From NCBI GenBank assembly GCA_002245135.1, contig NGBS01001185.1, forward strand, positions 1 through 64,000: a stretch of DNA of 64,000 bases. Reading direction: 5' to 3'. This document shows, one piece after another, positions 1 through 64,000 of this stretch (its first letter is position 1; each line of letters opens with the position of its first letter). The notes under the pieces are model-generated. The model saw only the letters and a list, made by a program, of their open reading frames with translations, made no database searches and was not told the DNA's origin. Source of the DNA: Proteromonas lacertae. Its lineage: Eukaryota. A program made the translations under genes and the position numbers.

Positions 1-590
1 ATGTCTTTTGGTTGTTTTGAGGAGGAGGCATTTCATTTATTTCATTATTCTGTTTTATCTCTTCTTTTACATTTCCTTTGTTATTCACTTCTGTTTCATT
101 TTGTGGGTATTTTTTTTTTTGTTGATTTTTGCACGTCTGAATCATGTTCAGGTAAAAACACTATGCATTTATAAAGTAAGTAAAATTATACAATTTGCCT
201 TCTCTTCAGTTTCCTCAGCAAAACACTCGGACCAAATTTCTTTTGACCATGCTTCCACTAATTAAATAATATATATAAATTATACTAACGATTTTGTAGA
301 TTTATTAGATTTTTCTGGAGTTGATGCGGTTTCTTCATCACTTTTAGTTTCAGATGCAGGTACTGATATTTTTATTTTGTCCAGTTGCTTCAATTTATCT
401 TTATTCTGTTCCTTCCACGATATCAATTTCTTTTGATTCTTTTTGAATTTTTCTAGTAGATCCTATTAATATATATTTCAATTCAATCTATACAGCATTT
501 TTACACTTTTGCGCCACAAGCATGGGGATTCTTCTACTTTCTATCATATATAATTATTCTAATAGAGTTAGTATACTTGACTCAGATCCT
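1..590 (-). CDS. Hypothetical spliced gene, runs off the window edge
   Basis: Four short minus-strand GT-AG introns (about 161-191, 258-285, 463-493, 541-576) separate readable exons (KVEESPCLWRKSVK, DLLEKFKKNQKK...STPEK, EAWSKEIWSEC). Start and frame around homopolymers are unresolved. Confidence 0.35.
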
Positions 591-709
591 GCCTTTTTTT
601 TTTTTTGATGTTGTATTTGTTTACTGCATATTAGAAGCACTGTTGTTAATCAGTCAGTTGGAATGAATATATTGGAAAGCTTGAATTTATCATAATCTTA
701 ATATTTCAT

Positions 710-891
710 GTTATAATAAGCAATTTCAATTTATATATGTATGATATTAATATCTTATTTGTATATCTGGATGTAGTGAACATTATTTTCTTGTAAACAG
801 TATAATTATGAAAATAAGAACGTAGCTAATAATCCATGAGTTAACATAATATTTACATGTTATCAATTAATTTCATTTATCCCTTTTGAAG
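710..891 (+). repeat. Dispersed non-coding repeat, copy 1 (partial)
   Basis: Collinear similarity (ATATTAATAT..ATGTAGT..ACATTAT..TTGTAA..AATTATG.AAAT.AGA..TCAATTAATTT..CCTTT..AAG) to 2340-2730 and 32455-32810. Confidence 0.6.
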
Positions 892-893
892 TA

Positions 894-1819
894 CCGTGAA
901 ATCACTAATTAAGTTCAAATATTTGAATTTTGAATAAATGGTATTTTATTTTCTGAACCAAAACCTTTTGAAATTGAATCAGAAAAGAAGTGAATTAAAA
1001 TGGGTTAAGAAAATAATTATCAAATTGGTTCAAATTTTTTGCACACATTTTTTAATTTTCTTTCATATTTGAATAAGTAGATAATTTTTTACCTTTTGAA
1101 TAAATACTAAATAATCATTATATTATGCCGATTCTTAACACTTTTTTAGTATATGTAATGAGAAAGAATTGTATAAAGATTTTGTTTGGTATGAATGTGT
1201 CTATGCTTAACTATTCTACTATTATTATTATGTTTATTTCATATCTATATACACATATCACATAGTAAATATTCTATTATCTATTTCTATAGCTTAAAAA
1301 ATTTGAAAAAAATACATCCATCTCCTCCAACACTTACATATACATACATATTACATATACATTGCATTAATATGATATATTTACATATCCAATCATTTTC
1401 TTTATCAAACAATTATGAAAATTTACTTCTCTACCTAATCACTTCTCACCTATCTTCATTCAAATTAATTTTCACAATATTTTGATAGTTTCATAATTCT
1501 GTAGAAATGGGTTCACTTTAGTCACTATATGCTTTATTATAATTGCATTGCTATTTTGACATTGTCACAATAATAATATCCATCCTATTTCAAGTAAAAA
1601 CCTACAACAAAAATAACAACATTATTTATGTAACGAATATATTTTCAGAAACATAAAAGCTATTAAAAGCTATTGATATACATCAATATACATATAAAAA
1701 ATGTTTAGAATACAGTTGAAAGATATCTCATTTATATGTTATCTAGCTGTCATAAAAAATAAACTGTCATAAAAAAAAGAAACAGATATTTCAAATGAAC
1801 TTAATTAGTGACTTCACGG
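894..1819. mobile_element. Non-autonomous Tc1/mariner-pogo-type element (MITE-like, 926 bp)
   Basis: 24-bp TIRs CCGTGAAATCACTAATTAAGTTCA (894-917) and its reverse complement (1796-1819, 1 mismatch), TA on both sides (892-893, 1820-1821). No transposase inside. Confidence 0.7.
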
Positions 1820-2339
1820 TAACTTTAACCATTTAGGGATGTTCCAAATTCGAAATAAAAATGATCCGTTTTATATTATGAAACGAATATTTATTTAATG
1901 AGCAAATTCCGAGTGCATTTTTTTCTTTTTTCTTTTTTTTCTCGACACCTAATAAGAATTAGAAAATAAAAATTTCACAGAATATGAATAATAGTATGCA
2001 CTTTATGAAAATTGAGATAGTTTCGCAATTACCTAACATAGGTAATTATTCGAATTATTGAGTTATATTTAATTATATTTTGTACACAATATAATGATTA
2101 CATAAATTTTGATTTGACAAATTTTTAGCTCAAAACTCTGTTTCTATCGTTCAGAAAATAAAGTAAAAATTTTCAAATATTCAAGCTGTTTGAGCTAAGG
2201 AATTGCTTTTTTGGCTAGTTCAGACGAAGGAGGAAGTAAAATTGAATGAAACTTTCTAAATGGCGTTGAAATCATATTTATTAATTTTTGGTATATATAT
2301 TGTTTAAGAAGGAGGTAGATGGTATTTAATATTTTATGT

Positions 2340-2730
2340 AATAAGAAGTATTTTTACTTTTTATAAATGTAATATTAATATTTTATTTATATATTTGTAT
2401 GTAGTTAACATTATATCTTTGTAATGCAATTAAATTATGGAAATAAGACTGTAACTATATTTAAGTAATTCATAGAGGTTAATAATAATATATAATATAT
2501 CAACATATCTAATATTTTCAATTAATTTTGTTGTCCCTTTAGAAGCAATGCTATTTATTTAATTATGTAGTATGTATATAAATGTATAATTTAGATAAGT
2601 TAAATAGACAATTCTTACACAAAATTCTATTTATTAGAAAAAAAAATGTGTTATAACAACTTAATATCTCTTATCAACAACAGTATAAACAACATATGTT
2701 ATATTTGTGAAAAACTAATTTCAAAAAAGG
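2340..2730 (+). repeat. Dispersed non-coding repeat, copy 2
   Basis: About 380 bp collinear but diverged similarity to 32455-32810 (e.g. AAGCAATGCTAT, TAGACAATT, GAAAAACTAATTT). Confidence 0.7.
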
Positions 2731-2885
2731 ACCTTACAAGTTAGGTTATATTGAGGATAAATTCGATTTCACAGAAGGAGGCAATACAGAAAGGATGTCC
2801 TTTCTGTAATTCAGGCTGTATTTATGAAAAACTAAAAGCCAGACATAATAAACTCTAATAATAATAATAATAATAGGTAATATAA

Positions 2886-5800
2886 TTATTTAATATTTAA
2901 GAATTCTTTTGACAAATCTTTCTTTTCTTCTTCATTTATTCCATCTAATTCGATTTTTCCTATTGATGAAAATGTTTTTAAAAATGATTTTAATTCTGAT
3001 CTATTTATACTCTCCTGTATTGTAATAGACAATTCATTTAAGCAATCAAAAACTTCTTTGCTCTTTTCCATTTCTGCTAATCCTTTTTTATTTAATATAT
3101 TTCCTGACAAATTTATCGCTTCTAATGGTTGATATTCTTTTAATCTCTTTATTAAGGTTGTTAATCCTTTTTTTGTCATTCCAACATCTATTAAATTATA
3201 TTTACATTTAGAATATACTTGATAAGTTTAATGATATTGGGATATTTTTACTAGTCTTTTCTACAAATATATCTAAAAATTTGCAGATTATATCTATCCC
3301 TTCATCTTTAATTTCATTATTATATATAGAAATATGTTTAACTTCTTTTTGTAAAGAATCGGTTAATTCTTTTAATGCATTATGATCAATTTTATTGTTT
3401 GATAAATCAACTTCCCATGATTTGATTGATTTAAATATCTTAATATGAGAACCATTGAGATTGCAATCTATTTCATTATATACATACATATTTATACTAG
3501 ATAAATCAACAGAATATGTATTCTTTTTATTATAATACTCTAAAAGCCTTCTCCATTCTTCAAATGTCCATGAAGGATTTTTAAATTGAATGAATGTAAT
3601 ACTTTCTAATGATTTATCACAAATTAACTGTAATGTATTAGTGCTAATATTATTTCCATTCAGGTTAATTAAATAACATTCATTAAGTGAATCTAATTTA
3701 TTTGTTAAAGATATTACACTTTCATCATCTATAGAGGTATTACACAAATCCATTTCATCATCATTTATCATTTCTAAATTGTTTTCTAATAACTTAAATC
3801 CAGCATTACCAATTGGATTATCTATAATATAAACATAATATTAATATATACTATGAATCAATAACTTGTCTATTCTATTGTTTTCTTTATATAGTTTATC
3901 AAATATTCTATTCCATTTGAATCTATATTATTTTCGCTTATATCGAGACACTTGATATTTCCATTAACATTATTCAAACCATCCACTAAATATTTCAAAC
4001 CAATTGAAGATAAACCCATCTCTATTACATTTAGATCTAAAAATGATTATACTTGAACAACCTATCCTATTTTCTTCATCTTTTAATAAACTTAAATAAG
4101 GAGATAATAATTTCAATCCTGCATCTCCTATTTCATTTCCGTATAATTTAAGATATTCAAGATTTGAGAACAAAGATATATTGTTTAATAATCTTTCAAT
4201 ACCTAAATTTGTTAGTTTATTATCTAAGTAATTATATGCATTAAATAATACTTCTCAAATCTAATTTTCTTATATCTTTTAACTCTTTACTTCTCAAAGA
4301 AACGAAATCTTTTATATAATCATCATCAATAAGGGAATCATTCAGATATAATTCTTTATTATTTATATATTTAATCAATTCAGGAAGGTCTTTATCTACC
4401 AGCAGTGTCTGTTTTCTTCCATTAAGACTAAATTCTATCTTGGAAATATCAAATTTGGAAAATAAGAATTTTAATCCAGTAGAATTGATATTACTATTGT
4501 ACGAAACAATGATTCTGCTAAAATTTGAATGTTTAGATGCTAATTCTATCATCGACTCATTATCCAAATTCATTCTTTCAAGACTCAGTTCATTATTCTG
4601 GTTAATCAAAATACCTAATGATGGAGATAATAATTTCAATCCTTTTGAACCAATTGGATTATCTATTTTAATAATTATTAATATAAACAAAGAAGAAATA
4701 TACATTGAATATCTACATATTCTAATTTCATAAATGGAATAGAATGGACAAACGATTCAACAAAATAAGAAGTAAGATGACAACATGATAAATCTAACAT
4801 CTTTAAATTTGTTAATTGATTGAAATTTGAACCAAATAATGATTGATTTTTGATTGGAAGATCAATATCAACTAAAGATATGAAAGTAATTAGAATTATA
4901 CAATATTCCATTTTTATTGGATTGATAAATCTTGTGATTTTGAATAAATAATTTATACCTTCGTCACAACAACAAAGACATGCGAGTCAATTGATATTTT
5001 TTCAAAATCACTTCCATTAACTTCCATATTAAATATCATTTCATCTAAATAACATTCTTTTCTACATTTATGATTCACTTGGAATGTCAGTTTATCTTTT
5101 ATTGAATTATCTTTTTTGCATAATTTCATCATTAATAATATTGATAATATTCTTTCATTCGGCTTACTATTGTATGATTCTATTAAATCATCTCGAATTT
5201 CTTCATATTTATTGTTTCGTGTATAATACTTTGATTGAACATCAACAAACCGTGATATTTCTATTATATAATCATTATTGAATAATATCTCTTTTCTTTC
5301 TTTACACATCATTATTTCATTCTCACTATCTTTCATCATTTCACTCATCTTTATCATTTCTTTTCTTAACTCAGTTAAACTCAATCTATCCTCACTCTTC
5401 ACTTTTAACATTCTTTCTATCATTTCTTTCATCTTATCATCACACTCTACATCAATACAGTATTTACATCTCAGAATATTATTTAGGGTTTTATTCATAT
5501 TATTATCTTCATTGAATGGTAATTTCTTACAAATCATTTCATAAAGTATACAGCCAATTGACCAAATCACACTTCTCTCATTACTTCCAACCCATTCAAT
5601 TCTTCAGGACTTTTAAAGCACATATCATATAATCCCATATCTTCATTCTTTCTCAAAACTATTCAAGAGTAAATCACATAACTTTATATTTTTATCATCA
5701 TCTTCATATACTATGTTACTACTCTTTAAATTACCAACAACTATATCATATTCACTCAATATCTTCATGATATGACATAATGAACATATTATGCCACATA

Positions 5801-6171
5801 TATCACCTTCTGATAAGGACTTACTCTTGATCATCTCTTCTAAATCTCTTACGTAATATTTTCGAGATATTACCATATATTCACCATCATTATTTATTTG
5901 AACATCATAAGGACAAAAGAAGGAACTACAACAATCTAACAACAACGATTGATTTCATAGAATTTTAATATCTTCTTTTCTTCTACTTCAGTAACATCTA
6001 TAATTTTCATCATCTTAGATTCACTATAATGCTCTACAACCGAATCTATTTCACGAACATTCCTTGTCTTTTTATATCTAATCTATAAAAATAAATTAAC
6101 TAAAATACTTGAGTATTAACCGGTAATATTGAAGAGAGGTTTGTATTTAAAAATGAAATAAAATTAATCAT
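2886..6171 (-). pseudogene. Pseudokinase-LRR family copy 1 (several frameshifts: pseudogene or consensus errors)
   Basis: Kinase fold (VVGNLKSSN, KLCDL, WSIGCILYEM) followed by RI-type LRRs (LxLxxNxIGDxGLxxL). Phase-1 short introns at the same sites as paralogs. Frame breaks near 5950, 5640, 5580, 4950 and 3960. Confidence 0.8.
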
Positions 6172-6324
6172 TCTTAGTAACGATATTTGTTTCAAAATAT
6201 TAATTCGTTTCAACTCCTTTTTTTCATTTTCTTATGTAGAAAAAAATACAGTAATAATGTATCCATAAAATAACCAAGTTGAATAATCACCACATAAGTG
6301 AATATGTTTTAATAAATCGAATAG

Positions 6325-7257
6325 ATGATAAAAGATGATTTGCTGTTGATGAATAGTATAAAAGAGAAAGCAGTAGAATATTTGAAGATAGAGAATATGT
6401 TAGAAGACAAAGAATTAACAGATCCTTCAAGTGAATATTATAATAAACCTGAAGAATATGGAATGAAAAAATTTGCATTTTATTTATGTGAAGAATGTAA
6501 AAAGCCATATTATGCTGGATTAGCTGCTTGTGGAGATGGAAATGTACAACAACAACAACCTCCACCACAACAACAATTTCCATTTCGAAGACATCCAGGA
6601 AGAAAAAGATATCCTAAAAGACCTGCAATTAGAAATCTTCCACCTCCACCTCCACCACCACCTCCTCCTTCAGGAAGACATCTTCCCCTTCCACCAGAAA
6701 TGAATATACCTCAACCACTTCCACTTCCACCTCCAGTTCAAAATGATTATGATTATGATTATGATTATGATGAGTATGAAGAAGAATCTGATGATGATGA
6801 TGCTGATATTTTTGGTTTTAATCATCATGAACAAAGAATAGATATGAATATGATTATTCCAGATGTAAAAGTAGATGATAATAGAAAACTATGTAGTATG
6901 TTATATTCATGTTTATATTATATATTTTGAATAGATAAGTGTAGATATAAGAATTCAAAAATCAAACCATGTGATATTCATGGATTTGAATATGCAGTTT
7001 TTAAATGTCGATATTGTTGTAATCCAAGTGTTTGGTTTTGTTTTGGAACAACTCATTTTTGTGAAGAATGTCATAATATTCATAATGCAATACAGAATAA
7101 GGTATAGTATTGTTGATTATTATATAATTAGCCATTGAATGAACTTCCAAAATGTTTAGGTAAAGGTAAATGTCCAAGTGGTGGAAATCACCCACAAAAT
7201 GGAGTAGAACACTATTTAGGTTGTAGTGTATGTTTAGCAAATGCTGCAAAGATGTGA
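6325..7257 (+). pseudogene. 5'-truncated duplicate of the MYCBP2-type tandem-cysteine domain exons
   Basis: Same sequence as the 3' part of the gene at 9317-11496 (FYLCEECKKPYYAG...KCRYCC...WFCFGTTHFC...LGCSVC). RING and upstream parts are missing. Confidence 0.8.
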
Positions 7258-7468
7258 TTAAAATTAAAATAAATTATCTAATATTGGTTATATGCTACTT
7301 TTATTCTTTTACTGTAAAAAACATAACAAAAAACTAGTCATGTCATATTTAGAGAATTTAAGAAGACAGCTTAGTAGTGAACTAAGTATAATCGATATTC
7401 TATTGTATAAAACAGAAAAGGGGGATTGTGCAGATAAAGATCTGATATTAGCTCTTCAATATGGTATT
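6325..7468 (+). repeat. Left arm of 1144-bp inverted duplication (partner 9106-10249)
   Basis: Reverse complement of 9106-10249. Identical ORF translations except SSELS vs SSILS. Confidence 0.95.
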
Positions 7469-9234
7469 TCATCAACTGGAGGTTCTCCACATTCAGCCAA
7501 ACCAGCATAATATGGTTTATGACATTCATCACATAAATAAAATGCAAATTTCTTTAAACCATATTCTTCAGGTTTATTATAAAATTCACTTGAAGGATTT
7601 GTCAATTCTTTATCATTCATCATATTTTCTACTTTTATATAACTCAAACAAGCTCTTTTCACTGTATCTAATAGTTTTAATTCAGGATGGATTATCTCAT
7701 TTATTGAAGGATGTTCCATTATTTTTCTACATTGAGGACATTCTAAATAACCAAATGATATTCGAATACCACTCCATTTATTCTTTATCTTTTCTATTAC
7801 ACAATTATAATGGAATATATGACCACATTTTAATATAATACAAGGAGAATCACTCAATCCTTCACTATAACAAATAGTACAATATTCATTTCCATCTATT
7901 TTATTACTATCACTACATTTAGGGTTGAAACAAGGAAGACAAGGTGAATGAAGAAGTCCACAACAATAATGACCACATTTAAGCTTCTTTTGACATCCAA
8001 TAACAAGTTTATTATAACAATCTTCATCACTACAAACATCACAGTTTCTTATTGCATTGAGTTTCTTATGACAATATCTACATTTTTTGATTCTTAAAAA
8101 TACATTATATTCTTCACATGTTTTACCTAAATGGAATGGAATTTTACTACAATTTCTACACCATATTGTTCTATTGTTCATTATATATATATATATATAT
8201 ACTCACATTTACTACATCTTACTCTATATTTATCTCTAGCTTGAATTTGCTTTAATGTTATTACATTTCCTTCATCATCTTTTTCTCCTGTTATTTGTTT
8301 ATGCACTTCACCTACTTCAATCTATTCATTATATATAAAATAATGAAATATACATAAAATATCAATTTACAATTTGGACATTCAGCTAAATCTCCATTTT
8401 CTAATAATGGAGCTAAATTCATTTTCTTTTCATTCTTCTCAAATATATTTTTTAATTGTTTATCTCCATTACATTGCGATTGTATTAATTTAAATGGTTT
8501 ATTGCATTTTGGACATATATATTCACTACTTTCATTATTCTCTAATTCTAATATGAAATGTTTGAAACATTTCTTGCACATTATATGACCACATTGTAAC
8601 TCTACAGACTTAAGCGTTTGAGGTTCTTCAGCACGAATTGAACATAAAACAAACTCTTTATGAATGAATGAAACATTGAATAGGTTTGTTTCACTTTTCT
8701 GTGATTCAAGTTGTGATAATTTCTTTTCAATATAAGATTGATTAGCTTTCAACTCATTATCTGTAATTATTTCGCAATTAACAGCCCATTTGTCAAGCTG
8801 AAAGTAAAATATACAATAACCATCTGGACATTTATAGCCCATAGTTTCTAGGCCAATATTGCGTATATACTCTGATAAACACTCACTACAGAACACATGA
8901 TTACAATTCTATGTCATAATGCTGAAATAAATATACCAATTGTATTGTATTTATCGAATCAGCTATTTTATTACATATTGAACATCTAATATTCTCTCTA
9001 CATAAAAAAGTTGTTTTAATCACAGAATTATTATCTAGTGAGAATGATTCTACTGCATCACCTATCAATATATTTTTCAAATATACTGTTACCATTATTA
9101 TACTCAATACCATATTGAAGAGCTAATATCAGATCTTTATCTGCACAATCCCCCTTTTCTGTTTTATACAATAGAATATCGATTATACTTAGTATACTAC
9201 TAAGCTGTCTTCTTAAATTCTCTAAATATGACAT
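7456..9234 (-). CDS. RING-RING-IBR + MYCBP2-like RING E3 ligase paralog A, C-terminally truncated
   Basis: Spliced model from MSYLENLRR: two C3HC4-like RINGs, IBR (CPNC...CSKC..WCRNCSKIPFHLGKTC), MYCBP2-like CTICYSEGLSDSPCIILKCGHIFH...KWSGIRISFGYLECPQC. Ends just after YAGLAECG at the inverted-repeat junction. Confidence 0.8.
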
Positions 9235-10249
9235 GACTAGTTTTTTGTTATGTTTTTTACAGTAAAAGAATAAAAGTAGCATATAACCAATATTAGATAA
9301 TTTATTTTAATTTTAATCACATCTTTGCAGCATTTGCTAAACATACACTACAACCTAAATAGTGTTCTACTCCATTTTGTGGGTGATTTCCACCACTTGG
9401 ACATTTACCTTTACCTAAACATTTTGGAAGTTCATTCAATGGCTAATTATATAATAATCAACAATACTATACCTTATTCTGTATTGCATTATGAATATTA
9501 TGACATTCTTCACAAAAATGAGTTGTTCCAAAACAAAACCAAACACTTGGATTACAACAATATCGACATTTAAAAACTGCATATTCAAATCCATGAATAT
9601 CACATGGTTTGATTTTTGAATTCTTATATCTACACTTATCTATTCAAAATATATAATATAAACATGAATATAACATACTACATAGTTTTCTATTATCATC
9701 TACTTTTACATCTGGAATAATCATATTCATATCTATTCTTTGTTCATGATGATTAAAACCAAAAATATCAGCATCATCATCATCAGATTCTTCTTCATAC
9801 TCATCATAATCATAATCATAATCATAATCATTTTGAACTGGAGGTGGAAGTGGAAGTGGTTGAGGTATATTCATTTCTGGTGGAAGGGGAAGATGTCTTC
9901 CTGAAGGAGGAGGTGGTGGTGGAGGTGGAGGTGGAAGATTTCTAATTGCAGGTCTTTTAGGATATCTTTTTCTTCCTGGATGTCTTCGAAATGGAAATTG
10001 TTGTTGTGGTGGAGGTTGTTGTTGTTGTACATTTCCATCTCCACAAGCAGCTAATCCAGCATAATATGGCTTTTTACATTCTTCACATAAATAAAATGCA
10101 AATTTTTTCATTCCATATTCTTCAGGTTTATTATAATATTCACTTGAAGGATCTGTTAATTCTTTGTCTTCTAACATATTCTCTATCTTCAAATATTCTA
10201 CTGCTTTCTCTTTTATACTATTCATCAACAGCAAATCATCTTTTATCAT
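9106..10249 (-). repeat. Right arm (probable source) of 1144-bp inverted duplication
   Basis: Covers the 3' end of paralog B, the intergenic region and the 5' end of paralog A. Confidence 0.95.
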
Positions 10250-11496
10250 ATCAGAAATACGCTCATGATTCATTATCTATTTCAATATACAAACATAATA
10301 TATATACTTTGTCACATAAAGGACAGTTCAAATATTTAAAGGAGATTCGATTGCCTGTCCAACGACTTTTTATTCGTTCGATTATACAATCATAATGAAA
10401 TATATGACCACATGCTAACTCTATACAAGGACTTTGACATAAACTTTCACTCCAACAAATATTACAAAAATCTTCACTAATACTTTCGATTGATGAGTCA
10501 ATATGATCTACACAGCCTTCCATCAAACAAGGAAGACATTTACTTTTATTTATTCCAAAACAACGATGACCACATTTCAATATCTTTTTACAGCATAAAT
10601 CATCTTTCTCTTTACATTCACTTCTTTCACAGATATCAATTTCACTTTCTTGATCTTCTAATATATTCTTACAATATCGACATTTTCTCATCTTTAAATA
10701 TTTATCATATTCTTCACATGTTTTACCTAAATGATATGGAATCACTTTACATTTTATACACCAATTCGTTCTATTATAAATAAAACATAAACAAATATTA
10801 TACTCACATCTTATACATCTAACTCTATATCGATCTCGATGTTGAATTGATTCTAAATTCATCACATTTCCTTCATTATCTGTCTCACCAGTTATTTCAT
10901 TATGAATTTCACCTTCTTCTAAGATAAAACAACATTTACATGTCTCATTAGGACAATAATACAATGTTTCATCAGGAAGTATTTGCTTTAGTTTGAATAA
11001 TTCATTCTCACTTAATTCTTCTTCTTTTAATACTCTATTTGAAACTAGCCATCTATCTAACTCAAATATTACATCACAATCTTTACAAGCACATTTATAA
11101 TCACTATGATTTAAACCAATCTCTTTTATATATTTAGATAAACATGATTTACAAAAACGATGTGAACAGTTCTATTAAACATACATTTCATAATAAAATA
11201 AATCATACAGGTAACTCCACTGCTTCACTTTCTTCTGGAATTGATTTACATATATTACATATAACAAGTCTTTTAACAAAATCTTCATCATTTTGATCAT
11301 CGGCTATATCTATCACTTCTTTACGTTCTTCAGAGCTTCTTTCATCCATATCACTTTCATCTGAATCATCAATAATTATGTAAGGAGGAGTTGTGTCTTT
11401 GATTGGCTTTTCTTCTTTATCTATTTCATCTATAGATAGCTGCAGAATACGTTGCTCATATTCATCTGTATCTATAACATTATCTACGCTATTCAT
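9317..11496 (-). CDS. RING1-IBR fused to MYCBP2/PHR-type RING-Cys-relay E3 ligase, paralog B (complete)
   Basis: Spliced: CNIC...CSHRFCKSC...CKDC RING, IBR (CPNETC..CIRC..WCIKCKVIPYHLGKTC), RING (CNICWSESLCQSPCIELACGHIFH), then the TC domain YAGLAAC...FKCRYCCNPSVWFCFGTTHFCEECH...HPQNG..LGCSVC, recognisably the MYCBP2 C-terminus. Confidence 0.88.
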
Positions 11497-11714
11497 TTTA
11501 ATAATCGATTTTATGTAAATTTATATTTACATTGACATTTCAAATGACATAAATAAAAATTGATTATCAAGTTCTATATTTGTAGACAATTACTCATAAT
11601 ATCAAAATTTACTATTTACATTATTAACTAATACTTATAACACTCAGAAATTTAAATGAAATGAAAATGAGAATCAAGTTTTTCTCAAGCTAAACTGTTA
11701 TTTTTTTATTTTTC

Positions 11715-14700
11715 ATGTCTTCTCCTAAAAGAAAGAGTATATAAGAATATTTAATATCACAATAGGAGAAGAAGATAATTCAGTTATAGATGCAACAGAT
11801 AAACAAATTCAAAGTGTAAGAATTTTCCCAAATCTAGAGGTTGCTGAAATTATCTTTCTTCATTCAAATGTACTCACAGTTATCAATCCATTAATAGTTT
11901 GTACACATTTAAGAAAGCTAGATCTTGCTTTTAACTCTATAGTCACTATTCCCCCATATACATTTTGGGAACAGTTATCAGCTCTTCAAATACTTTATTT
12001 ACATCACAATAAGATAAATGATTGGTCCAATTTAGAGTCTTTAAAGCCATGTACGAAGCTGCTATATTTAACCATGTATGATAATCCTATTTGTAAATAT
12101 GATACATTGAGACATTTTGTAGTGAATGCAATACCGTCATTAATTGCTTATGACAATTATATAATCTCAGATGAAGAGTGTGTTGAAGGTATGACTTATT
12201 CACCTCCATTTAATGCATTTAACGACAAATTTCTGTTACCACCACCTCAATATCGTGCCAATGTTGGTGCAAAAGCTCACAAATATGCATTGAAGAATGA
12301 AATTAGATTATTGCTGTACAAACGTTCTAGATTATCTCCAATACTAATATTGCAACGATATTGGCGTGGATATAAAGTAAGAGCTGGATTTAGAAAGATT
12401 AATAGAATTCGTAAGTTAGGAGCAGTAAAATTCCAATCACTGTGGAGAGGATATTATAAAAGAAAATGTTTGAAGCAGCAGCTGAAGGAATATCTTGATA
12501 GAACAGGTCAATCAGAGTTATTGCTAAATGAGTCAGAAAGAATGATAGTAAAAGCGGTAAAATACTTGCAGAATAAATACCGTAGTATATTAAGAGCTAG
12601 AGCGATGACAAAGTTGTTATTTATCACACAAAAGCTATTTATGAAATATAGAAGGATTTGTAAAACTTGGAGCAATTTTTTCGAATCTTTAGGAGCACCC
12701 ATTTTATATTTTCCTCAAAAATCGTATGATATGTTATTGGATTTAATCAGTAAAGTAATACCAAAAACAATAACAGATTATAATTGTAAATCAAAAGTGA
12801 AATTATCAAAATATTTAATAAGAAATGATTGGGATGTTAATTATGAAGATGATGAGATTCAAAATACAAATACAAAGGGACAAGTGTATTTCTGTATTCC
12901 TGACAGTATATTGGAGAGAATGAAAACATGTGGCAATAAAAGTAAGAAAATGTTTGCTAATTTCTATGGTAGAAAATATCCAGCTATTTATAGTATGAAA
13001 AATAACGAAATTAATAAGAATATTGATATATTTAAACCACTGGTATATATATATTATATATAAATACACTTTTTTTGTATTTTTTTGTATTTCATGTATT
13101 TATATGTATAAATAGATGCAATATGCTTCAAACAATGTTAAACATATTATTTATAATAATTTAATCTCCCCAAGATGTTCACACAAATATAACACCAAAG
13201 CTAAATCAAATCCAAAATCCAAATCAGAAAAATCAGAGTTATTTATACCATTATATCAAATAGAATTACCTAATAATGAAATATTATCAAAACTAATGAG
13301 AATATTGTATCGTTACCCAGAATTCCCTCGATCAGGTATTTTACACCAATGGCAATTACAACAGATATATAATGTTACAAAAATCCAATCAGTGTTTAGA
13401 TCCTATGAAAGACGATATGTTGTAGCAGGAACAATTATTGAAAAAATGATTGAAACACGAGCAGTGGTGTTAATACAAAGATGGTATAGAATCTGTGGTT
13501 TAAGGAAAAAACTTACATTGCATATTATATTAAAACAATATTTAGAAATCCTTCGAGAAAATGCAAGTAAAAAATTATACATCAACAGGAAACAGTATCG
13601 ATATTTAACTGAAGCAAATTTCACCAATCAAATTGAGATGGATTCTCAAGCTAATAATATGTTAGTTACATTTAATGAGAATAATCGTGCAATTATTATA
13701 CATTATCGTAGTAATCCATATGTCCCAATAATTCCACTGTGGATGAATGCAGTAAATTATGGTCCTGGGAAAATACCTGTTTATCAAGGGAAAGAAATAT
13801 TCCAACCATTGTTATTTCGAGGATGTAAAACTCAATTGAGAAATAGAAATAATTTTGAACCACTTTCTAATATTTTAAATCATAATCATCATAATAATAA
13901 TGAAGAAGAAGAAGAAGAAGCAATGGAATTTGTAGAAATTGAATTTCCATCTATTACTGAAGCCATTGCAAGGTGTATGATAATATGTTCATTAACATGG
14001 ACTCATAAATATAAAGATTTTGCTCCACTTTATCCTATTGAAGTATTGAAAGATATGAAAATTATTAAAAGTGTTTATCTACAGAGATTATATACTTGTC
14101 CATCAGCATGGTTGAATAGAATATGTTATGGTATTTATCCTGTTAAAGAAAATAATAATAATCGTAAAAGTAAAGTGATTGTAGATATTCCAACTACTTC
14201 GATCACTACAACAAAATCTAAATCAGTACCATCATCACCTATTAAACAACAACAACAACAAATAACATCTGTTAAAAGTAATACAACCAATACAAATACA
14301 AATACAATTAATACAAATACACCTAATACAGATGTTAATACAATCAATACATCTTCACTGTTAATCCCTTCATCTCCTCGTCCTGTAATAAACCGTCCAA
14401 CAACACCATCACCTTCTTATAAATCTTATAGAAAATATAAAAATAAACAAAACATAAAAACTCCTCCAATTTCATTAAATGTTGAAGGAATAGATATGAT
14501 CAGATCTTCTCAAAAACAAACTCATTCTCAACACAAACCAAAGGAGAGATACTTGATAGAAAAAGATGAAATAGTAAATACAGTAAGAATGGAACATATG
14601 GAAGTCAATAATCGAATTATATATAATAATAATAAACAAATGCAAGAGAAATTAAAACTAAAAAGATCAGTTGTTGATAAAAACATTAAAAGAGAAAGAT

Positions 14701-15356
14701 TGAAGAATTTTAGAAGATTTTTAGATGGTGCTTATGCTGAACCTTCCTATCCCAATGAAACAGTAGAAAGACAGAATTATAACAATGATTTAATGACTGT
14801 AGCAAAGACTCAATATATACGAGAAGAATTGAATAACAATAAAGCAATCTTATTGGATGAAAAAGAGGAGTATTTAAATGCATTGAAAGATCATTTAAAT
14901 GATGAAAGAAATAAAATTAATAAATTAAGAAAGGAAGCAGATGAGAATGAAGAAGATATGATGAATAGAATTCAAATGCAAAAGAATAAAAACAGGATTA
15001 AGCAAGTGAGAGAGAAGAATAATAGATTAATAGCTTTAGAAATAAATAGAAGGCAAAGACAATATGTAAGGACAGTTACTCAGAACAATATAAGAACTTT
15101 GAAAGAAAATAGGTTAATTGAGATACAACAACAAACTGCTGAGAGAAAAGCCATAGAGGAAGAAGAAAAGAACATGGTGCACGATGCTCTGTATGAGAAA
15201 TATGAATCGTTGAGAGAAAGAGTGAGAACTCAAAAGAGTATGATTGATAAAGAGATAGCTGAAAGTAAAGCTATAGATCCACATATATCTGTATCTATAA
15301 AGAGGAAACAACCACCTTATACCCATCGAATAATTAAAGATCCCAATTCAGAGTGA
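11715..15356 (+). CDS. LRRIQ3: Leucine-rich repeat and IQ-motif protein (LRRIQ3-like) with coiled-coil C-terminus
   Basis: Spliced N-terminus LRKLDLAFN...FWEQLSALQILYLHHN...LTMYDNP...RHFVVN...YIISDEE resembles LRRIQ3. IQ motifs LQRYWRGYKVR, FQSLWRGYYKR, IQSVFRSY. Introns at about 11737-11765 and 13043-13115. Confidence 0.75.
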
Positions 15357-15581
15357 TATCTTTTAATCATATTTTCCATATTTTTGAAATGATGTTTATG
15401 TTTGTGTGTGTTGACGGATAAACACAATTGAATAAAATTAACTGAAAAACAAAGTCAAGCCAAACTTTGCATTTTATAAATTCATAATTTTAGGGTTTTT
15501 CTCTAAAATTAGCAAGTCTTTTTACAACTTCTTTGTCACTTCTGTGCCACAGCAACAAATATAATATATTTTTGGTAAAAT

Positions 15582-16146
15582 ATGTCTGTTGTTGATAAAA
15601 GAGGTATAAATTTTTATGTAATCATACTTTAGTCAAATTTGACCCACTAGAAAATAAATCATATCCGTATAATATATATTTTATATCAAATGTAGACCAA
15701 CAGAACTGAAATCTCCTCCAAGGCCAAGAATAGGTTCATTACCTGGTCCTTCCTTCGATCTACCAGATTTCTCCCTGCCTGAAATAAATATTGATTCTAA
15801 TGCACCAACCTATACCAATCTAAAGAGATCTCTTATTCACAGATCACAGTCAAAAAGAGATATGGATACAGTAGCTCCAGATGATATAATAGAAGAAAAA
15901 ACTTACCCTTCTTCATGCCCTGCTCAATTCTTCTCAATACTTGGTTCAAATAATAATAAAGCAAGTTCTCATAAAATAGATGATATGCCGATAGGTTCCT
16001 TGACAATATTATCATTATTAGAAGATCCAGCAGTACCTGAAGCTGATGATGAAGATAGTCACACTCCTGTTGGCGCAATTCATGAAGATGATGAAGATAA
16101 TTCAGGTTCAGATGATGATGATAGTGATGTATTTCTTGTGGATTAA
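15582..16146 (+). CDS. Small disordered protein with N-terminal KRVKF (RVxF-like) motif and acidic tail
   Basis: Two short GT-AG introns join MSVVDKRVKFDPLENKSYPPTELKSPPRPR... in frame with ORF 15862-16146. Confidence 0.65.
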
Positions 16147-16791
16147 ATAGGTAGAGTGTATTTAATTTTTATGAAATAAAAAAATAAAAATATAAAATAT
16201 TTTTATTATTCTGTATGTGTAATATTATTTGTATTGTTTTTGTTTTTTTTTGTTATAGAATTGAAATATATAATAAATATATATACACAAGATGATAAAT
16301 AATACATCTATATAATATTAAATCAATGATTGAGTTGTTTGCCTAATGATACATATCAAAAAAAACATTAAATTGATAAAAATTGATTATATATAAAAAT
16401 TAAATTAATAATGCATTTCATTTGGGTCAAAATCTTGAACATAAGCAACAAAGTCGGGAAAATATATTTTATCGTCTTTATTCTTGTTGAAAAACATAGA
16501 ACATTCTCTTAATTCATCAGGATCCAAAGTAACACCTAATTTTGAATCAAGTCTGACAAACATGAAATAGGTATAACTCTAAACAGATTATGAATGATTG
16601 AATACCCTTTATGATCTATATCAAAAGTCTCGAAAATCGTTGATAACTCTTCTTTTTCAAACATTAAAAATAAAAAAACGGAATTACGGTAAATTTGTCA
16701 TTTTGACTTGAGAGTTACAAACAGTTTTATTTTTGCAGTTCCTTGATTCATTTCATCAATTTTACTCATTAATATTTTTCAGATTGTATAA

Positions 16792-17906
16792 ATGGAATTA
16801 AGAGTCGGGAAGAAGTATAAATTAGGCAAGAAAATCGGGAGTGGTGCATTTGGTGAAATTTATCAAGGTACTAATGTTACGACTCGTATTTTCGGTGTAT
16901 ATTTATTAAATAATAGATGAGGAAGTAGCTATCAAGCTTGAACTAAGCAGGACAAGATATCCCCAACTATTTTATGAATCTAAGTTATATCGCATATTTC
17001 AAGGAGGTGTAGGTATTCCATTTGTTCGTTGGTATGGAGTGGAAGGCAACTATAATGTGATGGTGATGGATTTACTTGGACCTTCACTTGAAGACTTATT
17101 TAACTATTGTAATCGAAAATTCAGCTTAAAATGTGTGTGTATGATAGCTGATGCCTGTATTAGTCGTATTGAACACATTCATTCGAAAGGATTTATTCAT
17201 CGAGATATAAAACCCGATAATTTTGTAATTGGCTTAGGTTTAAGAGCCAAAATAATTCATATAATCGATTTTGGTTTAGCGAAAAGATACCGAAACCCCA
17301 AAACTCACACTCATATTCCTTATAGAGAAAATAAACATTTAACTGGAACACCAAGATATGCTTCATTAAATAATCATTTAGGAATCGAACAATCGAGAAG
17401 AGATGATTTAGAATCATTAGGTTTTGTATTATTATATTTTTTGAGAGGATCATTGCCATGGCAAGGACTAGCTGCAACTATATCTTTTTTTTTTAAATTA
17501 ATTAAATTCAAAAAGAATATTTTATTTTCTTTAATTTATAATGTAAAATAAGAAACAAAAGTATCAGAGAATTATGGAAAAGAAAATTCATGTAACATTT
17601 GAAGAATTATGCAGAGGATTTCCAAACGAATTAAGAACTTACTTCGAATACTGTCGAGCCTTAAGATTTGATGATAAGCCTGATTATTACTATTTAAAGA
17701 ATTTATTCAAAGATATAATGGCTAGAGAAGGATATATGAACGATGGATTCTTCGATTGGTTTGATCCTTCTGTAGCTCATAGTCCTAAGTATTTACCAAG
17801 TCATTGTCCAGATATGAAAGACATTTTAAAGGCTGCTCCATACACCAGTGAAGTTCCAAGTGATATTCCACCTCCAATAGATGATGATGATACTACAGCT
17901 ACATAA
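16792..17906 (+). CDS. CK1: Casein kinase 1
   Basis: [69 protein letters not shown]. One GT-AG intron and one non-canonical intron (17480-17546). Confidence 0.97.
17480..17546 (+). other. Putative U12-like intron with AT-AA termini (67 nt) in CK1
   Basis: Removal restores WQGLAATNKKQKY at the conserved CK1 spacing. Donor ATATCTTT, branch-like TTTTCTTTAAT at 17525-17535, ends TGTAA. Confidence 0.75.
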
Positions 17907-18159
17907 TTATTATTATAATTATTAAATAAAAATAAATATATAACATATATATAATAAATAACCTCTAAAGATACATCAATATATTCTTTACATAAATTAG
18001 AAAAATATAAATAATAAAAAAAATAACTTTTACTAACTATATTATTATTATTATTATTATAAATATGTTTTTATGTAAAGATAAACAAAAATTTGACCAA
18101 TTAATAAAATAAATTCGTTTCATTCGTTTTTGGTTTTAAAAATTGAATAAGAGAGTTAG

Positions 18160-19579
18160 ATGTTATCTATCAAAATATTAAAAGAAATAAGTGAATCACA
18201 TGAAGATTTTGAATTTGATGTTGTGAAAAGTAATGAAGAAGAGAAAGCTATTAGTGAGAGTGAGACGAGGTATATGATTATAGTATTATAAATTATATAG
18301 ATTACAGACTGATGTGAAATATTTCCCAAATATCAAATCTCTAGGTGGTTATAGTCAGTATTTAGGTGATTTAAAGGGAAATAATGATGAAGCTCAAGGA
18401 TTGTATGAAAAAGTATATTGTAGAGTATATATATATGAAATAGATGGAAGAGTTAAGACCATGTGAAGAAGAGAAATTGTCATATTCACTTTATTTAACG
18501 TTTTATGGATCCTTTTTAATGGAAACTACCAAAGAATATGAGAAAGCTGAAGATTTGTATATTTTCTATTTATATAATTTAATAGATTCAAAAAATCTAT
18601 AGAAATTTATCCAAATAATCCAATAGCTGTAGGCAATTTAGCCTATTTATATCACTACAAGATAAGAGATTATAATCAAGCAGAAGAATACTATTTAAAA
18701 TCAATATCTCAATTTCCAACTCAATCTTCAATATTATTAAAATATGCAATATTTCTAAAACAGGTCAGGAAAAATTATACTAAAGCAGAAGAATACTTTA
18801 AATTGGTATAAATTTATAGTAAATTTATAGTTAATTAGGCGATTGAAAATGATCCTGAGAATGCAGACTGTTTAGGTCATTATGCAGTCTATTTACACTC
18901 AATAAAACACGACTATATCAATGCAGAATCATTATATTTGAAATCCGTAAAAATAGACAATCAGAACATCAACAATTTATGTAATTATGGATTATTACTA
19001 GCCGAAGTAAAGAAACAATATGATGAAGCTGAATTCTACTATAAATCCGCTTTAAAAATCAATCCACATCATATAAACACATTATACAATTATGCAGTAT
19101 TATGCCATTCATCTAAAAGGAATTATAAATTGGCAGAACAGTTGTATAAGAAAGTAATAGAACTAAATCCAAAACATGGATATGCTTTGTATAATTTAGC
19201 TACAATAGAAGAAGATAAAAATCAGAATCATAAAATTGCAGGTTATTTGTTTAAGAAAGCATTGGAAATACTACCAAATGATATATCATTATTTTTTTCT
19301 ATTATTTTTTTGTTTTGTAGTTTTTTCTTTAATTGTTTTTTCTTTTTTAACCTTTAGTATGTGGAGATTATGCAAATCATTTAAGAATTGTATATATTAT
19401 CTATTTATTTATTTATTTATAGTATGATCATGATATTAAACAATCTCAAAAGCTCTTTGAAAGATCAATTAAAACTCTCAATAACAATATAACAATCTTA
19501 TTTAATTATTCATTGTTATTATATTGCGATTTACATGATTATATTCAATCAGTTCATTATTTACATCAAATATTAGTAG

Positions 19580-19611
<32 letters not shown>

Positions 19612-20216
19612 GTGTTCATAGTTAAATCCTTCATTTATTCCAGCAATTTCACTTTTAGCTATTTATTATAGTGATATAGTGAGAGATTATGACAAAGCTG
19701 AAGAATTCTTTATAAATGGATTAAAGAAGAACAGTTCAAATTCAACTTTATATTTGAATTATGCTGACTTTCTATTAGATATAAGAGGAAATCCAAGTGA
19801 TGCTACAGTATACTATGAAAGAGCACTTCATTTTGATAAGAATAATATTTATGCCATTCACAATTACAGTGAATTTCTGTTGAAAGAGAATAGAAACGTA
19901 GAGAAAGCAAATGAGTTGATTAAATATGGTTTGAAGATAAGTAATCATAATGAGTTACTATTGAGTTTATATGCTAAAGTATATATCTATATATATGTTG
20001 ATATTATATGAATAGATGCAATATTTGAACTATAATGACCCATTTACAGCCGAACAGTATTTCAAGAAAGCTTTAAAATACAACCCTACTAGTCCAATAG
20101 TATGCCAAAGATACAGTAAGTTTTTGAAGGATATAAAACAAGATGAAGAAGAATCTAGCAAATACGACAAGATGGCGAAAAGTAGTTTAAGATTTGAATT
20201 AAAAAAGTTATATTAA
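18160..20216 (+). CDS. Multi-TPR repeat protein
   Basis: Repeated TPR units (YA..L....dy.kAE.yykkAl...P) across many short introns. Confidence 0.88.
19283..19350 (+). other. Putative U12-like intron with AT-AA termini (68 nt) in the TPR gene
   Basis: Removal gives LEILPND|PLVCGDYA, matching the spacing of YPNNPIAVGNLA in the same protein. Donor ATATCATT, branch-like TTTTCTTTAAT at 19323-19333. Confidence 0.65.
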
Positions 20217-20708
20217 TTGTTTTTTGTTTATATAATTGTTGATGTTGTTGTTATTTGAGTTTTAGAACAGAATTAAAACAATCGGATGATTGAACCGATT
20301 GTTTGTTATTTCATCTTTTAAATAATTAATTAGATGGTCATATAATCATATGTTATTACTTTTTCAGGAGGACATTTTTTTAGAACGGCTGTTCAAATTT
20401 TTAACACCCTATTTCTAGTGGCGTTACAGCCTTTATATTAAATTTCTTCAAGATATAGATAAGTAATTAAGAGTTTCTGAAACTATCTGTGAATTTCGTT
20501 TACTTATGATTAATTCATTTTGACATTAGTTTTAAAATTGATGTCCAAACAAAAGTGCATAATATCTGCATTTAGGACCTCCAATTATTTTCGTAATAAT
20601 ATGTTTATTTAATGAAAAAATAAACAAAACATTTTCACAAAGCAAACCTCAAGTTTGAATGATTTTAAATTTTTTATTTTTTAAGCTCCTTATTTAATAG
20701 ATGAATAA

Positions 20709-21165
20709 GAAATATTATTATGTGGTTTTATGATTAATATACAAAGACAGAGTGGTGCTAGAATTAAAATATAGTGAATATGTTACATATTAGAAGTGAT
20801 CTCAAAGAGAAGTCCAAAAAATGAATTAGAAATATTATTATGTGGTTTTATGATTAATATACAAAGACAGAGTGGTGCTAGAATTAAAATATAGTGAATA
20901 TGTTACATATTAGAAGTGATCTCAAAGAGAAGTCCAAAAAATGAATTAGAAATATTATTATGTGGTTTTATGATTAATATATTATTAACAAAGACAGAGT
21001 GGTGCTAGAATTAAGAATAAATATAGTGAATATGTTACATATTAGAAGTGATCTCAAAGAGAAGTCCAAAAAATGAATTAGAAATATTATTATGTGGTTT
21101 TATGATTAATATACAAAGACACAGTGGTGCTAGAATTAAATTACAGTAAATGTGTTACATGTTAT
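20709..21165 (+). repeat. 120-bp tandem repeat (about 3.7 copies) inside the left end of the MULE
   Basis: Unit AGAAATATTATTATGTGG...GTCCAAAAAATGAATT starts at about 20709, 20829, 20949 (with small insertions) and 21080. Confidence 0.92.
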
Positions 21166-21946
21166 TTTATGGTTACTAGTCATTATGGATAATTTAATTA
21201 AAATATGAAAGAGAATATTGTTTTTGGTTGTTACAATTAATTTGTATATGTAGATGAAGTAATATACTAACAATGTTGATGATAAGCGTCGAGAATTATA
21301 GCAGAATTAGGAAAGATGTTTGAGAAGAAGATTTATTGGAATTTAAATGGTGAATCTGACCCACTCACTGGCTTTTAGTTATTTAGCAAAGGAAAGAAAA
21401 ATAACAGTAACAACAACTCTAGTAATAAACTTAATAACTTATTCTAATAGCCATTAGATTATTATGAAAATATTTTATAGTTTATTAATAAAAAAGTGTT
21501 AATAAGTGTTTTTAAGCTATGTTAGTTAAAAATTACTTCAAAAGGATTGAAATTGATATTTTAAATACTATGATAATTTGTTACTGTGATATTAATTTCA
21601 TTTAATAATAAATTAGTATTAGAAAAGAAGAGAATATGAGATTATATGATTTATACTTCACAACACCATAAGAATTTAATGAATTAGAATGTGATTAGAG
21701 AAGTGTATTATCAATATAGATAATAAGAAATTGTTATTCAATGAAGATAATAATATCAATAAAACAAAAGAAAATATTAATATATATTATTACAGTTTAT
21801 ATGAAGAATGTAAATACATGATAAAAGAATGAATAAATGATAAAATATTGATAGTATAATGGTATAGTATTTGAATAGATATTCAAGATAAAATGATAAA
21901 ATCGTATAATATAACCAATATACTTATATAATATTATAATTAAAAT

Positions 21947-23598
21947 TTAGTTTAATTTCTTTCTTTTATTCTTCTTTTCGTATGAACATTCAATCCTCTT
22001 TGACATATAAATTGTTCTTTTTGTAGAGATATTATTTATATAGTTTAAAGTAGCATCATCTTGAATTATTTTATATCCTTCCTCAGAATTACTTATGAAT
22101 AAATATATTGCTGTTATTATTATCTCTGATGCTTCTTTTTCAATATTGATATAATCTTTTGCTATGAATTTTTTAAATTCATTTTCTGCTATTTTATCAT
22201 ATATATAATTGATTAGTGATTGGTATATTTCTGTTATTGTATCATCTTTAATACTTTGTAACATAGATGAAAAATATGATTTATGAATAGAAGCTTTTAA
22301 TTTGACAAATTCTTCTTCATCAATGTTTATGTTTTCATAATTAATAATGTTATTATATACCTCTTTTTCATTTAAATTTTTTTCTATACTTTCTGCTACT
22401 TCTGTTGGATAATGAATTTTACTGAAATAACAATCTGTAATTGGTATACTACTAAAAAAGTAACTTTTAAAACACTCGTTGCATATTAATTTATAAGTAT
22501 CCACTTTTATATCAAATTTTACTTTAATATAAAGCATATGCGAACATGGTATTCCTGTTACCATTCTATATCCACAATTACAGCTAATTACATCATTATT
22601 ACAACTTACAATATATTTATCATTCTCATTCTTCAAAATATACTCGCTTTTTTCTTCATTATACCAACATTCATAAATTGAATCGCAAAGAATTGAACTT
22701 TGATAAATGAAATTTGCAGCACATTCATCCCACAGCATCGAGGATATTTCATCTAATTTATCGTTATTAACAGTAATGATTTCATTAATTATTTTATATT
22801 GTTTTTTGTAGATGTCTTCCAATACTGTCAATACTGCATCATATCTGGATCTACGATGTTTAAGTGAACTTTTAATATAATGATTTAATGCTTCAACTGC
22901 GCTAGTGCTATGGCATCCATATATACCCATTTCAGAAACACCATCTTTTGTAAAATACGACTTATATTTATCACTTGTATTTTCTACAATTATTTCTCTT
23001 TGCAGTGGATTGGTTATATAATTATATAAAATACTTTTTAATGCTTTATCTCGAATATATATTAGAAAGTGGCATATAAAACGGCAAGCTCTTTGTCATG
23101 TATAACACTTACTATATTGCCGTTTGTATTAAGTTTTTGATATATAAAAAGATATGTGGATTTGTCTTTTTTTCTAGTTATTGCAAAAGCAACTAACAAT
23201 AACTTGTGTGGTGCTATTTGCATATACACTAGATACAGTTGCATATTATTCAAAAATACATTGAAAGTTCCATCACAAACCAAAGTCGAATATTTTTGCA
23301 CCCTTTCTTGGTCCATAATAACTAAAACTGTATCTTGATTTTTGTATACAGTATATTTTTGTTCAACATTAAAGAAAAATCTTCGCATCCCTTCTTCTTC
23401 ATTTCTTAATTCTTTTTTGAAATTAATAACTTTTGTTTTTATCTGCTTTTCTACATTATTAGTTATTCTATATCTATCCTTAACTGTTTTAATAATATTT
23501 GGCAATAATGATTTTGTGTTCTTAGCCATTGAAATTACTTCATTTTCAATATCATTAGTCAATTTATAAATTGTTCTTTTATCTATAATTCTATTCAA
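21947..23598 (-). pseudogene. MULE transposase with SWIM zinc finger, interrupted
   Basis: CDGTF (D1), VIHDKE (D2), STSAVEALN (E), SWIM CNCGYRMVTGIPCSH. Stop at 23062 and no C/DxxH motif seen. Confidence 0.85.
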
Positions 23599-24447
23599 CT
23601 TATGATTGTGAGATTTAAATTCTACTATTATTTCTTTAGTATAATCAACCTTAACACAAAAATTACAGCTTTATTTCAAAAACAAACAACAAAACTAGTA
23701 GAAATGCAATTCTTAATCAACCAAAATTTCCCCCAAATACCCCTTTATTTTATTATTAAAAAAGAATTATTGAGGATAATCTATCAACACTATGTAGTAT
23801 TCTATACAAGAAGAAAAATAAATATGTGTATAAATAGCACATCTAAGATCTGTCTAAAAGAACATCTTCACTATATTTTAATTCTAGCACCACTCTGTCT
23901 TTGTATATTAATCATAAAACCACATAATAATATTTCTTATTCATCTATTAAATAAGGAGCTTAAAAAATAAAAAATTTAAAATCATTCAAACTTAAGGTT
24001 TGCTTTGTGAAAATGTTTTGTTTATTTTTTCATTAAATAAACATATTATTACGAAAATAATTGGAGGTCCTAAATGCAGATATTATGCACTTTTGTTTGG
24101 ACATCAATTTTAAAACTAATGTCAAAATGAATTAATCATAAGTAAACGAAATTCACAGATAGTTTCAGAAACTCTTAATTACTTATCTATATCTTGAAGA
24201 AATTTAATATAAAGGCTGTAACGCCACTAGAAATAGGGTGTTAAAAATTTGAACAGCCGTTCTAAAAAAATGTCCTCCTTTTTCAGATATAATATAAATA
24301 CTAATATCCAAAATTTTTTGGATATAACATACAGTTTTGATATTGAAAAAAAAACATATGATTTAAATGATAGTTATTAATAATCATATCAATTGAAGGT
24401 TTTAGACACAAAGATATTCCAGTCTTTTTAATAGCATTATTTATTCT

Positions 24448-24690
24448 TTAATAATTGTCAAGCGAACTGATGCATTTGTTTAATATTCTATTTTTATAGT
24501 AAAGTTTTAGGGAAGCTATAGTGCCTTGATCCAAAGGTTGTAAAAATGAAGTAGAATTTGGAGGAAGATATAATATATCAACATTTTTATAATTTGAAAT
24601 ACGAGGATAACCAGAAAAATTATCCATTATTAGTAGAATTCTTTGATTTTTATATTGTTCAGGTATATTAAGAATTAAATATATTTTAAT
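24448..24690 (-). pseudogene. pogo/Tigger-type DDE_1 transposase fragment
   Basis: ILLIMDNFSGY...ILYLPPNSTSFLQPLDQGTIASLK, the typical pogo-family motif. Confidence 0.85.
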
Positions 24691-25118
24691 ATCCTTTTTC
24701 AATTTAAAAATGTATTTTGGAACACCATATTCTATAACACTTCAATGTCACATATTAAGAAAAATTAGAATCAATATTTTGAATTAACTACTTCAATTGA
24801 TATGTGTTTGTTTAGGATCTAACTTAACATAATTAAAAAAACTCTTTAGTTACAAAATAAAACAGACAAATATATATTAATAATAATAACTCATAAAAAT
24901 GAGAATATAACATATATATACTAATTAGCGTATTTATATTCGCATTTTTAAAAAAAATAAAAATCAAGCCTTCAAGCTTTTTCTTCTTTTTCTTTTTTGA
25001 TTTTGCAAAACACCAGAGAAATATTTGTTAATAAATGTATCTCAAAAAGTTGATCAATATTCAAACATACAAAATAAACAATACAAAGAAAATTGTTGAA
25101 ATTATTGTAAGTAATTAC

Positions 25119-25810
25119 TCACTCAGACTTCTTTTGAACTACACCTACCTTCGCTGCTCGCAATACTCGATTGTTGAGCTTATAACCAATGCTAATAACT
25201 TGACCCACTCTATCTGCTTCAACCTTATCACTTGGCATATTAAACAATGCATCATGTATTTTAGGATCAAATACATCTCCAATTTCACAATATTTTATGA
25301 TTTTGTTTGATTTCAATACACTATCTAAATCTTTTGAAATCAGCTTTATTCCATCTACAAATTGAATACAGTCCTATTTTATGAATATTATATTATATTA
25401 TATTATACTCCTTCTATCTTCTTTGGTATGTTTAATAGAGCTAAATCAAAAGCATCAAACACTGGTAATAAATCTTTCACTAACGTTTTAACTCCATACA
25501 AACGAGCTTCACTTACATCATTCTTTGCTATTTTACGAGTATTCTCCATCTCAGCTAATAAACGAACATTTCACTTCTGTTTCTTTGGGGAGCATATATA
25601 CATCTTTCATTTCAATTACATTCATTATTTTCTACTTCATCAGCAAAACTTAGATAATAGAACGAAGGAATTGTGTTAAACATTCTTGAATAGTGACTAA
25701 AGTAAACAAATTTACATCCATTCTATGCATCATGATTAGCTCTACACACTCTCCTAATCTAAACAATAGAAGATTAATAATACAATTTTTATTGAAGAAA
25801 AATAATTCAT
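25119..25810 (-). pseudogene. grpE: GrpE pseudogene (internal deletion, premature TGA)
   Basis: 3' part is nearly identical to 40340-40825. The 5' part is diverged, has an in-frame TGA after ENNECN and has lost the intron-2 region. Confidence 0.85.
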
Positions 25811-25861
25811 TTAATTATTTGAAACGGATAAGATTTAGAAACATCAAACTTAAGTTTGAAA

Positions 25862-28800
25862 ATGTTTTTGAGAAATTCTTCGGAAGATGATGTGTTATCC
25901 TCATTATTACCTTCTGATATAAAAGTATATTAGTAAATATTATTTTATAGATAAAAGATAGGGTTGAAAAGAGTAATTCTGAGATAGTTTTTGTCACATA
26001 TCATCAAATTGATATGAAAAGGAGCAAATTAATAGATGTTAGTGGAGTGAAAGAGAAGAATATATTCAGATTCTTAGATAATAACTGTTTATTAGGTGAT
26101 TGTTTCTGTTTTGTATTTACATTTCAAATACATGTTTTCGGGTGTAATGTGATGATAATAGAAAGAATGTACTATATGAGAGATTTAGAAGAGATTATTA
26201 AGAGTGAGAGAATATCAAATGATGATATTTTGAGTTTATTATGTGGATTATGTAATATTACGATGATATTATATGAAAATGGTATAGTAGTTGAGAATAT
26301 GAAGAGTAGTAATGTAATATATGAAAGTGATAATAATGTAAAGTTATGTGATTTATTCTTGAATGAATTGAGAAATGAAGAAGATATGAAGATTTACGAT
26401 GTGTGTTTCAAAAGTCCAGAAGAGTTGAATGGTTTAGAATATAATGATCGAAGTGTGATTTGGTCAATTGGTTGTATATTATATGAAATGATTTGTAAGA
26501 AATTAGCATTTGATGAAGATAGGAATATGTTTAAAACTCTAGTAAATATATTATTGTGCAAATATAATAGAGAGTTAATAAAAGATGGTATAATGAAAGA
26601 AATGATTGATAGAATGTTAAAAGTGAGAAATGAAGATAGATTGAGTTTAAAAGAATTGAGAAAAGAAATGATAAAGATGAGTGAAATGTTGAAAGATGAT
26701 GATAATAATTTAGTGATAGTAAGAGAAAGAAAAGAAATGTTATTGAATAATGATTTAGAATTAGAAATATCACCATTTAATATTCAAGCAGAATATTATC
26801 TCCAATATAATAAAAGGGAAGATATTCGAGATAGATTAATAGAGTGTTATAATGTTAAGTTAAATGAAAGAGTATTATCAGTGTTAATAATGATGAAATT
26901 AAATAAAAAAGATCAATCAATAAAGAAAAAAATGAAATTTCAAATTTCTCACCAGTATGATGTAGATATAGAATTTTACTTAGATGAACTGATATTTAAT
27001 ATATATATAGATGATAAAGAAAGATTGGCAATTAGACCAAATTGTTTATGCTATTGTAAGGAAGGAATGAATTATTTCTTCAGAATATTGAAACTGATTA
27101 ATCCAATATATCTGTGGTTCACTGATATTAGTAGAATCATAATTCAGAATCAACCATTATTTGCAACATATTTTAATCAATTATCAAATTTGCAGCATTT
27201 ATTTTTTAGGACATGTAATCTTACTGCTGATTTCATTGAATCATTTGTTAAATCAATTCCATTAATGATGAAACTGAAATACATATATATTGAAAGTACT
27301 TTAAGTATTTATTATAATAAAATAGGTAATCCAATTGGCTTAAAAGGCTTCAAATTGTTACTTCCATATTTACATTTTTTAATCAACAAAGACAACGAAT
27401 TGAATATTAGAAAAATGAATTTAAATGATGAATCAATGATATTTTTATCAGAAGAATTATATAAATATCCACGACTTAAGAAGATAGATATTAGAGACAA
27501 CAATGGCATTCATTCAATCGGATTAAAATTCTTATTTTGTAAATTCCCTATTTCAAAAATATCATTTGATTTTAATGGAAGTAAAGAATTATTGATAGAT
27601 AAAGACATTCCTGAATTACTTGGTTCAATCAACTTACTTTATTCTTTACATTTAAATGAATTAAAAATTGATGATAAAATTTTCAAATCGTTTATTTCAT
27701 TAAGAAGAAATGAATTTAAAGAAATGAAAAAGTTAGATTTGTGTAGTATAATATGTTATTTTTCTATTATTTAGATAATAAACTAACATACAGAAGCGTA
27801 AGATTACTGATTAAGAATATGTTTTTATTTTCAAATCTTACATATCTATGCTTGCGTGGGAATGGAATTGGAGATGAAGGAATGAAAATATTATCTTCCC
27901 ATTTATATATACTCAAAGATGATGACAATTCACTTGATTTTTCAAGTATAATAATAATCGTTTATAATATAATAGACATGGGATTATCTTCAATTGGGCT
28001 AAAATATGTATTAGATGGTTTAAAGAATACTGATGAAGATATAAAACTGAATGTAAGTGAAAATAATATCGATTCAATTGGAGTAGAATATCTGATGAAA
28101 TATCTAAAAGAAAATGATAGTATTGAAAGATTATCCATTCACAGTATATATTTTGTTTTAATTATGTGTTTAATAGATAATCCAATTGGTAATGTTGGAT
28201 TTAGATTGTTATTGAAGAATTTTGATTTGTTAATAAATGATGATAATGAGATAAATTTGAATAATGTCTCAATAGATGATGAAAGTGTTTTATTATTAGT
28301 AAATAAACTAGATTCATTAGAAGGATGTAAGACAATACATCTAAAAGGAAATAATATCAGAATGAAAGGGATAAAATCAATCTGTTCAAAATCATTAGAA
28401 AGAGATGAATATCCATTTATTGAAATGAAATGTTCATCATGGACAAATGAAGAATTGGAATATTATTTGAATTATTGTATTAAAAAGAAAAGAAATGATG
28501 ATAAGAATTATGATTTATCAAGTATAAATTATTATTCATGTATAATGAAATAGATGTGAATATTAATGATGATGATATTTCCTTGATTAAGCAGATAGAT
28601 TATAGAATAGTTGATTTATCGAATAATCATATAAGCTTTAAAGGATTTAACGAATTAATGAATTCATTGTCAAAAAATATACATAATATTGTAATTAATA
28701 ATAATGAAATTGGAGATGAAGGAATAGAGATAATATGTAAATATTTAGATATATTTGTCAAAAATGATAATATGAGTAATACATCATTATTAAATCTTTC

Positions 28801-29143
28801 AAGTATTATATTAAGATAATATAATTTAATAATTTGAATAGATATTGGAATGAGTAAAAAGGGATTAAAAATGTTAATAGAAAGATTAAACAAATATAAA
28901 CTATTAGAAAAGATGGATATATCAGGAAATGAATTAGATGAAAGAGAATTAAGATTAATGAGAAAGAATAAAATAATATTTGAGATATTAAAAGAAATAT
29001 CAATAACAATGACAGAAAATATAGATCAATCAAAATTAAAATCATTTTTATATACATTTTCATCAATTGGGAGAATCAAATTAAATGGAATATCAGAAGA
29101 AGAAGAAAAAGAATTATCAAATCAATTCTTTAACATTGAATAA
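25862..29143 (+). CDS. Pseudokinase-LRR family copy 2 (apparently intact)
   Basis: MFLRNSSEDD.. exon, intron 25925-25950, kinase fold (VVENMKSSN, KLCDL, FKSPEEL, WSIGCILYEM), then LRR exons separated by phase-1 introns at 27296-27325, 27746-27774, 27946-27975, 28144-28176, 28522-28553, 28803-28841. Confidence 0.9.
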
Positions 29144-29214
29144 TAAATTACTCTATTATACTTATTATGTATTTGATAATGTTATGTTGTTTTTTGTTCA
29201 TGAGACATAAACAT

Positions 29215-29508
29215 AAGGAATTGTGTTAAACATTCTTGAATAGTGACTAAAGTAAACAAATTTATATCCATTCTATGCAGCATAATTAGCTCTACACACT
29301 CTCCTAATCTAAACAATAGAAGATTAATAATACAGTTTTTATTGAAGTAAAATAATTCATTTAATTATTTGAAACGGATAAGATTTAGAAACATCAAACT
29401 TAAGCTTGAAAATGTTTTTGAGAAATTCTTCGGAAGATGATGTGTTATCCTCATTATTACCTTCTGATATAAAAGTATATTAGTAAATATTATTTTATAG
29501 ATAAAAGA
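29215..29508 (+). repeat. Direct duplicate of 25665-25958 (GrpE 5' fragment + kinase-LRR exon 1 and intron 1)
   Basis: Near-identical sequence at a constant offset of 3550 bp. Confidence 0.92.
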
Positions 29509-32243
29509 AAGAAACGAAAAGAGCGTAAATGAAGTTGATCTTGTTGTAGAACATGAAAGTGATGTGAAGATGATAAAAATCTTGAATGCATGTTGTATAG
29601 ATGATAATAAAATATTAAAGTTCTGTGAAAATAACAGCTTGTTGTCAGATTATTGCTCCTTTTTATGTTATCCATTAGATGTTCAAATGCTCGGATATAA
29701 TATGATTGTGTTAGAAAGAATGTACTATATGAGAGATTTAGAAGAGATTATTAAGAGTGAGAGAATATCCAATGCTGAAATCTGTAGTGTGATATGTGGA
29801 TTATGTAATCTTATGATGATATTAAATGAAAATGGTATAGTAGTTGATAATTTGAAGAGTAGTAATGTAATATATGAAAATTATGATGAAATAAAGTTAT
29901 GTGATTTATACTTGAATATGTTGAGAAAAAAAGATGAATTGAGAGTGTATGATATCTGCTTCAAAAGTCCAGAAGAGTTGAGTGGATTAGAATATAATGA
30001 TCGAAGTGTGATTTGGTCAATTGGATGTATATTATATGAAATGATTTGTAAGAAATTAGCATTTAATGAAGATAATAATATGGATAAAACCAAAGATAAT
30101 ATTGTGAGAGGTGAATTTAGTGTTGATGTAGAATGTGATGAATTGATGAAAGAGATGATACACAGAATGTTAATAGTGAAAAATGAAGATAGATTGAGTT
30201 TAACTGAGTTAAGAAAAGAAATGATAAAGATGAATAAAAAATTAAAAGATGAAGAAGATAATGTGATGATATGTGAAGAAAGAAAGGAAATAGTGTGCAA
30301 TAATGATTATGTGATAGTAATGTGCCCAATTGTAACTTTTAAATCAAAATATTATGTGGAGCTGAACAAAAGAGAAAGTATATATAATGTGTTAGTAATA
30401 TTATTGAATAGAAATTCAAGAATATTTGATAAGATTATACAATAGAAAAGCAGATGAAAGAATCATGTCAATATTGTTGATGATGAAAGTATGTAAAGGA
30501 GATAATTCAATAAAAGATAAAGTGAAATTTCAGATTGGTCATAAATGTAAAGATAATAGAGGTTGTTATTTAGATGAAAAGATATTTAATATTTATAAAG
30601 TCAGATGTGATAAAGAAATAATCAAAATTGACATAGGATGTGTATGTATTTGTGAAGAAGGAATGGATTATTTCTTCAGAATATTGAAATTGATTAATCC
30701 AACAAAATTGAGATTTGGTATAATTGATATTGTTATTATTTCTTTAGGTGATTATGGATTTAATATTCCAAGCCAATATCAACATTATTTGTATCATTAT
30801 TATCTGAAATACCAAATGTACAAGAATTATATTTAATATCCTGCAATTTAAGTAGTTATTTCATTGAATCCTTGATAAGTGCAATTCCATATATGAAAGT
30901 GAAATATATAGATCTTCGCTGTATTTATATTTCTTATATTATATTGAAATAGGTAATGCGATAGGTGAAAACGGTTTGAAAATATTGCTTCCATATTTAC
31001 ATTTATTAATTAACAATAGAAATGAATTATATCTAACTGGAATGAATTTGAATGATGAATCAATGATGTTATTATCATCAGAATTATATAAATATCCAAA
31101 TGTCAAGAAAATCGATATTAGATGTAATAATGTTTATTCGAAAGGATTAAAATCCTTGTTTTCTCAATTTCCTATATCCAAAATAGACTTTGATTTTAAT
31201 GAAAGTAAAGAATTACTGATAGACAAAGACATTCCCGAATTAGTAGAATACATCAAAGATCATAATTACTTAAATTTGAGTAATTCAGAAATAGATGATA
31301 ATATTTTAAAATCATTCATCTCTTTAAGATTGAATGAGTTGAGAGGAATAGAAAAGTTAGATTTGAGTAGTATAATAGTATAATATTATTGTTTTATTTA
31401 GATAATAAATTGACAGATAAAAGTATGGAAGTACTGATTAACAATCTGTGTTCATTCTGGTGTATTTATCACATTCAATTGAATGGAAACTTGATAGGAG
31501 ATAAAGGAATGAAAATATTATCTTCCCATTTATATATACTCAAAGATGATGATAATTCACTTGATTTTTCAAGTATAATAATAATCGTTTATAATATAAT
31601 AGACATGGGATTATCTTCAATTGGGTTAAAATATGTATTAGATGGTTTAAAGAATACTGATGAAGATATAAAACTGAATGTAAGTGAAAATAATATTGAT
31701 TCAATTGGAGTAGAATATCTGATGAAATATCTAAAAGAAAATGATAATATTGAAAGATTATCCATTCACAGTATATATTTTGTTTTAATTATGTGTTTAA
31801 TAGATAATCCAATTGGTAATGTTGGATTTAGATTGTTATTGAAGAATTTTGATTTGTTAATAAATGATGATAATGAGATAAACTTGAGTAAAATATCAAT
31901 AGATGATGAAAGTGCTTTATTATTAACAAAAGAAATACATCATAGTGGGAGATGTAAAACAATAAATCTAAAAGGAAATAATATCAGAATGAAAGGGATA
32001 AAATCAATATGTTCAAAATCATTAGAAAATAAATATTATCCCTTAATAGAAATGAAATGTTCATTATGGACAAATGAAGAAATGAAATACTATTTGAATT
32101 ATTGTAGAAAGAATAAAGTAAAATATTCTTGGATACTTTTACTAAGCTTACATGAACAAATAATGTTATTCTTGTCAGAACTAATGCTAATGTTATTACC
32201 AGTAGTAGCACTTTATCAAAGACTTATGAAAGAAGATATTTAA
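29412..32243 (+). CDS. Pseudokinase-LRR family copy 3 (last LRR exons replaced by an unrelated tail; 1-nt frameshift near 30783)
   Basis: VVDNLKSSN kinase fold plus LRR exons. Near-identical to the inverted copy at 45709-48460. Confidence 0.82.
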
Positions 32244-32454
32244 TTATTAATATTATATTTTTTAAACATAATTTTTATATATCATCATTAGCTTGAATAA
32301 TAGACAAGCCTAATTCAAAATTGAAAATAGAATATTTATCATTATAATCAGACGCTATGTTAATTACCATCTTTATAACTCCTTTATTTGAAATTGAAAA
32401 TGAATAGCTTGAATAGAGTAATCAAGCTAGTACATGTTTTAAAGTTTAATAATT

Positions 32455-32810
32455 CATTATATAGGAAGTAATTTCATTTTATATATGTGTAATATTAATA
32501 TTATATTTGTATACTTATATGTAGTTTACATTATTTCCTTGTAAAGTTATGCAATTATGAAAATCAGAATCTAGCTATATTAAAGTAAATCATAAAGGTT
32601 AATACTGCCAATTAGGTTATTTATAAAACATGAGATAACATAATATTCTGTTAGTTTCAATTAATTTCATTTATTCCTTTTAAAGCAATGCTATTCCTTT
32701 AGTCATGTAATATATAATTTATATAAGCTAAGTAGACAATTATTACAAAAATTTCTAATCAATAGAAAAAACATATTCTAAATTTATGAAAAACTAATTT
32801 TGAAAAAAAC
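32455..32810 (+). repeat. Dispersed non-coding repeat, copy 3
   Basis: Collinear with 2340-2730. Confidence 0.7.
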
Positions 32811-32876
32811 GACAAAAGTATATAATAAAAAGAATAATAGTTATCACACTTTTTAATTTCCTTCTTAATACCTTTA

Positions 32877-33682
32877 TTATTGATTATCATGATATTCTGT
32901 AATTATTATAGCATACACCAATAATATTAAAAATAAGAATAACAAAGCTACCATTATTCCTATTACAAAATATCCATTAATATTGTGTATTATCATGAAT
33001 ACAGTTACGTATATCAAAAGCGATGAATATATCATTATCCTTGTATTATTATCATAATTATTATTCCTAAAATTCATCATATCTCTAAAATTTGCAACAT
33101 AATCCAGTATAAAATTTCTTCTATTCACATTATTCTGACGAACATTATTAATAATACGTCTAATATAATTTGATATTAATCTGTTGAATGCCAAAGCTAA
33201 AATATGATTATTGATAATATTATTTTGCATTACTGACATAATTAGAAACATTATAATATTTCTTACATCGTTATTATTTATCACTTTCATTCCTGCTATA
33301 ATCCCAATTAATATTATATTATTAAGAAAATCATTATCAAATAATTCATTCAAATTATTAACAGCTGCTAATGTTATAAATAGCAATATTAATAATATAA
33401 ATCTGCTAATGTCTATTTGATGTATTGGGATTAGATCAGCAGCATGATTAATAACAACATCTGCATAATTATTACCATCACCTCCATCACCTCCATCATC
33501 TCCATCTCTGTTACCATTACCATTACCATCATCATGATAAAGTTATAACTATCTCTTACTCTTTGATCTTCCCTACCAGGCTGATTAGTAGTGAACTTTG
33601 AATTTGTATAGTTCTTAGTAAAAAATGTATGATAAACAATATTTATCTCATGCTGAATACAATATATACCAAACATTTCCAT
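32877..33682 (-). CDS. Hypothetical multi-pass membrane protein (Asn/Ile-rich), likely one gene across a 1-nt shift near 33540
   Basis: The frame of ORF 32877-33386 extends upstream through DDGNGNGNRDGDDGG. Several hydrophobic segments. No recognisable family. Confidence 0.35.
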
Positions 33683-34241
33683 CTTCTATATCAAAATAAA
33701 AAGATTTGATCAGTTCATACAATTTCAAATAAAATTGGGAGAGACAAATGTATACTATCGAATGAATTGAATTTATCATAAAAGAAAGTAGAAAATTGAA
33801 TAAAAGAATATATGATATTTAAGAGGTGTAATAGTGATTTGGTATTGCTATAATGATGTAGTTTTACTATTTTTAGTAGAGAAAATGCAATGTTCGAAGA
33901 TATAAAAATGCTGAAATTATTGGATGATAATATTGATGAAATACTGTATTAGATTTTTATTGGAGATAAATAAATCGTTCACTATTATCAAACAGTTATG
34001 TTTGAATAATACTCAGTTGTATATATAGTATTCCAAATAAAAGGTGATGAAGATAGTTTTATGACGCAAAATTGTAAGTGTTCAAATTTAATATATTGAC
34101 TCAAGCCAGATAAAACTACAAATGTTGGTTTAATTCATAAAAAATTCATTATTGTCGTTATGATCTGCATATATAGCTGCTATAAAAGCGTGAGCATCTT
34201 ATTGTCATTCTGTTGGCTGATCAGAATATGTTTTTAGTATC

Positions 34242-34279
34242 AAATTGGAGATAAATAGGCGTATATTTATCTCCAATTT
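34242..34279. other. Perfect 16-bp hairpin
   Basis: AAATTGGAGATAAATA-GGCGTA-TATTTATCTCCAATTT. Confidence 0.8.
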
Positions 34280-34344
34280 TGTCATTTGTCATAATAGCAC
34301 ATTTATCTCCTTTTGAACTGTTGTTTGTGAATAAAATATAATTT

Positions 34345-34553
34345 ACATACTTAAAGAAATGAAAATAATGAAAGAAAAGAGTAATATTTTTGAATATTTA
34401 GATGAATTGTTGATAACAGCAAAAGAGAATATAGATAAATCATAATTAAAACATTTTTTAGAAATGTTTTCATCAATTGGAATAATAAAACTAGATCGAA
34501 TATCAGAAGAAGGAAAAAAAGAATTATCAAAAGAATTCTTCAATATTAAATAA
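34345..34553 (+). pseudogene. Orphan 3' terminal fragment of a pseudokinase-LRR gene
   Basis: IFEYLDELLITAKENIDKS*LKHFLEMFSSIGIIKLDRISEEGKKELSKEFFNIK* matches the last exon of copies 1, 2 and 4. Confidence 0.8.
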
Positions 34554-34929
34554 TTGATTGTATTGTTATTATAATTAATTTTCTATTGATGTATTTGTCT
34601 ATTTAATAGTAAAATAATGAAAAACAAAGAAATCAAAACGAATATATTTTTGATATTTAATCAAACTATCAAATCAAGCTTAATAATGTTTTAAATTTAT
34701 GTTAGTATTGCGTAATGCAGAAGTAGTTTAGAAGTGTATTACAGCTTATTTGAGATAATAAATTCAAAGAAAGATTATTATATAATAGAATTATAGATAT
34801 AAATAGAATGTTACTCAGAGAATATTATATGAAGGTTATTTAGTAATGAATTCTGTTAATTATGAAAATGCATAGATAGTCAAAATCATACTAAATGAAT
34901 GTATTTTACGAAATACAGAACAACTCTCC

Positions 34930-35637
34930 TCTCCATTTGAACATTTAAGTGTATGGACAGAAGTGTTACAAGATACAATGTTAGATTTATTCGATTGTGG
35001 AAAATTAGACTGTGCTTCAGCAGTATCTTTATCCTTATCTCCAAAAGGATTCGAAAGATTCTATGCGAATTTACCAAAATATGAAAAGAAAATAATCTTA
35101 AGACCTCAAGCAATAGCTAACCATGCTGAATGTGTTCGAAGACTAGGAGTAATAGCAATGAATACTCCATTAGAAGTAGATATCTATGCTCATGCAAACA
35201 GTAGTTTAATAGGTGGAACTCGAATGGTAAATGGTTTAGGAGGTTCAGGTGATTTCTTACGTAATTCTTATCTATCAATAATGCATACTCCGTCAGTACG
35301 AAAATCTAAGAATGATCCTCATGGTATCAGTTGTATAGTTCCAATGTGTTCTCATATTGACCATACAGAGCATGATTTAGATGTAATCGTCACTGAACAA
35401 GGTGTAGCTGATTGTCGAGGTTTAGGTCCACGACAGAGAGCAAAAGAAATCATCAGCCATTGTGCTCATCCTGAGTATAAAGAACAATTGTTAGAATATT
35501 ACAATATGGCTGAGAAAGATTGTTGTAGTAAAGGAATTGGTCATGAGCCAGTATTATTTGATTTGGTTCATAAAATGCATTTGAATTTGAGTAAGAATGG
35601 AACAATGAAATTGAAAAGTTGGAGTGATAAAGTTTAA
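34930..35637 (+). pseudogene. 5'-truncated duplicate of acetate:succinate CoA-transferase
   Basis: Reverse complement of 48667-49374. About 290 N-terminal codons are missing. Confidence 0.9.
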
Positions 35638-35771
35638 AAATTGAAAATGATGTACTGTATGACATTTTGCTAATAGTTATATATATTTGTGTTTGTTTAT
35701 AAGAATGAAAAAATAAAAAATAAAGATAATGAAACGATAAAATATTTATAAATAATTAATCCGTTACAAAA

Positions 35772-38700
35772 ATGAAATTGATAGATAAAATATTAAAATC
35801 ACTATTATTATGTGATATGAAAGTATTATTTGATTGTAATTTTGATAGATAAAAGAAAGAAACGAAAAGAGCGTAAATGAAGTAGATGTAGTAGTAAAAC
35901 ATGAAAGTGATAATAGAATGATAAAAATCTTGAATGCATGTTGTATAGATGATAATAAAATATTAAAGTTCTGTGAAAATAACAGCTTGTTGTCAGATTA
36001 TTGCTCCTTTTTATGTTATCCATTAGATGTTCAAATGCTCGGATATAATATGATTGTGTTAGAAAGAATGTACTATATGAGAGATTTAGAAGAGATTATT
36101 AAGAGTGAGAGAATATCCAATGCTGAAATCTGTAGTGTGATATGTGGATTATGTAATCTTATGATGATATTAAATGAAAATGGTATAGTAGTTGATAATT
36201 TGAAGAGTAGTAATGTAATATATGAAAATTATGATGAAATAAAGTTATGTGATTTATACTTGAATATGTTGAGAAAAAAAGATGAATTGAGAGTGTATGA
36301 TATCTGCTTCAAAAGTCCAGAAGAGTTGAGTGAATTAGAATATAATGATCGAAGTGTGATTTGGTCAATTGGTTGTATATTATATGAAATGATTTGTAAG
36401 AAATTAGCATTTAATGAAGATAGGAATATGTTTAAAACTCTAGTAAATATATTATTTTGCAAATATAATAGAGAGTTAATAAAAGATGGTATAATGAAAG
36501 AAATGATTGATAGAATGTTAAAAGTGAGAAATGAAGATAGATTGAGTTTAAAAGAATTGAGAAAAGAAATGATAAAGATGAGTGAAATGTTGAAAGATGA
36601 TGATAATAATTTAGTGATATTAAGAGAAAGAAAAGAGATGTTATTGAATAATGATTTAGAATTAGAAATATCAAGATTTAATGTTTTATCAGACTATTGT
36701 TTCGAATATAACAAATATGAAAGTATAAAGAATTGTTATTATTTTAATAGATATTCGAGATGATTTAATAGAATGTTACAATCGTAAAGCTAATGATAGA
36801 GTATTATCAGTGTTATTAATGATGAAATTGTACAATGCGGATAAATCAATAAAAGATAAAATGATGTTTGCAGTAAATCACAAATGTGAAGAAAAATGTA
36901 ATTTAGATGAGAAGATATTTGGGATAGAAATTTATAGAAGTGATAAAGAAAGATTAAAAATATGTGATGGATGTGTTTGTGTTTGTGAAGAAGGAATTGA
37001 ATATTTATTTAAAATATTGAAGTTGATTAATCCAAGAAAAATAAGGTTTGATGATATTAGAATCCCAATTCAGAATCAACTATTATTTGGATCATTATTT
37101 TCTGATTTATCCAACCTTCAAATATTATGTTTACATTCATGTAATCTTACATGTGATTTCATTGAATCATTTGTTAAATCAATTCAGTTGATTAAATTAG
37201 AATATATTCATATTTATTGTATTTATTATTATATCATTATATATTTAATTTCAAAATAGTTAATCCAATTGGTTCAAAAGGCATCAAATTATTGCTTCCA
37301 TATCTACATCTATTGATTAATAGAAACAATGAATTGTATCTTAATGGATTATATTTAGATGATGAATCAATGATATTATTATCGAAAGAAATATCAAAAT
37401 ATCCAAATGTTAAGAAGATCGATATTAAAAACAATTGTATTATAAGCTCAGCTGGGTTAAAGTGTTTATTCTCCAAGTTTCCAATTTCAAAAATCAAATT
37501 TGATTTTAACGAAAGAATAGATTTATTAATAGATAAAGACATTCCCGAATTGATTAACTATGTAATATATTATGGTGTGATGTATTTGAATGATTTATGT
37601 ATTGATGATGATTTTTTCCAGTCGTTTGTATCATTAAGATTAAATGAATTTAAAGAAATGAAAAAGTTAGATTTGAGAAGTATAATTTGTTATTTTTCTA
37701 TAATTTAGATAATAAACTGTCATACAAAAGTGTAGAAATACTGATAAACAATTTATCTTCATTTCCAATACTTAGAAGAGTTGAATTAGATATAAATGAA
37801 ATAGGAGATTTAGGAATGAAAATATTAACTCCTCACTTACGATTACTAATAGATAGTAATAATGGAATATATTGTTCAAGTATAATAATTATTATGTAAT
37901 ATTAAATAGACATGGGATTATCTTCAACTGGATTAAAATATATATTAGATGGTTTAAAGAATATTAGTCGAAAAATCAGATTAGTTGATGTTAGTGATAA
38001 TAAAATCGATTCAGATGGTGTAAAATATTTGATGAATTATATGGAAGAAAAAGATAATATAGAAAAATTAGGCATTTATAGTATATATTATTTTGTTATT
38101 TAATGTTACTGAAATAGACAATCCAATTAGTAATATCGGATTTAAATTATTATTAAAGAAAATAAATGTGATAATATATGATGATGAAATGAATTTGAGT
38201 AATATATCAATAGATGATGAAAGTGTGATACTATTAGGAAATGAAATAGATTCAGTTGAAGAATGTAAAATAATATATTTAAATGGAAACAATATTCACA
38301 TGAATGGATTAAAATTCATATGTTCCAAATCATTAGAAAAAGAAGAATATCCATTTATTGAAATAAATAATTCATTATGGAGAAATGAAGAACTGGAGTA
38401 TTATTTGAATTATTGTATAAAAAAGAAAAGAATAGATTATAGAATCTATGATTTTTCTAGTATTTGATTATAATTTTTAATGAAATAGATTTAAGCGTGA
38501 ATGATTCTCATATCTCATTAATTAAAGATATAAATTATGAAGAACTTGATTTGTCAAATAACAAAATCAGTATAAAAGGATTTAAAGACTTAACAGATTC
38601 TTTACCAAATGATGTTCTTTATATTTCAATTTATAATAATGAAATTAGTGATGAAGGAATGGAAATAATATGTAAAAATTTCGACATATTTGTTAAATAT

Positions 38701-39233
38701 CCATTATCCTTATATCTCTCCAGTATTTTTATAATTTTATAATTTGAATAGATATTGGAATGAGTGAAAAAGGTTTGAAAATGTTAATAGAAAGATTAAA
38801 AGATTATATACCATTAAGAAAGATAGATATATCAAAAAATGAATTAAATGAAAGAGAATTGATGTTAATGAAAGAAAATGATAAAATATTTAAAGATTTA
38901 GATGAGTTATCAATAAGTTTAAAAGAAGATATAGATAAATCCGAAGTAAAATCATTCTTAGAAACATTTTCTTCAATTAGAATAATCAAATTAGATGGAA
39001 TAAGTGAAGAAGAAAAGAAAGAATTATCAAAAGAATATGTGAATATTGAACAATATACAGAACATCAAGAACGAAAGATAACAGTTCGAGATGAATATGA
39101 AGAACATGATTTTTTAAAAGCCAGAAATGTAATTTCTTTTGATGTTACAAAGATAAGAGAATTACAAAAACTTGCAAATGATTTAAAAAATGGAGTTGTA
39201 TTTGGAAGAAAAATGAAACATATGAGAGAATAA
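35772..39233 (+). CDS. Pseudokinase-LRR family copy 4 (mosaic, extended C-terminus)
   Basis: MKLIDKILKS.. exon, intron 35823-35848, kinase fold and a full LRR exon set. Reads through the usual stop position (NIE-CAA). Confidence 0.88.
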
Positions 39234-39659
39234 ACATATAAAATCATTTGCTTCCAAATAATATATCCAAATTATGTGAATTTTGCTAATAATATTGTTC
39301 ATAATAATTCTTCTTCCTTCTGCGTTTATATTTTTTAATTAACGATAATTTTGTAGTTTTTTCACATAATCTACATATAGAATGTTCTTTTTTTCACATA
39401 ATTAAGGTATAATACCATTGCTGTTATATAGTTTATAATAATTATTATACCTTAATTGAAATAATACATGCATGTTGTTTTACAAGAGTATCTTAGTGCA
39501 AAATATCTATACTCATCAATAAAAAGAAATATAAAAATTATTTTGATCAAGCATTAAGTTTGAATGAAATTGATAATATTTAACGTCTGAAATTTTATCC
39601 AATAGAATTCTTTTGCTCGAGCACATTTCTAGTTAAAGAAACTAATCAACGAAGAAAAG

Positions 39660-40027
39660 ATGTCCGGTGAAAACAACAAAAACACTTTGCCATTAGCCTC
39701 TGAAGCTAATGCACACCAAGAATCAAAGTATATTAACAAATTATTTAACATGATTATAGCAAAGGATCTTCTACTAATAATCAAATCAAAAGAAAATCCG
39801 ATGCTGTTCAAGATGCATTCAAATTTCCTCCAACTAAGAAAAGTAAACAAGATACAAGAATGGAGGAATCAAGTTCAGATCATGCTATGGAGGAATCAAG
39901 TTCAGATCATGCTATGGAGGAATCAAGTTCAGATCATGCTATGGAGGAATCAAGTTCAGATCATGCTATGGAAGAATCTAGTTCAGATCAAGATAATAGA
40001 CCGCCTCATCTCAGAAAAAGAAAATAA
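39660..40027 (+). CDS. Small protein with MEESSSDHA repeats and basic (NLS-like) motifs
   Basis: Intron 39728-39759 shifts the frame to ..IKRKSDAVQDAFKFPPTKKSKQDTR(MEESSSDHA)4MEESSSDQDNRPPHLRKRK*. Confidence 0.6.
39860..39990 (+). repeat. 27-bp coding minisatellite, about 4.8 copies
   Basis: ATGGAGGAATCAAGTTCAGATCATGCT repeated in tandem. Confidence 0.95.
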
Positions 40028-40339
40028 ACTTAGCTAAATTATGGATATGCAGAAAACGTGTAAAAATTGATAATAAATATCATAAGAAGATGTAATACGA
40101 TTAGCTGGTGAGCAATGAGTTCGATTCTGCTTTTGATTTGGGATATTACATCAAACTAAAAATAAAATTGACGTGTTTGAAATAGTTAAATATTTCTAAA
40201 CATCAATCTTAAGCTTTACAAGGATTTCGATATATTCTTTTTAAAATAATTAGTTATCCTCTATCATCATCGAAATAACATTCAAACATACAAAATAAAC
40301 AATACAAAGAAAATTGTTGAAATTATTGTAAGTAATTAC

Positions 40340-41179
40340 TCACTCAGACTTCTTTTGAACTACACCTACCTTCGCTGCTCGCAATACTCGATTGTTGAGC
40401 TTATAACCAATGCTAATAACTTGACCCACTCTATCTGCTTCAACCTTATCACTTGGCATATTAAACAATGCATCATGTATTTTAGGATCAAATACATCTC
40501 CAATTTCACAATATTTTATGATTTTGTTTGATTTCAATACACTATCTAAATCTTTTGAAATCAGCTTTATTCCATCTACAAATTGAATACAGTCCTATTT
40601 TATGAATATTATATTATATTATATTATATTATATTATATTATATTATATTATATTATATTATATTATACTCCTTCTATCTTCTTTGGTATGTTTAATAGA
40701 GCTAAATCAAAAGCATCAAACACTGGTAATAAATCTTTCACTAACGTTTTAACTCCATACAAACGAGCTTCACTTACATCATTCTTTGCTATTTTACGAG
40801 TATTCTCCATTTCAGCTAATAAACGAAGATTTTGATCTTTCATTCTTTTCAGCTAAATATAATAGCATAATAATAATATACATCATTTTCTAATTCGGTT
40901 ACCTTATTTTTTAATTCAACTTTCTCAGCATCTTCTTCTTTCACTTCAGTTTCTTTTGATGCTTCTGTAGATGATTGATTTCCCTTACATTCACTATTTT
41001 CTACTTCATCAGCAAAACTTCGATAAAAGAATGAAGGAATAGTGTTAAACATTCTTGAATAGTGACTAAAGTAAACAGATTTACATCCATTCAATGCAGC
41101 ATGATTAGTTCTGCATACTCTCGCAATCTAAACAATAAAAGATTAATAATACAGTTTTTATTGAAGAAAAATAATTCAT
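40340..41179 (-). CDS. grpE: Mitochondrial-type GrpE (Mge1) nucleotide-exchange factor with N-terminal presequence
   Basis: Spliced (3 introns): MNYFSSIKTIARVCRTNH...FYRSFADE, LRLLAEMENTRK, DLLPVFDAFDLAL, FDPKIHDAL, GYKLNNRVLRAAKVGV. Confidence 0.93.
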
Positions 41180-41294
41180 TTAATTATTTGAAACGGATAG
41201 ATATTTTGAAATTGTTTCATTTAATTATAGAAAAGCAATGATAATGAATTAACACCTCCAAAGAAATATGCTAAAAGCAAATAAAATAAACAAA

Positions 41295-42430
41295 TTATTT
41301 CGTTTCTTCCAACATCAATTCTTTCATTTCTTCTTCTTCTTCTTCTACTAAAGGCTGTTGTTGTTTTTTAATTTCTTCATTACTCTTAGTTTCTGATTTT
41401 GGTTTTGGTGACCCTAAAGGTATAGTTATTTTCTGTAGATTTATATCAACAGATTTGTCACTATCACTATCACTTTCACTTTTTTCATCTTCTTTCTTAT
41501 CAACATGTTGTTCTTCTTTTTTAATTTCTTCCTTTTTAATAATATTTTTATTCTTCTCTTTTATTTCTTCTCCTTCTTTTACTTTCTTTTTCTTAACTAA
41601 TCTACCAATCTTATTACTCTTTACATCAAATAATATTTTTATCTTTCCTTGTGCTTTTTTATCTACATATACTTTTTTTAATAGTTCATTTGAATAACAA
41701 TGAATTATATCTTTATGCTTTACCATCTATTTCAAATATTTAAAAAGAAATCAATACTATTTCTTTCATTTTTCTATGATTATTTTCATCATATTCTTTA
41801 GGTAATTCATTCAGTTTCATTTTCCCATCACTTATCTCTTTCGCTACTTTAAATGCATCTTTCCATTTCTGCAACGTTCTATTTGTATCCTATTTAATAA
41901 TTAATTAATTAATTAGATAATTATATAAATACTGGATCAGATTTAGGTATTTGAAATCTGTATATTCTTTCATTTGCAATCTTTGCATCATCCCAATCAT
42001 GATGTTTACTAAATGGATTTTCTACACGAAATCGTATTGTAAATGTGTTTATTCCTTCTAGCACTACTTCTCCTTTCAAATTAGATATTGGTATTGATTG
42101 TTTTTCATTAATGTACATATTGTGTGTTGAACATGGTAGCATTTTTTCAAATATTTTGAATGTTGGATTTGGATAGTTGTTATCTATACACATTTTGTAT
42201 AATACACAATATCTCTCCTATGTTATACATTATAATATTTTATTATACTTGAAACTTGCCAAATACTCTTTTTCTTCCTTCTTTTAAAAGAGGCCCCTCA
42301 AATAAAACATTTGAAGGGAATTTCTGTTCCACTTCTTTCATATTCCTATAAAACTCAATATTATTAAAAGTGTATACATATATTGAGGAAATCCATTAAA
42401 TACAGGCTGAGCTCCACAACAAAAATTCAT
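41295..42430 (-). CDS. PH-domain protein with N-terminal MNFCCG
   Basis: Spliced: FEGPLLKEGR..GKFQERYCVLY...EKQSIP...ERIYRF...LQKWKDAF. One probable homopolymer shift near 42270. Confidence 0.75.
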
Positions 42431-42511
42431 AATTTTAAAAATATTAGCCGTTATTCAATTATTGAAAGTGTAGTTTTACAGTGTTTCTAAACAGTAGAAA
42501 ATTATATAAAC

Positions 42512-45500
42512 ATGAGACTAATACTATGGAAGTATAGTTTTGTGATATATGTGATAATTTTTTCGTTACATGTTGACTTTGTGAAATCAAGAAAAACCGA
42601 ACTTAACACTTCATCCCATAATTTAACAAATATTGTTAATCACAAAAGACCTAGACTGCACGAAAAAGAAGAAATGACAATTAATAAAGTGAAGGAAAGT
42701 AAGGATGTTAATTCTGATTCAGAATTATTGATTAATCAGGTAAAATCAGGAAATATGAATAAAGGCAAATCCCACAATTTAAAAAGAAAATTGATAAAGT
42801 CAACTCAGGAGAATGATAATATGCTATTTAGTGAAAATGAAAGTATAGATCCACTATATACTTGTTATTATCCTATCAGATACTTAAGATTAGAGTGTTC
42901 CCAAACAAATTACATTCTAGAACCAGTGTTTGATGATGAAGACGAATCTACATATATAGAATATTCTATAAATCTCAATGATAACAAATATATCAAAATA
43001 ATCGATGAAAATAAAGGAAAAATATCAATTAGTCAGTTTGAAGTACAACCATTATCATTTATACAAATTACATGTTCTTATAAGGAAAATGAAGTGAATA
43101 AAACACTATTAGATGAATTAGAACTCAGTACAAACACAACCACATTTAACCTATTAATTGAAATTTTGTACAGTACAATTCCAACGGATATATTTCCATT
43201 ACAAATTCCAAAATATTTTGTAGCTGATAAGATAGTAAATGATCCATTTATATACGGTGTATTTTTCCCATTTTCAATTCCCAAAATCCCACTCACTGTA
43301 ATAAAGACATTGAAACATTCCACTTATTATTATGTTACAGATATTTTACAAACTACAATGATAATTGACCAATCAAAATACAAAGAAAATTATGGTGTTG
43401 CTGATTTTACATCCAAAATTTTGATTAAGACAATAAATGAACCAGAAACGGATATTTCAATTGTTACATTTATTATTAATACTTATACGATTGAAAGAGA
43501 ATATTCATATCTCATTTATAACTATAACAACAGCAATAATAATAATAATAATATCACATATATAAACCAATATAATATCACATTATCATTTGAATTTATT
43601 TCGTTGTTAAACATAAGTGATTTACAGTTTATCAGTTATTTTGAAGATGTGATATATAATAAATATTTCAAACAATTTCTATTGGATAATAATAATAATA
43701 ATACGATTGTAGATTGTTCATATAGTGAGAATAGTATGAATAACAGTTTTCCTCATTATACATTGAAATTTGAAGTTTCAATCACTCCAATTATCAGAAA
43801 TGAAACTGTAGAGAATAATAATTATAATTCAACAAGAAGAGTATTACAAAAGAAAGAAAAAGAAGAAGAAAAGTTGATAAATCAACCAATCTTCCAATTA
43901 CAATTAATCATTCAATCAATTCAATCAAATTTAACATTAAAAGACAAGAATAATCTGATTTTTCTCAACGCATTTCATTCAGATTATAAAATAACTGAAA
44001 TTCCGATATTTAATAACAATGAAAATGATAATGAAGAAGATCAAACCGAGTTTGAAGAAACACCAATACAATCATCATCCAATAGTAAGAAAGTGAATGT
44101 AGTAGCAATTTTAATACCAACAATTTTAGTAATAATAATTGTTATTATTGCAGCAGTAGTTATTTGGTATTTTTATTATTATAAGAGAAATAAATCTGAT
44201 AAATCTCAAGAAATGAACTTATTTGGAGTATATATATATATTCTTTATTGATATAGACATTTTCAAGTGTTTTTGATAGACATAAATCTTCAAAAGTGAG
44301 TGGTGATTATGATCCATATATTAAAGACAAAGTATTACATGAAGGATATTTGTGGAAAGAAGGGAGAAATAGAATTGCATATAAGTTTCAAGTATTTTTA
44401 TATTATTATTATTATTATTTTATAGAGAAGATATGTAGTCATATATAAAGAACCAGCAATAATGAGAGTATATGAATCAATGTGTCCAAGTTTCTATGGA
44501 AATGTTTATATTCATGAAAAACAATCAATTCCAATGGAATGTTTTCGATGTGTAGAAAGAGAAAGTCAAATTCAGTTTATGTGTCGATTTGCAGTACAAA
44601 ACGCACAGAAGAAACAAATGTCAGTTCCTGAACAAAATGGAATTTGTGAAGAAAGAATATTTCGATTTAAAAACAACGATACAAATATAGAAACAGCAAT
44701 AAAACAAACAGAAGAATGGATTCAAATACTTCGAGAATTTGAAAAACAAAATATTAGACCCAAACCAATTCAAGTTTGGTATGACAATCAAACATTAAAG
44801 AGAGATGTTGAAGAAAATAATAAGTTATTACCAGTTTCTACTCGTATATATTATTATTATCTATATTATATTTAGCAACATCAAAGCATAGTAGTGGAAG
44901 CGGTAATATAAGAGTATCTTCAGCAATAGCTTCAGCTTCAAGACGCAAAAGAGCCTTAGAGATAAAAAGACAATTACGAACTCCTCAAAGATTAGGACTG
45001 GCTTCCAATACTTTAGTTTCTACAAGAGGATCAGTTGGTTGTGAAATTGAATTAAACCAATTGCAAGATTATGATAGTGATACTTTTCGAACACCCAAAT
45101 ATTCTTCAATTACTCATGGAGGAAGAAATAGTGAATTGACGCTTCATGATTTACCTAATAATAATAATAATAATAGAATAAATAATCATTTTATATCTCC
45201 TACTCGATTATTTCAAAATAGAAGAAATAAGAGTAAAAACAATAACAACAATTTGAAGACAAAGAATAGTTTAAGTGGAACAAGTAGCGAAGAAGATAAT
45301 AATGATAATGATAATTATAGAAAGAAAGGATTAAGTGAAGGAGATAAATCAATATTACATCCATTTCTCCTGAAGAATCGAAATATCAATTTACCACCAA
45401 TTGCTCCATTAAAAACGCCAATTCCAACATTACAACAACAACAACAACAAATTCAAACAGAAAGAGATGTTGTGTATAGTTCAACAAAAAGTTCTCAATT

Positions 45501-45585
45501 AGTAAGTCGAAAACAAACACGAGATTATGAAGATAATGGTAAAATTGATTTAGATGATGATGATGGTGGTATAAGTGAGAAGTGA
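42512..45585 (+). CDS. Type-I membrane protein: signal peptide, ectodomain, TM helix, cytoplasmic PH domain, disordered tail
   Basis: Hydrophobic N-terminus, TM VVAILIPTILVIIIVIIAAVVIWYFYY-KR, PH motifs HEGYLWKEGR..KFQRRYVVIY..ERIFRF..EEWIQIL. Three short introns. Confidence 0.8.
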
Positions 45586-45708
45586 TGTAATATATCTGCA
45601 TATATGTATAGGATATAATATAATTTAAAATATTTAAATACATTTTATATGATTATAATATAATCATGATTGTTTTTATTTATATTATAAAAAATATAAT
45701 ATTAATAA

Positions 45709-48532
45709 TTAAATATCTTCTTTCATAAGTCTTTGATAAAGTGCTACTACTGGTAATAACATTATCATTAGTTCTGACAAGAATAACATTATTTGTTCAT
45801 GTAAGCTTAGTAAAAGTATCCAAGAATATTTTACTTTATTCTTTCTACAATAATTCAAATAGTATTTCATTTCTTCATTTGTCCATAATGAACATTTCAT
45901 TTCTATTAAGGGATAATATTTATTTTTTAATGATTTTGAACAGATTGATTTTATCCCTTTCATTCTTATGTTATTCTCTTTTAGATTTATTGTTTTACAT
46001 CTCCCACTATGATGTATTTCTTTTGTTAATAATAAAGCACTTTCATCATCTATTGATATTTTACTCAAGTTTATCTCATTATCATCATTTATTAACAAAT
46101 CAAAATTCTTCAATAACAATCTAAATCCAACATTACCAATTGGATTATCTATTAAACACATAATTAAAACAAAATATATATACTGTGAATGGATAATCTT
46201 TCAATATTATCATTTTCTTCTAGATATTTCATCAGATATTCTACTCCAATTGAATCAATATTATTTTCACTTACATTCAGTTTTATATCTTCATCAGTAT
46301 TCTTTAAACCATCTAATACATATTTTAGCCCAATTGAAGATAATCCCATGTCTATTATATTACAAACGATTATTATTATACTTGAAAAATCAAGTGAATT
46401 ATCATCATCTTTGAGTATATATAAATGGGAAGATAATATTTTCATTCCTTCATCTCCTATCAAGTTTCCATTCAATTGAATGTGATAAATACACCAGAAT
46501 GAACACAGATTGTTAATCAGTACTTCCATACTTTTATCTGTCAATTTATTATCTAAATAAAACAATAATATTATACTATTATACTACTCAAATCTAACTT
46601 TTCTATTCCTCTCAACTCATTCAATCTTAAAGAGATGAATGATTTTAAAATATTATCATCTATTTCTGAATTACTCAAATTTAAGTAATTATGATCTTTG
46701 ATGTATTCTACTAATTCGGGAATGTCTTTGTCTATCAGTAATTCTTTACTTTCATTAAAATCAAAGTCTATTTTGGAATAGGAAATTGGGAAAACAAGGA
46801 TTTTAATCCTTTCGAATAAACATTATTACATCTAATATCGATTTTCTTAACATTTGGATATTTATATAATTCTGATGATAATAACATCATTGATTCATCA
46901 TTCAAATTCATTCCAGTTAGATATAATTCATTTCTATTGTTAATTAATAAATGTAAATATGGAAGCAATATTTTCAAACCGTTTTCACCTATCGCATTAC
47001 CTATTTCAATATAATATAAGAAATATAAATACAGCGAAGATCTATATATTTCACTTTCATATATGGAATTGCACTTATCAAGGATTCAATGAAATAACTA
47101 CTTAAATTGCAGGATATTAAATATAATTCTTGTAGATTTGGTATTTCAGATAATAATGATACAAATAATGGTTGATATTGGCTTGGAATATTAAATCCAT
47201 AATCACCTAAAGAAATAATAACAATATCAATTATACCAAATCTCAATTTTGTTGGATTAATCAATTTCAATATTCTGAAGAAATAATCCATTCCTTCTTC
47301 ACAAATACATACACATCCTATGTCAATTTTGATTATTTCTTTATCACATCTGACTTTATAAATATTAAATATCTTTTCATCTAAATAACAACCTCTATTA
47401 TCTTTACATTTATGACCAATCTGAAATTTCACTTTATCTTTTATTGAATTATCTCCTTTACATACTTTCATCATCAACAATATTGACATGATTCTTTCAT
47501 CTGCTTTTCTATTGTATAATCTTATCAAATATTCTTGAATTTCTATTCAATAATATTACTAACACATTATATATACTTTCTCTTTTGTTCAGCTCCACAT
47601 AATATTTTGATTTAAAAGTTACAATTGGGCACATTACTATCACATAATCATTATTGCACACTATTTCCTTTCTTTCTTCACATATCATCACATTATCTTC
47701 TTCATCTTTTAATTTTTTATTCATCTTTATCATTTCTTTTCTTAACTCAAGTTAAACTCAATCTATCTTCATTTTTCACTATTAACATTCTGAATATCAT
47801 CTCTTTCATCAATTCATCACATTCTACATCAATACTAAATTCACCTCTCACAATATTATCTTTGGTTTTATCCATATTATTATCTTCATTAAATGCTAAT
47901 TTCTTACAAATCATTTCATACAATATACAACCAATTGACCAAATCATACTTCGATCATTATATTCTAATCCACTCAACTCTTCTGGGACTTTTGAAGCAG
48001 ATATCATACACTCTCAATTCATCTTTTTTTCTCAACATATTCAAGAATAAATCACATAACTTTATTTCATCATAATTATCATATATTACATTACTACTCT
48101 TCAAATTATCAACTACTATACCATTTTCATTTAATATCATCATAAGATTACATAATCCACATATCACACTACAGATTTCAGCATTGGATATTCTCTCACT
48201 CTTAATAATCTCTTCTAAATCTCTCATATAGTACATTCTTTCTAACACAATCATATTATATCCGAGCATTTGAACATCTAATGGATAACATAAAAAGGAG
48301 CAATAATCTGACAACAAGCTGTTATTTTCACTAAATTTTTGGATTTTAGTATCATCTATACAACATGCATTCAAGATTTTTATCATTCTATTATCACTTT
48401 CATGTTCTACAACAAGATCAACTTCATTTACGCTCTTTTCGTTTCTTTCTTTTATCTATCAAAATTACAATCAAATAATACTTTCATATCACATAATAAT
48501 AGTGATTTTAATATTTTATCTATCAATTTCAT
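45709..48532 (-). CDS. Pseudokinase-LRR family copy 5 (near-identical to copy 3 in body, exon 1 as in copy 4; frameshifts)
   Basis: Translations match copy 3. Single-base shifts near 47985, 47750 and 46770. Confidence 0.8.
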
Positions 48533-48666
48533 TTTTGTAACGGATTAGTTATTTATAAATATTTTATCGTTTCATTATCTTTATTTTTTATTTTTTCATT
48601 CTTATAAACAAACACAAATATATATAACTATTAGTAAAATGTCATACAGTACATCATTTTCAATTT

Positions 48667-50241
48667 TTAAACTTTATCACTCCAACTTTTCAATTTCATT
48701 GTTCCATTCTTACTCAAATTCAAATGCATTTTATGAACCAAATCAAATAATACTGGCTCATGACCAATTCCTTTACTACAACAATCTTTCTCAGCCATAT
48801 TGTAATATTCTAACAATTGTTCTTTATACTCAGGATGAGCACAATGGCTGATGATTTCTTTTGCTCTCTGTCGTGGACCTAAACCTCGACAATCAGCTAC
48901 ACCTTGTTCAGTGACGATTACATCTAAATCATGCTCTGTATGGTCAATATGAGAACACATTGGAACTATACAACTGATACCATGAGGATCATTCTTAGAT
49001 TTTCGTACTGACGGAGTATGCATTATTGATAGATAAGAATTACGTAAGAAATCACCTGAACCTCCTAAACCATTTACCATTCGAGTTCCACCTATTAAAC
49101 TACTGTTTGCATGAGCATAGATATCTACTTCTAATGGAGTATTCATTGCTATTACTCCTAGTCTTCGAACACATTCAGCATGGTTAGCTATTGCTTGAGG
49201 TCTTAAGATTATTTTCTTTTCATATTTTGGTAAATTCGCATAGAATCTTTCGAATCCTTTTGGAGATAAGGATAAAGATACTGCTGAAGCACAGTCTAAT
49301 TTTCCACAATCGAATAAATCTAACATTGTATCTTGTAACACTTCTGTCCATACACTTAAATGTTCAAATGGAGATGATGCCAAACCAGCAGTTACAGCAT
49401 TAGCAATGTTTCCTACACCTGATTGTAATGGTAATAAATTCTTAGGTAATCTTCCAGCTTTTACTTCTGTATTGAAGAAATCAATAATATGACCAGCAAT
49501 TGTCTTTGAATCATTATCAATTGCACTAAATCCTCTACCGTTATCAGGCATATTGGATTCTACAATTGCTACAATCTTATCACTTTCTATGTATTGATAA
49601 GCTGATCCAATTCTGTCATCTACTCTGGAGATTAAGAATGGTTTACGGTGTGGTGGACGGACAGTACAGTCTACATCATGCATACCTTCTAATACTGGTA
49701 ATTTAGTGTTTACTTCAATGATAATCTTATCAGCAACTTTGCACATTTCAGGTGTTGCTCCAACTCCAGTACCTAAGACTAAACCACCGTCTTTGTTGAT
49801 TTTTGTACATTCGATTATTGCAAAATCTAATTTACCAGGATTTGTCTGGTTTCTGGTGGTATAGAATCCATATTCTAAATTTTGACCAAACATGGATAAG
49901 TGAGTATCACCAAAATCGATTTGTCCTTTATTTATACTTTTGGCAATAGCTTTACCTGTTTGATATGGCCATCTTCTTTTAATCATTCCTAATTCGGCCC
50001 AACGGTTTTCTGTTTCAGCTCCCATTGAAGCACCACAGAATAAGTCAAATTGCATTTTTTCACCAGTCTTTTGTACATGATCAGCTAAAGTAACTGGAAT
50101 TATCTTAGGATAACCAGCTGGTGTAAAACCAGACCAACCAATACTCATTCCACTTTTAAGAAACTTGATAGCTTCTTCTGGTTTCATGATCTTCTTAACG
50201 TAAGAAGGTTTCAATACTCTTTGTAACATAGCAGACGACAT
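48667..50241 (-). CDS. ACH1: Acetyl-CoA hydrolase / acetate:succinate CoA-transferase (ACH1-like)
   Basis: 524-aa uninterrupted ORF with [59 protein letters not shown]. Possible 5'UTR intron at about 50248-50289. Confidence 0.95.
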   Translation of the reverse strand: MSSAMLQRVLKPSYVKKIMKPEEAIKFLKSGMSIGWSGFTPAGYPKIIPVTLADHVQKTGEKMQFDLFCGASMGAETENRWAELGMIKRRWPYQTGKAIAKSINKGQIDFGDTHLSMFGQNLEYGFYTTRNQTNPGKLDFAIIECTKINKDGGLVLGTGVGATPEMCKVADKIIIEVNTKLPVLEGMHDVDCTVRPPHRKPFLISRVDDRIGSAYQYIESDKIVAIVESNMPDNGRGFSAIDNDSKTIAGHIIDFFNTEVKAGRLPKNLLPLQSGVGNIANAVTAGLASSPFEHLSVWTEVLQDTMLDLFDCGKLDCASAVSLSLSPKGFERFYANLPKYEKKIILRPQAIANHAECVRRLGVIAMNTPLEVDIYAHANSSLIGGTRMVNGLGGSGDFLRNSYLSIMHTPSVRKSKNDPHGISCIVPMCSHIDHTEHDLDVIVTEQGVADCRGLGPRQRAKEIISHCAHPEYKEQLLEYYNMAEKDCCSKGIGHEPVLFDLVHKMHLNLSKNGTMKLKSWSDKV

Positions 50242-51199
50242 ACTAATCTATTAGTTTAAAAATGTTATAATTATATTTATATTTCATACTTAAGAAAAAA
50301 ATGCAAAATGAGGTTTTGAATGAAAGATATGCTTGAGTAATTCAAGTTTTAGAATATTCTAAATTCCATTTTTGAAAATATGATAGAGAAACCACCTATA
50401 ATTCATGAATTTAAGAAAGAAAGAAGGTTTAGACTGTCAGTTCTATCTGGACCTCTAAAAGTTTTTTCTTATGGAGTTTGTGTTTGTATTTTTTTGATCT
50501 AGTTATTTAACAATAGTTTTGGGAGTGTATTGTGTGTTGTTTGCACCATTTGATGAAAAAATGATAGGAAATAATGCTTTTACTCCAGTATTTATTTGGT
50601 TTAATAAATATATTATATATATAGATAAGAAAGTATTATTATAGAACTAGAAATAATTTATTTGATGTTCCTGATGTTATAACTAAGAAAGACATAGATA
50701 GTTTATAAGTTTTTATTTATAACCTGAATAATTTAAGTTTTGTTATGTTTTTGAATTTAACTTAAGTTATATTTGTTATAACAACAATAAATCTTCACAA
50801 AAGTAGAGAATTTGATGATTTTTATATTACATTGTCAAGTTAATATGGTTTTAAAAGAAGATACTTAGAGAATCATAATTGCGAAAAATTGAAACATTTC
50901 GATTGTTATTAACAATGTTAGACATTTTTTTGAATGTTGGTTTATGAAAATATTTTTCATACCCCACAATTATAAAATGTTCAATTGTTGCAAGAAACAT
51001 GTTAATTCGTATTTTTATTACTCCATAAAATGACTTACTAGGAGAATAGCTGGGAACTATGATAATTCGAATTTTATTTCAAAGATGTGCTTTAATTACG
51101 TAAAGCCTTTGTAAGTAGTTGGAAGTAAAAGACCTCTTGAATTTTATGATCTACCATTATTACCGTATAATACAGTATGATAAAAATCTAGCAAAAATA

Positions 51200-54749
<3,550 letters not shown>

Positions 54750-55169
54750 TTATTTATTGATTTTGAAATTCCTTTATTACTACTGAATACAGTCCATTTA
54801 CTTACTGATAGCTATTTTACCTTCCTTTAACATAGATTTTGTGATAATTTCATTATTTTGAAAAACTAATAATTATCATTCTAAATATCATTATCAAATT
54901 TACTACTGCTTTGAAAATTGAGAAAAAAGTACAAGAAGTGTTTTTTATCGTATTCTAAACAGTGATTCCAATATATATGCTAACATCTAATATTTAAATA
55001 ATTCGATTGTCAATCTAATTATTTTGATAAATCAGAAAATCACATTTTTCAAAATAAAATAAAATGCGGTTCGAACAGATTAAGATTTAAATTATCAAGC
55101 CTAAGTTTGTAATTTTTCAAAAAATGATTGTGTACACACTTTTATATCCACAATTATGATTTGAAAACA

Positions 55170-57114
55170 ATGAATACACTATCAGCATGGTTAACTAATT
55201 ACAATTATGATGTATATAGACTGCTTTCTATACATTTTAAAATAGTCGATGAGTGCTAGATTTTATAAGGATAGAATATATAGAATTAAAAATTTAGACG
55301 AAAACTCAAATGAATTATTGAAAATAATTGATGTAAGTGAGTTTGATCCAAAAATAGTATACGAAACAGCATGTGATATGAAAAAAGTAAGTGATTTTAC
55401 TATAGATAGTATAATGAAGTACAAAATTATAGAAATTAATAACAAAGTTATGTATAGAGTAATGAATGAGTGTGAAACTAATTTAGACGAAATAGATACT
55501 AATAAATATTCTAGTGAAAAAGACCCTTATATAGTATTAAATGGAATATTGATGGTATTAAAATGTTTAGATGAAAATGGAATGATTCATAGTAATTTAA
55601 AACCCTCCAATATCTTTGTTAATGATAATAGTGAAGTGATTGTAAATGATTATTGTAATAACTTGTTGTATAAAGGAAGAGAAGAAAAGAAACCATTAAG
55701 AAAAGAAGAAGATATTTGTTATGTTTGTATTGATGAATTACTAAGAAAAGAGTTGGATATAAGTAGTGATATTTGGAATTTTGGATTATTGTTTTATTAT
55801 GTAGTAAGTGGAAAATATCCTTTTGTTAGTTCAAACATGTTTGAAACAATGAAAAACATTTGTGAAGTGAAAATTATTCCACTAGAAGGTGAATATAGTA
55901 ATGAATTAAACTCATTTTTAAGAAAAATATTATGCAAAGAAAAGAAAGATCGTTTAAAATTGAATGAAATAATTTCTGAATTGAAAAGTATATAATAGTA
56001 AAATATCATAAATAGAATTAAATGAAGCACAACTTCCAGTCATTCCATTTGAAGTTGAATATGTTAAGAAAGTTGCTTCATTTTCTGCATGGATGAATAA
56101 CCATAGATATGAAGTAGTATATATATAAATATTTATTTATTGCATTAGTTATCAAATAATGTTATTGATGATAGAATTTGTTTTATTCATGATACAAATG
56201 ATGATTCAAATAGATTATTAAAAGTTTTGCTAGTGAAAGAGTTAGATTCAAAAGTAGTTGATCAAGTTGTGTCAGAAATGAATAGAATGAATAATCTGAA
56301 TATAGATGGTTTAATGAAATACAAAGTGATAGAAAGAGATGAAAATTGTTTATATCGAATAATGAATGAATATAAGATTCATTTAGATGTGATTAATCCT
56401 ATTGGAATATTTTAAAGAGAATGATCCATTTATATGAGATATTGGAATGGAATATTGATGGTATTAAAGAGTTTAAATGAAAATGGAACAATTCACAGTG
56501 ATTTAAAACCATCTAATATCTTTTTGAATAAAGAAAATGAAGTGATTTTGAGTGATTATTGTAATAATTTGCTATACAAAGGAAGAGAAAAAAAGAAACA
56601 ATTAGGAAGAGAGAAAGATATATGTTTTGTTTGTTATGATGAATTATTAGGAAAAGAATTAGATATTTCAAGTGATATTTGGAATTTTGGCTTAATATTT
56701 TATTATATTGTGAGTGGAAAATATCCATTTGTTGGATCAAACTATGTTAGAAACTAATGAAAACATTAGATGAACATGAAATTTATTCCATTAGAAGGAG
56801 AGTATGAAGAAGAATTAAACTCATTTTTAGATGAAATATACAATTTTTATACATCTTCAGTATTTTTCTGTTGTTGTAGGAGTTAGATATATATGTGAAA
56901 ACTTTAGTGCAATACCAAGTGAAAGAACTAGATTGCCAATAACGAAATAAGTGATGATGGAGGACTGACATTATTAAATTATATAAACAACTGCAAAGAA
57001 TTAAAGAAAATATGGTTTGAACAAAATAATATGCTTGATTATAAAGGTTTTAAAAAAAGAATGAAAGAAATTCATCCTAATAAACAGCTATTAATAGATA
57101 AGTATAACGATTGA
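55170..57114 (+). CDS. Tandem atypical kinase-domain protein with a short LRR-like tail (frameshifts in the second half)
   Basis: Two paralogous units (HSNLKPSN/NDYC and HSDLKPSN/SDYC, each with SSDIWNFG). Each begins SAW..N..Y followed by an intron. Confidence 0.75.
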
Positions 57115-57532
57115 ATTTGTTATTTTCTTCTGTTTTTGAGAATTATAACATAAACATATTATTTCTAGGTACATTTAACTGAGAATAACAACTTCGTTGA
57201 TTATCTCTTTCTAAATACAAAAATAATTGTCATTTCTATTGTTATTCGTTTAAAATATTGGCATTAGTGTATTAATTGCATATAATACTTTAAAATGCTA
57301 TAAATTATACCAATATCCTATAATATCACCTCCAAATATTCAAATTTAAAATTGTGTAATTTACAAAATACTTATTCCTATATAAGTGTAATTGACAAAC
57401 AGCAGTTTGATTTTTGTTTTTTTAAATCTGCTACTTCATTCATTGAATCTTTTTAAATTAAACAAAGTTAATAAATACAGTTTGTTAGGAAAGTTTGAAT
57501 TGTCAAAGTAATTCATTAGTTGATAGAATTAA

Positions 57533-60500
57533 ATGACAGTAAGTCTTTGAGTTTATGATTTAAATAGAGTGAAATAATGAATAGTGATTATAAAGTAGTT
57601 CTGGAACATATTTTAAAAGAAGTGAACAGCAGTGAGGCTCTAATCGAAAAATGCCAACAAGTCGTAGAAAAAGTCGTTTTATATCGATCAACACTATCGC
57701 TAGGTAAGGAAGAAAATCGAGTATATATTTAATCTACTAATATAAATAGGTACCAGTGATAGAAAATAGATTAATTGCAGTATATACAGTATTTATAAGT
57801 CAATTAATGCTAAATGATGAGAAGATTCAAACATCGTATATTAAATATCCTGCATTAATAAAACCAACAGGAATAAGGTATATATATATTTTATAATCTT
57901 ATTTTCTTCTTAGTTTTACTCAATTTTTAGAAGTTTTAACAACATTAGTGGAAAGATTAAACCTAAATAAAGGAATCATAACAAATTTAAACCATTATTT
58001 AAACACATTACAGTCAATCGAATCATTTTATGTGAGATTCGAGCAGATCTGGAAATATTTAATGGATAATATCTCATTAAGTGAAGAACCACCTATTAAT
58101 ACCAATGATTTAAAAATGAACAGTAAAATAATGATTTGGAGTATATTTCTATTACAATGGAATATTGAAAGTGGAAATTCATTGGAAGAAATATTCTGTA
58201 TTTTATTATCAACAATAGAGTTTGTATATGAAAACTCAATCTTGTGGAAAAGTATAATTATATATAATTTATAATATATATAGAAGGTGAAGCATATAAA
58301 AGAAATGATTTCTTCAAAATAGTAGGAATTGAATCAAAAGATTTACCAAATATAACAATATACAACAACAAATGTAATAATACCTCAAGCTTCATTCAAG
58401 CCTTAATGAAAGAAAATGTATTAATAGGAAATGGTAGTGAAAAAGATATGAAATCATTGTCGAATATGTTTGTAACAAATTTAAATGAGAATACAGAAAG
58501 AATTATTAATTATTATAATGAAAACCATTTAAAGAGTATCTACGATATAGATGGGTTAATGCTTTTGAAGAAAGATAATAATAATTATATTAACATATAT
58601 ACGCCTATTCCTAATCCATTAACATCATCATCATCAATCAATAATAACAGTAGAAATAACAGCTTACATAAAGAAAGTCCATATAGAAGTTTAAATTTTG
58701 ATTTTTCTAATTCTTCTACTCAATTAATTACACCGATTTCTCCATCTTTTTCATTTGGTCATACACCAACACCATCTGATTTTAAATCAATGTCTTTACC
58801 TCAACAACAACAACAACAATCAAATAATGGTAATAAATATAACCAATTACAGCAATTACAACAACAAGGAAGTGGAATAAATGAAAGAGTTGAATTCCCC
58901 AATATAATAGAAACACCTATTCTAGGATCTATTTCGCTAAGTAAATTATTAAATATTTTAGATGAAATTCCACTATCAGGAAGTAAAGAATTCAATGATT
59001 ATTTAAATGACGCTGGTGAAAGTGAGAATATAAATGCTCATCGACGAATTGAAACAATCATTAGTTTAATCAATAATGAAATAATAAAATGTTTTAAAAG
59101 TCAGAATATTTTGATAGAAAAATCACGAAAAGCTTATGAATATGGTTTGAGACTGTATTATCACTCCTGTAGCAAGATATTTCGAATGGAAAGAGATAGA
59201 GTGAGAGATGTTAACAAGTTTCTAAGTTTAGTAAAAAATGATAATTTTCATCGTAGTTTAATAACAATATGGTATATATATAATTATTATATATAAATAG
59301 TATGGAAGTAATATTTCATCATTATAATCTACAAGAATTAATGTTTCCACGTATTTTAGAATACTTATCAATCGATGCATCTGATTTTATCAAGTTAATG
59401 GATACATTTAATAACAGTGAGCCATCTTTGCCAAGAACAACTATTCAGCATATAGTAGAAATAGAAGAAAAATGTTTACAGATAGAAATATGGAAAGAAA
59501 ATACTACAGTATATAAGAATATAAAGACAGTTTTATGTTATAAAAGAAATCCAGTATAATCTATATATATATATATATATTATTATTATTATTATATTAT
59601 TAAAATAGCTATCATGTGATCCACTACCTTCACATATAATTACATCAATTGATTTATTAATTCGAAAAATCATCACTTATGCTCATCGAAGACTGAATTC
59701 AATATACCAATACTTAAAAATCAAAAGAAATATATTTGCTGAAATCTGGAGTACTTTCTATCACATATTTCAAAATAAAATTGAATTATTTCGTAACCGT
59801 CATATGGATACTATTTTAATTTGTTGTATTTTTGCTGTAGGAAAGAAATTAGACAGAGATAATACTTCTATGGATAATATATGTAATATATACAGAAAAA
59901 TTCATAAAAGAGAAGGAACCAAGCTTTTGGCTTGTATAGAATTAGATAATGAGAATAACAATGGTGATATAATCAAATTTTACAACTCAATTTTCTTAAA
60001 TAAAGAAGTTAAAGAGTATGTCTTAAGATTGAATAATCCAAAATATCAAATGAATGAAAGAACAACAAGTGAAATATCAAATGAGATTTTAAGTCCTCCG
60101 ACTAATAATTACAAGTATATATATTTATATATATTAATTATTTTAAATAGTTCTCCAACTAGACCAGTAATAACAAAACCACCTGATCAACTGTCCAGTG
60201 GTATTTCACAAAATAATAACAATATAAGAAACAATCAAACAGGTTTGCCAATTCATTATACTGGTAATATAAAATATTTGTCCAGTCAATGTCCTACTTA
60301 TTATTTTGATAAATGTAATAATAATAAAGATATTGAATTAATCAATAGGGCTGTTAAACATTCATGTAAATTGTTAGAGTATTATTATTATTTATATAAT
60401 TTAAATAGAAAAAATGTAAAGATTCAATCAAGTGATATTGAACAATCAATTCCTATACCAGAAATCCTTGAAAATACTAGCAATATAATCAAAAGTAATC

Positions 60501-60813
60501 CATCTGCAATATCATCAAGAACAACAACAACAACAACAACTAATTCTATTCCATCTCCACCACCACTTTATACTAATACAACAACAACAACAACATCAAT
60601 AAAGAAAGGAAAAGAGAATAATAATGAAGAAGATGAAGATTATGATGATGATAGTAATAGTAGTAGTGATACAGAAGCTGTTTGTAGTGACAGTGATCGA
60701 GATACAACGATTATTAATGATGATAATGAAGAAGAAAATGATGAAGAGGAAGAAATGAAGAAAATGAACAAGAGGATAAAGAACATGTTAATAAAAAGAG
60801 AAAAACAAAATAA
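57533..60813 (+). CDS. RB1: Retinoblastoma-family pocket protein
   Basis: RB_A motifs FHRSL..MEVI..FPRILE..DFIK..EPSLPR..HIVEIEEK..W and RB_B motifs NRHMDTILICCIFAVGK, GDIIKFYNSIF. The likely true end is ..VNKKRKTK* at 60813 after a 1-nt shift. Confidence 0.88.
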
Positions 60814-61356
60814 ACACACAAGTAATTCAAATAATTTTAATTTTATTTATCTTTATTACAGTTGTTGTTGTTGTTGTTGTTAAATATTTAAAATATATAT
60901 ATTCAAATAAAAAATCAACTGAAATGAGGTAAATGTGATATATACTATAATAAATATGCATTTAATATTAAATAATGTGAAATACCATCACTCAAATTAA
61001 ATCCACTCATAAAATAGATAATTGTACCATACATCACTACTTCTATTAGCTTCATAGAATATTAATTAACAAATACATGATAAATAACATCAAACACCTC
61101 AAATACACAAAAACGGTTATCTGTTGGAATTTCTTCTTCATTTCACTAGATTCTTATCAACACTTCCCATAATAACCATCATAACATCATTTATATTAAA
61201 ATACTTCCGCATCACTTTTTATTTGGATTTTTATGAAAATGAGAATCAAGCCTTGATTATAGTAATTCAAACTATTTTTATATTTTCATTGTTTTTGAGT
61301 AAAAATAAACAGCAACACAATATGAAGAATGAAAATGTAATAAAAATTCATATTAT

Positions 61357-63482
61357 CTAACCTGTTTGATGAGAAACTGATAATAATTCAATTGAAGTGT
61401 TCATCCATACTAATTCAGCATATGGATATAATGGATAAGGTAAATCTTTAACAAGTAAAACAGGAGATGAATCATTATGACTAATCCAAAATTCTCTTTT
61501 ATTCATATCAACTATCACTTCATAAATTGAACCATCTCTATGACTGAAATGAGGATTTGATTTAACAACTCTTCCAATATGACAATCATAAGTAAAATCT
61601 TGACTTTTACCATCACATGCATAATAATTACATGTTGTTGGTTGATTAAAAATATTATCACCAGAATATGTATTATTATTTGATAATCCTAACATTATAC
61701 AATCATTATAACTTCCATTTTGATGAAATTGATATTTGATATGATAAACTCCATTTTCCATTTCCAAATTCAAATAAGAATGATAATAAAAACCATTTGT
61801 ATTACTTATTATTTGTCCATTATTTGATATTGATATTCCATCACTTTTGTTTAATTCTGTGAATGTTATATCAACAAATTCTAATGATATTTTGAATTTC
61901 TTTTCATTTACAATATTCTTACAGATTATTTCATATTTTCTCTTTTTGATTTCTTTATCAACTTTTCCATTAATTATGCCACTTTCTTTATCTATCATTA
62001 AACCATCTGGCAATGAAGGATTGATTGAAAATTCACATCGATTTTCATCAAATGAAGGAATTATTGATATTTCTTCATGTAATCCTAATAAATATTCTGA
62101 TTGAGGATATGAAAATGATGAGATTTCTTTTGTTTTTAATTCTTTCAATAATTCTTTATCTTTCATTATTATAATCATTTCTTCTTCTTCTTCGAAACTC
62201 AGTTTATTCTCTTTTATATATTCTATTAATAATTCTTTAGATTTGGAATTTAGATAATTATCTTCATTCAATATTCTAAAAAGAATCTCTTTTCCACATA
62301 CTTCTTCTATTATTGAAATATCCTTTTTATCATCAACAAACAAACATAAACATTTCATTGTTCGATTTCTTTTATTCTCATTATATTCTATACATAGTCT
62401 TTCCAATAGATTTCTCTTTTCGATATTTGAGATATATTCTATTTAAATATATTTTTAGTATTTATACTTTCCATTTTTACATTTTTATATTTCATTATCA
62501 TCAATACTATTTCCATCATTTTTATATTATTCATTTCTAATATACACATTATTTCATCATTCAATTCTTCTTCTTCCATTCTATCCAATATTCCTCTTTC
62601 TTCTTCATTAAAATCTTCTTCTTTATTATCTTCATTGTAATTGTTGATTATTACATTTTGAATTCTCTCATCTTTTATACAATATATTTCTATATGATTC
62701 TTACTTTCATTTTTCTTCAATTCTATTTTCATTTCTTTCAACATTTCTTTATTCTCTTTTTCTATCTCTTTCTCTTTTATCTTTTCACAATCGATATCTT
62801 CTTCTATCAATTGTTTAAAATCTGCTTTAATATCTTTATTATCATATTCTCATTCTTTTGGAATTTATACCATTCAAATAAACGATTTAATAACCATAAC
62901 TCATTCACGATTATCACATCTTTCATATTTAATATCTCACTCAAATTATTCATTTCTAATCTCAACAAATATTCATTCTTATATAAATATTTATATCCTC
63001 GCTTTTCTATTTCCATATTTTTCAAGTCTTCTATCTCTCTCAAACATCCACCAAATACATTACATATATGAATTAACTTCATTAACACATCTTCATCTAT
63101 ATTATTCTTCAAAAATTCATAACAATCATTTATTATCTCTTTTTCACAATAACATAAACAAAACATCAACACTTCACACACATTCTCTTTACAGATTATC
63201 AGTTCACCACCACTGTAGTATTTCTCCATCTCATAATAACCAATTTCTTCGATTTCTTCATATAACTCCAAAACTCCAACAAACTTACGATCTAACAACA
63301 GTTTCTTGACAGTTTCATTTCCATTCACTAAAATTGACTTGATTGACATTATTCGATTATCTCCAATCTTCACTTCTATATCACCAAAACCACTTTCAAC
63401 CAATTTTCGACATAATCTATCATAAAAATAAATATAAAACATACCCCTCTTCTCTTATGCTTTTATTCACTTTTATTATCAT
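61357..63482 (-). CDS. BTB/BACK + Ig-like (He_PIG-type) + SPRY/B30.2-like protein (frameshifts near 62810 and 62430)
   Basis: GDIEVKIG..YYSGGELII..ENVCEVL (BTB), VNELWLL..WY (BACK), FSINPSLPDGLMIDKESGII (He_PIG-like), IMLGLS..VIVDMNKREFW..LYPYAEL (SPRY-like). Confidence 0.65.
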
Positions 63483-63735
63483 CTTTATGTAAATATATAA
63501 CAAAAATAACGAAATTTGATTTTTATCAAAATTTTGAATAACCCAAAACTTAAAATGTGATTTAATTTAATTGCAGAAGGTGTGATAAAGACAATACTGT
63601 CACTATATTTAAATTTAGTACAGACAATATGTTGTTTGATAGTATAGTAATGCAAAATATATATGTTAGTAATTATAGATATGGAAGAAACGCTAATAAC
63701 ATATATATATAAGAACAAACTATATTAAAGTATAA

Positions 63736-64000
63736 TTAAAATACTACTTCTTTACTTCATCATCCAAACATATTTCTTCCCCTCTATCAAAATATTTCCA
63801 TCCTTTCAATAATTTATTACCCAATATTGTCGCTCCCATCGCATTAGAGCCATCGATTGGAACTATTTCTTGATCTATAAATATACTAGTAGGAAGTAAT
63901 TCTTTTAAAGATTCTTTAATTTTTGGAATTCTACTGCTTCCTCCGACTAAACAAATACCATAAATTTCTTCATTGTTATTCTCATATATTAATTTTTGAA
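63736..64000 (-). CDS. Divergent Hsp70-family ATPase domain, 3' end only
   Basis: ICLVGGSSRIPKIKESL...AMGATILG, then a stop about 23 codons later. The 5' part lies outside the window. Confidence 0.7.

Follow-up and report, generated by a model that had tools for sequence, protein, structure and literature searches.

The RING-Cys-relay (RCR) mechanism of ubiquitin transfer is known from MYCBP2, a protein of 510 kDa (PMC9120709). In the mechanism given by reviews, the RING binds E2~Ub, ubiquitin passes first to a cysteine in the mediator loop, and from this flexible-loop cysteine it is relayed over about 24 Å to a second cysteine, with a histidine base and a three-phenylalanine pocket accounting for the preference for threonine (PMC6769291, PMC9527308, PMC9120709). 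A glutamate is assigned to the catalytic triad in one of these reviews (PMC9527308), and the relay has been proposed to need transient ordering of the mediator loop (PMC9120709). In RBR ligases, RING1 binds the E2, and the RING1-IBR helix together with the IBR binds an activating allosteric ubiquitin (PMC9834252). MYCBP2 was called the sole member of the RCR class in a 2022 review (PMC9120709), a 2019 review asks whether it is the lone example of a non-lysine E3 (PMC6769291), and no other RCR ligase is named in passages of a 2026 review (PMC13008643). Both modules, as well as automatic RCR and MYCBP2 labels on sequence entries, are already known; full-text literature searches, whose coverage lay largely outside subscription journals, found no publication that deals with an RCR ligase carrying an IBR or coming from a protist.

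Here we describe gene A, a real gene and a member of a widespread, uncharacterised family that joins an RBR-type RING1-IBR to an RCR module. It lies in the window, the whole 64,000-nucleotide stretch of Proteromonas lacertae DNA analysed (contig NGBS01001185.1), which is AT-rich (22-31% GC). The start ATG at 11496 and the TGA stop ending at 9317 agree with the interval given in a preliminary description of this DNA, which had also correctly placed the protein below 700 residues (Table 1). The predicted splicing, read from the DNA and from homology, removes five GT-AG introns of 37, 33, 31, 39 and 30 nt. Intron 2 is in frame and stop-free, and we infer it from a matching intron in the neighbouring paralog B, a gap in the family alignment and a dip in pLDDT. 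A Pfam scan of the N-terminal leader returned one weak unrelated match only (E 0.075) and no UIM-type match, so no ubiquitin-binding motif is claimed for it. Between gene A and paralog B, dN/dS, by a method that is crude for AT-rich DNA, is 0.27-0.46 in the IBR, RING and helical part and 1.16 in the zinc linker. Intact ligands and the 0.27-0.46 range in three of the four segments argue, at the level of sequence, for a maintained gene.

Table 1. Coordinates of gene A, its domains and catalytic residues, and the neighbouring copies (positions in the window)
Feature	Position	Strand	Remarks
Gene A, 669 aa	9317..11496	(-)	six exons joined into one open frame
Gene A exons	11496-11209, 11171-10804, 10770-10308, 10276-9679, 9639-9473, 9442-9317	(-)	
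Acidic N-terminal leader, aa 1-79	11260..11496	(-)	no curated domain
RBR-type RING1, C80-C128	11076..11259	(-)	C3HC4 type; zinc loop II of four residues; interrupted by intron 1
RING1-IBR helices, aa 129-165	10965..11075	(-)	L157 aligns with I358 in the allosteric ubiquitin site of HOIL-1
IBR, C169-C237	10716..10955	(-)	long family-typical loop; spans intron 2
Zinc-binding linker, C249-C305	10512..10682	(-)	also precedes the RING in PHR-type proteins
MYCBP2-type RING-H2, C321-C371	10314..10466	(-)	predicted E2 dock; rmsd 1.2 over 56 residues to 6t7f
C451, upstream relay cysteine	10043..10045	(-)	C4520 equivalent, by alignment to MYCBP2
Expanded mediator loop, aa 452-568	9692..10042	(-)	Gln/Pro, basic, poly-Pro, Tyr-Asp and acidic tracts
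Tandem-cysteine domain, second part, C572-C662	9341..9682	(-)	spans introns 4 and 5
C608, downstream relay cysteine	9533..9535	(-)	C4572 equivalent, by family profile
H619, predicted general base	9500..9502	(-)	H4583 equivalent; role as described in PMC6769291
Paralog B	7469..9105	(-)	RING1-RING1-IBR-linker-RING and first relay cysteine; broken off at 7468
Inverted copy of 9106-10249 (gene A 3' half)	6325..7468	(+)	1142/1144 bases identical

The C-terminal half of the protein reads as a complete MYCBP2-type RCR module. The best PDB match of the RING-H2, searched within the exon 2-3 open reading frame (P0001), is MYCBP2 (E 1.8e-13), and the alignment of exon 4 to the helical part of MYCBP2 (E 2.3e-10) reaches the first relay cysteine, C451 of gene A in the motif YAGLAAC. 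Exon 5 searched alone against the PDB gave no match; its motif WFCFGTTHFC, carrying C608, was placed through a 43-sequence family profile that aligns with positions 4-261 of the solved RCR chain, which is 263 residues long (E 4e-109). In this alignment C451, C608, F609, F614 and H619 are equivalent to C4520, C4572, F4573, F4578 and H4583 of MYCBP2. All 17 tandem-cysteine zinc ligands scored are kept, as are F609 and F614 of the pocket, whose third phenylalanine (F4586) is replaced by H622. On the predicted E2 face of the C-terminal RING, I323 is aliphatic in 143/143 relatives and W356 is kept in 119/143.

The N-terminal half has the zinc ligands of an RBR-type RING1 (8/8) and IBR (8/8). The fusion of RING1-IBR to an RCR module with both relay cysteines, as first proposed from the letters of the DNA, holds. 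With HMMs built from 30 homologs, gene A being excluded as a row, RING1 scores 31.0 bits and IBR 69.2 bits, against maxima of 0.6 and 6.1 bits in 300 shuffles. The Pfam IBR model has no match to the open reading frame of gene A itself and matches 18 of the 43 aligned family members. After MYCBP2, the best PDB matches of the family profile are HOIL-1, ARIH2, HOIP and RNF216 (E 5.8e-10 to 2.5e-6).

Predicted structures point the same way. An AlphaFold model of P0001, spanning RING1-IBR-linker-RING with the first two RING1 cysteines absent and intron 2 retained, has a pLDDT of 88.8 and a pTM of 0.74. Residues 1-162 of this model superpose on HOIL-1 299-422 (Z 5.8, rmsd 4.7, 120 residues aligned), its RING1-IBR aligns to HOIP and to parkin (Z 5.3 each), and its IBR fold aligns to that of RNF216 (Z 4.2, rmsd 2.3, 55 residues); these VIA Z-scores are middling, 5.8 at best and none of 8 or above. 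Foldseek with the same model gave no match at E<=0.001, the best rows being MYCBP2 (1.5e-3) and ARIH1 (4.8e-3). With a model of the homolog P0006, built from five sequences and poor in its last 100 residues (pLDDT 61.9), Foldseek gave 20 matches at E<=0.001, of which two are MYCBP2 chains and the other 18, 1wim included, belong to RBR proteins. Taken with the HMM scores, these alignments uphold the reading of the N-terminal cysteine clusters as RING1 and IBR.

The sequence following the IBR is the zinc linker and then the MYCBP2-type RING. A RING2 motif pattern has no match in gene A, and only 3 of 176 IBR-bearing rows match it. Because RING2 is absent, gene A is not an RBR, and because the IBR runs into the linker and the RCR RING, it has one catalytic engine rather than two. 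The suggestion that two transthiolation architectures are combined here is therefore not sustained: the RCR engine alone is present.

The E2-contact position of RING1 is I82 in gene A, which corresponds to HOIL-1 V284, whose mutation abolishes discharge according to PMC9834252. Among relatives the position is aliphatic in 75/130, with K, R, A, S or Q frequent in the others. Zinc loop II, whose four-residue length is an RBR trait (PMC9834252), has this length in gene A and in 71/137 relatives. RING1 is the least conserved zinc domain of the family, with a mean non-ligand conservation of 0.27 against 0.56 for the C-terminal RING, the RING1 figure coming from 24 columns in a locally poor alignment without a true-RBR control. 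The column of L157, assigned to HOIL-1 I358 by counting along the family-profile alignment, is hydrophobic in 82% of 141 rows, which could be structural. The second half of the IBR is strongly conserved (R212 in 139/143, P230 in 138/143 and H232 in 143/143). In our model the predicted RING1 is assigned no catalytic role.

Gene A shares with MYCBP2 and the other PHR proteins (Highwire, RPM-1; PDB 5O6C, 6T7F) the RING-H2, the zinc linker before it, the helical part and the tandem-cysteine domain. Both relay cysteines and the histidine base are likewise shared, and so are two pocket phenylalanines out of three. In contrast to MYCBP2, which is about 4600 residues long, its 669 residues lack the RCC1-like, PHR and F-box-binding regions; no RCC1-like or PHR domain was found in the exon open reading frames scanned. 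At the site where gene A has RING1-IBR, PHR-type proteins have a B-box-like finger. The RBR proteins HOIL-1, HOIP, parkin, ARIH1/2 and RNF216 agree with gene A in the order and fold of RING1, the connecting helices and the IBR, whereas gene A has neither RING2 nor the RBR catalytic cysteine, and its IBR carries a long inserted loop. Judged from its residues and domain order, gene A would work like an RCR ligase and is neither a PHR ortholog nor an RBR.

Gene A is further set apart by its mediator loop. The interval between C451 and C572, the zinc ligand that follows, spans 121 residues of low complexity, with an insertion of ∼104 residues that the preliminary description leaves out, whereas the same interval is 17 residues in MYCBP2, 12-22 in 132/139 relatives and 24-87 in the other seven; the loop is the longest among 140 sequences measured. 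The insert is rich in Pro (27/120), Asp, Gln and Arg, and its base pattern is coding-like (GC 0.67, 0.38 and 0.05 by codon position). We considered and rejected an intron within it: there are four in-frame GT-YAG pairs, none of which would leave fewer than 84 residues.

Further departures affect single residues. The position of MYCBP2 E4534, three residues before C572, is Arg in gene A (R569) and acidic in 118/139 relatives, and the last RING cysteine is followed by Asp372, with Asp there in 0/143 relatives. These two residues weigh, as far as alignment can tell, against full activity, and together with the 121-residue loop they make the activity of gene A uncertain. The F4586 position, His in gene A, is Phe in 0/143 relatives, and the F4573 position is Trp in 110/143; given these pocket differences, threonine selectivity may differ from that of MYCBP2.

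Gene A is one of many such proteins. Homologs were picked by similarity to the RING1-IBR-RCR family, one search contributing the best 150 of its 884 hits at E<=1e-30, with some near-duplicates; leaving out P0001, exact duplicates and 12 cluster members, 186 distinct sequences were scored. Among the matches listed, 143 of the 186 carry RING1-IBR-linker-RING-TC (two with a doubled RING1), bearing out the suggestion that relatives may exist in other protists; 28 have no detected RING1 (several are fragments), three no detected linker and 12 no IBR. Of the 132 full-architecture relatives covering the C terminus, 128 retain both relay cysteines and the histidine, and the family median length is 669 residues. 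Several relatives carry the fusion in one complete transcriptome ORF, so the fusion exists on single mRNAs in these organisms.

Of 30 homologs looked up, 19 carry an organism name, and 15 of these 19 have the full architecture: Plasmodiophora, Spongospora, Bonamia, Elphidium, Nonionella, Tetrahymena, Platysulcus, Acytostelium, Planoprotostelium, Rhizomastix, Luapelamoeba, Naegleria, Acrasis, Namystynia and Anaeramoeba. These represent six protist groups, the Rhizaria, Alveolata, Stramenopiles, Amoebozoa, Discoba and Metamonada. The remaining four lack the IBR: P0188 from Cantina, 3951 aa long and equipped with RCC1 and PHR domains, a krill protein, a fragment of a sea-spider MYCBP2, and another protein from Platysulcus, which therefore has both types. 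No IBR-type member from animals, fungi or plants was found among the 19 named homologs, a small sample. The Tetrahymena, Anaeramoeba and Naegleria entries share the RING1-IBR-linker-RING-TC order with gene A; they differ in their short mediator loops and are at most about 45% identical to it over the core. Automatic names pass over the RING1-IBR half: the Tetrahymena thermophila entry XP_001021457, whose architecture was scored on the cluster representative P0035, is called “E3 ubiquitin-protein ligase MYCBP2, putative,” and the Anaeramoeba and Naegleria members are auto-labelled “RCR-type E3 ubiquitin transferase.”

In a FastTree phylogeny of the RCR region, effectively unrooted, sampled mostly from IBR-type proteins and giving no direction of evolution, five non-IBR proteins form one clade (0.989), and the placement of gene A beyond paralog B is unsupported (0.75). 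An Atlas search returned unnamed ciliate-rich clusters (0.92 and 0.88) and IBR/RING clusters below 0.9, which we treat as a lead only. Six relatives (P0008, P0010, P0024, P0135, P0151 and P0129) carry C2, PX, PH, ubiquitin-like or SUN/discoidin domains in addition, a hint that some versions are directed to membranes. Other RCR architectures (P0051, P0192) include a krill protein with repeated CGH-type zinc fingers in place of the IBR, and three linker-RING repeats followed by one tandem-cysteine domain. No ubiquitin or E2 sequence was found among the homologs gathered or in the 51 window ORFs scanned.

Paralog B is 57% identical to gene A in amino acid sequence over 278 codons. It has two tandem RING1 domains before the IBR, shares introns 1 and 2 with gene A at the same positions and lacks intron 3. 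It stops just past the first relay cysteine, where the inverted copy of the gene A 3' half begins. Short shared words at both junctions of this copy point to template switching, either in vivo or while the library was being prepared, and since other recent inverted duplications are present in the window, the copy may be real or an assembly chimera.

The genes around this locus (LRR-IQ, kinases, TPR, acetyl-CoA transferase, ABC transporter and Rb-like) show no functional link to gene A. The divergent LRR and IQ neighbour at 11729-15356 starts about 230 nt from the start of gene A. Kinase genes, some followed by LRR-like exons, are expanded at 25951-48491 and 4910-5849 as direct and inverted copies 76-98% identical (for example, 29465-32271 and 45680-48491). 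Positions 34876-35634 and 48670-50247 hold an acetyl-CoA hydrolase/transferase gene, an enzyme of a kind that anaerobic protists typically have, and a partial second copy of it in a duplicated block. A retinoblastoma-like gene with RB_A and RB_B domains occupies 58268-60880.

Our data give somewhat better than even odds to a model in which gene A encodes a single-chain RING1-IBR-RCR ligase. The C-terminal RING would likely bind E2~Ub, ubiquitin is predicted to pass from C451 to C608, and C608 would attach it to threonine or serine with H619 as the base. The RING1-IBR likely acts as a non-catalytic, ubiquitin-sensing regulator, and the compact N terminus probably stands in for the substrate-recruiting body of the giant PHR proteins. 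We infer that the E2 enters at the C-terminal RING and that RING1-IBR is regulatory because of the conservation of the E2 face, the L157 column and the IBR. Domain order, catalytic-residue alignment, family conservation and predicted fold are observed; the relay and ester chemistry would carry over from MYCBP2, with high probability for the family and a fair one for gene A, and by the same analogy these enzymes likely tag threonine or serine, not lysine. For the ubiquitin-sensing role, borrowed from RBR enzymes, we consider the chances evenly divided.

The retention of I82 at the HOIL-1 V284 position, the RBR-like length of zinc loop II and the RING1 ligands kept in most relatives would also fit an enzyme using two E2s, in which RING1 also binds E2~Ub in the open form, as in RBRs, and either loads C451 itself, the long mediator loop perhaps reaching out to a distant E2, or cooperates with a second E2 in extending the ester-primed ubiquitin into a chain. 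We regard this as improbable: the I82 column is aliphatic in little more than half of relatives as opposed to every one at the corresponding position of the C-terminal RING, where a strongly conserved E2 face already exists, and RING1, besides being the most variable zinc domain, is doubled in two relatives and in paralog B. The preliminary description had raised the possibility of two E2-binding RINGs; the C-terminal one fits well, and support for the other is weak. About equally unlikely, in our estimate, is that gene A is a crippled or rewired copy in which the loop breaks the coupling of the relay, so that gene A would be a slow enzyme, a scaffold or an enzyme that uses its loop to recruit partners or its own substrate. 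The record length of the loop, the Arg at the C-3 acid position, the unique Asp372, the recent rearrangement of the locus and the proposed dependence of the MYCBP2 relay on transient loop ordering (PMC9120709) all speak for it. However, every scored zinc ligand, both cysteines and H619 are kept in an intact frame, the seven relatives with longer loops also keep the upstream cysteine, and the insertion lies downstream of C451, such that the residues preceding this cysteine are untouched. In addition, a 111-nt GT-AG pair at 9800-9690, if spliced, would restore an acid at C-3.

The near-identical 1144-nt inverted copy, which starts within exon 4 and truncates paralog B, could also mean that the fusion is an artefact, made of two neighbouring genes or of an assembly chimera linked to the duplication. 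This is very improbable. The fusion lies upstream of the duplicated segment, with RING1-IBR and the RCR RING in one open frame, and so was not made by the inversion; paralog B has the same junctions, and the order recurs in the 143 homologs counted above, several as complete transcriptome ORFs. The single ORFs of these relatives likewise speak against the possibility that cDNA would reveal two separate genes.

The significance of the single-chain ligase is tempered by the fact that both modules are known, that members already carry RCR labels in databases and that function is predicted only. The family nevertheless offers small full-length enzymes, including the Tetrahymena gene, for a mechanism that in MYCBP2 is usually studied on a fragment. 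It raises the question of what a RING1-IBR does without RING2, and with its 121-residue loop gene A lends itself naturally to testing the “entropic spring” model. We tentatively advance, as a possibility we think less probable than not, that ester-forming ligases of the RING1-IBR-RCR type make up an ancient, pan-eukaryotic class, which probably dates back to LECA and was possibly the original home of the relay. In such a class the RBR front would switch the relay on by sensing ubiquitin or bring in a second E2, with a single chain priming Thr/Ser and also amplifying its own signal, and in gene A the relay would run through a 120-residue disordered tether. A compact single-chain family in six protist groups would make cysteine-relay, ester-linked ubiquitination general and old in eukaryotes.

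Follow-up and report, generated by a model that had tools for sequence, protein, structure and literature searches.

Two predicted AT-AA introns with U12-like signals in adjacent genes of an A+T-rich, probable Blastocystis relative

The DNA analysed here, a stretch of 64 kb referred to as the window, is eukaryotic and has a GC content of about 25%. Two adjacent genes on its forward strand, coding for casein kinase 1 (CK1) and a TPR-repeat protein, each contain one interruption that differs from the ordinary introns of the window (Table 1). The first-pass annotation had read both interruptions as U12-like introns with AT-AA ends. On re-reading of the sequence, the coordinates, the lengths of 67 and 68 nt, the ATATC(T/A)TT starts, the shared TTTTCTTTAATT string and the AA ends were all found as it had given them.

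Table 1. Positions of the two genes, their interruptions and the putative splicing signals in the window
Feature	Position	Strand	Description
CK1 gene	16792..17906	+	3 exons: 16792-16885, 16917-17479, 17547-17906
Ordinary GT-AG intron of CK1	16886..16916	+	31 nt
Minor-like intron of CK1	17480..17546	+	67 nt, predicted AT-AA, phase 0, ends GTAA
CK1 intron donor ATATCTTT	17480..17487	+	7/8 vs ATATCCTT; +6 = T
CK1 branch-like motif TTTTCTTTAATT	17525..17536	+	As at 17533-17534; 12 nt to end
TPR-repeat protein gene	18160..20216	+	9 exons; 7 ordinary GT-AG introns, 29-43 nt
Minor-like intron of TPR gene	19283..19350	+	68 nt, predicted AT-AA, phase 0, ends TTAA
TPR intron donor ATATCATT	19283..19290	+	7/8 match; +6 = A
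TPR branch-like motif TTTTCTTTAATT	19323..19334	+	As at 19331-19332; 18 nt to end

The remainder of the window contains several other recognizable features. An expanded gene family with kinase-like and leucine-rich-repeat-like (LRR-like) domains, named from the translations, occupies 2741-6171, 25862-32243, 35772-39233 and 45709-48532 in direct and inverted copies, some of them frameshifted. Genes resembling RING-finger ubiquitin ligases (6325-11496) include a 1144-nt inverted duplicate of 99.8% identity and are followed by the gene of an LRR and IQ protein of 1179 residues (11715-15356, +). The transposon-like region 20366-24900 carries the remnant of a DDE_1 endonuclease (24448-24741, -), a second, transposase-like frame without a Pfam match (21947-23670), a 429-nt inverted repeat pair (20366-20794 and 23853-24279) and tandem repeats of about 120 nt (20701-21164). 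A gene of the acetyl-CoA hydrolase family, similar to acetate:succinate CoA-transferase (ASCT; 48667-50241, -), is intronless, groups with proteins of anaerobic protists and has a near-identical partial inverted copy at 34808-35637 (+). The ABCC-type ABC transporter gene at 50977-54749 (+) is interrupted by an in-frame stop and by frameshifts, lacks part of its sequence and is likely a pseudogene. A retinoblastoma-like gene is located at 57577-60932 (+; Pfam RB_B, E=4e-21), the 3' end of its model being uncertain.

The reference set of major introns comprises 73 GT-AG introns, kept by hand from the output of a gene finder after antisense shadow models and doubtful gene ends had been dropped. 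The gene finder was trained on 31 open reading frames, three of which had the wrong strand; the models taken forward from its output were checked to have open frames. The major introns are short, as had been stated before: their median length is 32 nt and 70 of the 73 fall between 25 and 43 nt. They are also very uniform, with 72 starting GTAT, all 73 ending TAG and about 3% C. Neither interruption has the GT or GC donor, the TAG acceptor or the length of 25-43 nt that characterize a U2-type intron of this genome.

The minor-intron consensus is RTATCCTT for the donor and TTCCTTRAC for the branch site (10.1101/2020.10.12.336362). Both interruptions have the ATATC core within their ATATC(T/A)TT starts and both contain the branch-like motif TTCTTTAAT, which agrees with a TTCCTTRAC-like sequence in seven of nine positions, both changes being C to T. 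All departures from the minor consensus in the two introns are C to T or A, which is the direction of the genome bias. Among the 73 major introns of the window, none starts with GTATC, none contains CTTTAAY and none has C at +5 after GTAT. Of 219 RTATC sites in sense or intergenic positions, only those of the two interruptions are inside a gene with intron-like DNA downstream; further introns beginning with ATATC in the gene-finder output were rejected as antisense shadow models, as involving a stop codon (15356) or as degraded copies. When the two introns were each shuffled 5000 times, the motif TTCYTTAAY, picked for this test after the data had been seen, fell within the final 30 nt in 45 and 55 cases (about 1% each). 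A scan of the 64-kb window against Rfam gave no matches.

The 12-mer TTTTCTTTAATT occurs three times on both strands of the window, and two of these occurrences are in the two introns. As proof of common origin it was rejected: a common substring of at least 12 nt was found in 593 of 5000 shuffle pairs and is not significant. An introner origin was also discarded, as the longest shared string, 12 nt, is not above shuffles and the flanks, ACT/AAT and GAT/CCT, have no direct repeat.

Splicing depends on the branch-to-acceptor distance, for which 11-13 nt is optimal; introns with non-canonical ends can be spliced, although in many cases at lower efficiency (PMC3584512). The branch-like As are at -14/-13 from the intron end in CK1 and at -20/-19 in the TPR gene, in keeping with the 12-19 nt reported in the first-pass annotation. 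Counted from the second A to the end, the distance in CK1 is inside the optimum and that in the TPR gene is above it.

When 17480-17546 is removed, the CK1 gene becomes a complete open reading frame of 338 codons and a stop (1017 nt) with no internal stops. Identity to the CK1 homologs is at most 83%. The pattern used for the spacing was matched in 112 of 120 homologs and unmatched in eight; it gave 115 motif matches, and all 115 keep 8 residues between WQGL and the next conserved Y. Removal of the AT-AA intron restores the same spacing, as had been proposed. Among the GT/GC-AG and AT-AN options in CK1 only 17480-17546 and 17482-17548 preserve it; the latter has no ATATC donor, and the former is the better-scoring of the two. 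In comparison with a profile of 103 homologs, the AT-AA product scores 548.0 bits, followed by AT-AT 17480-17549 (545.2 bits, 2.8 lower), AT-AG to 17552 (538.1 bits) and the best GC-AG option, 17474-17552, which is in frame and lacks four residues (532.4 bits). The gene finder, run without homologs, picked the donor at 17480 but put the intron end at 17564. The CK1 intron has no distinct polypyrimidine tract.

The TPR gene without 19283-19350 is likewise a complete open reading frame (583 codons and a stop, 1752 nt, no internal stops). Of 33 homologs tried, 18 span the junction, and in 17 of these the rejoined segment PNDPLVCGDY (pattern DPxDxxxxADYG) aligns gap-free, which bears out the spacing claimed for this gene as well. 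Identity to the TPR matches is at most 53% on the exon and, among the best 12 matches, at most 35% on the spliced protein, and the atlas matches are generic TPR clusters only. The AT-AA junction scores 209.3 bits; AT-AC 19281-19351 scores 205.6 bits and GT-AG 19242-19357, which is in frame and deletes 16 residues, 198.2 bits. All three alternative junctions named in the first-pass annotation, including GC-AG 17474-17552 of CK1, are thus below AT-AA, and its statement that no GT-AG solution preserves either protein holds, the in-frame GC-AG and GT-AG options deleting 4 residues in CK1 and 16 in the TPR protein. The TPR profile is loose, however, so that 19283-19350 is outscored by 18 junctions that are slid along or shifted, among them AT-AT 19301-19368 (213.3 bits), which has no U12-like donor; most of the 18 have the same length of 68 nt and none has an ATATC donor. 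The gene finder picked 19283-19350 without the aid of homologs.

The 3' part of the TPR intron differs from that of CK1 in being a pure pyrimidine run (19336-19348) downstream of the branch motif. A T tract after the branch motif is usually absent from minor introns. There is no other A between the branch motif and 19349, and the AA is therefore the first AN. An AC at 19350-19351 overlaps the AA by one base, and its use would lead to a frameshift and a stop. Both AT-AA introns have T at -3, as do 73 of 73 major introns, whereas the overlapping AC has A at this position.

The spacing of the homologous proteins fixes the intron length and the ATATC donor fixes the register; the AA ends therefore follow, deduced from protein spacing and not from transcripts. 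The CK1 spacing, the profile scores, the TPR alignment and the contrast in motifs make a U12-like intron with AT-AA boundaries the best fit in both genes, and neither intron appears to fail any defining test of the U12 type outright.

The host is likely a relative of Blastocystis, judged from a single gene, with no species indicated. The best named match of the single-exon ASCT gene is from Blastocystis sp. Blastoise (65%). In a midpoint-rooted tree of this one gene with 37 rows, the window sequence groups with two proteins (93% and 81% identity), and this group is the sister of Blastoise plus P0263 with support of 100/99, Cantina marsupialis being outside. The LRR and IQ protein (11715-15356) may resemble the cilia-associated LRRIQ3 and would then favour a flagellated relative over Blastocystis itself. 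A scan for related loci gave two metagenome CK1 loci (L001 and L002, 2271-3246) with 57% GC and 30-nt introns, Blastocystis-like by these features. Their CK1, which is 60% identical and may be a paralog, has no intron at the site of the window's minor intron. A third locus was a spurious match, and the CK1 junction followed by RTATC had no matches in metagenome contigs.

For Blastocystis ST1, the closest relative in which minor introns have been characterized, 346 U12-type introns with ends described as 'typically AT-AC', the four minor snRNAs and seven specific proteins were reported (PMC5608401); a later survey lists 253 minor introns, 77% of them AT-AC and 49% in phase 0 (PMC10639083). Among the 339 ATATCN introns of the ST1 data set (PMC5608401 S11 Data), the donor is ATATCC in 336, ATATCT in three and ATATCA in none. 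The last bases, counted by eye in 136 of the 339, are AC in 80, AG in 49, AT in 4 and AA in 3, one AC row of 140 nt being possibly misannotated. The AA rate is thus 2.2% (95% CI 0.5-6.3%), and one ST1 intron, OAO13901_3, combines a ATATCTTT donor with an AA end (PMC5608401 S11 Data). AT-AG, which makes up 36% of these ST1 introns (49 of 136), is called disfavoured in a review (PMC3584512). Because the ends vary in this manner, the last intron base is already loose in the Blastocystis clade. The ST1 introns ending AA or AT have a GC content of 41% (n=7) compared with 48% in the first 13 rows that end in AC or AG (counted by hand without the last base; one-sided p=0.044), which is a weak hint for drift. 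At the share of minor introns in ST1, the probability of two or more among 75 introns is 0.17.

The two interruptions are probably minor (U12-type) introns with AT-AA ends, in which loosely checked positions would have drifted to A or T in a genome of 25% GC and in a lineage where AT-AA would be frequent. The donor and the branch motif would be recognized by U11/U12, and the 3' cut would be set mainly by the distance from the branch A and by the first suitable (T)AN. In CK1 this would be the (T)AN 12 nt from the branch A; in the TPR gene it would be the A that comes first downstream of the branch motif, at a distance of 18 nt. The last base would be checked only loosely, as in ST1, and strong AT mutation pressure would allow donor +6, the Cs of the branch site and the last base to drift to A or T. 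Such drift of loosely checked positions would make AT-AA frequent among the minor introns of the lineage. The probability of two AA ends is 0.14 if the last base follows the intron composition of the window (38% A).

AT-AN is a recognized subtype of minor introns (PMC8280824), and one survey lists three AT-AA introns in human and four in mouse (PMC1557818 Table 2). The 'atypical class' of the first-pass annotation was therefore an overstatement: ST1 minor introns already end loosely, with AT-AG, AT-AT and AT-AA among them, and AT-AA is not a new class. At ST1 rates, however, AA in both of two introns, accompanied by donor +6 and branch Cs that have likewise changed to A or T, is improbable.

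The drift explanation is weakened in several respects. The evidence consists of two introns, their genes are neighbours, and it was for these introns that the window had been flagged. The profile scores constrain the exact ends less well than the length of the intron. The TPR intron has a branch distance of 18 nt, a T tract, an overlapping AC that splicing would have to ignore and a +6 A that has no precedent in ST1. For the same reasons of number and adjacency, the proposal that AT-AA is common in the lineage stands only in part, the statistics (2 of 2 compared with 3 of 136 in ST1) being in its favour.

A less probable, though still plausible, extension, in line with the divergent minor spliceosome suggested in the first-pass annotation, is that the minor spliceosome itself has changed to one with AT-AA as its main type. 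AA would then be chosen over an overlapping AC, A or T would be accepted at donor +6 and TTCTTTAAT at the branch, and matching changes would be expected in U11, U6atac and U12. C-to-U changes could pair with unchanged snRNAs by G-U wobble and the A at +6 of the TPR donor could not; if the spliceosome has changed, it is this A that hints at it most clearly. Mutational drift with an unchanged spliceosome accounts for most of the changes. If a changed spliceosome were confirmed, this would be the first genome with minor introns mostly ending in AA.

It is unlikely that the introns are ordinary AT-AC minor introns and that a consensus error produced the AA of one or both of them, through AC misread as AA or a dropped C. 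One base change would turn each end into AC, the commonest ST1 end (80 of 136), and the AAC/CC run at 19349-19352 is a candidate spot. Compared with the intact copy, an inverted duplicate at 45680-48491 differs by four single-base indels of a type left by long-read consensus; three of the four lengthen a run, and they could reflect either decay or an unpolished repeat. This explanation needs two independent errors exactly at the acceptor base, however, and leaves the drifted donors and branch motifs unexplained. No frameshift was found in 12 genes with 25,533 coding nt and 126 TAAC[AC] and 7 AACCC contexts, although these genes were picked as intact and a frameshift could be concealed within an intron of their models. 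Two further duplicates are 99.7-99.8% identical and free of gaps.

About equally doubtful is the possibility that the introns are real AT-AA minor introns of a genome where AT-AA is rare, the pair being a coincidence caught by the scan. The sample is two, the window was chosen for the feature, and AA ends are rare in ST1. At the ST1 rate, however, the probability that both of two introns end in AA is 5e-4 (4e-3 at the upper confidence bound), and that of two non-C bases at donor +6 is 8e-5. The same branch variant and the same unusual length in both introns also point to a lineage-wide shift.

Somewhat less credible still is splicing to a different 3' site, for example the AT-AT end at 17549 of CK1, or to a mixture of nearby sites. 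The CK1 score for AT-AT is close to that for AT-AA, the choice of the minor 3' site has been described as error-prone (PMC3584512), and AT-AT ends occur in 4 of 136 ST1 introns. Against this, the CK1 alternative removes a residue from the 8-residue spacing conserved in all 115 matches and is 15 rather than 12 nt from the branch A, and the in-frame alternatives from the TPR donor at 19283 lose at least 6 residues. It is very improbable that the interruptions are introns of the major spliceosome (U2) in which G has changed to A at each end: GTAT...TAG would become ATAT...TAA by one change per end, and human major AT-AC introns exist (PMC8280824), but both interruptions have the +5 C and the branch-like motif seen in 0 of 73 major introns and are 67-68 nt long, whereas 70 of the 73 measure 25-43 nt.

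Most of what is known about the control of the last intron base by the minor spliceosome, and about the extent to which its signals can drift, comes from animals and plants, in which AT-AA is rare. An AT-AA-rich genome, set beside ST1 with its AC and AG ends and 55% GC, would constitute a natural test of whether the last base is near-neutral and tracks mutation bias or is chosen by an altered spliceosome. The drift idea is testable because Blastocystis genomes range from 21 to 55% GC (PMC12129017). Aligners and predictors limited to GT-AG, GC-AG and AT-AC would miss AT-AA introns; in such genomes the number of minor introns may be underestimated and the genes that contain them wrongly modelled. 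The literature searched, from which most subscription papers were absent, yielded neither a lineage dominated by AT-AA nor a description of minor introns from Proteromonas or opalinids.

AT-AA also occurs among the A-type (AT-AN) introns of animals and plants and is the commonest non-canonical end in both kingdoms, but all non-canonical ends jointly amount to about 4% of the minor introns there (PMC10639083), compared with two AA ends out of two here. A lineage-wide change of the minor signals, with YTT donors and a TTTGA branch, has a parallel in Physarum polycephalum, which has many non-canonical ends, 27% of them AT-AA. In Physarum AT-AA is a small minority of 20,899 introns and co-evolution of the U12 snRNA and RNA-seq evidence have been presented (10.1101/2020.10.12.336362), whereas in the window the predicted AT-AA type accounts for all minor-like introns seen. 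The closest likeness is to ST1, which shares the AT-start minor introns, the compact genome, the major introns of about 30 nt, the frequency of phase 0 (49% in ST1, both introns here) and a variable last base that includes AA. The two differ in donor +6, which is C in 336 of 339 ST1 introns and T or A here; in the branch site, mostly CTT(A/C/G)A(C/T) about 6-9 nt from the end by eye in ST1 and TCTTTAAT at 12-18 nt here; in intron length, about 37-44 nt compared with 67-68 nt; and in the AA ends themselves, found in 3 of 136 introns of ST1 and in both introns of the window.

Follow-up and report, generated by a model that had tools for sequence, protein, structure and literature searches.

The window analyzed here, 64,000 nucleotides of a Proteromonas lacertae contig (NGBS01001185.1; assembly GCA_002245135.1), encodes five copies of a gene family whose products combine an N-terminal kinase fold, a linker, and RI-type LRRs and carry no signal peptide. 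These five copies and an orphan last exon had been proposed in a first-pass annotation of the sequence, and both were confirmed in place, the orphan exon having an internal stop (Table 1). The frames of copies 2 and 4 were open across all junctions. Introns of the five copies were GT-AG and 26–41 nt long (median, 30; n = 37). The arrays of copies 3 and 5 ended after ~15 LRRs; in copy 3, the truncation after approximately LRR15 was followed by an unrelated hydrophobic tail, and copy 5 was cut likewise. These early ends, as well as the frameshifts in copies 1, 3, and 5, had not been recorded previously; those of copy 1 reflect either a pseudogene or consensus errors. Placed with the help of its intact ASCT gene, the organism is a gut protist and likely related to Blastocystis. 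Matches to the Blastocystis polyadenylation motif numbered 10, which is no enrichment, as 8 of 100 shuffles reached that number.

Table 1. Gene copies, shared tracts, neighboring duplicates, and transposon features in the window (positions of the window).
Feature	Position	Strand	Description
Copy 1	2886..6171	-	Predicted pseudokinase-linker-22 LRR gene; 9 exons; 5 frameshifts; without in-frame nonsense codon
Mutator-like transposon	20359..24286	-	419-bp terminal inverted repeats (99.5%); perfect 9-bp target-site duplication
Decayed family fragment in Mutator element	21621..21912	+	Kinase C-lobe and weaker intron-2 acceptor match
MULE/SWIM transposase frame in Mutator element	23670-21950		Weak MULE and SWIM matches
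GrpE gene duplicate, decayed	25056..25841	-	Constitutes copy 2 5' flank; original at ~40340-41211
Copy 2	25862..29143	+	Intact; 8 exons; 1020 aa; kinase fold ~aa 22-270, linker to ~aa 406, 22 LRRs aa 407-1020
Shorter GrpE piece	29215-29391		Flanks copy 3
Copy 3	29412..32243	+	8 exons; ~871 aa; single frameshift near 30783
Orphan last-exon remnant	34344..34553	+	Stop codon inside
ASCT 3' part, intergenic DNA, and exon 1, duplicated	34927..35900	+	99.2% to copy 5 flank
Copy 4	35772..39233	+	Intact; 9 exons; 1070 aa
Copy 4/copy 3 tract	35918..36422 (copy 3: 29570-30074)	+	505 columns, 2 mismatches, 99.6%
Copy 4/copy 2 tract	36308..36673 (copy 2: 26407-26772)	+	366 columns, 7 mismatches, 98.1%
LRR9-13 tract, copies 2, 3, and 5	about 27870..28298 (copy 3: about 31497-31925)	+	97.6% between 27877-28298 (copy 2) and 31504-31925 (copy 3)
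Copy 5	45709..48532	-	Inverted near-duplicate of copy 3 (98.9%); 3 coding frameshifts
ASCT (acetate:succinate CoA-transferase) gene	48667..50247	-	Intact; directly upstream of copy 5

The N-terminal domain matched Pfam Pkinase (E = 1.5e-17). An alignment-based AlphaFold model of the first 448 residues (pLDDT 87) showed a kinase fold over residues 1–249 (Z 24.7; rmsd 3.0; 238 aligned), and single-sequence structure prediction gave a pLDDT of 33. In the family alignment, after setting aside two linker rows that were misaligned and any row gapped at the motif, the catalytic Asp of the HRD motif was absent from all 16 rows covering the position (14 Asn and 2 Ser), the beta-3 Lys was kept in 13/13 rows, and the DFG Asp was kept in 17/17. 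The catalytic-loop Lys/Asn was retained, and the Gly loop (GxGxxG) was missing in all five copies. By these motifs, the domain falls under the sequence definition of a pseudokinase and is treated here as a predicted one, in line with the first reading of the locus. JAK JH2, HER3, and plant ZED1/RKS1 are Asn-form pseudokinases, in which Asn replaces the catalytic Asp and the ATP-site Lys is kept; we know of no LRR fusion among them. Because the present family likewise has Asn at the catalytic position and keeps the ATP-site Lys, a non-catalytic regulatory role is plausible. Unlike those proteins, however, the family has lost the Gly loop, and the homology demonstrated is that of the shared fold.

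Two placements of the kinase were considered. NEK7 was the top Foldseek match, yet it tied with CDPK, MELK, and BRAF, and a FastTree phylogeny with long branches set the family apart from named Neks and grouped it with other Asn-form pseudokinases; firm NEK membership was therefore not accepted. LRR receptor-like kinases consist of a signal peptide, an extracellular LRR, a transmembrane helix, and a C-terminal kinase. This assignment was excluded because the domain order is reversed here and hydropathy profiles gave no hydrophobic N-terminus; the hydropathy maximum of copies 1, 2, and 4 fell within the kinase fold.

The linker (~160 aa) had no family match at Pfam cut-offs and only atlas matches <0.9, and fold searches barely covered it. 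The LRR arm comprised up to 22 repeats, mostly of 25–30 aa, and matched LRR_6 (E = 7.6e-8). In the PDB, the sequences it matched best, with E = 3e-4 to 1e-3, were LRR proteins of the NLR family and ribonuclease inhibitor, supporting the proposed RI type. LRR exons were 168–468 nt long with 2–7 repeats each, and the LRR introns of copy 2 were all in phase 1 at one motif position (6/6), as in exon-shuffled LRR families. No Walker A motif (P-loop) was present in any of the five copies, Pfam gave no NACHT or NB-ARC match, and no death-fold domain was detected. At the N-terminus, where NLRs have an effector domain (CC, TIR, CARD, PYD, or kinase), the family has the predicted pseudokinase. Although the LRRs are C-terminal as in NLRs, membership in that family was rejected for want of a STAND NTPase.

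Next, we compared the copies with one another. Copy 4 had been described as matching copy 3 and then copy 2 with a switch in a conserved block, copies 2 and 3 as sharing a near-identical LRR segment including introns, and copy 5 as joining the body of copy 3 to exon 1 of copy 4; all three descriptions held. Copy 4 consists of a copy-5-type exon 1, a copy-3-type 5' part of the kinase, a copy-2-type end of the kinase C-lobe, and then unique sequence. Its crossover window is 36308–36422; as sites of copy-3 type extend to 36413 and those of copy-2 type start at 36423, the switch lies within the helix-F block. Both introns inside the LRR9-13 tract were identical between copies 2 and 3, whereas the two introns upstream differed. 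Over 2645 columns, copy 5 was 98.9% identical to copy 3, and it had exon 1 and intron 1 in common with copy 4; exon 1 and its 5' flank were also common to copies 2 and 3, which had escaped the first-pass annotation.

Across the mosaic tracts, identity was 97–99.6%, introns included, within flanks of 65–85%, and runs of informative sites exceeded 5000/5000 permutations in 6/6 triplets tested. These data supported the proposal that ectopic recombination or gene conversion has occurred among paralogues. A shuffling of modules aimed at the LRRs, also proposed, was unsupported: tracts were less frequent in the LRRs than in exon 1 or the kinase, kept their register, and ended within exons, away from introns. 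Exon shuffling was rejected because the repeats are collinear (copies 1, 2, and 4 over 22 repeats) and tract ends lie inside exons. The mosaic tracts are thus in-register conversion and duplication tracts.

Duplication extended to the neighbors of the family, including the ASCT and GrpE genes; RING, kinase, and ABC neighbors were likewise duplicated or broken, the ABC transporter and the kinase being among the broken ones. Given in-register tracts located off introns, their bias toward the kinase and exon 1, and the co-duplication of ASCT and GrpE, the mechanism resembles that of a general rearrangement hotspot. In Pack-MULEs, a piece of a host gene is enclosed by Mutator terminal inverted repeats, and a target-site duplication is present. 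The Mutator-like element in the window has both terminal features and encloses a family fragment (nhmmer E = 2e-12; blastn 75 bits, with no more than 43 in any of 200 shuffles), with an intron-2 acceptor piece at E = 0.017 only, indicating Pack-MULE-type capture; compared with a typical Pack-MULE, it additionally carries a transposase frame. The fragment is a seventh family piece, not previously noticed.

Relatives were sought in public assemblies, where at least ~19 family fragments occurred among the 150 matches listed; these showed the dead motifs seen here and had introns at corresponding sites. The family thus persists with the same architecture elsewhere. Three homologue clusters from 10–15 assemblies showed little variation (7/121, 28/424, and 11/300 columns), which speaks against the sensor reading favored below, although clustering at 90% hides divergent alleles. 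A word-index protein search, weak as evidence of absence, returned no full-length relative and matched three generic kinases; among longer proteins, it found only generic kinases with ≤38% identity over long stretches. Metagenome scans found no such locus.

To characterize selection, we used a likelihood profile and our own site models on four independent sequences, with concave LRR positions assigned from the repeat motif because the structural model stops at residue 448. The copies have diverged to dS ~0.6 under overall purifying selection (omega ~0.3–0.5). Concave positions were the most variable (omega ~0.55 [0.5–0.6] versus 0.30; identity 43% versus 54% at convex exposed positions, p = 0.008). 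As omega = 1 was rejected for the concave sites, whose mean stayed at this level, part of the pattern is due to relaxed constraint. In the site model, ~4% of LRR sites exceeded 1 (p about 0.001), as against no site of the kinase and linker; M8 versus M8a gave p = 0.0005–0.001 in LRRs and ~0.5 in kinase and linker. The fast class held ~11% of concave sites and 3% of other LRR sites, and 13 of the top 40 sites were concave against a share of 18% (p = 0.016). The observed statistic was not attained in any of 42 simulations under the null, and simulated site-to-site rate variation alone gave values up to 8.4 versus the observed 10.6. Non-concave LRR sites also showed a signal (p = 0.006–0.009), and no single site was clearly above a posterior of 0.95. 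The concave face evolved faster, with a modest site-model signal of positive selection confined to the LRRs, and mean omega was <1 in every class.

Because patches of DNA have passed between the copies and their variation peaks on the predicted binding face, they are likely diversifying intracellular sensors. We favor, with a probability of about 0.6, a lineage-restricted birth-and-death family of predicted cytosolic pseudokinase-LRR proteins, remodeled by hotspot duplication and conversion, whose products would act as sensors or adaptors and bind variable partners through the concave face of the LRRs. The mosaics would have arisen by segmental duplication and in-register gene conversion, most likely of an ordinary kind; the LRR horseshoe would bind a partner, and the pseudokinase, possibly nucleotide-binding, may serve as a non-catalytic switch or docking module that passes a signal to an active partner. 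The pseudokinase-LRR combination is a new architecture, and birth-and-death families of repeat-receptor-like genes are an already known type. To our knowledge, little is understood of the ways in which single-celled eukaryotes of the gut detect viruses and bacteria; this family, with its two intact genes, defined variable surface, and relatives among public assemblies, provides a concrete candidate. Should no immune role emerge, the locus would still illustrate clearly how conversion, segmental duplication, and capture by a transposon remodel a gene family and its promoters.

An immune role is plausible. A true innate-immune repertoire of functional NLR equivalents, in which a pseudokinase stands in for the nucleotide-binding domain and recombination diversifies the proteins against viruses or bacteria, would fit the predicted cytosolic signaling domain with C-terminal RI-type LRRs, the clustering, conversion, and pseudogenes, and the concave-enriched signal restricted to the LRRs. 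We nevertheless consider it unlikely, given the missing P-loop, a linker without a recognizable effector domain, unchanged repeat order between copies, tracts unfocused on the LRRs, and housekeeping neighbors duplicated alike. Its fuller form, an independently evolved NLR-like repertoire of a Blastocystis-related gut protist, with a nucleotide-binding pseudokinase replacing the STAND domain, diversified by conversion, spread by Mutator capture, and with its LRR binding face under selection against viruses or bacteria of the gut, appears rather doubtful. A stramenopile precedent comes from Ectocarpus, where passages of PMC3341825 present ROCO-LRR and NB-ARC-TPR proteins as candidate receptors with an immune role proposed without direct proof. 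There too, birth and death is described, along with positive selection on concave LRR residues, for which the signal here is modest and comes from four sequences; the signaling domain is a GTPase or NB-ARC rather than a pseudokinase, exons hold one repeat each and are truly shuffled, and selection signals are far stronger; here, exons hold several repeats and exchange is in register (PMC3341825).

Alternatively, the instability of a transposon-rich region might, almost neutrally, have structural or scaffold LRR copies duplicate, convert, and decay as a by-product, their exposed residues being merely under weaker constraint. The three frameshifted copies of five, two truncated copies, two further remnants, the broken ABC transporter and kinase, and the omega means below 1 favor this explanation, which we regard as quite improbable because divergence proceeded under purifying selection, the architecture persists in other assemblies, and concave sites outpace convex exposed ones with a site-model signal only in the LRRs. 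Errors of assembly or polishing that mix paralogues or haplotypes are a highly improbable source of the mosaics: several frameshifts are single-base changes beside identical bases, typical of long-read consensus errors, and copies 3 and 5 are nearly identical, but the tracts (350–500 bp) each hold 2–13 mismatches, for the most part synonymous in the LRR tract (4/5 differing codons), copies 2 and 4 keep their frame, and other near-identical duplicates in the window are free of indels over 974 and 1144 bp.

The favored birth-and-death reading has counterparts in other protists. In Giardia, as described in sections of PMC3218828, Neks have expanded as kinases with ankyrin repeats, 139/195 inactive and their function unknown; one subfamily has numerous pseudogenes and recent duplicates at >98%. 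Both cases involve a gut protist, a repeat array behind an N-terminal kinase that is mostly inactive there and predicted to be so here, the lack of a signal peptide, near-identical recent duplicates, and pseudogenes; the lineages are unrelated, however, the repeats here are RI-type LRRs, and the kinase resembles Neks without being placed among them (PMC3218828). Such a parallel would suggest a recurring solution. For Tetrahymena, portions of PMC6564038 report thousands of LRR genes with 90-bp exons, some fused to kinases, which resemble the present family in same-phase introns, ectopic recombination or conversion, a transposon link, and mostly purifying selection. Those exons are exactly 90 bp and phase 2 with variable repeat number, whereas the exons here are longer, their introns phase 1, and their register constant (PMC6564038). 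Animal NLRs (NOD2, NLRPs) differ by their NACHT or NB-ARC domain, P-loop, and death-fold domain, but they and ribonuclease inhibitor share with the family the RI-type LRR, the best PDB sequence matches, and two-repeat exons, which measure 168–171 nt here. The corresponding RI/NLRP exon is 171 nt.

The family of pseudokinase–linker–leucine-rich repeat (LRR) genes delineated in the first-pass annotation proved to be real and correctly described. The N-terminal domain adopts a kinase fold and can be regarded as a predicted pseudokinase by the usual definition, because the Gly loop is absent and the catalytic Asp is replaced by Asn or Ser (16/16 family rows), while the β3 Lys (13/13) and the DFG Asp (17/17) are kept; it resembles the Asn-form JAK JH2 and HER3 domains. 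NEK7 was the top Foldseek entry but was tied with other kinases, and NEK membership is therefore not claimed. The linker of ~160 aa received no assignment in family searches, although the predicted model shows a confident fold from about residue 290 onward, and is followed by 22 RI-type repeats. The LRR introns of copy 2 are all in phase 1 at one motif position (6/6), and several exons measure 168–171 nt. Neither a P-loop nor a hydrophobic N-terminus was found in the family proteins.

The five copies were spliced by coordinate. Intron 2 is missing from copies 1 and 2, and intron 3 from copies 2 and 4; other paralogues have them. Copies 3 and 5 diverge from the family alignment past about repeat 15, and both finish with an unrelated tail. 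The frameshifts may be long-read consensus errors rather than real lesions, as they are single-base indels of the type that such consensus yields; however, the window contains two further near-identical duplicates that lack such changes over 974 and 1144 bp, and the adjacent ABC transporter combines frameshifts with nonsense codons.

Positions of family copies and neighboring features in the window (TIR, terminal inverted repeat; ASCT, acetate:succinate CoA-transferase)
Feature	Position	Strand	Details
Non-coding dispersed repeat	698-828, 2325-2643, 32445-32771		Three copies, 73-80%
Copy 1	2886-6171	-	5 frameshifts, no nonsense codons
Two RING-domain genes	6325-11520		Inverted duplication of 1144 bp, 6325-7468/9106-10249, 99.8%
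LRR + IQ-motif gene	11729-15356		
Casein-kinase-1-like gene	~16900-17900		
Mutator-like element	20359-24286		419-bp TIRs 99.5% identical; perfect 9-bp target-site duplication; internal tandem repeat 20701-21164
DDE_1 (pogo-type) transposase fragment	24451-24741		Adjoins Mutator-like element
Copy 2	25862-29143	+	Open start to stop, 1020 aa
Copy 3	29412-32243	+	1 frameshift
Orphan last exon	34344-34553	+	Internal stop
Copy 4	35772-39233	+	Open start to stop, 1070 aa
GrpE gene, original	~40340-41211		
Copy 5	45709-48532	-	3 frameshifts
ASCT gene	48667-50247	-	Intact
ABC-C transporter gene	51050-54749		Two in-frame stops, several frameshifts, apparent internal deletion
Tandem related kinase pair	55246-57114		77% DNA identity
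Retinoblastoma-like gene	57897-60883		

All near-identical tracts named from the sequence alone were recovered by sliding identity and informative sites, with 2 mismatches in 505 columns (copies 3 and 4), 7 in 366 (copies 2 and 4), 10 in 422 (copies 2 and 3), and 28 in 2645 (copies 3 and 5). Exon 1 is of two types, one in copies 2 and 3 and the other in copies 4 and 5. In the recombination test, runs of informative sites exceeded all 5000 permutations in 6/6 triplets. Introns are identical within tracts and differ beyond them, which points to exchange at the DNA level rather than selection on the protein. Crossovers are located in the most conserved blocks, within exons, and repeat order is the same despite the exchanges. 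Misassembly seems unlikely, as the tracts hold a few substitutions and stay in frame.

The exchange proposed in the first-pass annotation is supported. Module shuffling aimed at LRRs is not supported, since the ASCT, GrpE, RING, and kinase neighbors are also duplicated or broken; duplication appears to be a general property of this region, which acts as a hotspot for it. At its start, the copy-4 unit carries 710 bp from the 3′ end of ASCT; this stretch was duplicated along with the beginning of copy 5 (974 bp, 99.2%). Duplicated GrpE pieces adjoin the starts of copies 2 and 3. A five-base tandem repeat in a GrpE intron differs in length by ~40 bp between original (40590–40670) and duplicate (25370–25410). 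The RING-gene duplication begins 154 bp upstream of copy 1. To the right of the family lie the ABC transporter, either a pseudogene or a poor consensus, and the kinase pair, with Asn at the catalytic position of the first and Asp in the second. The second gene carries a frameshift, and an RI-like LRR piece (56932–57114) comes after it, hinting at a possible second kinase–LRR family.

Selection was tested on four copies with conversion tracts masked. Purifying selection prevailed overall (Nei–Gojobori pooled omega 0.46–0.63 by domain; single-ratio ML omega 0.30–0.34). Identity was lowest at the concave x positions, the predicted binding face (0.43), compared with convex exposed (0.54) and core (0.68) positions. 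Mean omega at the concave positions was 0.5–0.6, and omega = 1 was rejected. Our own implementation of site models detected a fast class of LRR sites (M8 versus M8a, p = 0.0007; 0.0005–0.001 with gap-flanking codons removed and double hits allowed) comprising ~4% of sites, and none in kinase plus linker (p ~0.5). M2a versus M1a was weaker (p = 0.025). The observed M8/M8a statistic (10.6) was reached by 0/42 null simulations, but simulated site-rate variation by itself gave values as high as 8.4. Concave positions made up 13 of the top 40 LRR sites (p = 0.016), non-concave sites scored as well, and no individual site was secure with four sequences. These data lend modest support to diversifying selection on the LRRs.

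A full HMMER scan identified ~19 exon-sized family fragments (~33–59% identity) among the 150 matches listed, and all 10 looked up were from Logan only. One frame, P0148, covers the kinase and the linker and reaches the LRRs; the fusion is therefore not confined to the window. The family is nested in a wider set of Asn-form kinases, including that at 55246–55995; three homologue clusters sampled many times showed low, mostly conservative variation. The window has 25% G+C, the standard code, and GT–AG introns of 26–41 nt. The main texts of two genome papers report a modal intron of 30 nt and low-GC lineages in Blastocystis (PMC5608401, PMC10690189). The best named match of the ASCT protein was Blastocystis sp. 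Blastoise (65%), and Logan proteins matched at 93% and 81%. A quick tree placed the ASCT protein of the window in the sister clade of Blastoise plus a 220-member cluster (SH-aLRT 98), with Cantina outside this grouping. Match and tree position in this one gene suggest that the source lineage is likely a Blastocystis relative.

Turnover of the family genes, birth and loss alike, most likely proceeds by segmental duplication, and the shape of the tracts suggests that paralogues swap 0.3–0.5 kb patches starting in conserved blocks. Judging from domain content, the proteins probably remain cytosolic, with the variable concave face as the binding site for partners and the pseudokinase signaling as a switch or dock. 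An anti-microbial role, one version of this mechanism, is rather unlikely; expression and microbial ligands, if shown, would add to the interest of the family. In the searchable non-subscription literature, no description of it was among the papers listed and no paper combined Blastocystis, leucine-rich repeat, and pseudokinase; neither “LRR” nor “leucine” occurs in the main texts of PMC5608401 and PMC10690189. An earlier mention in print is possible. The architecture of the family is new, whereas the pattern into which it fits is familiar.

The Mutator-like element, a recent insertion, holds a transposase frame and a host gene fragment, a decayed piece of the family kinase (68% identity). As this piece lies between its TIRs, the transposon likely moved a family fragment. 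Copies 1 and 3 are each closely followed downstream by one of the three diverged copies of the dispersed repeat, which may be a small non-autonomous element.
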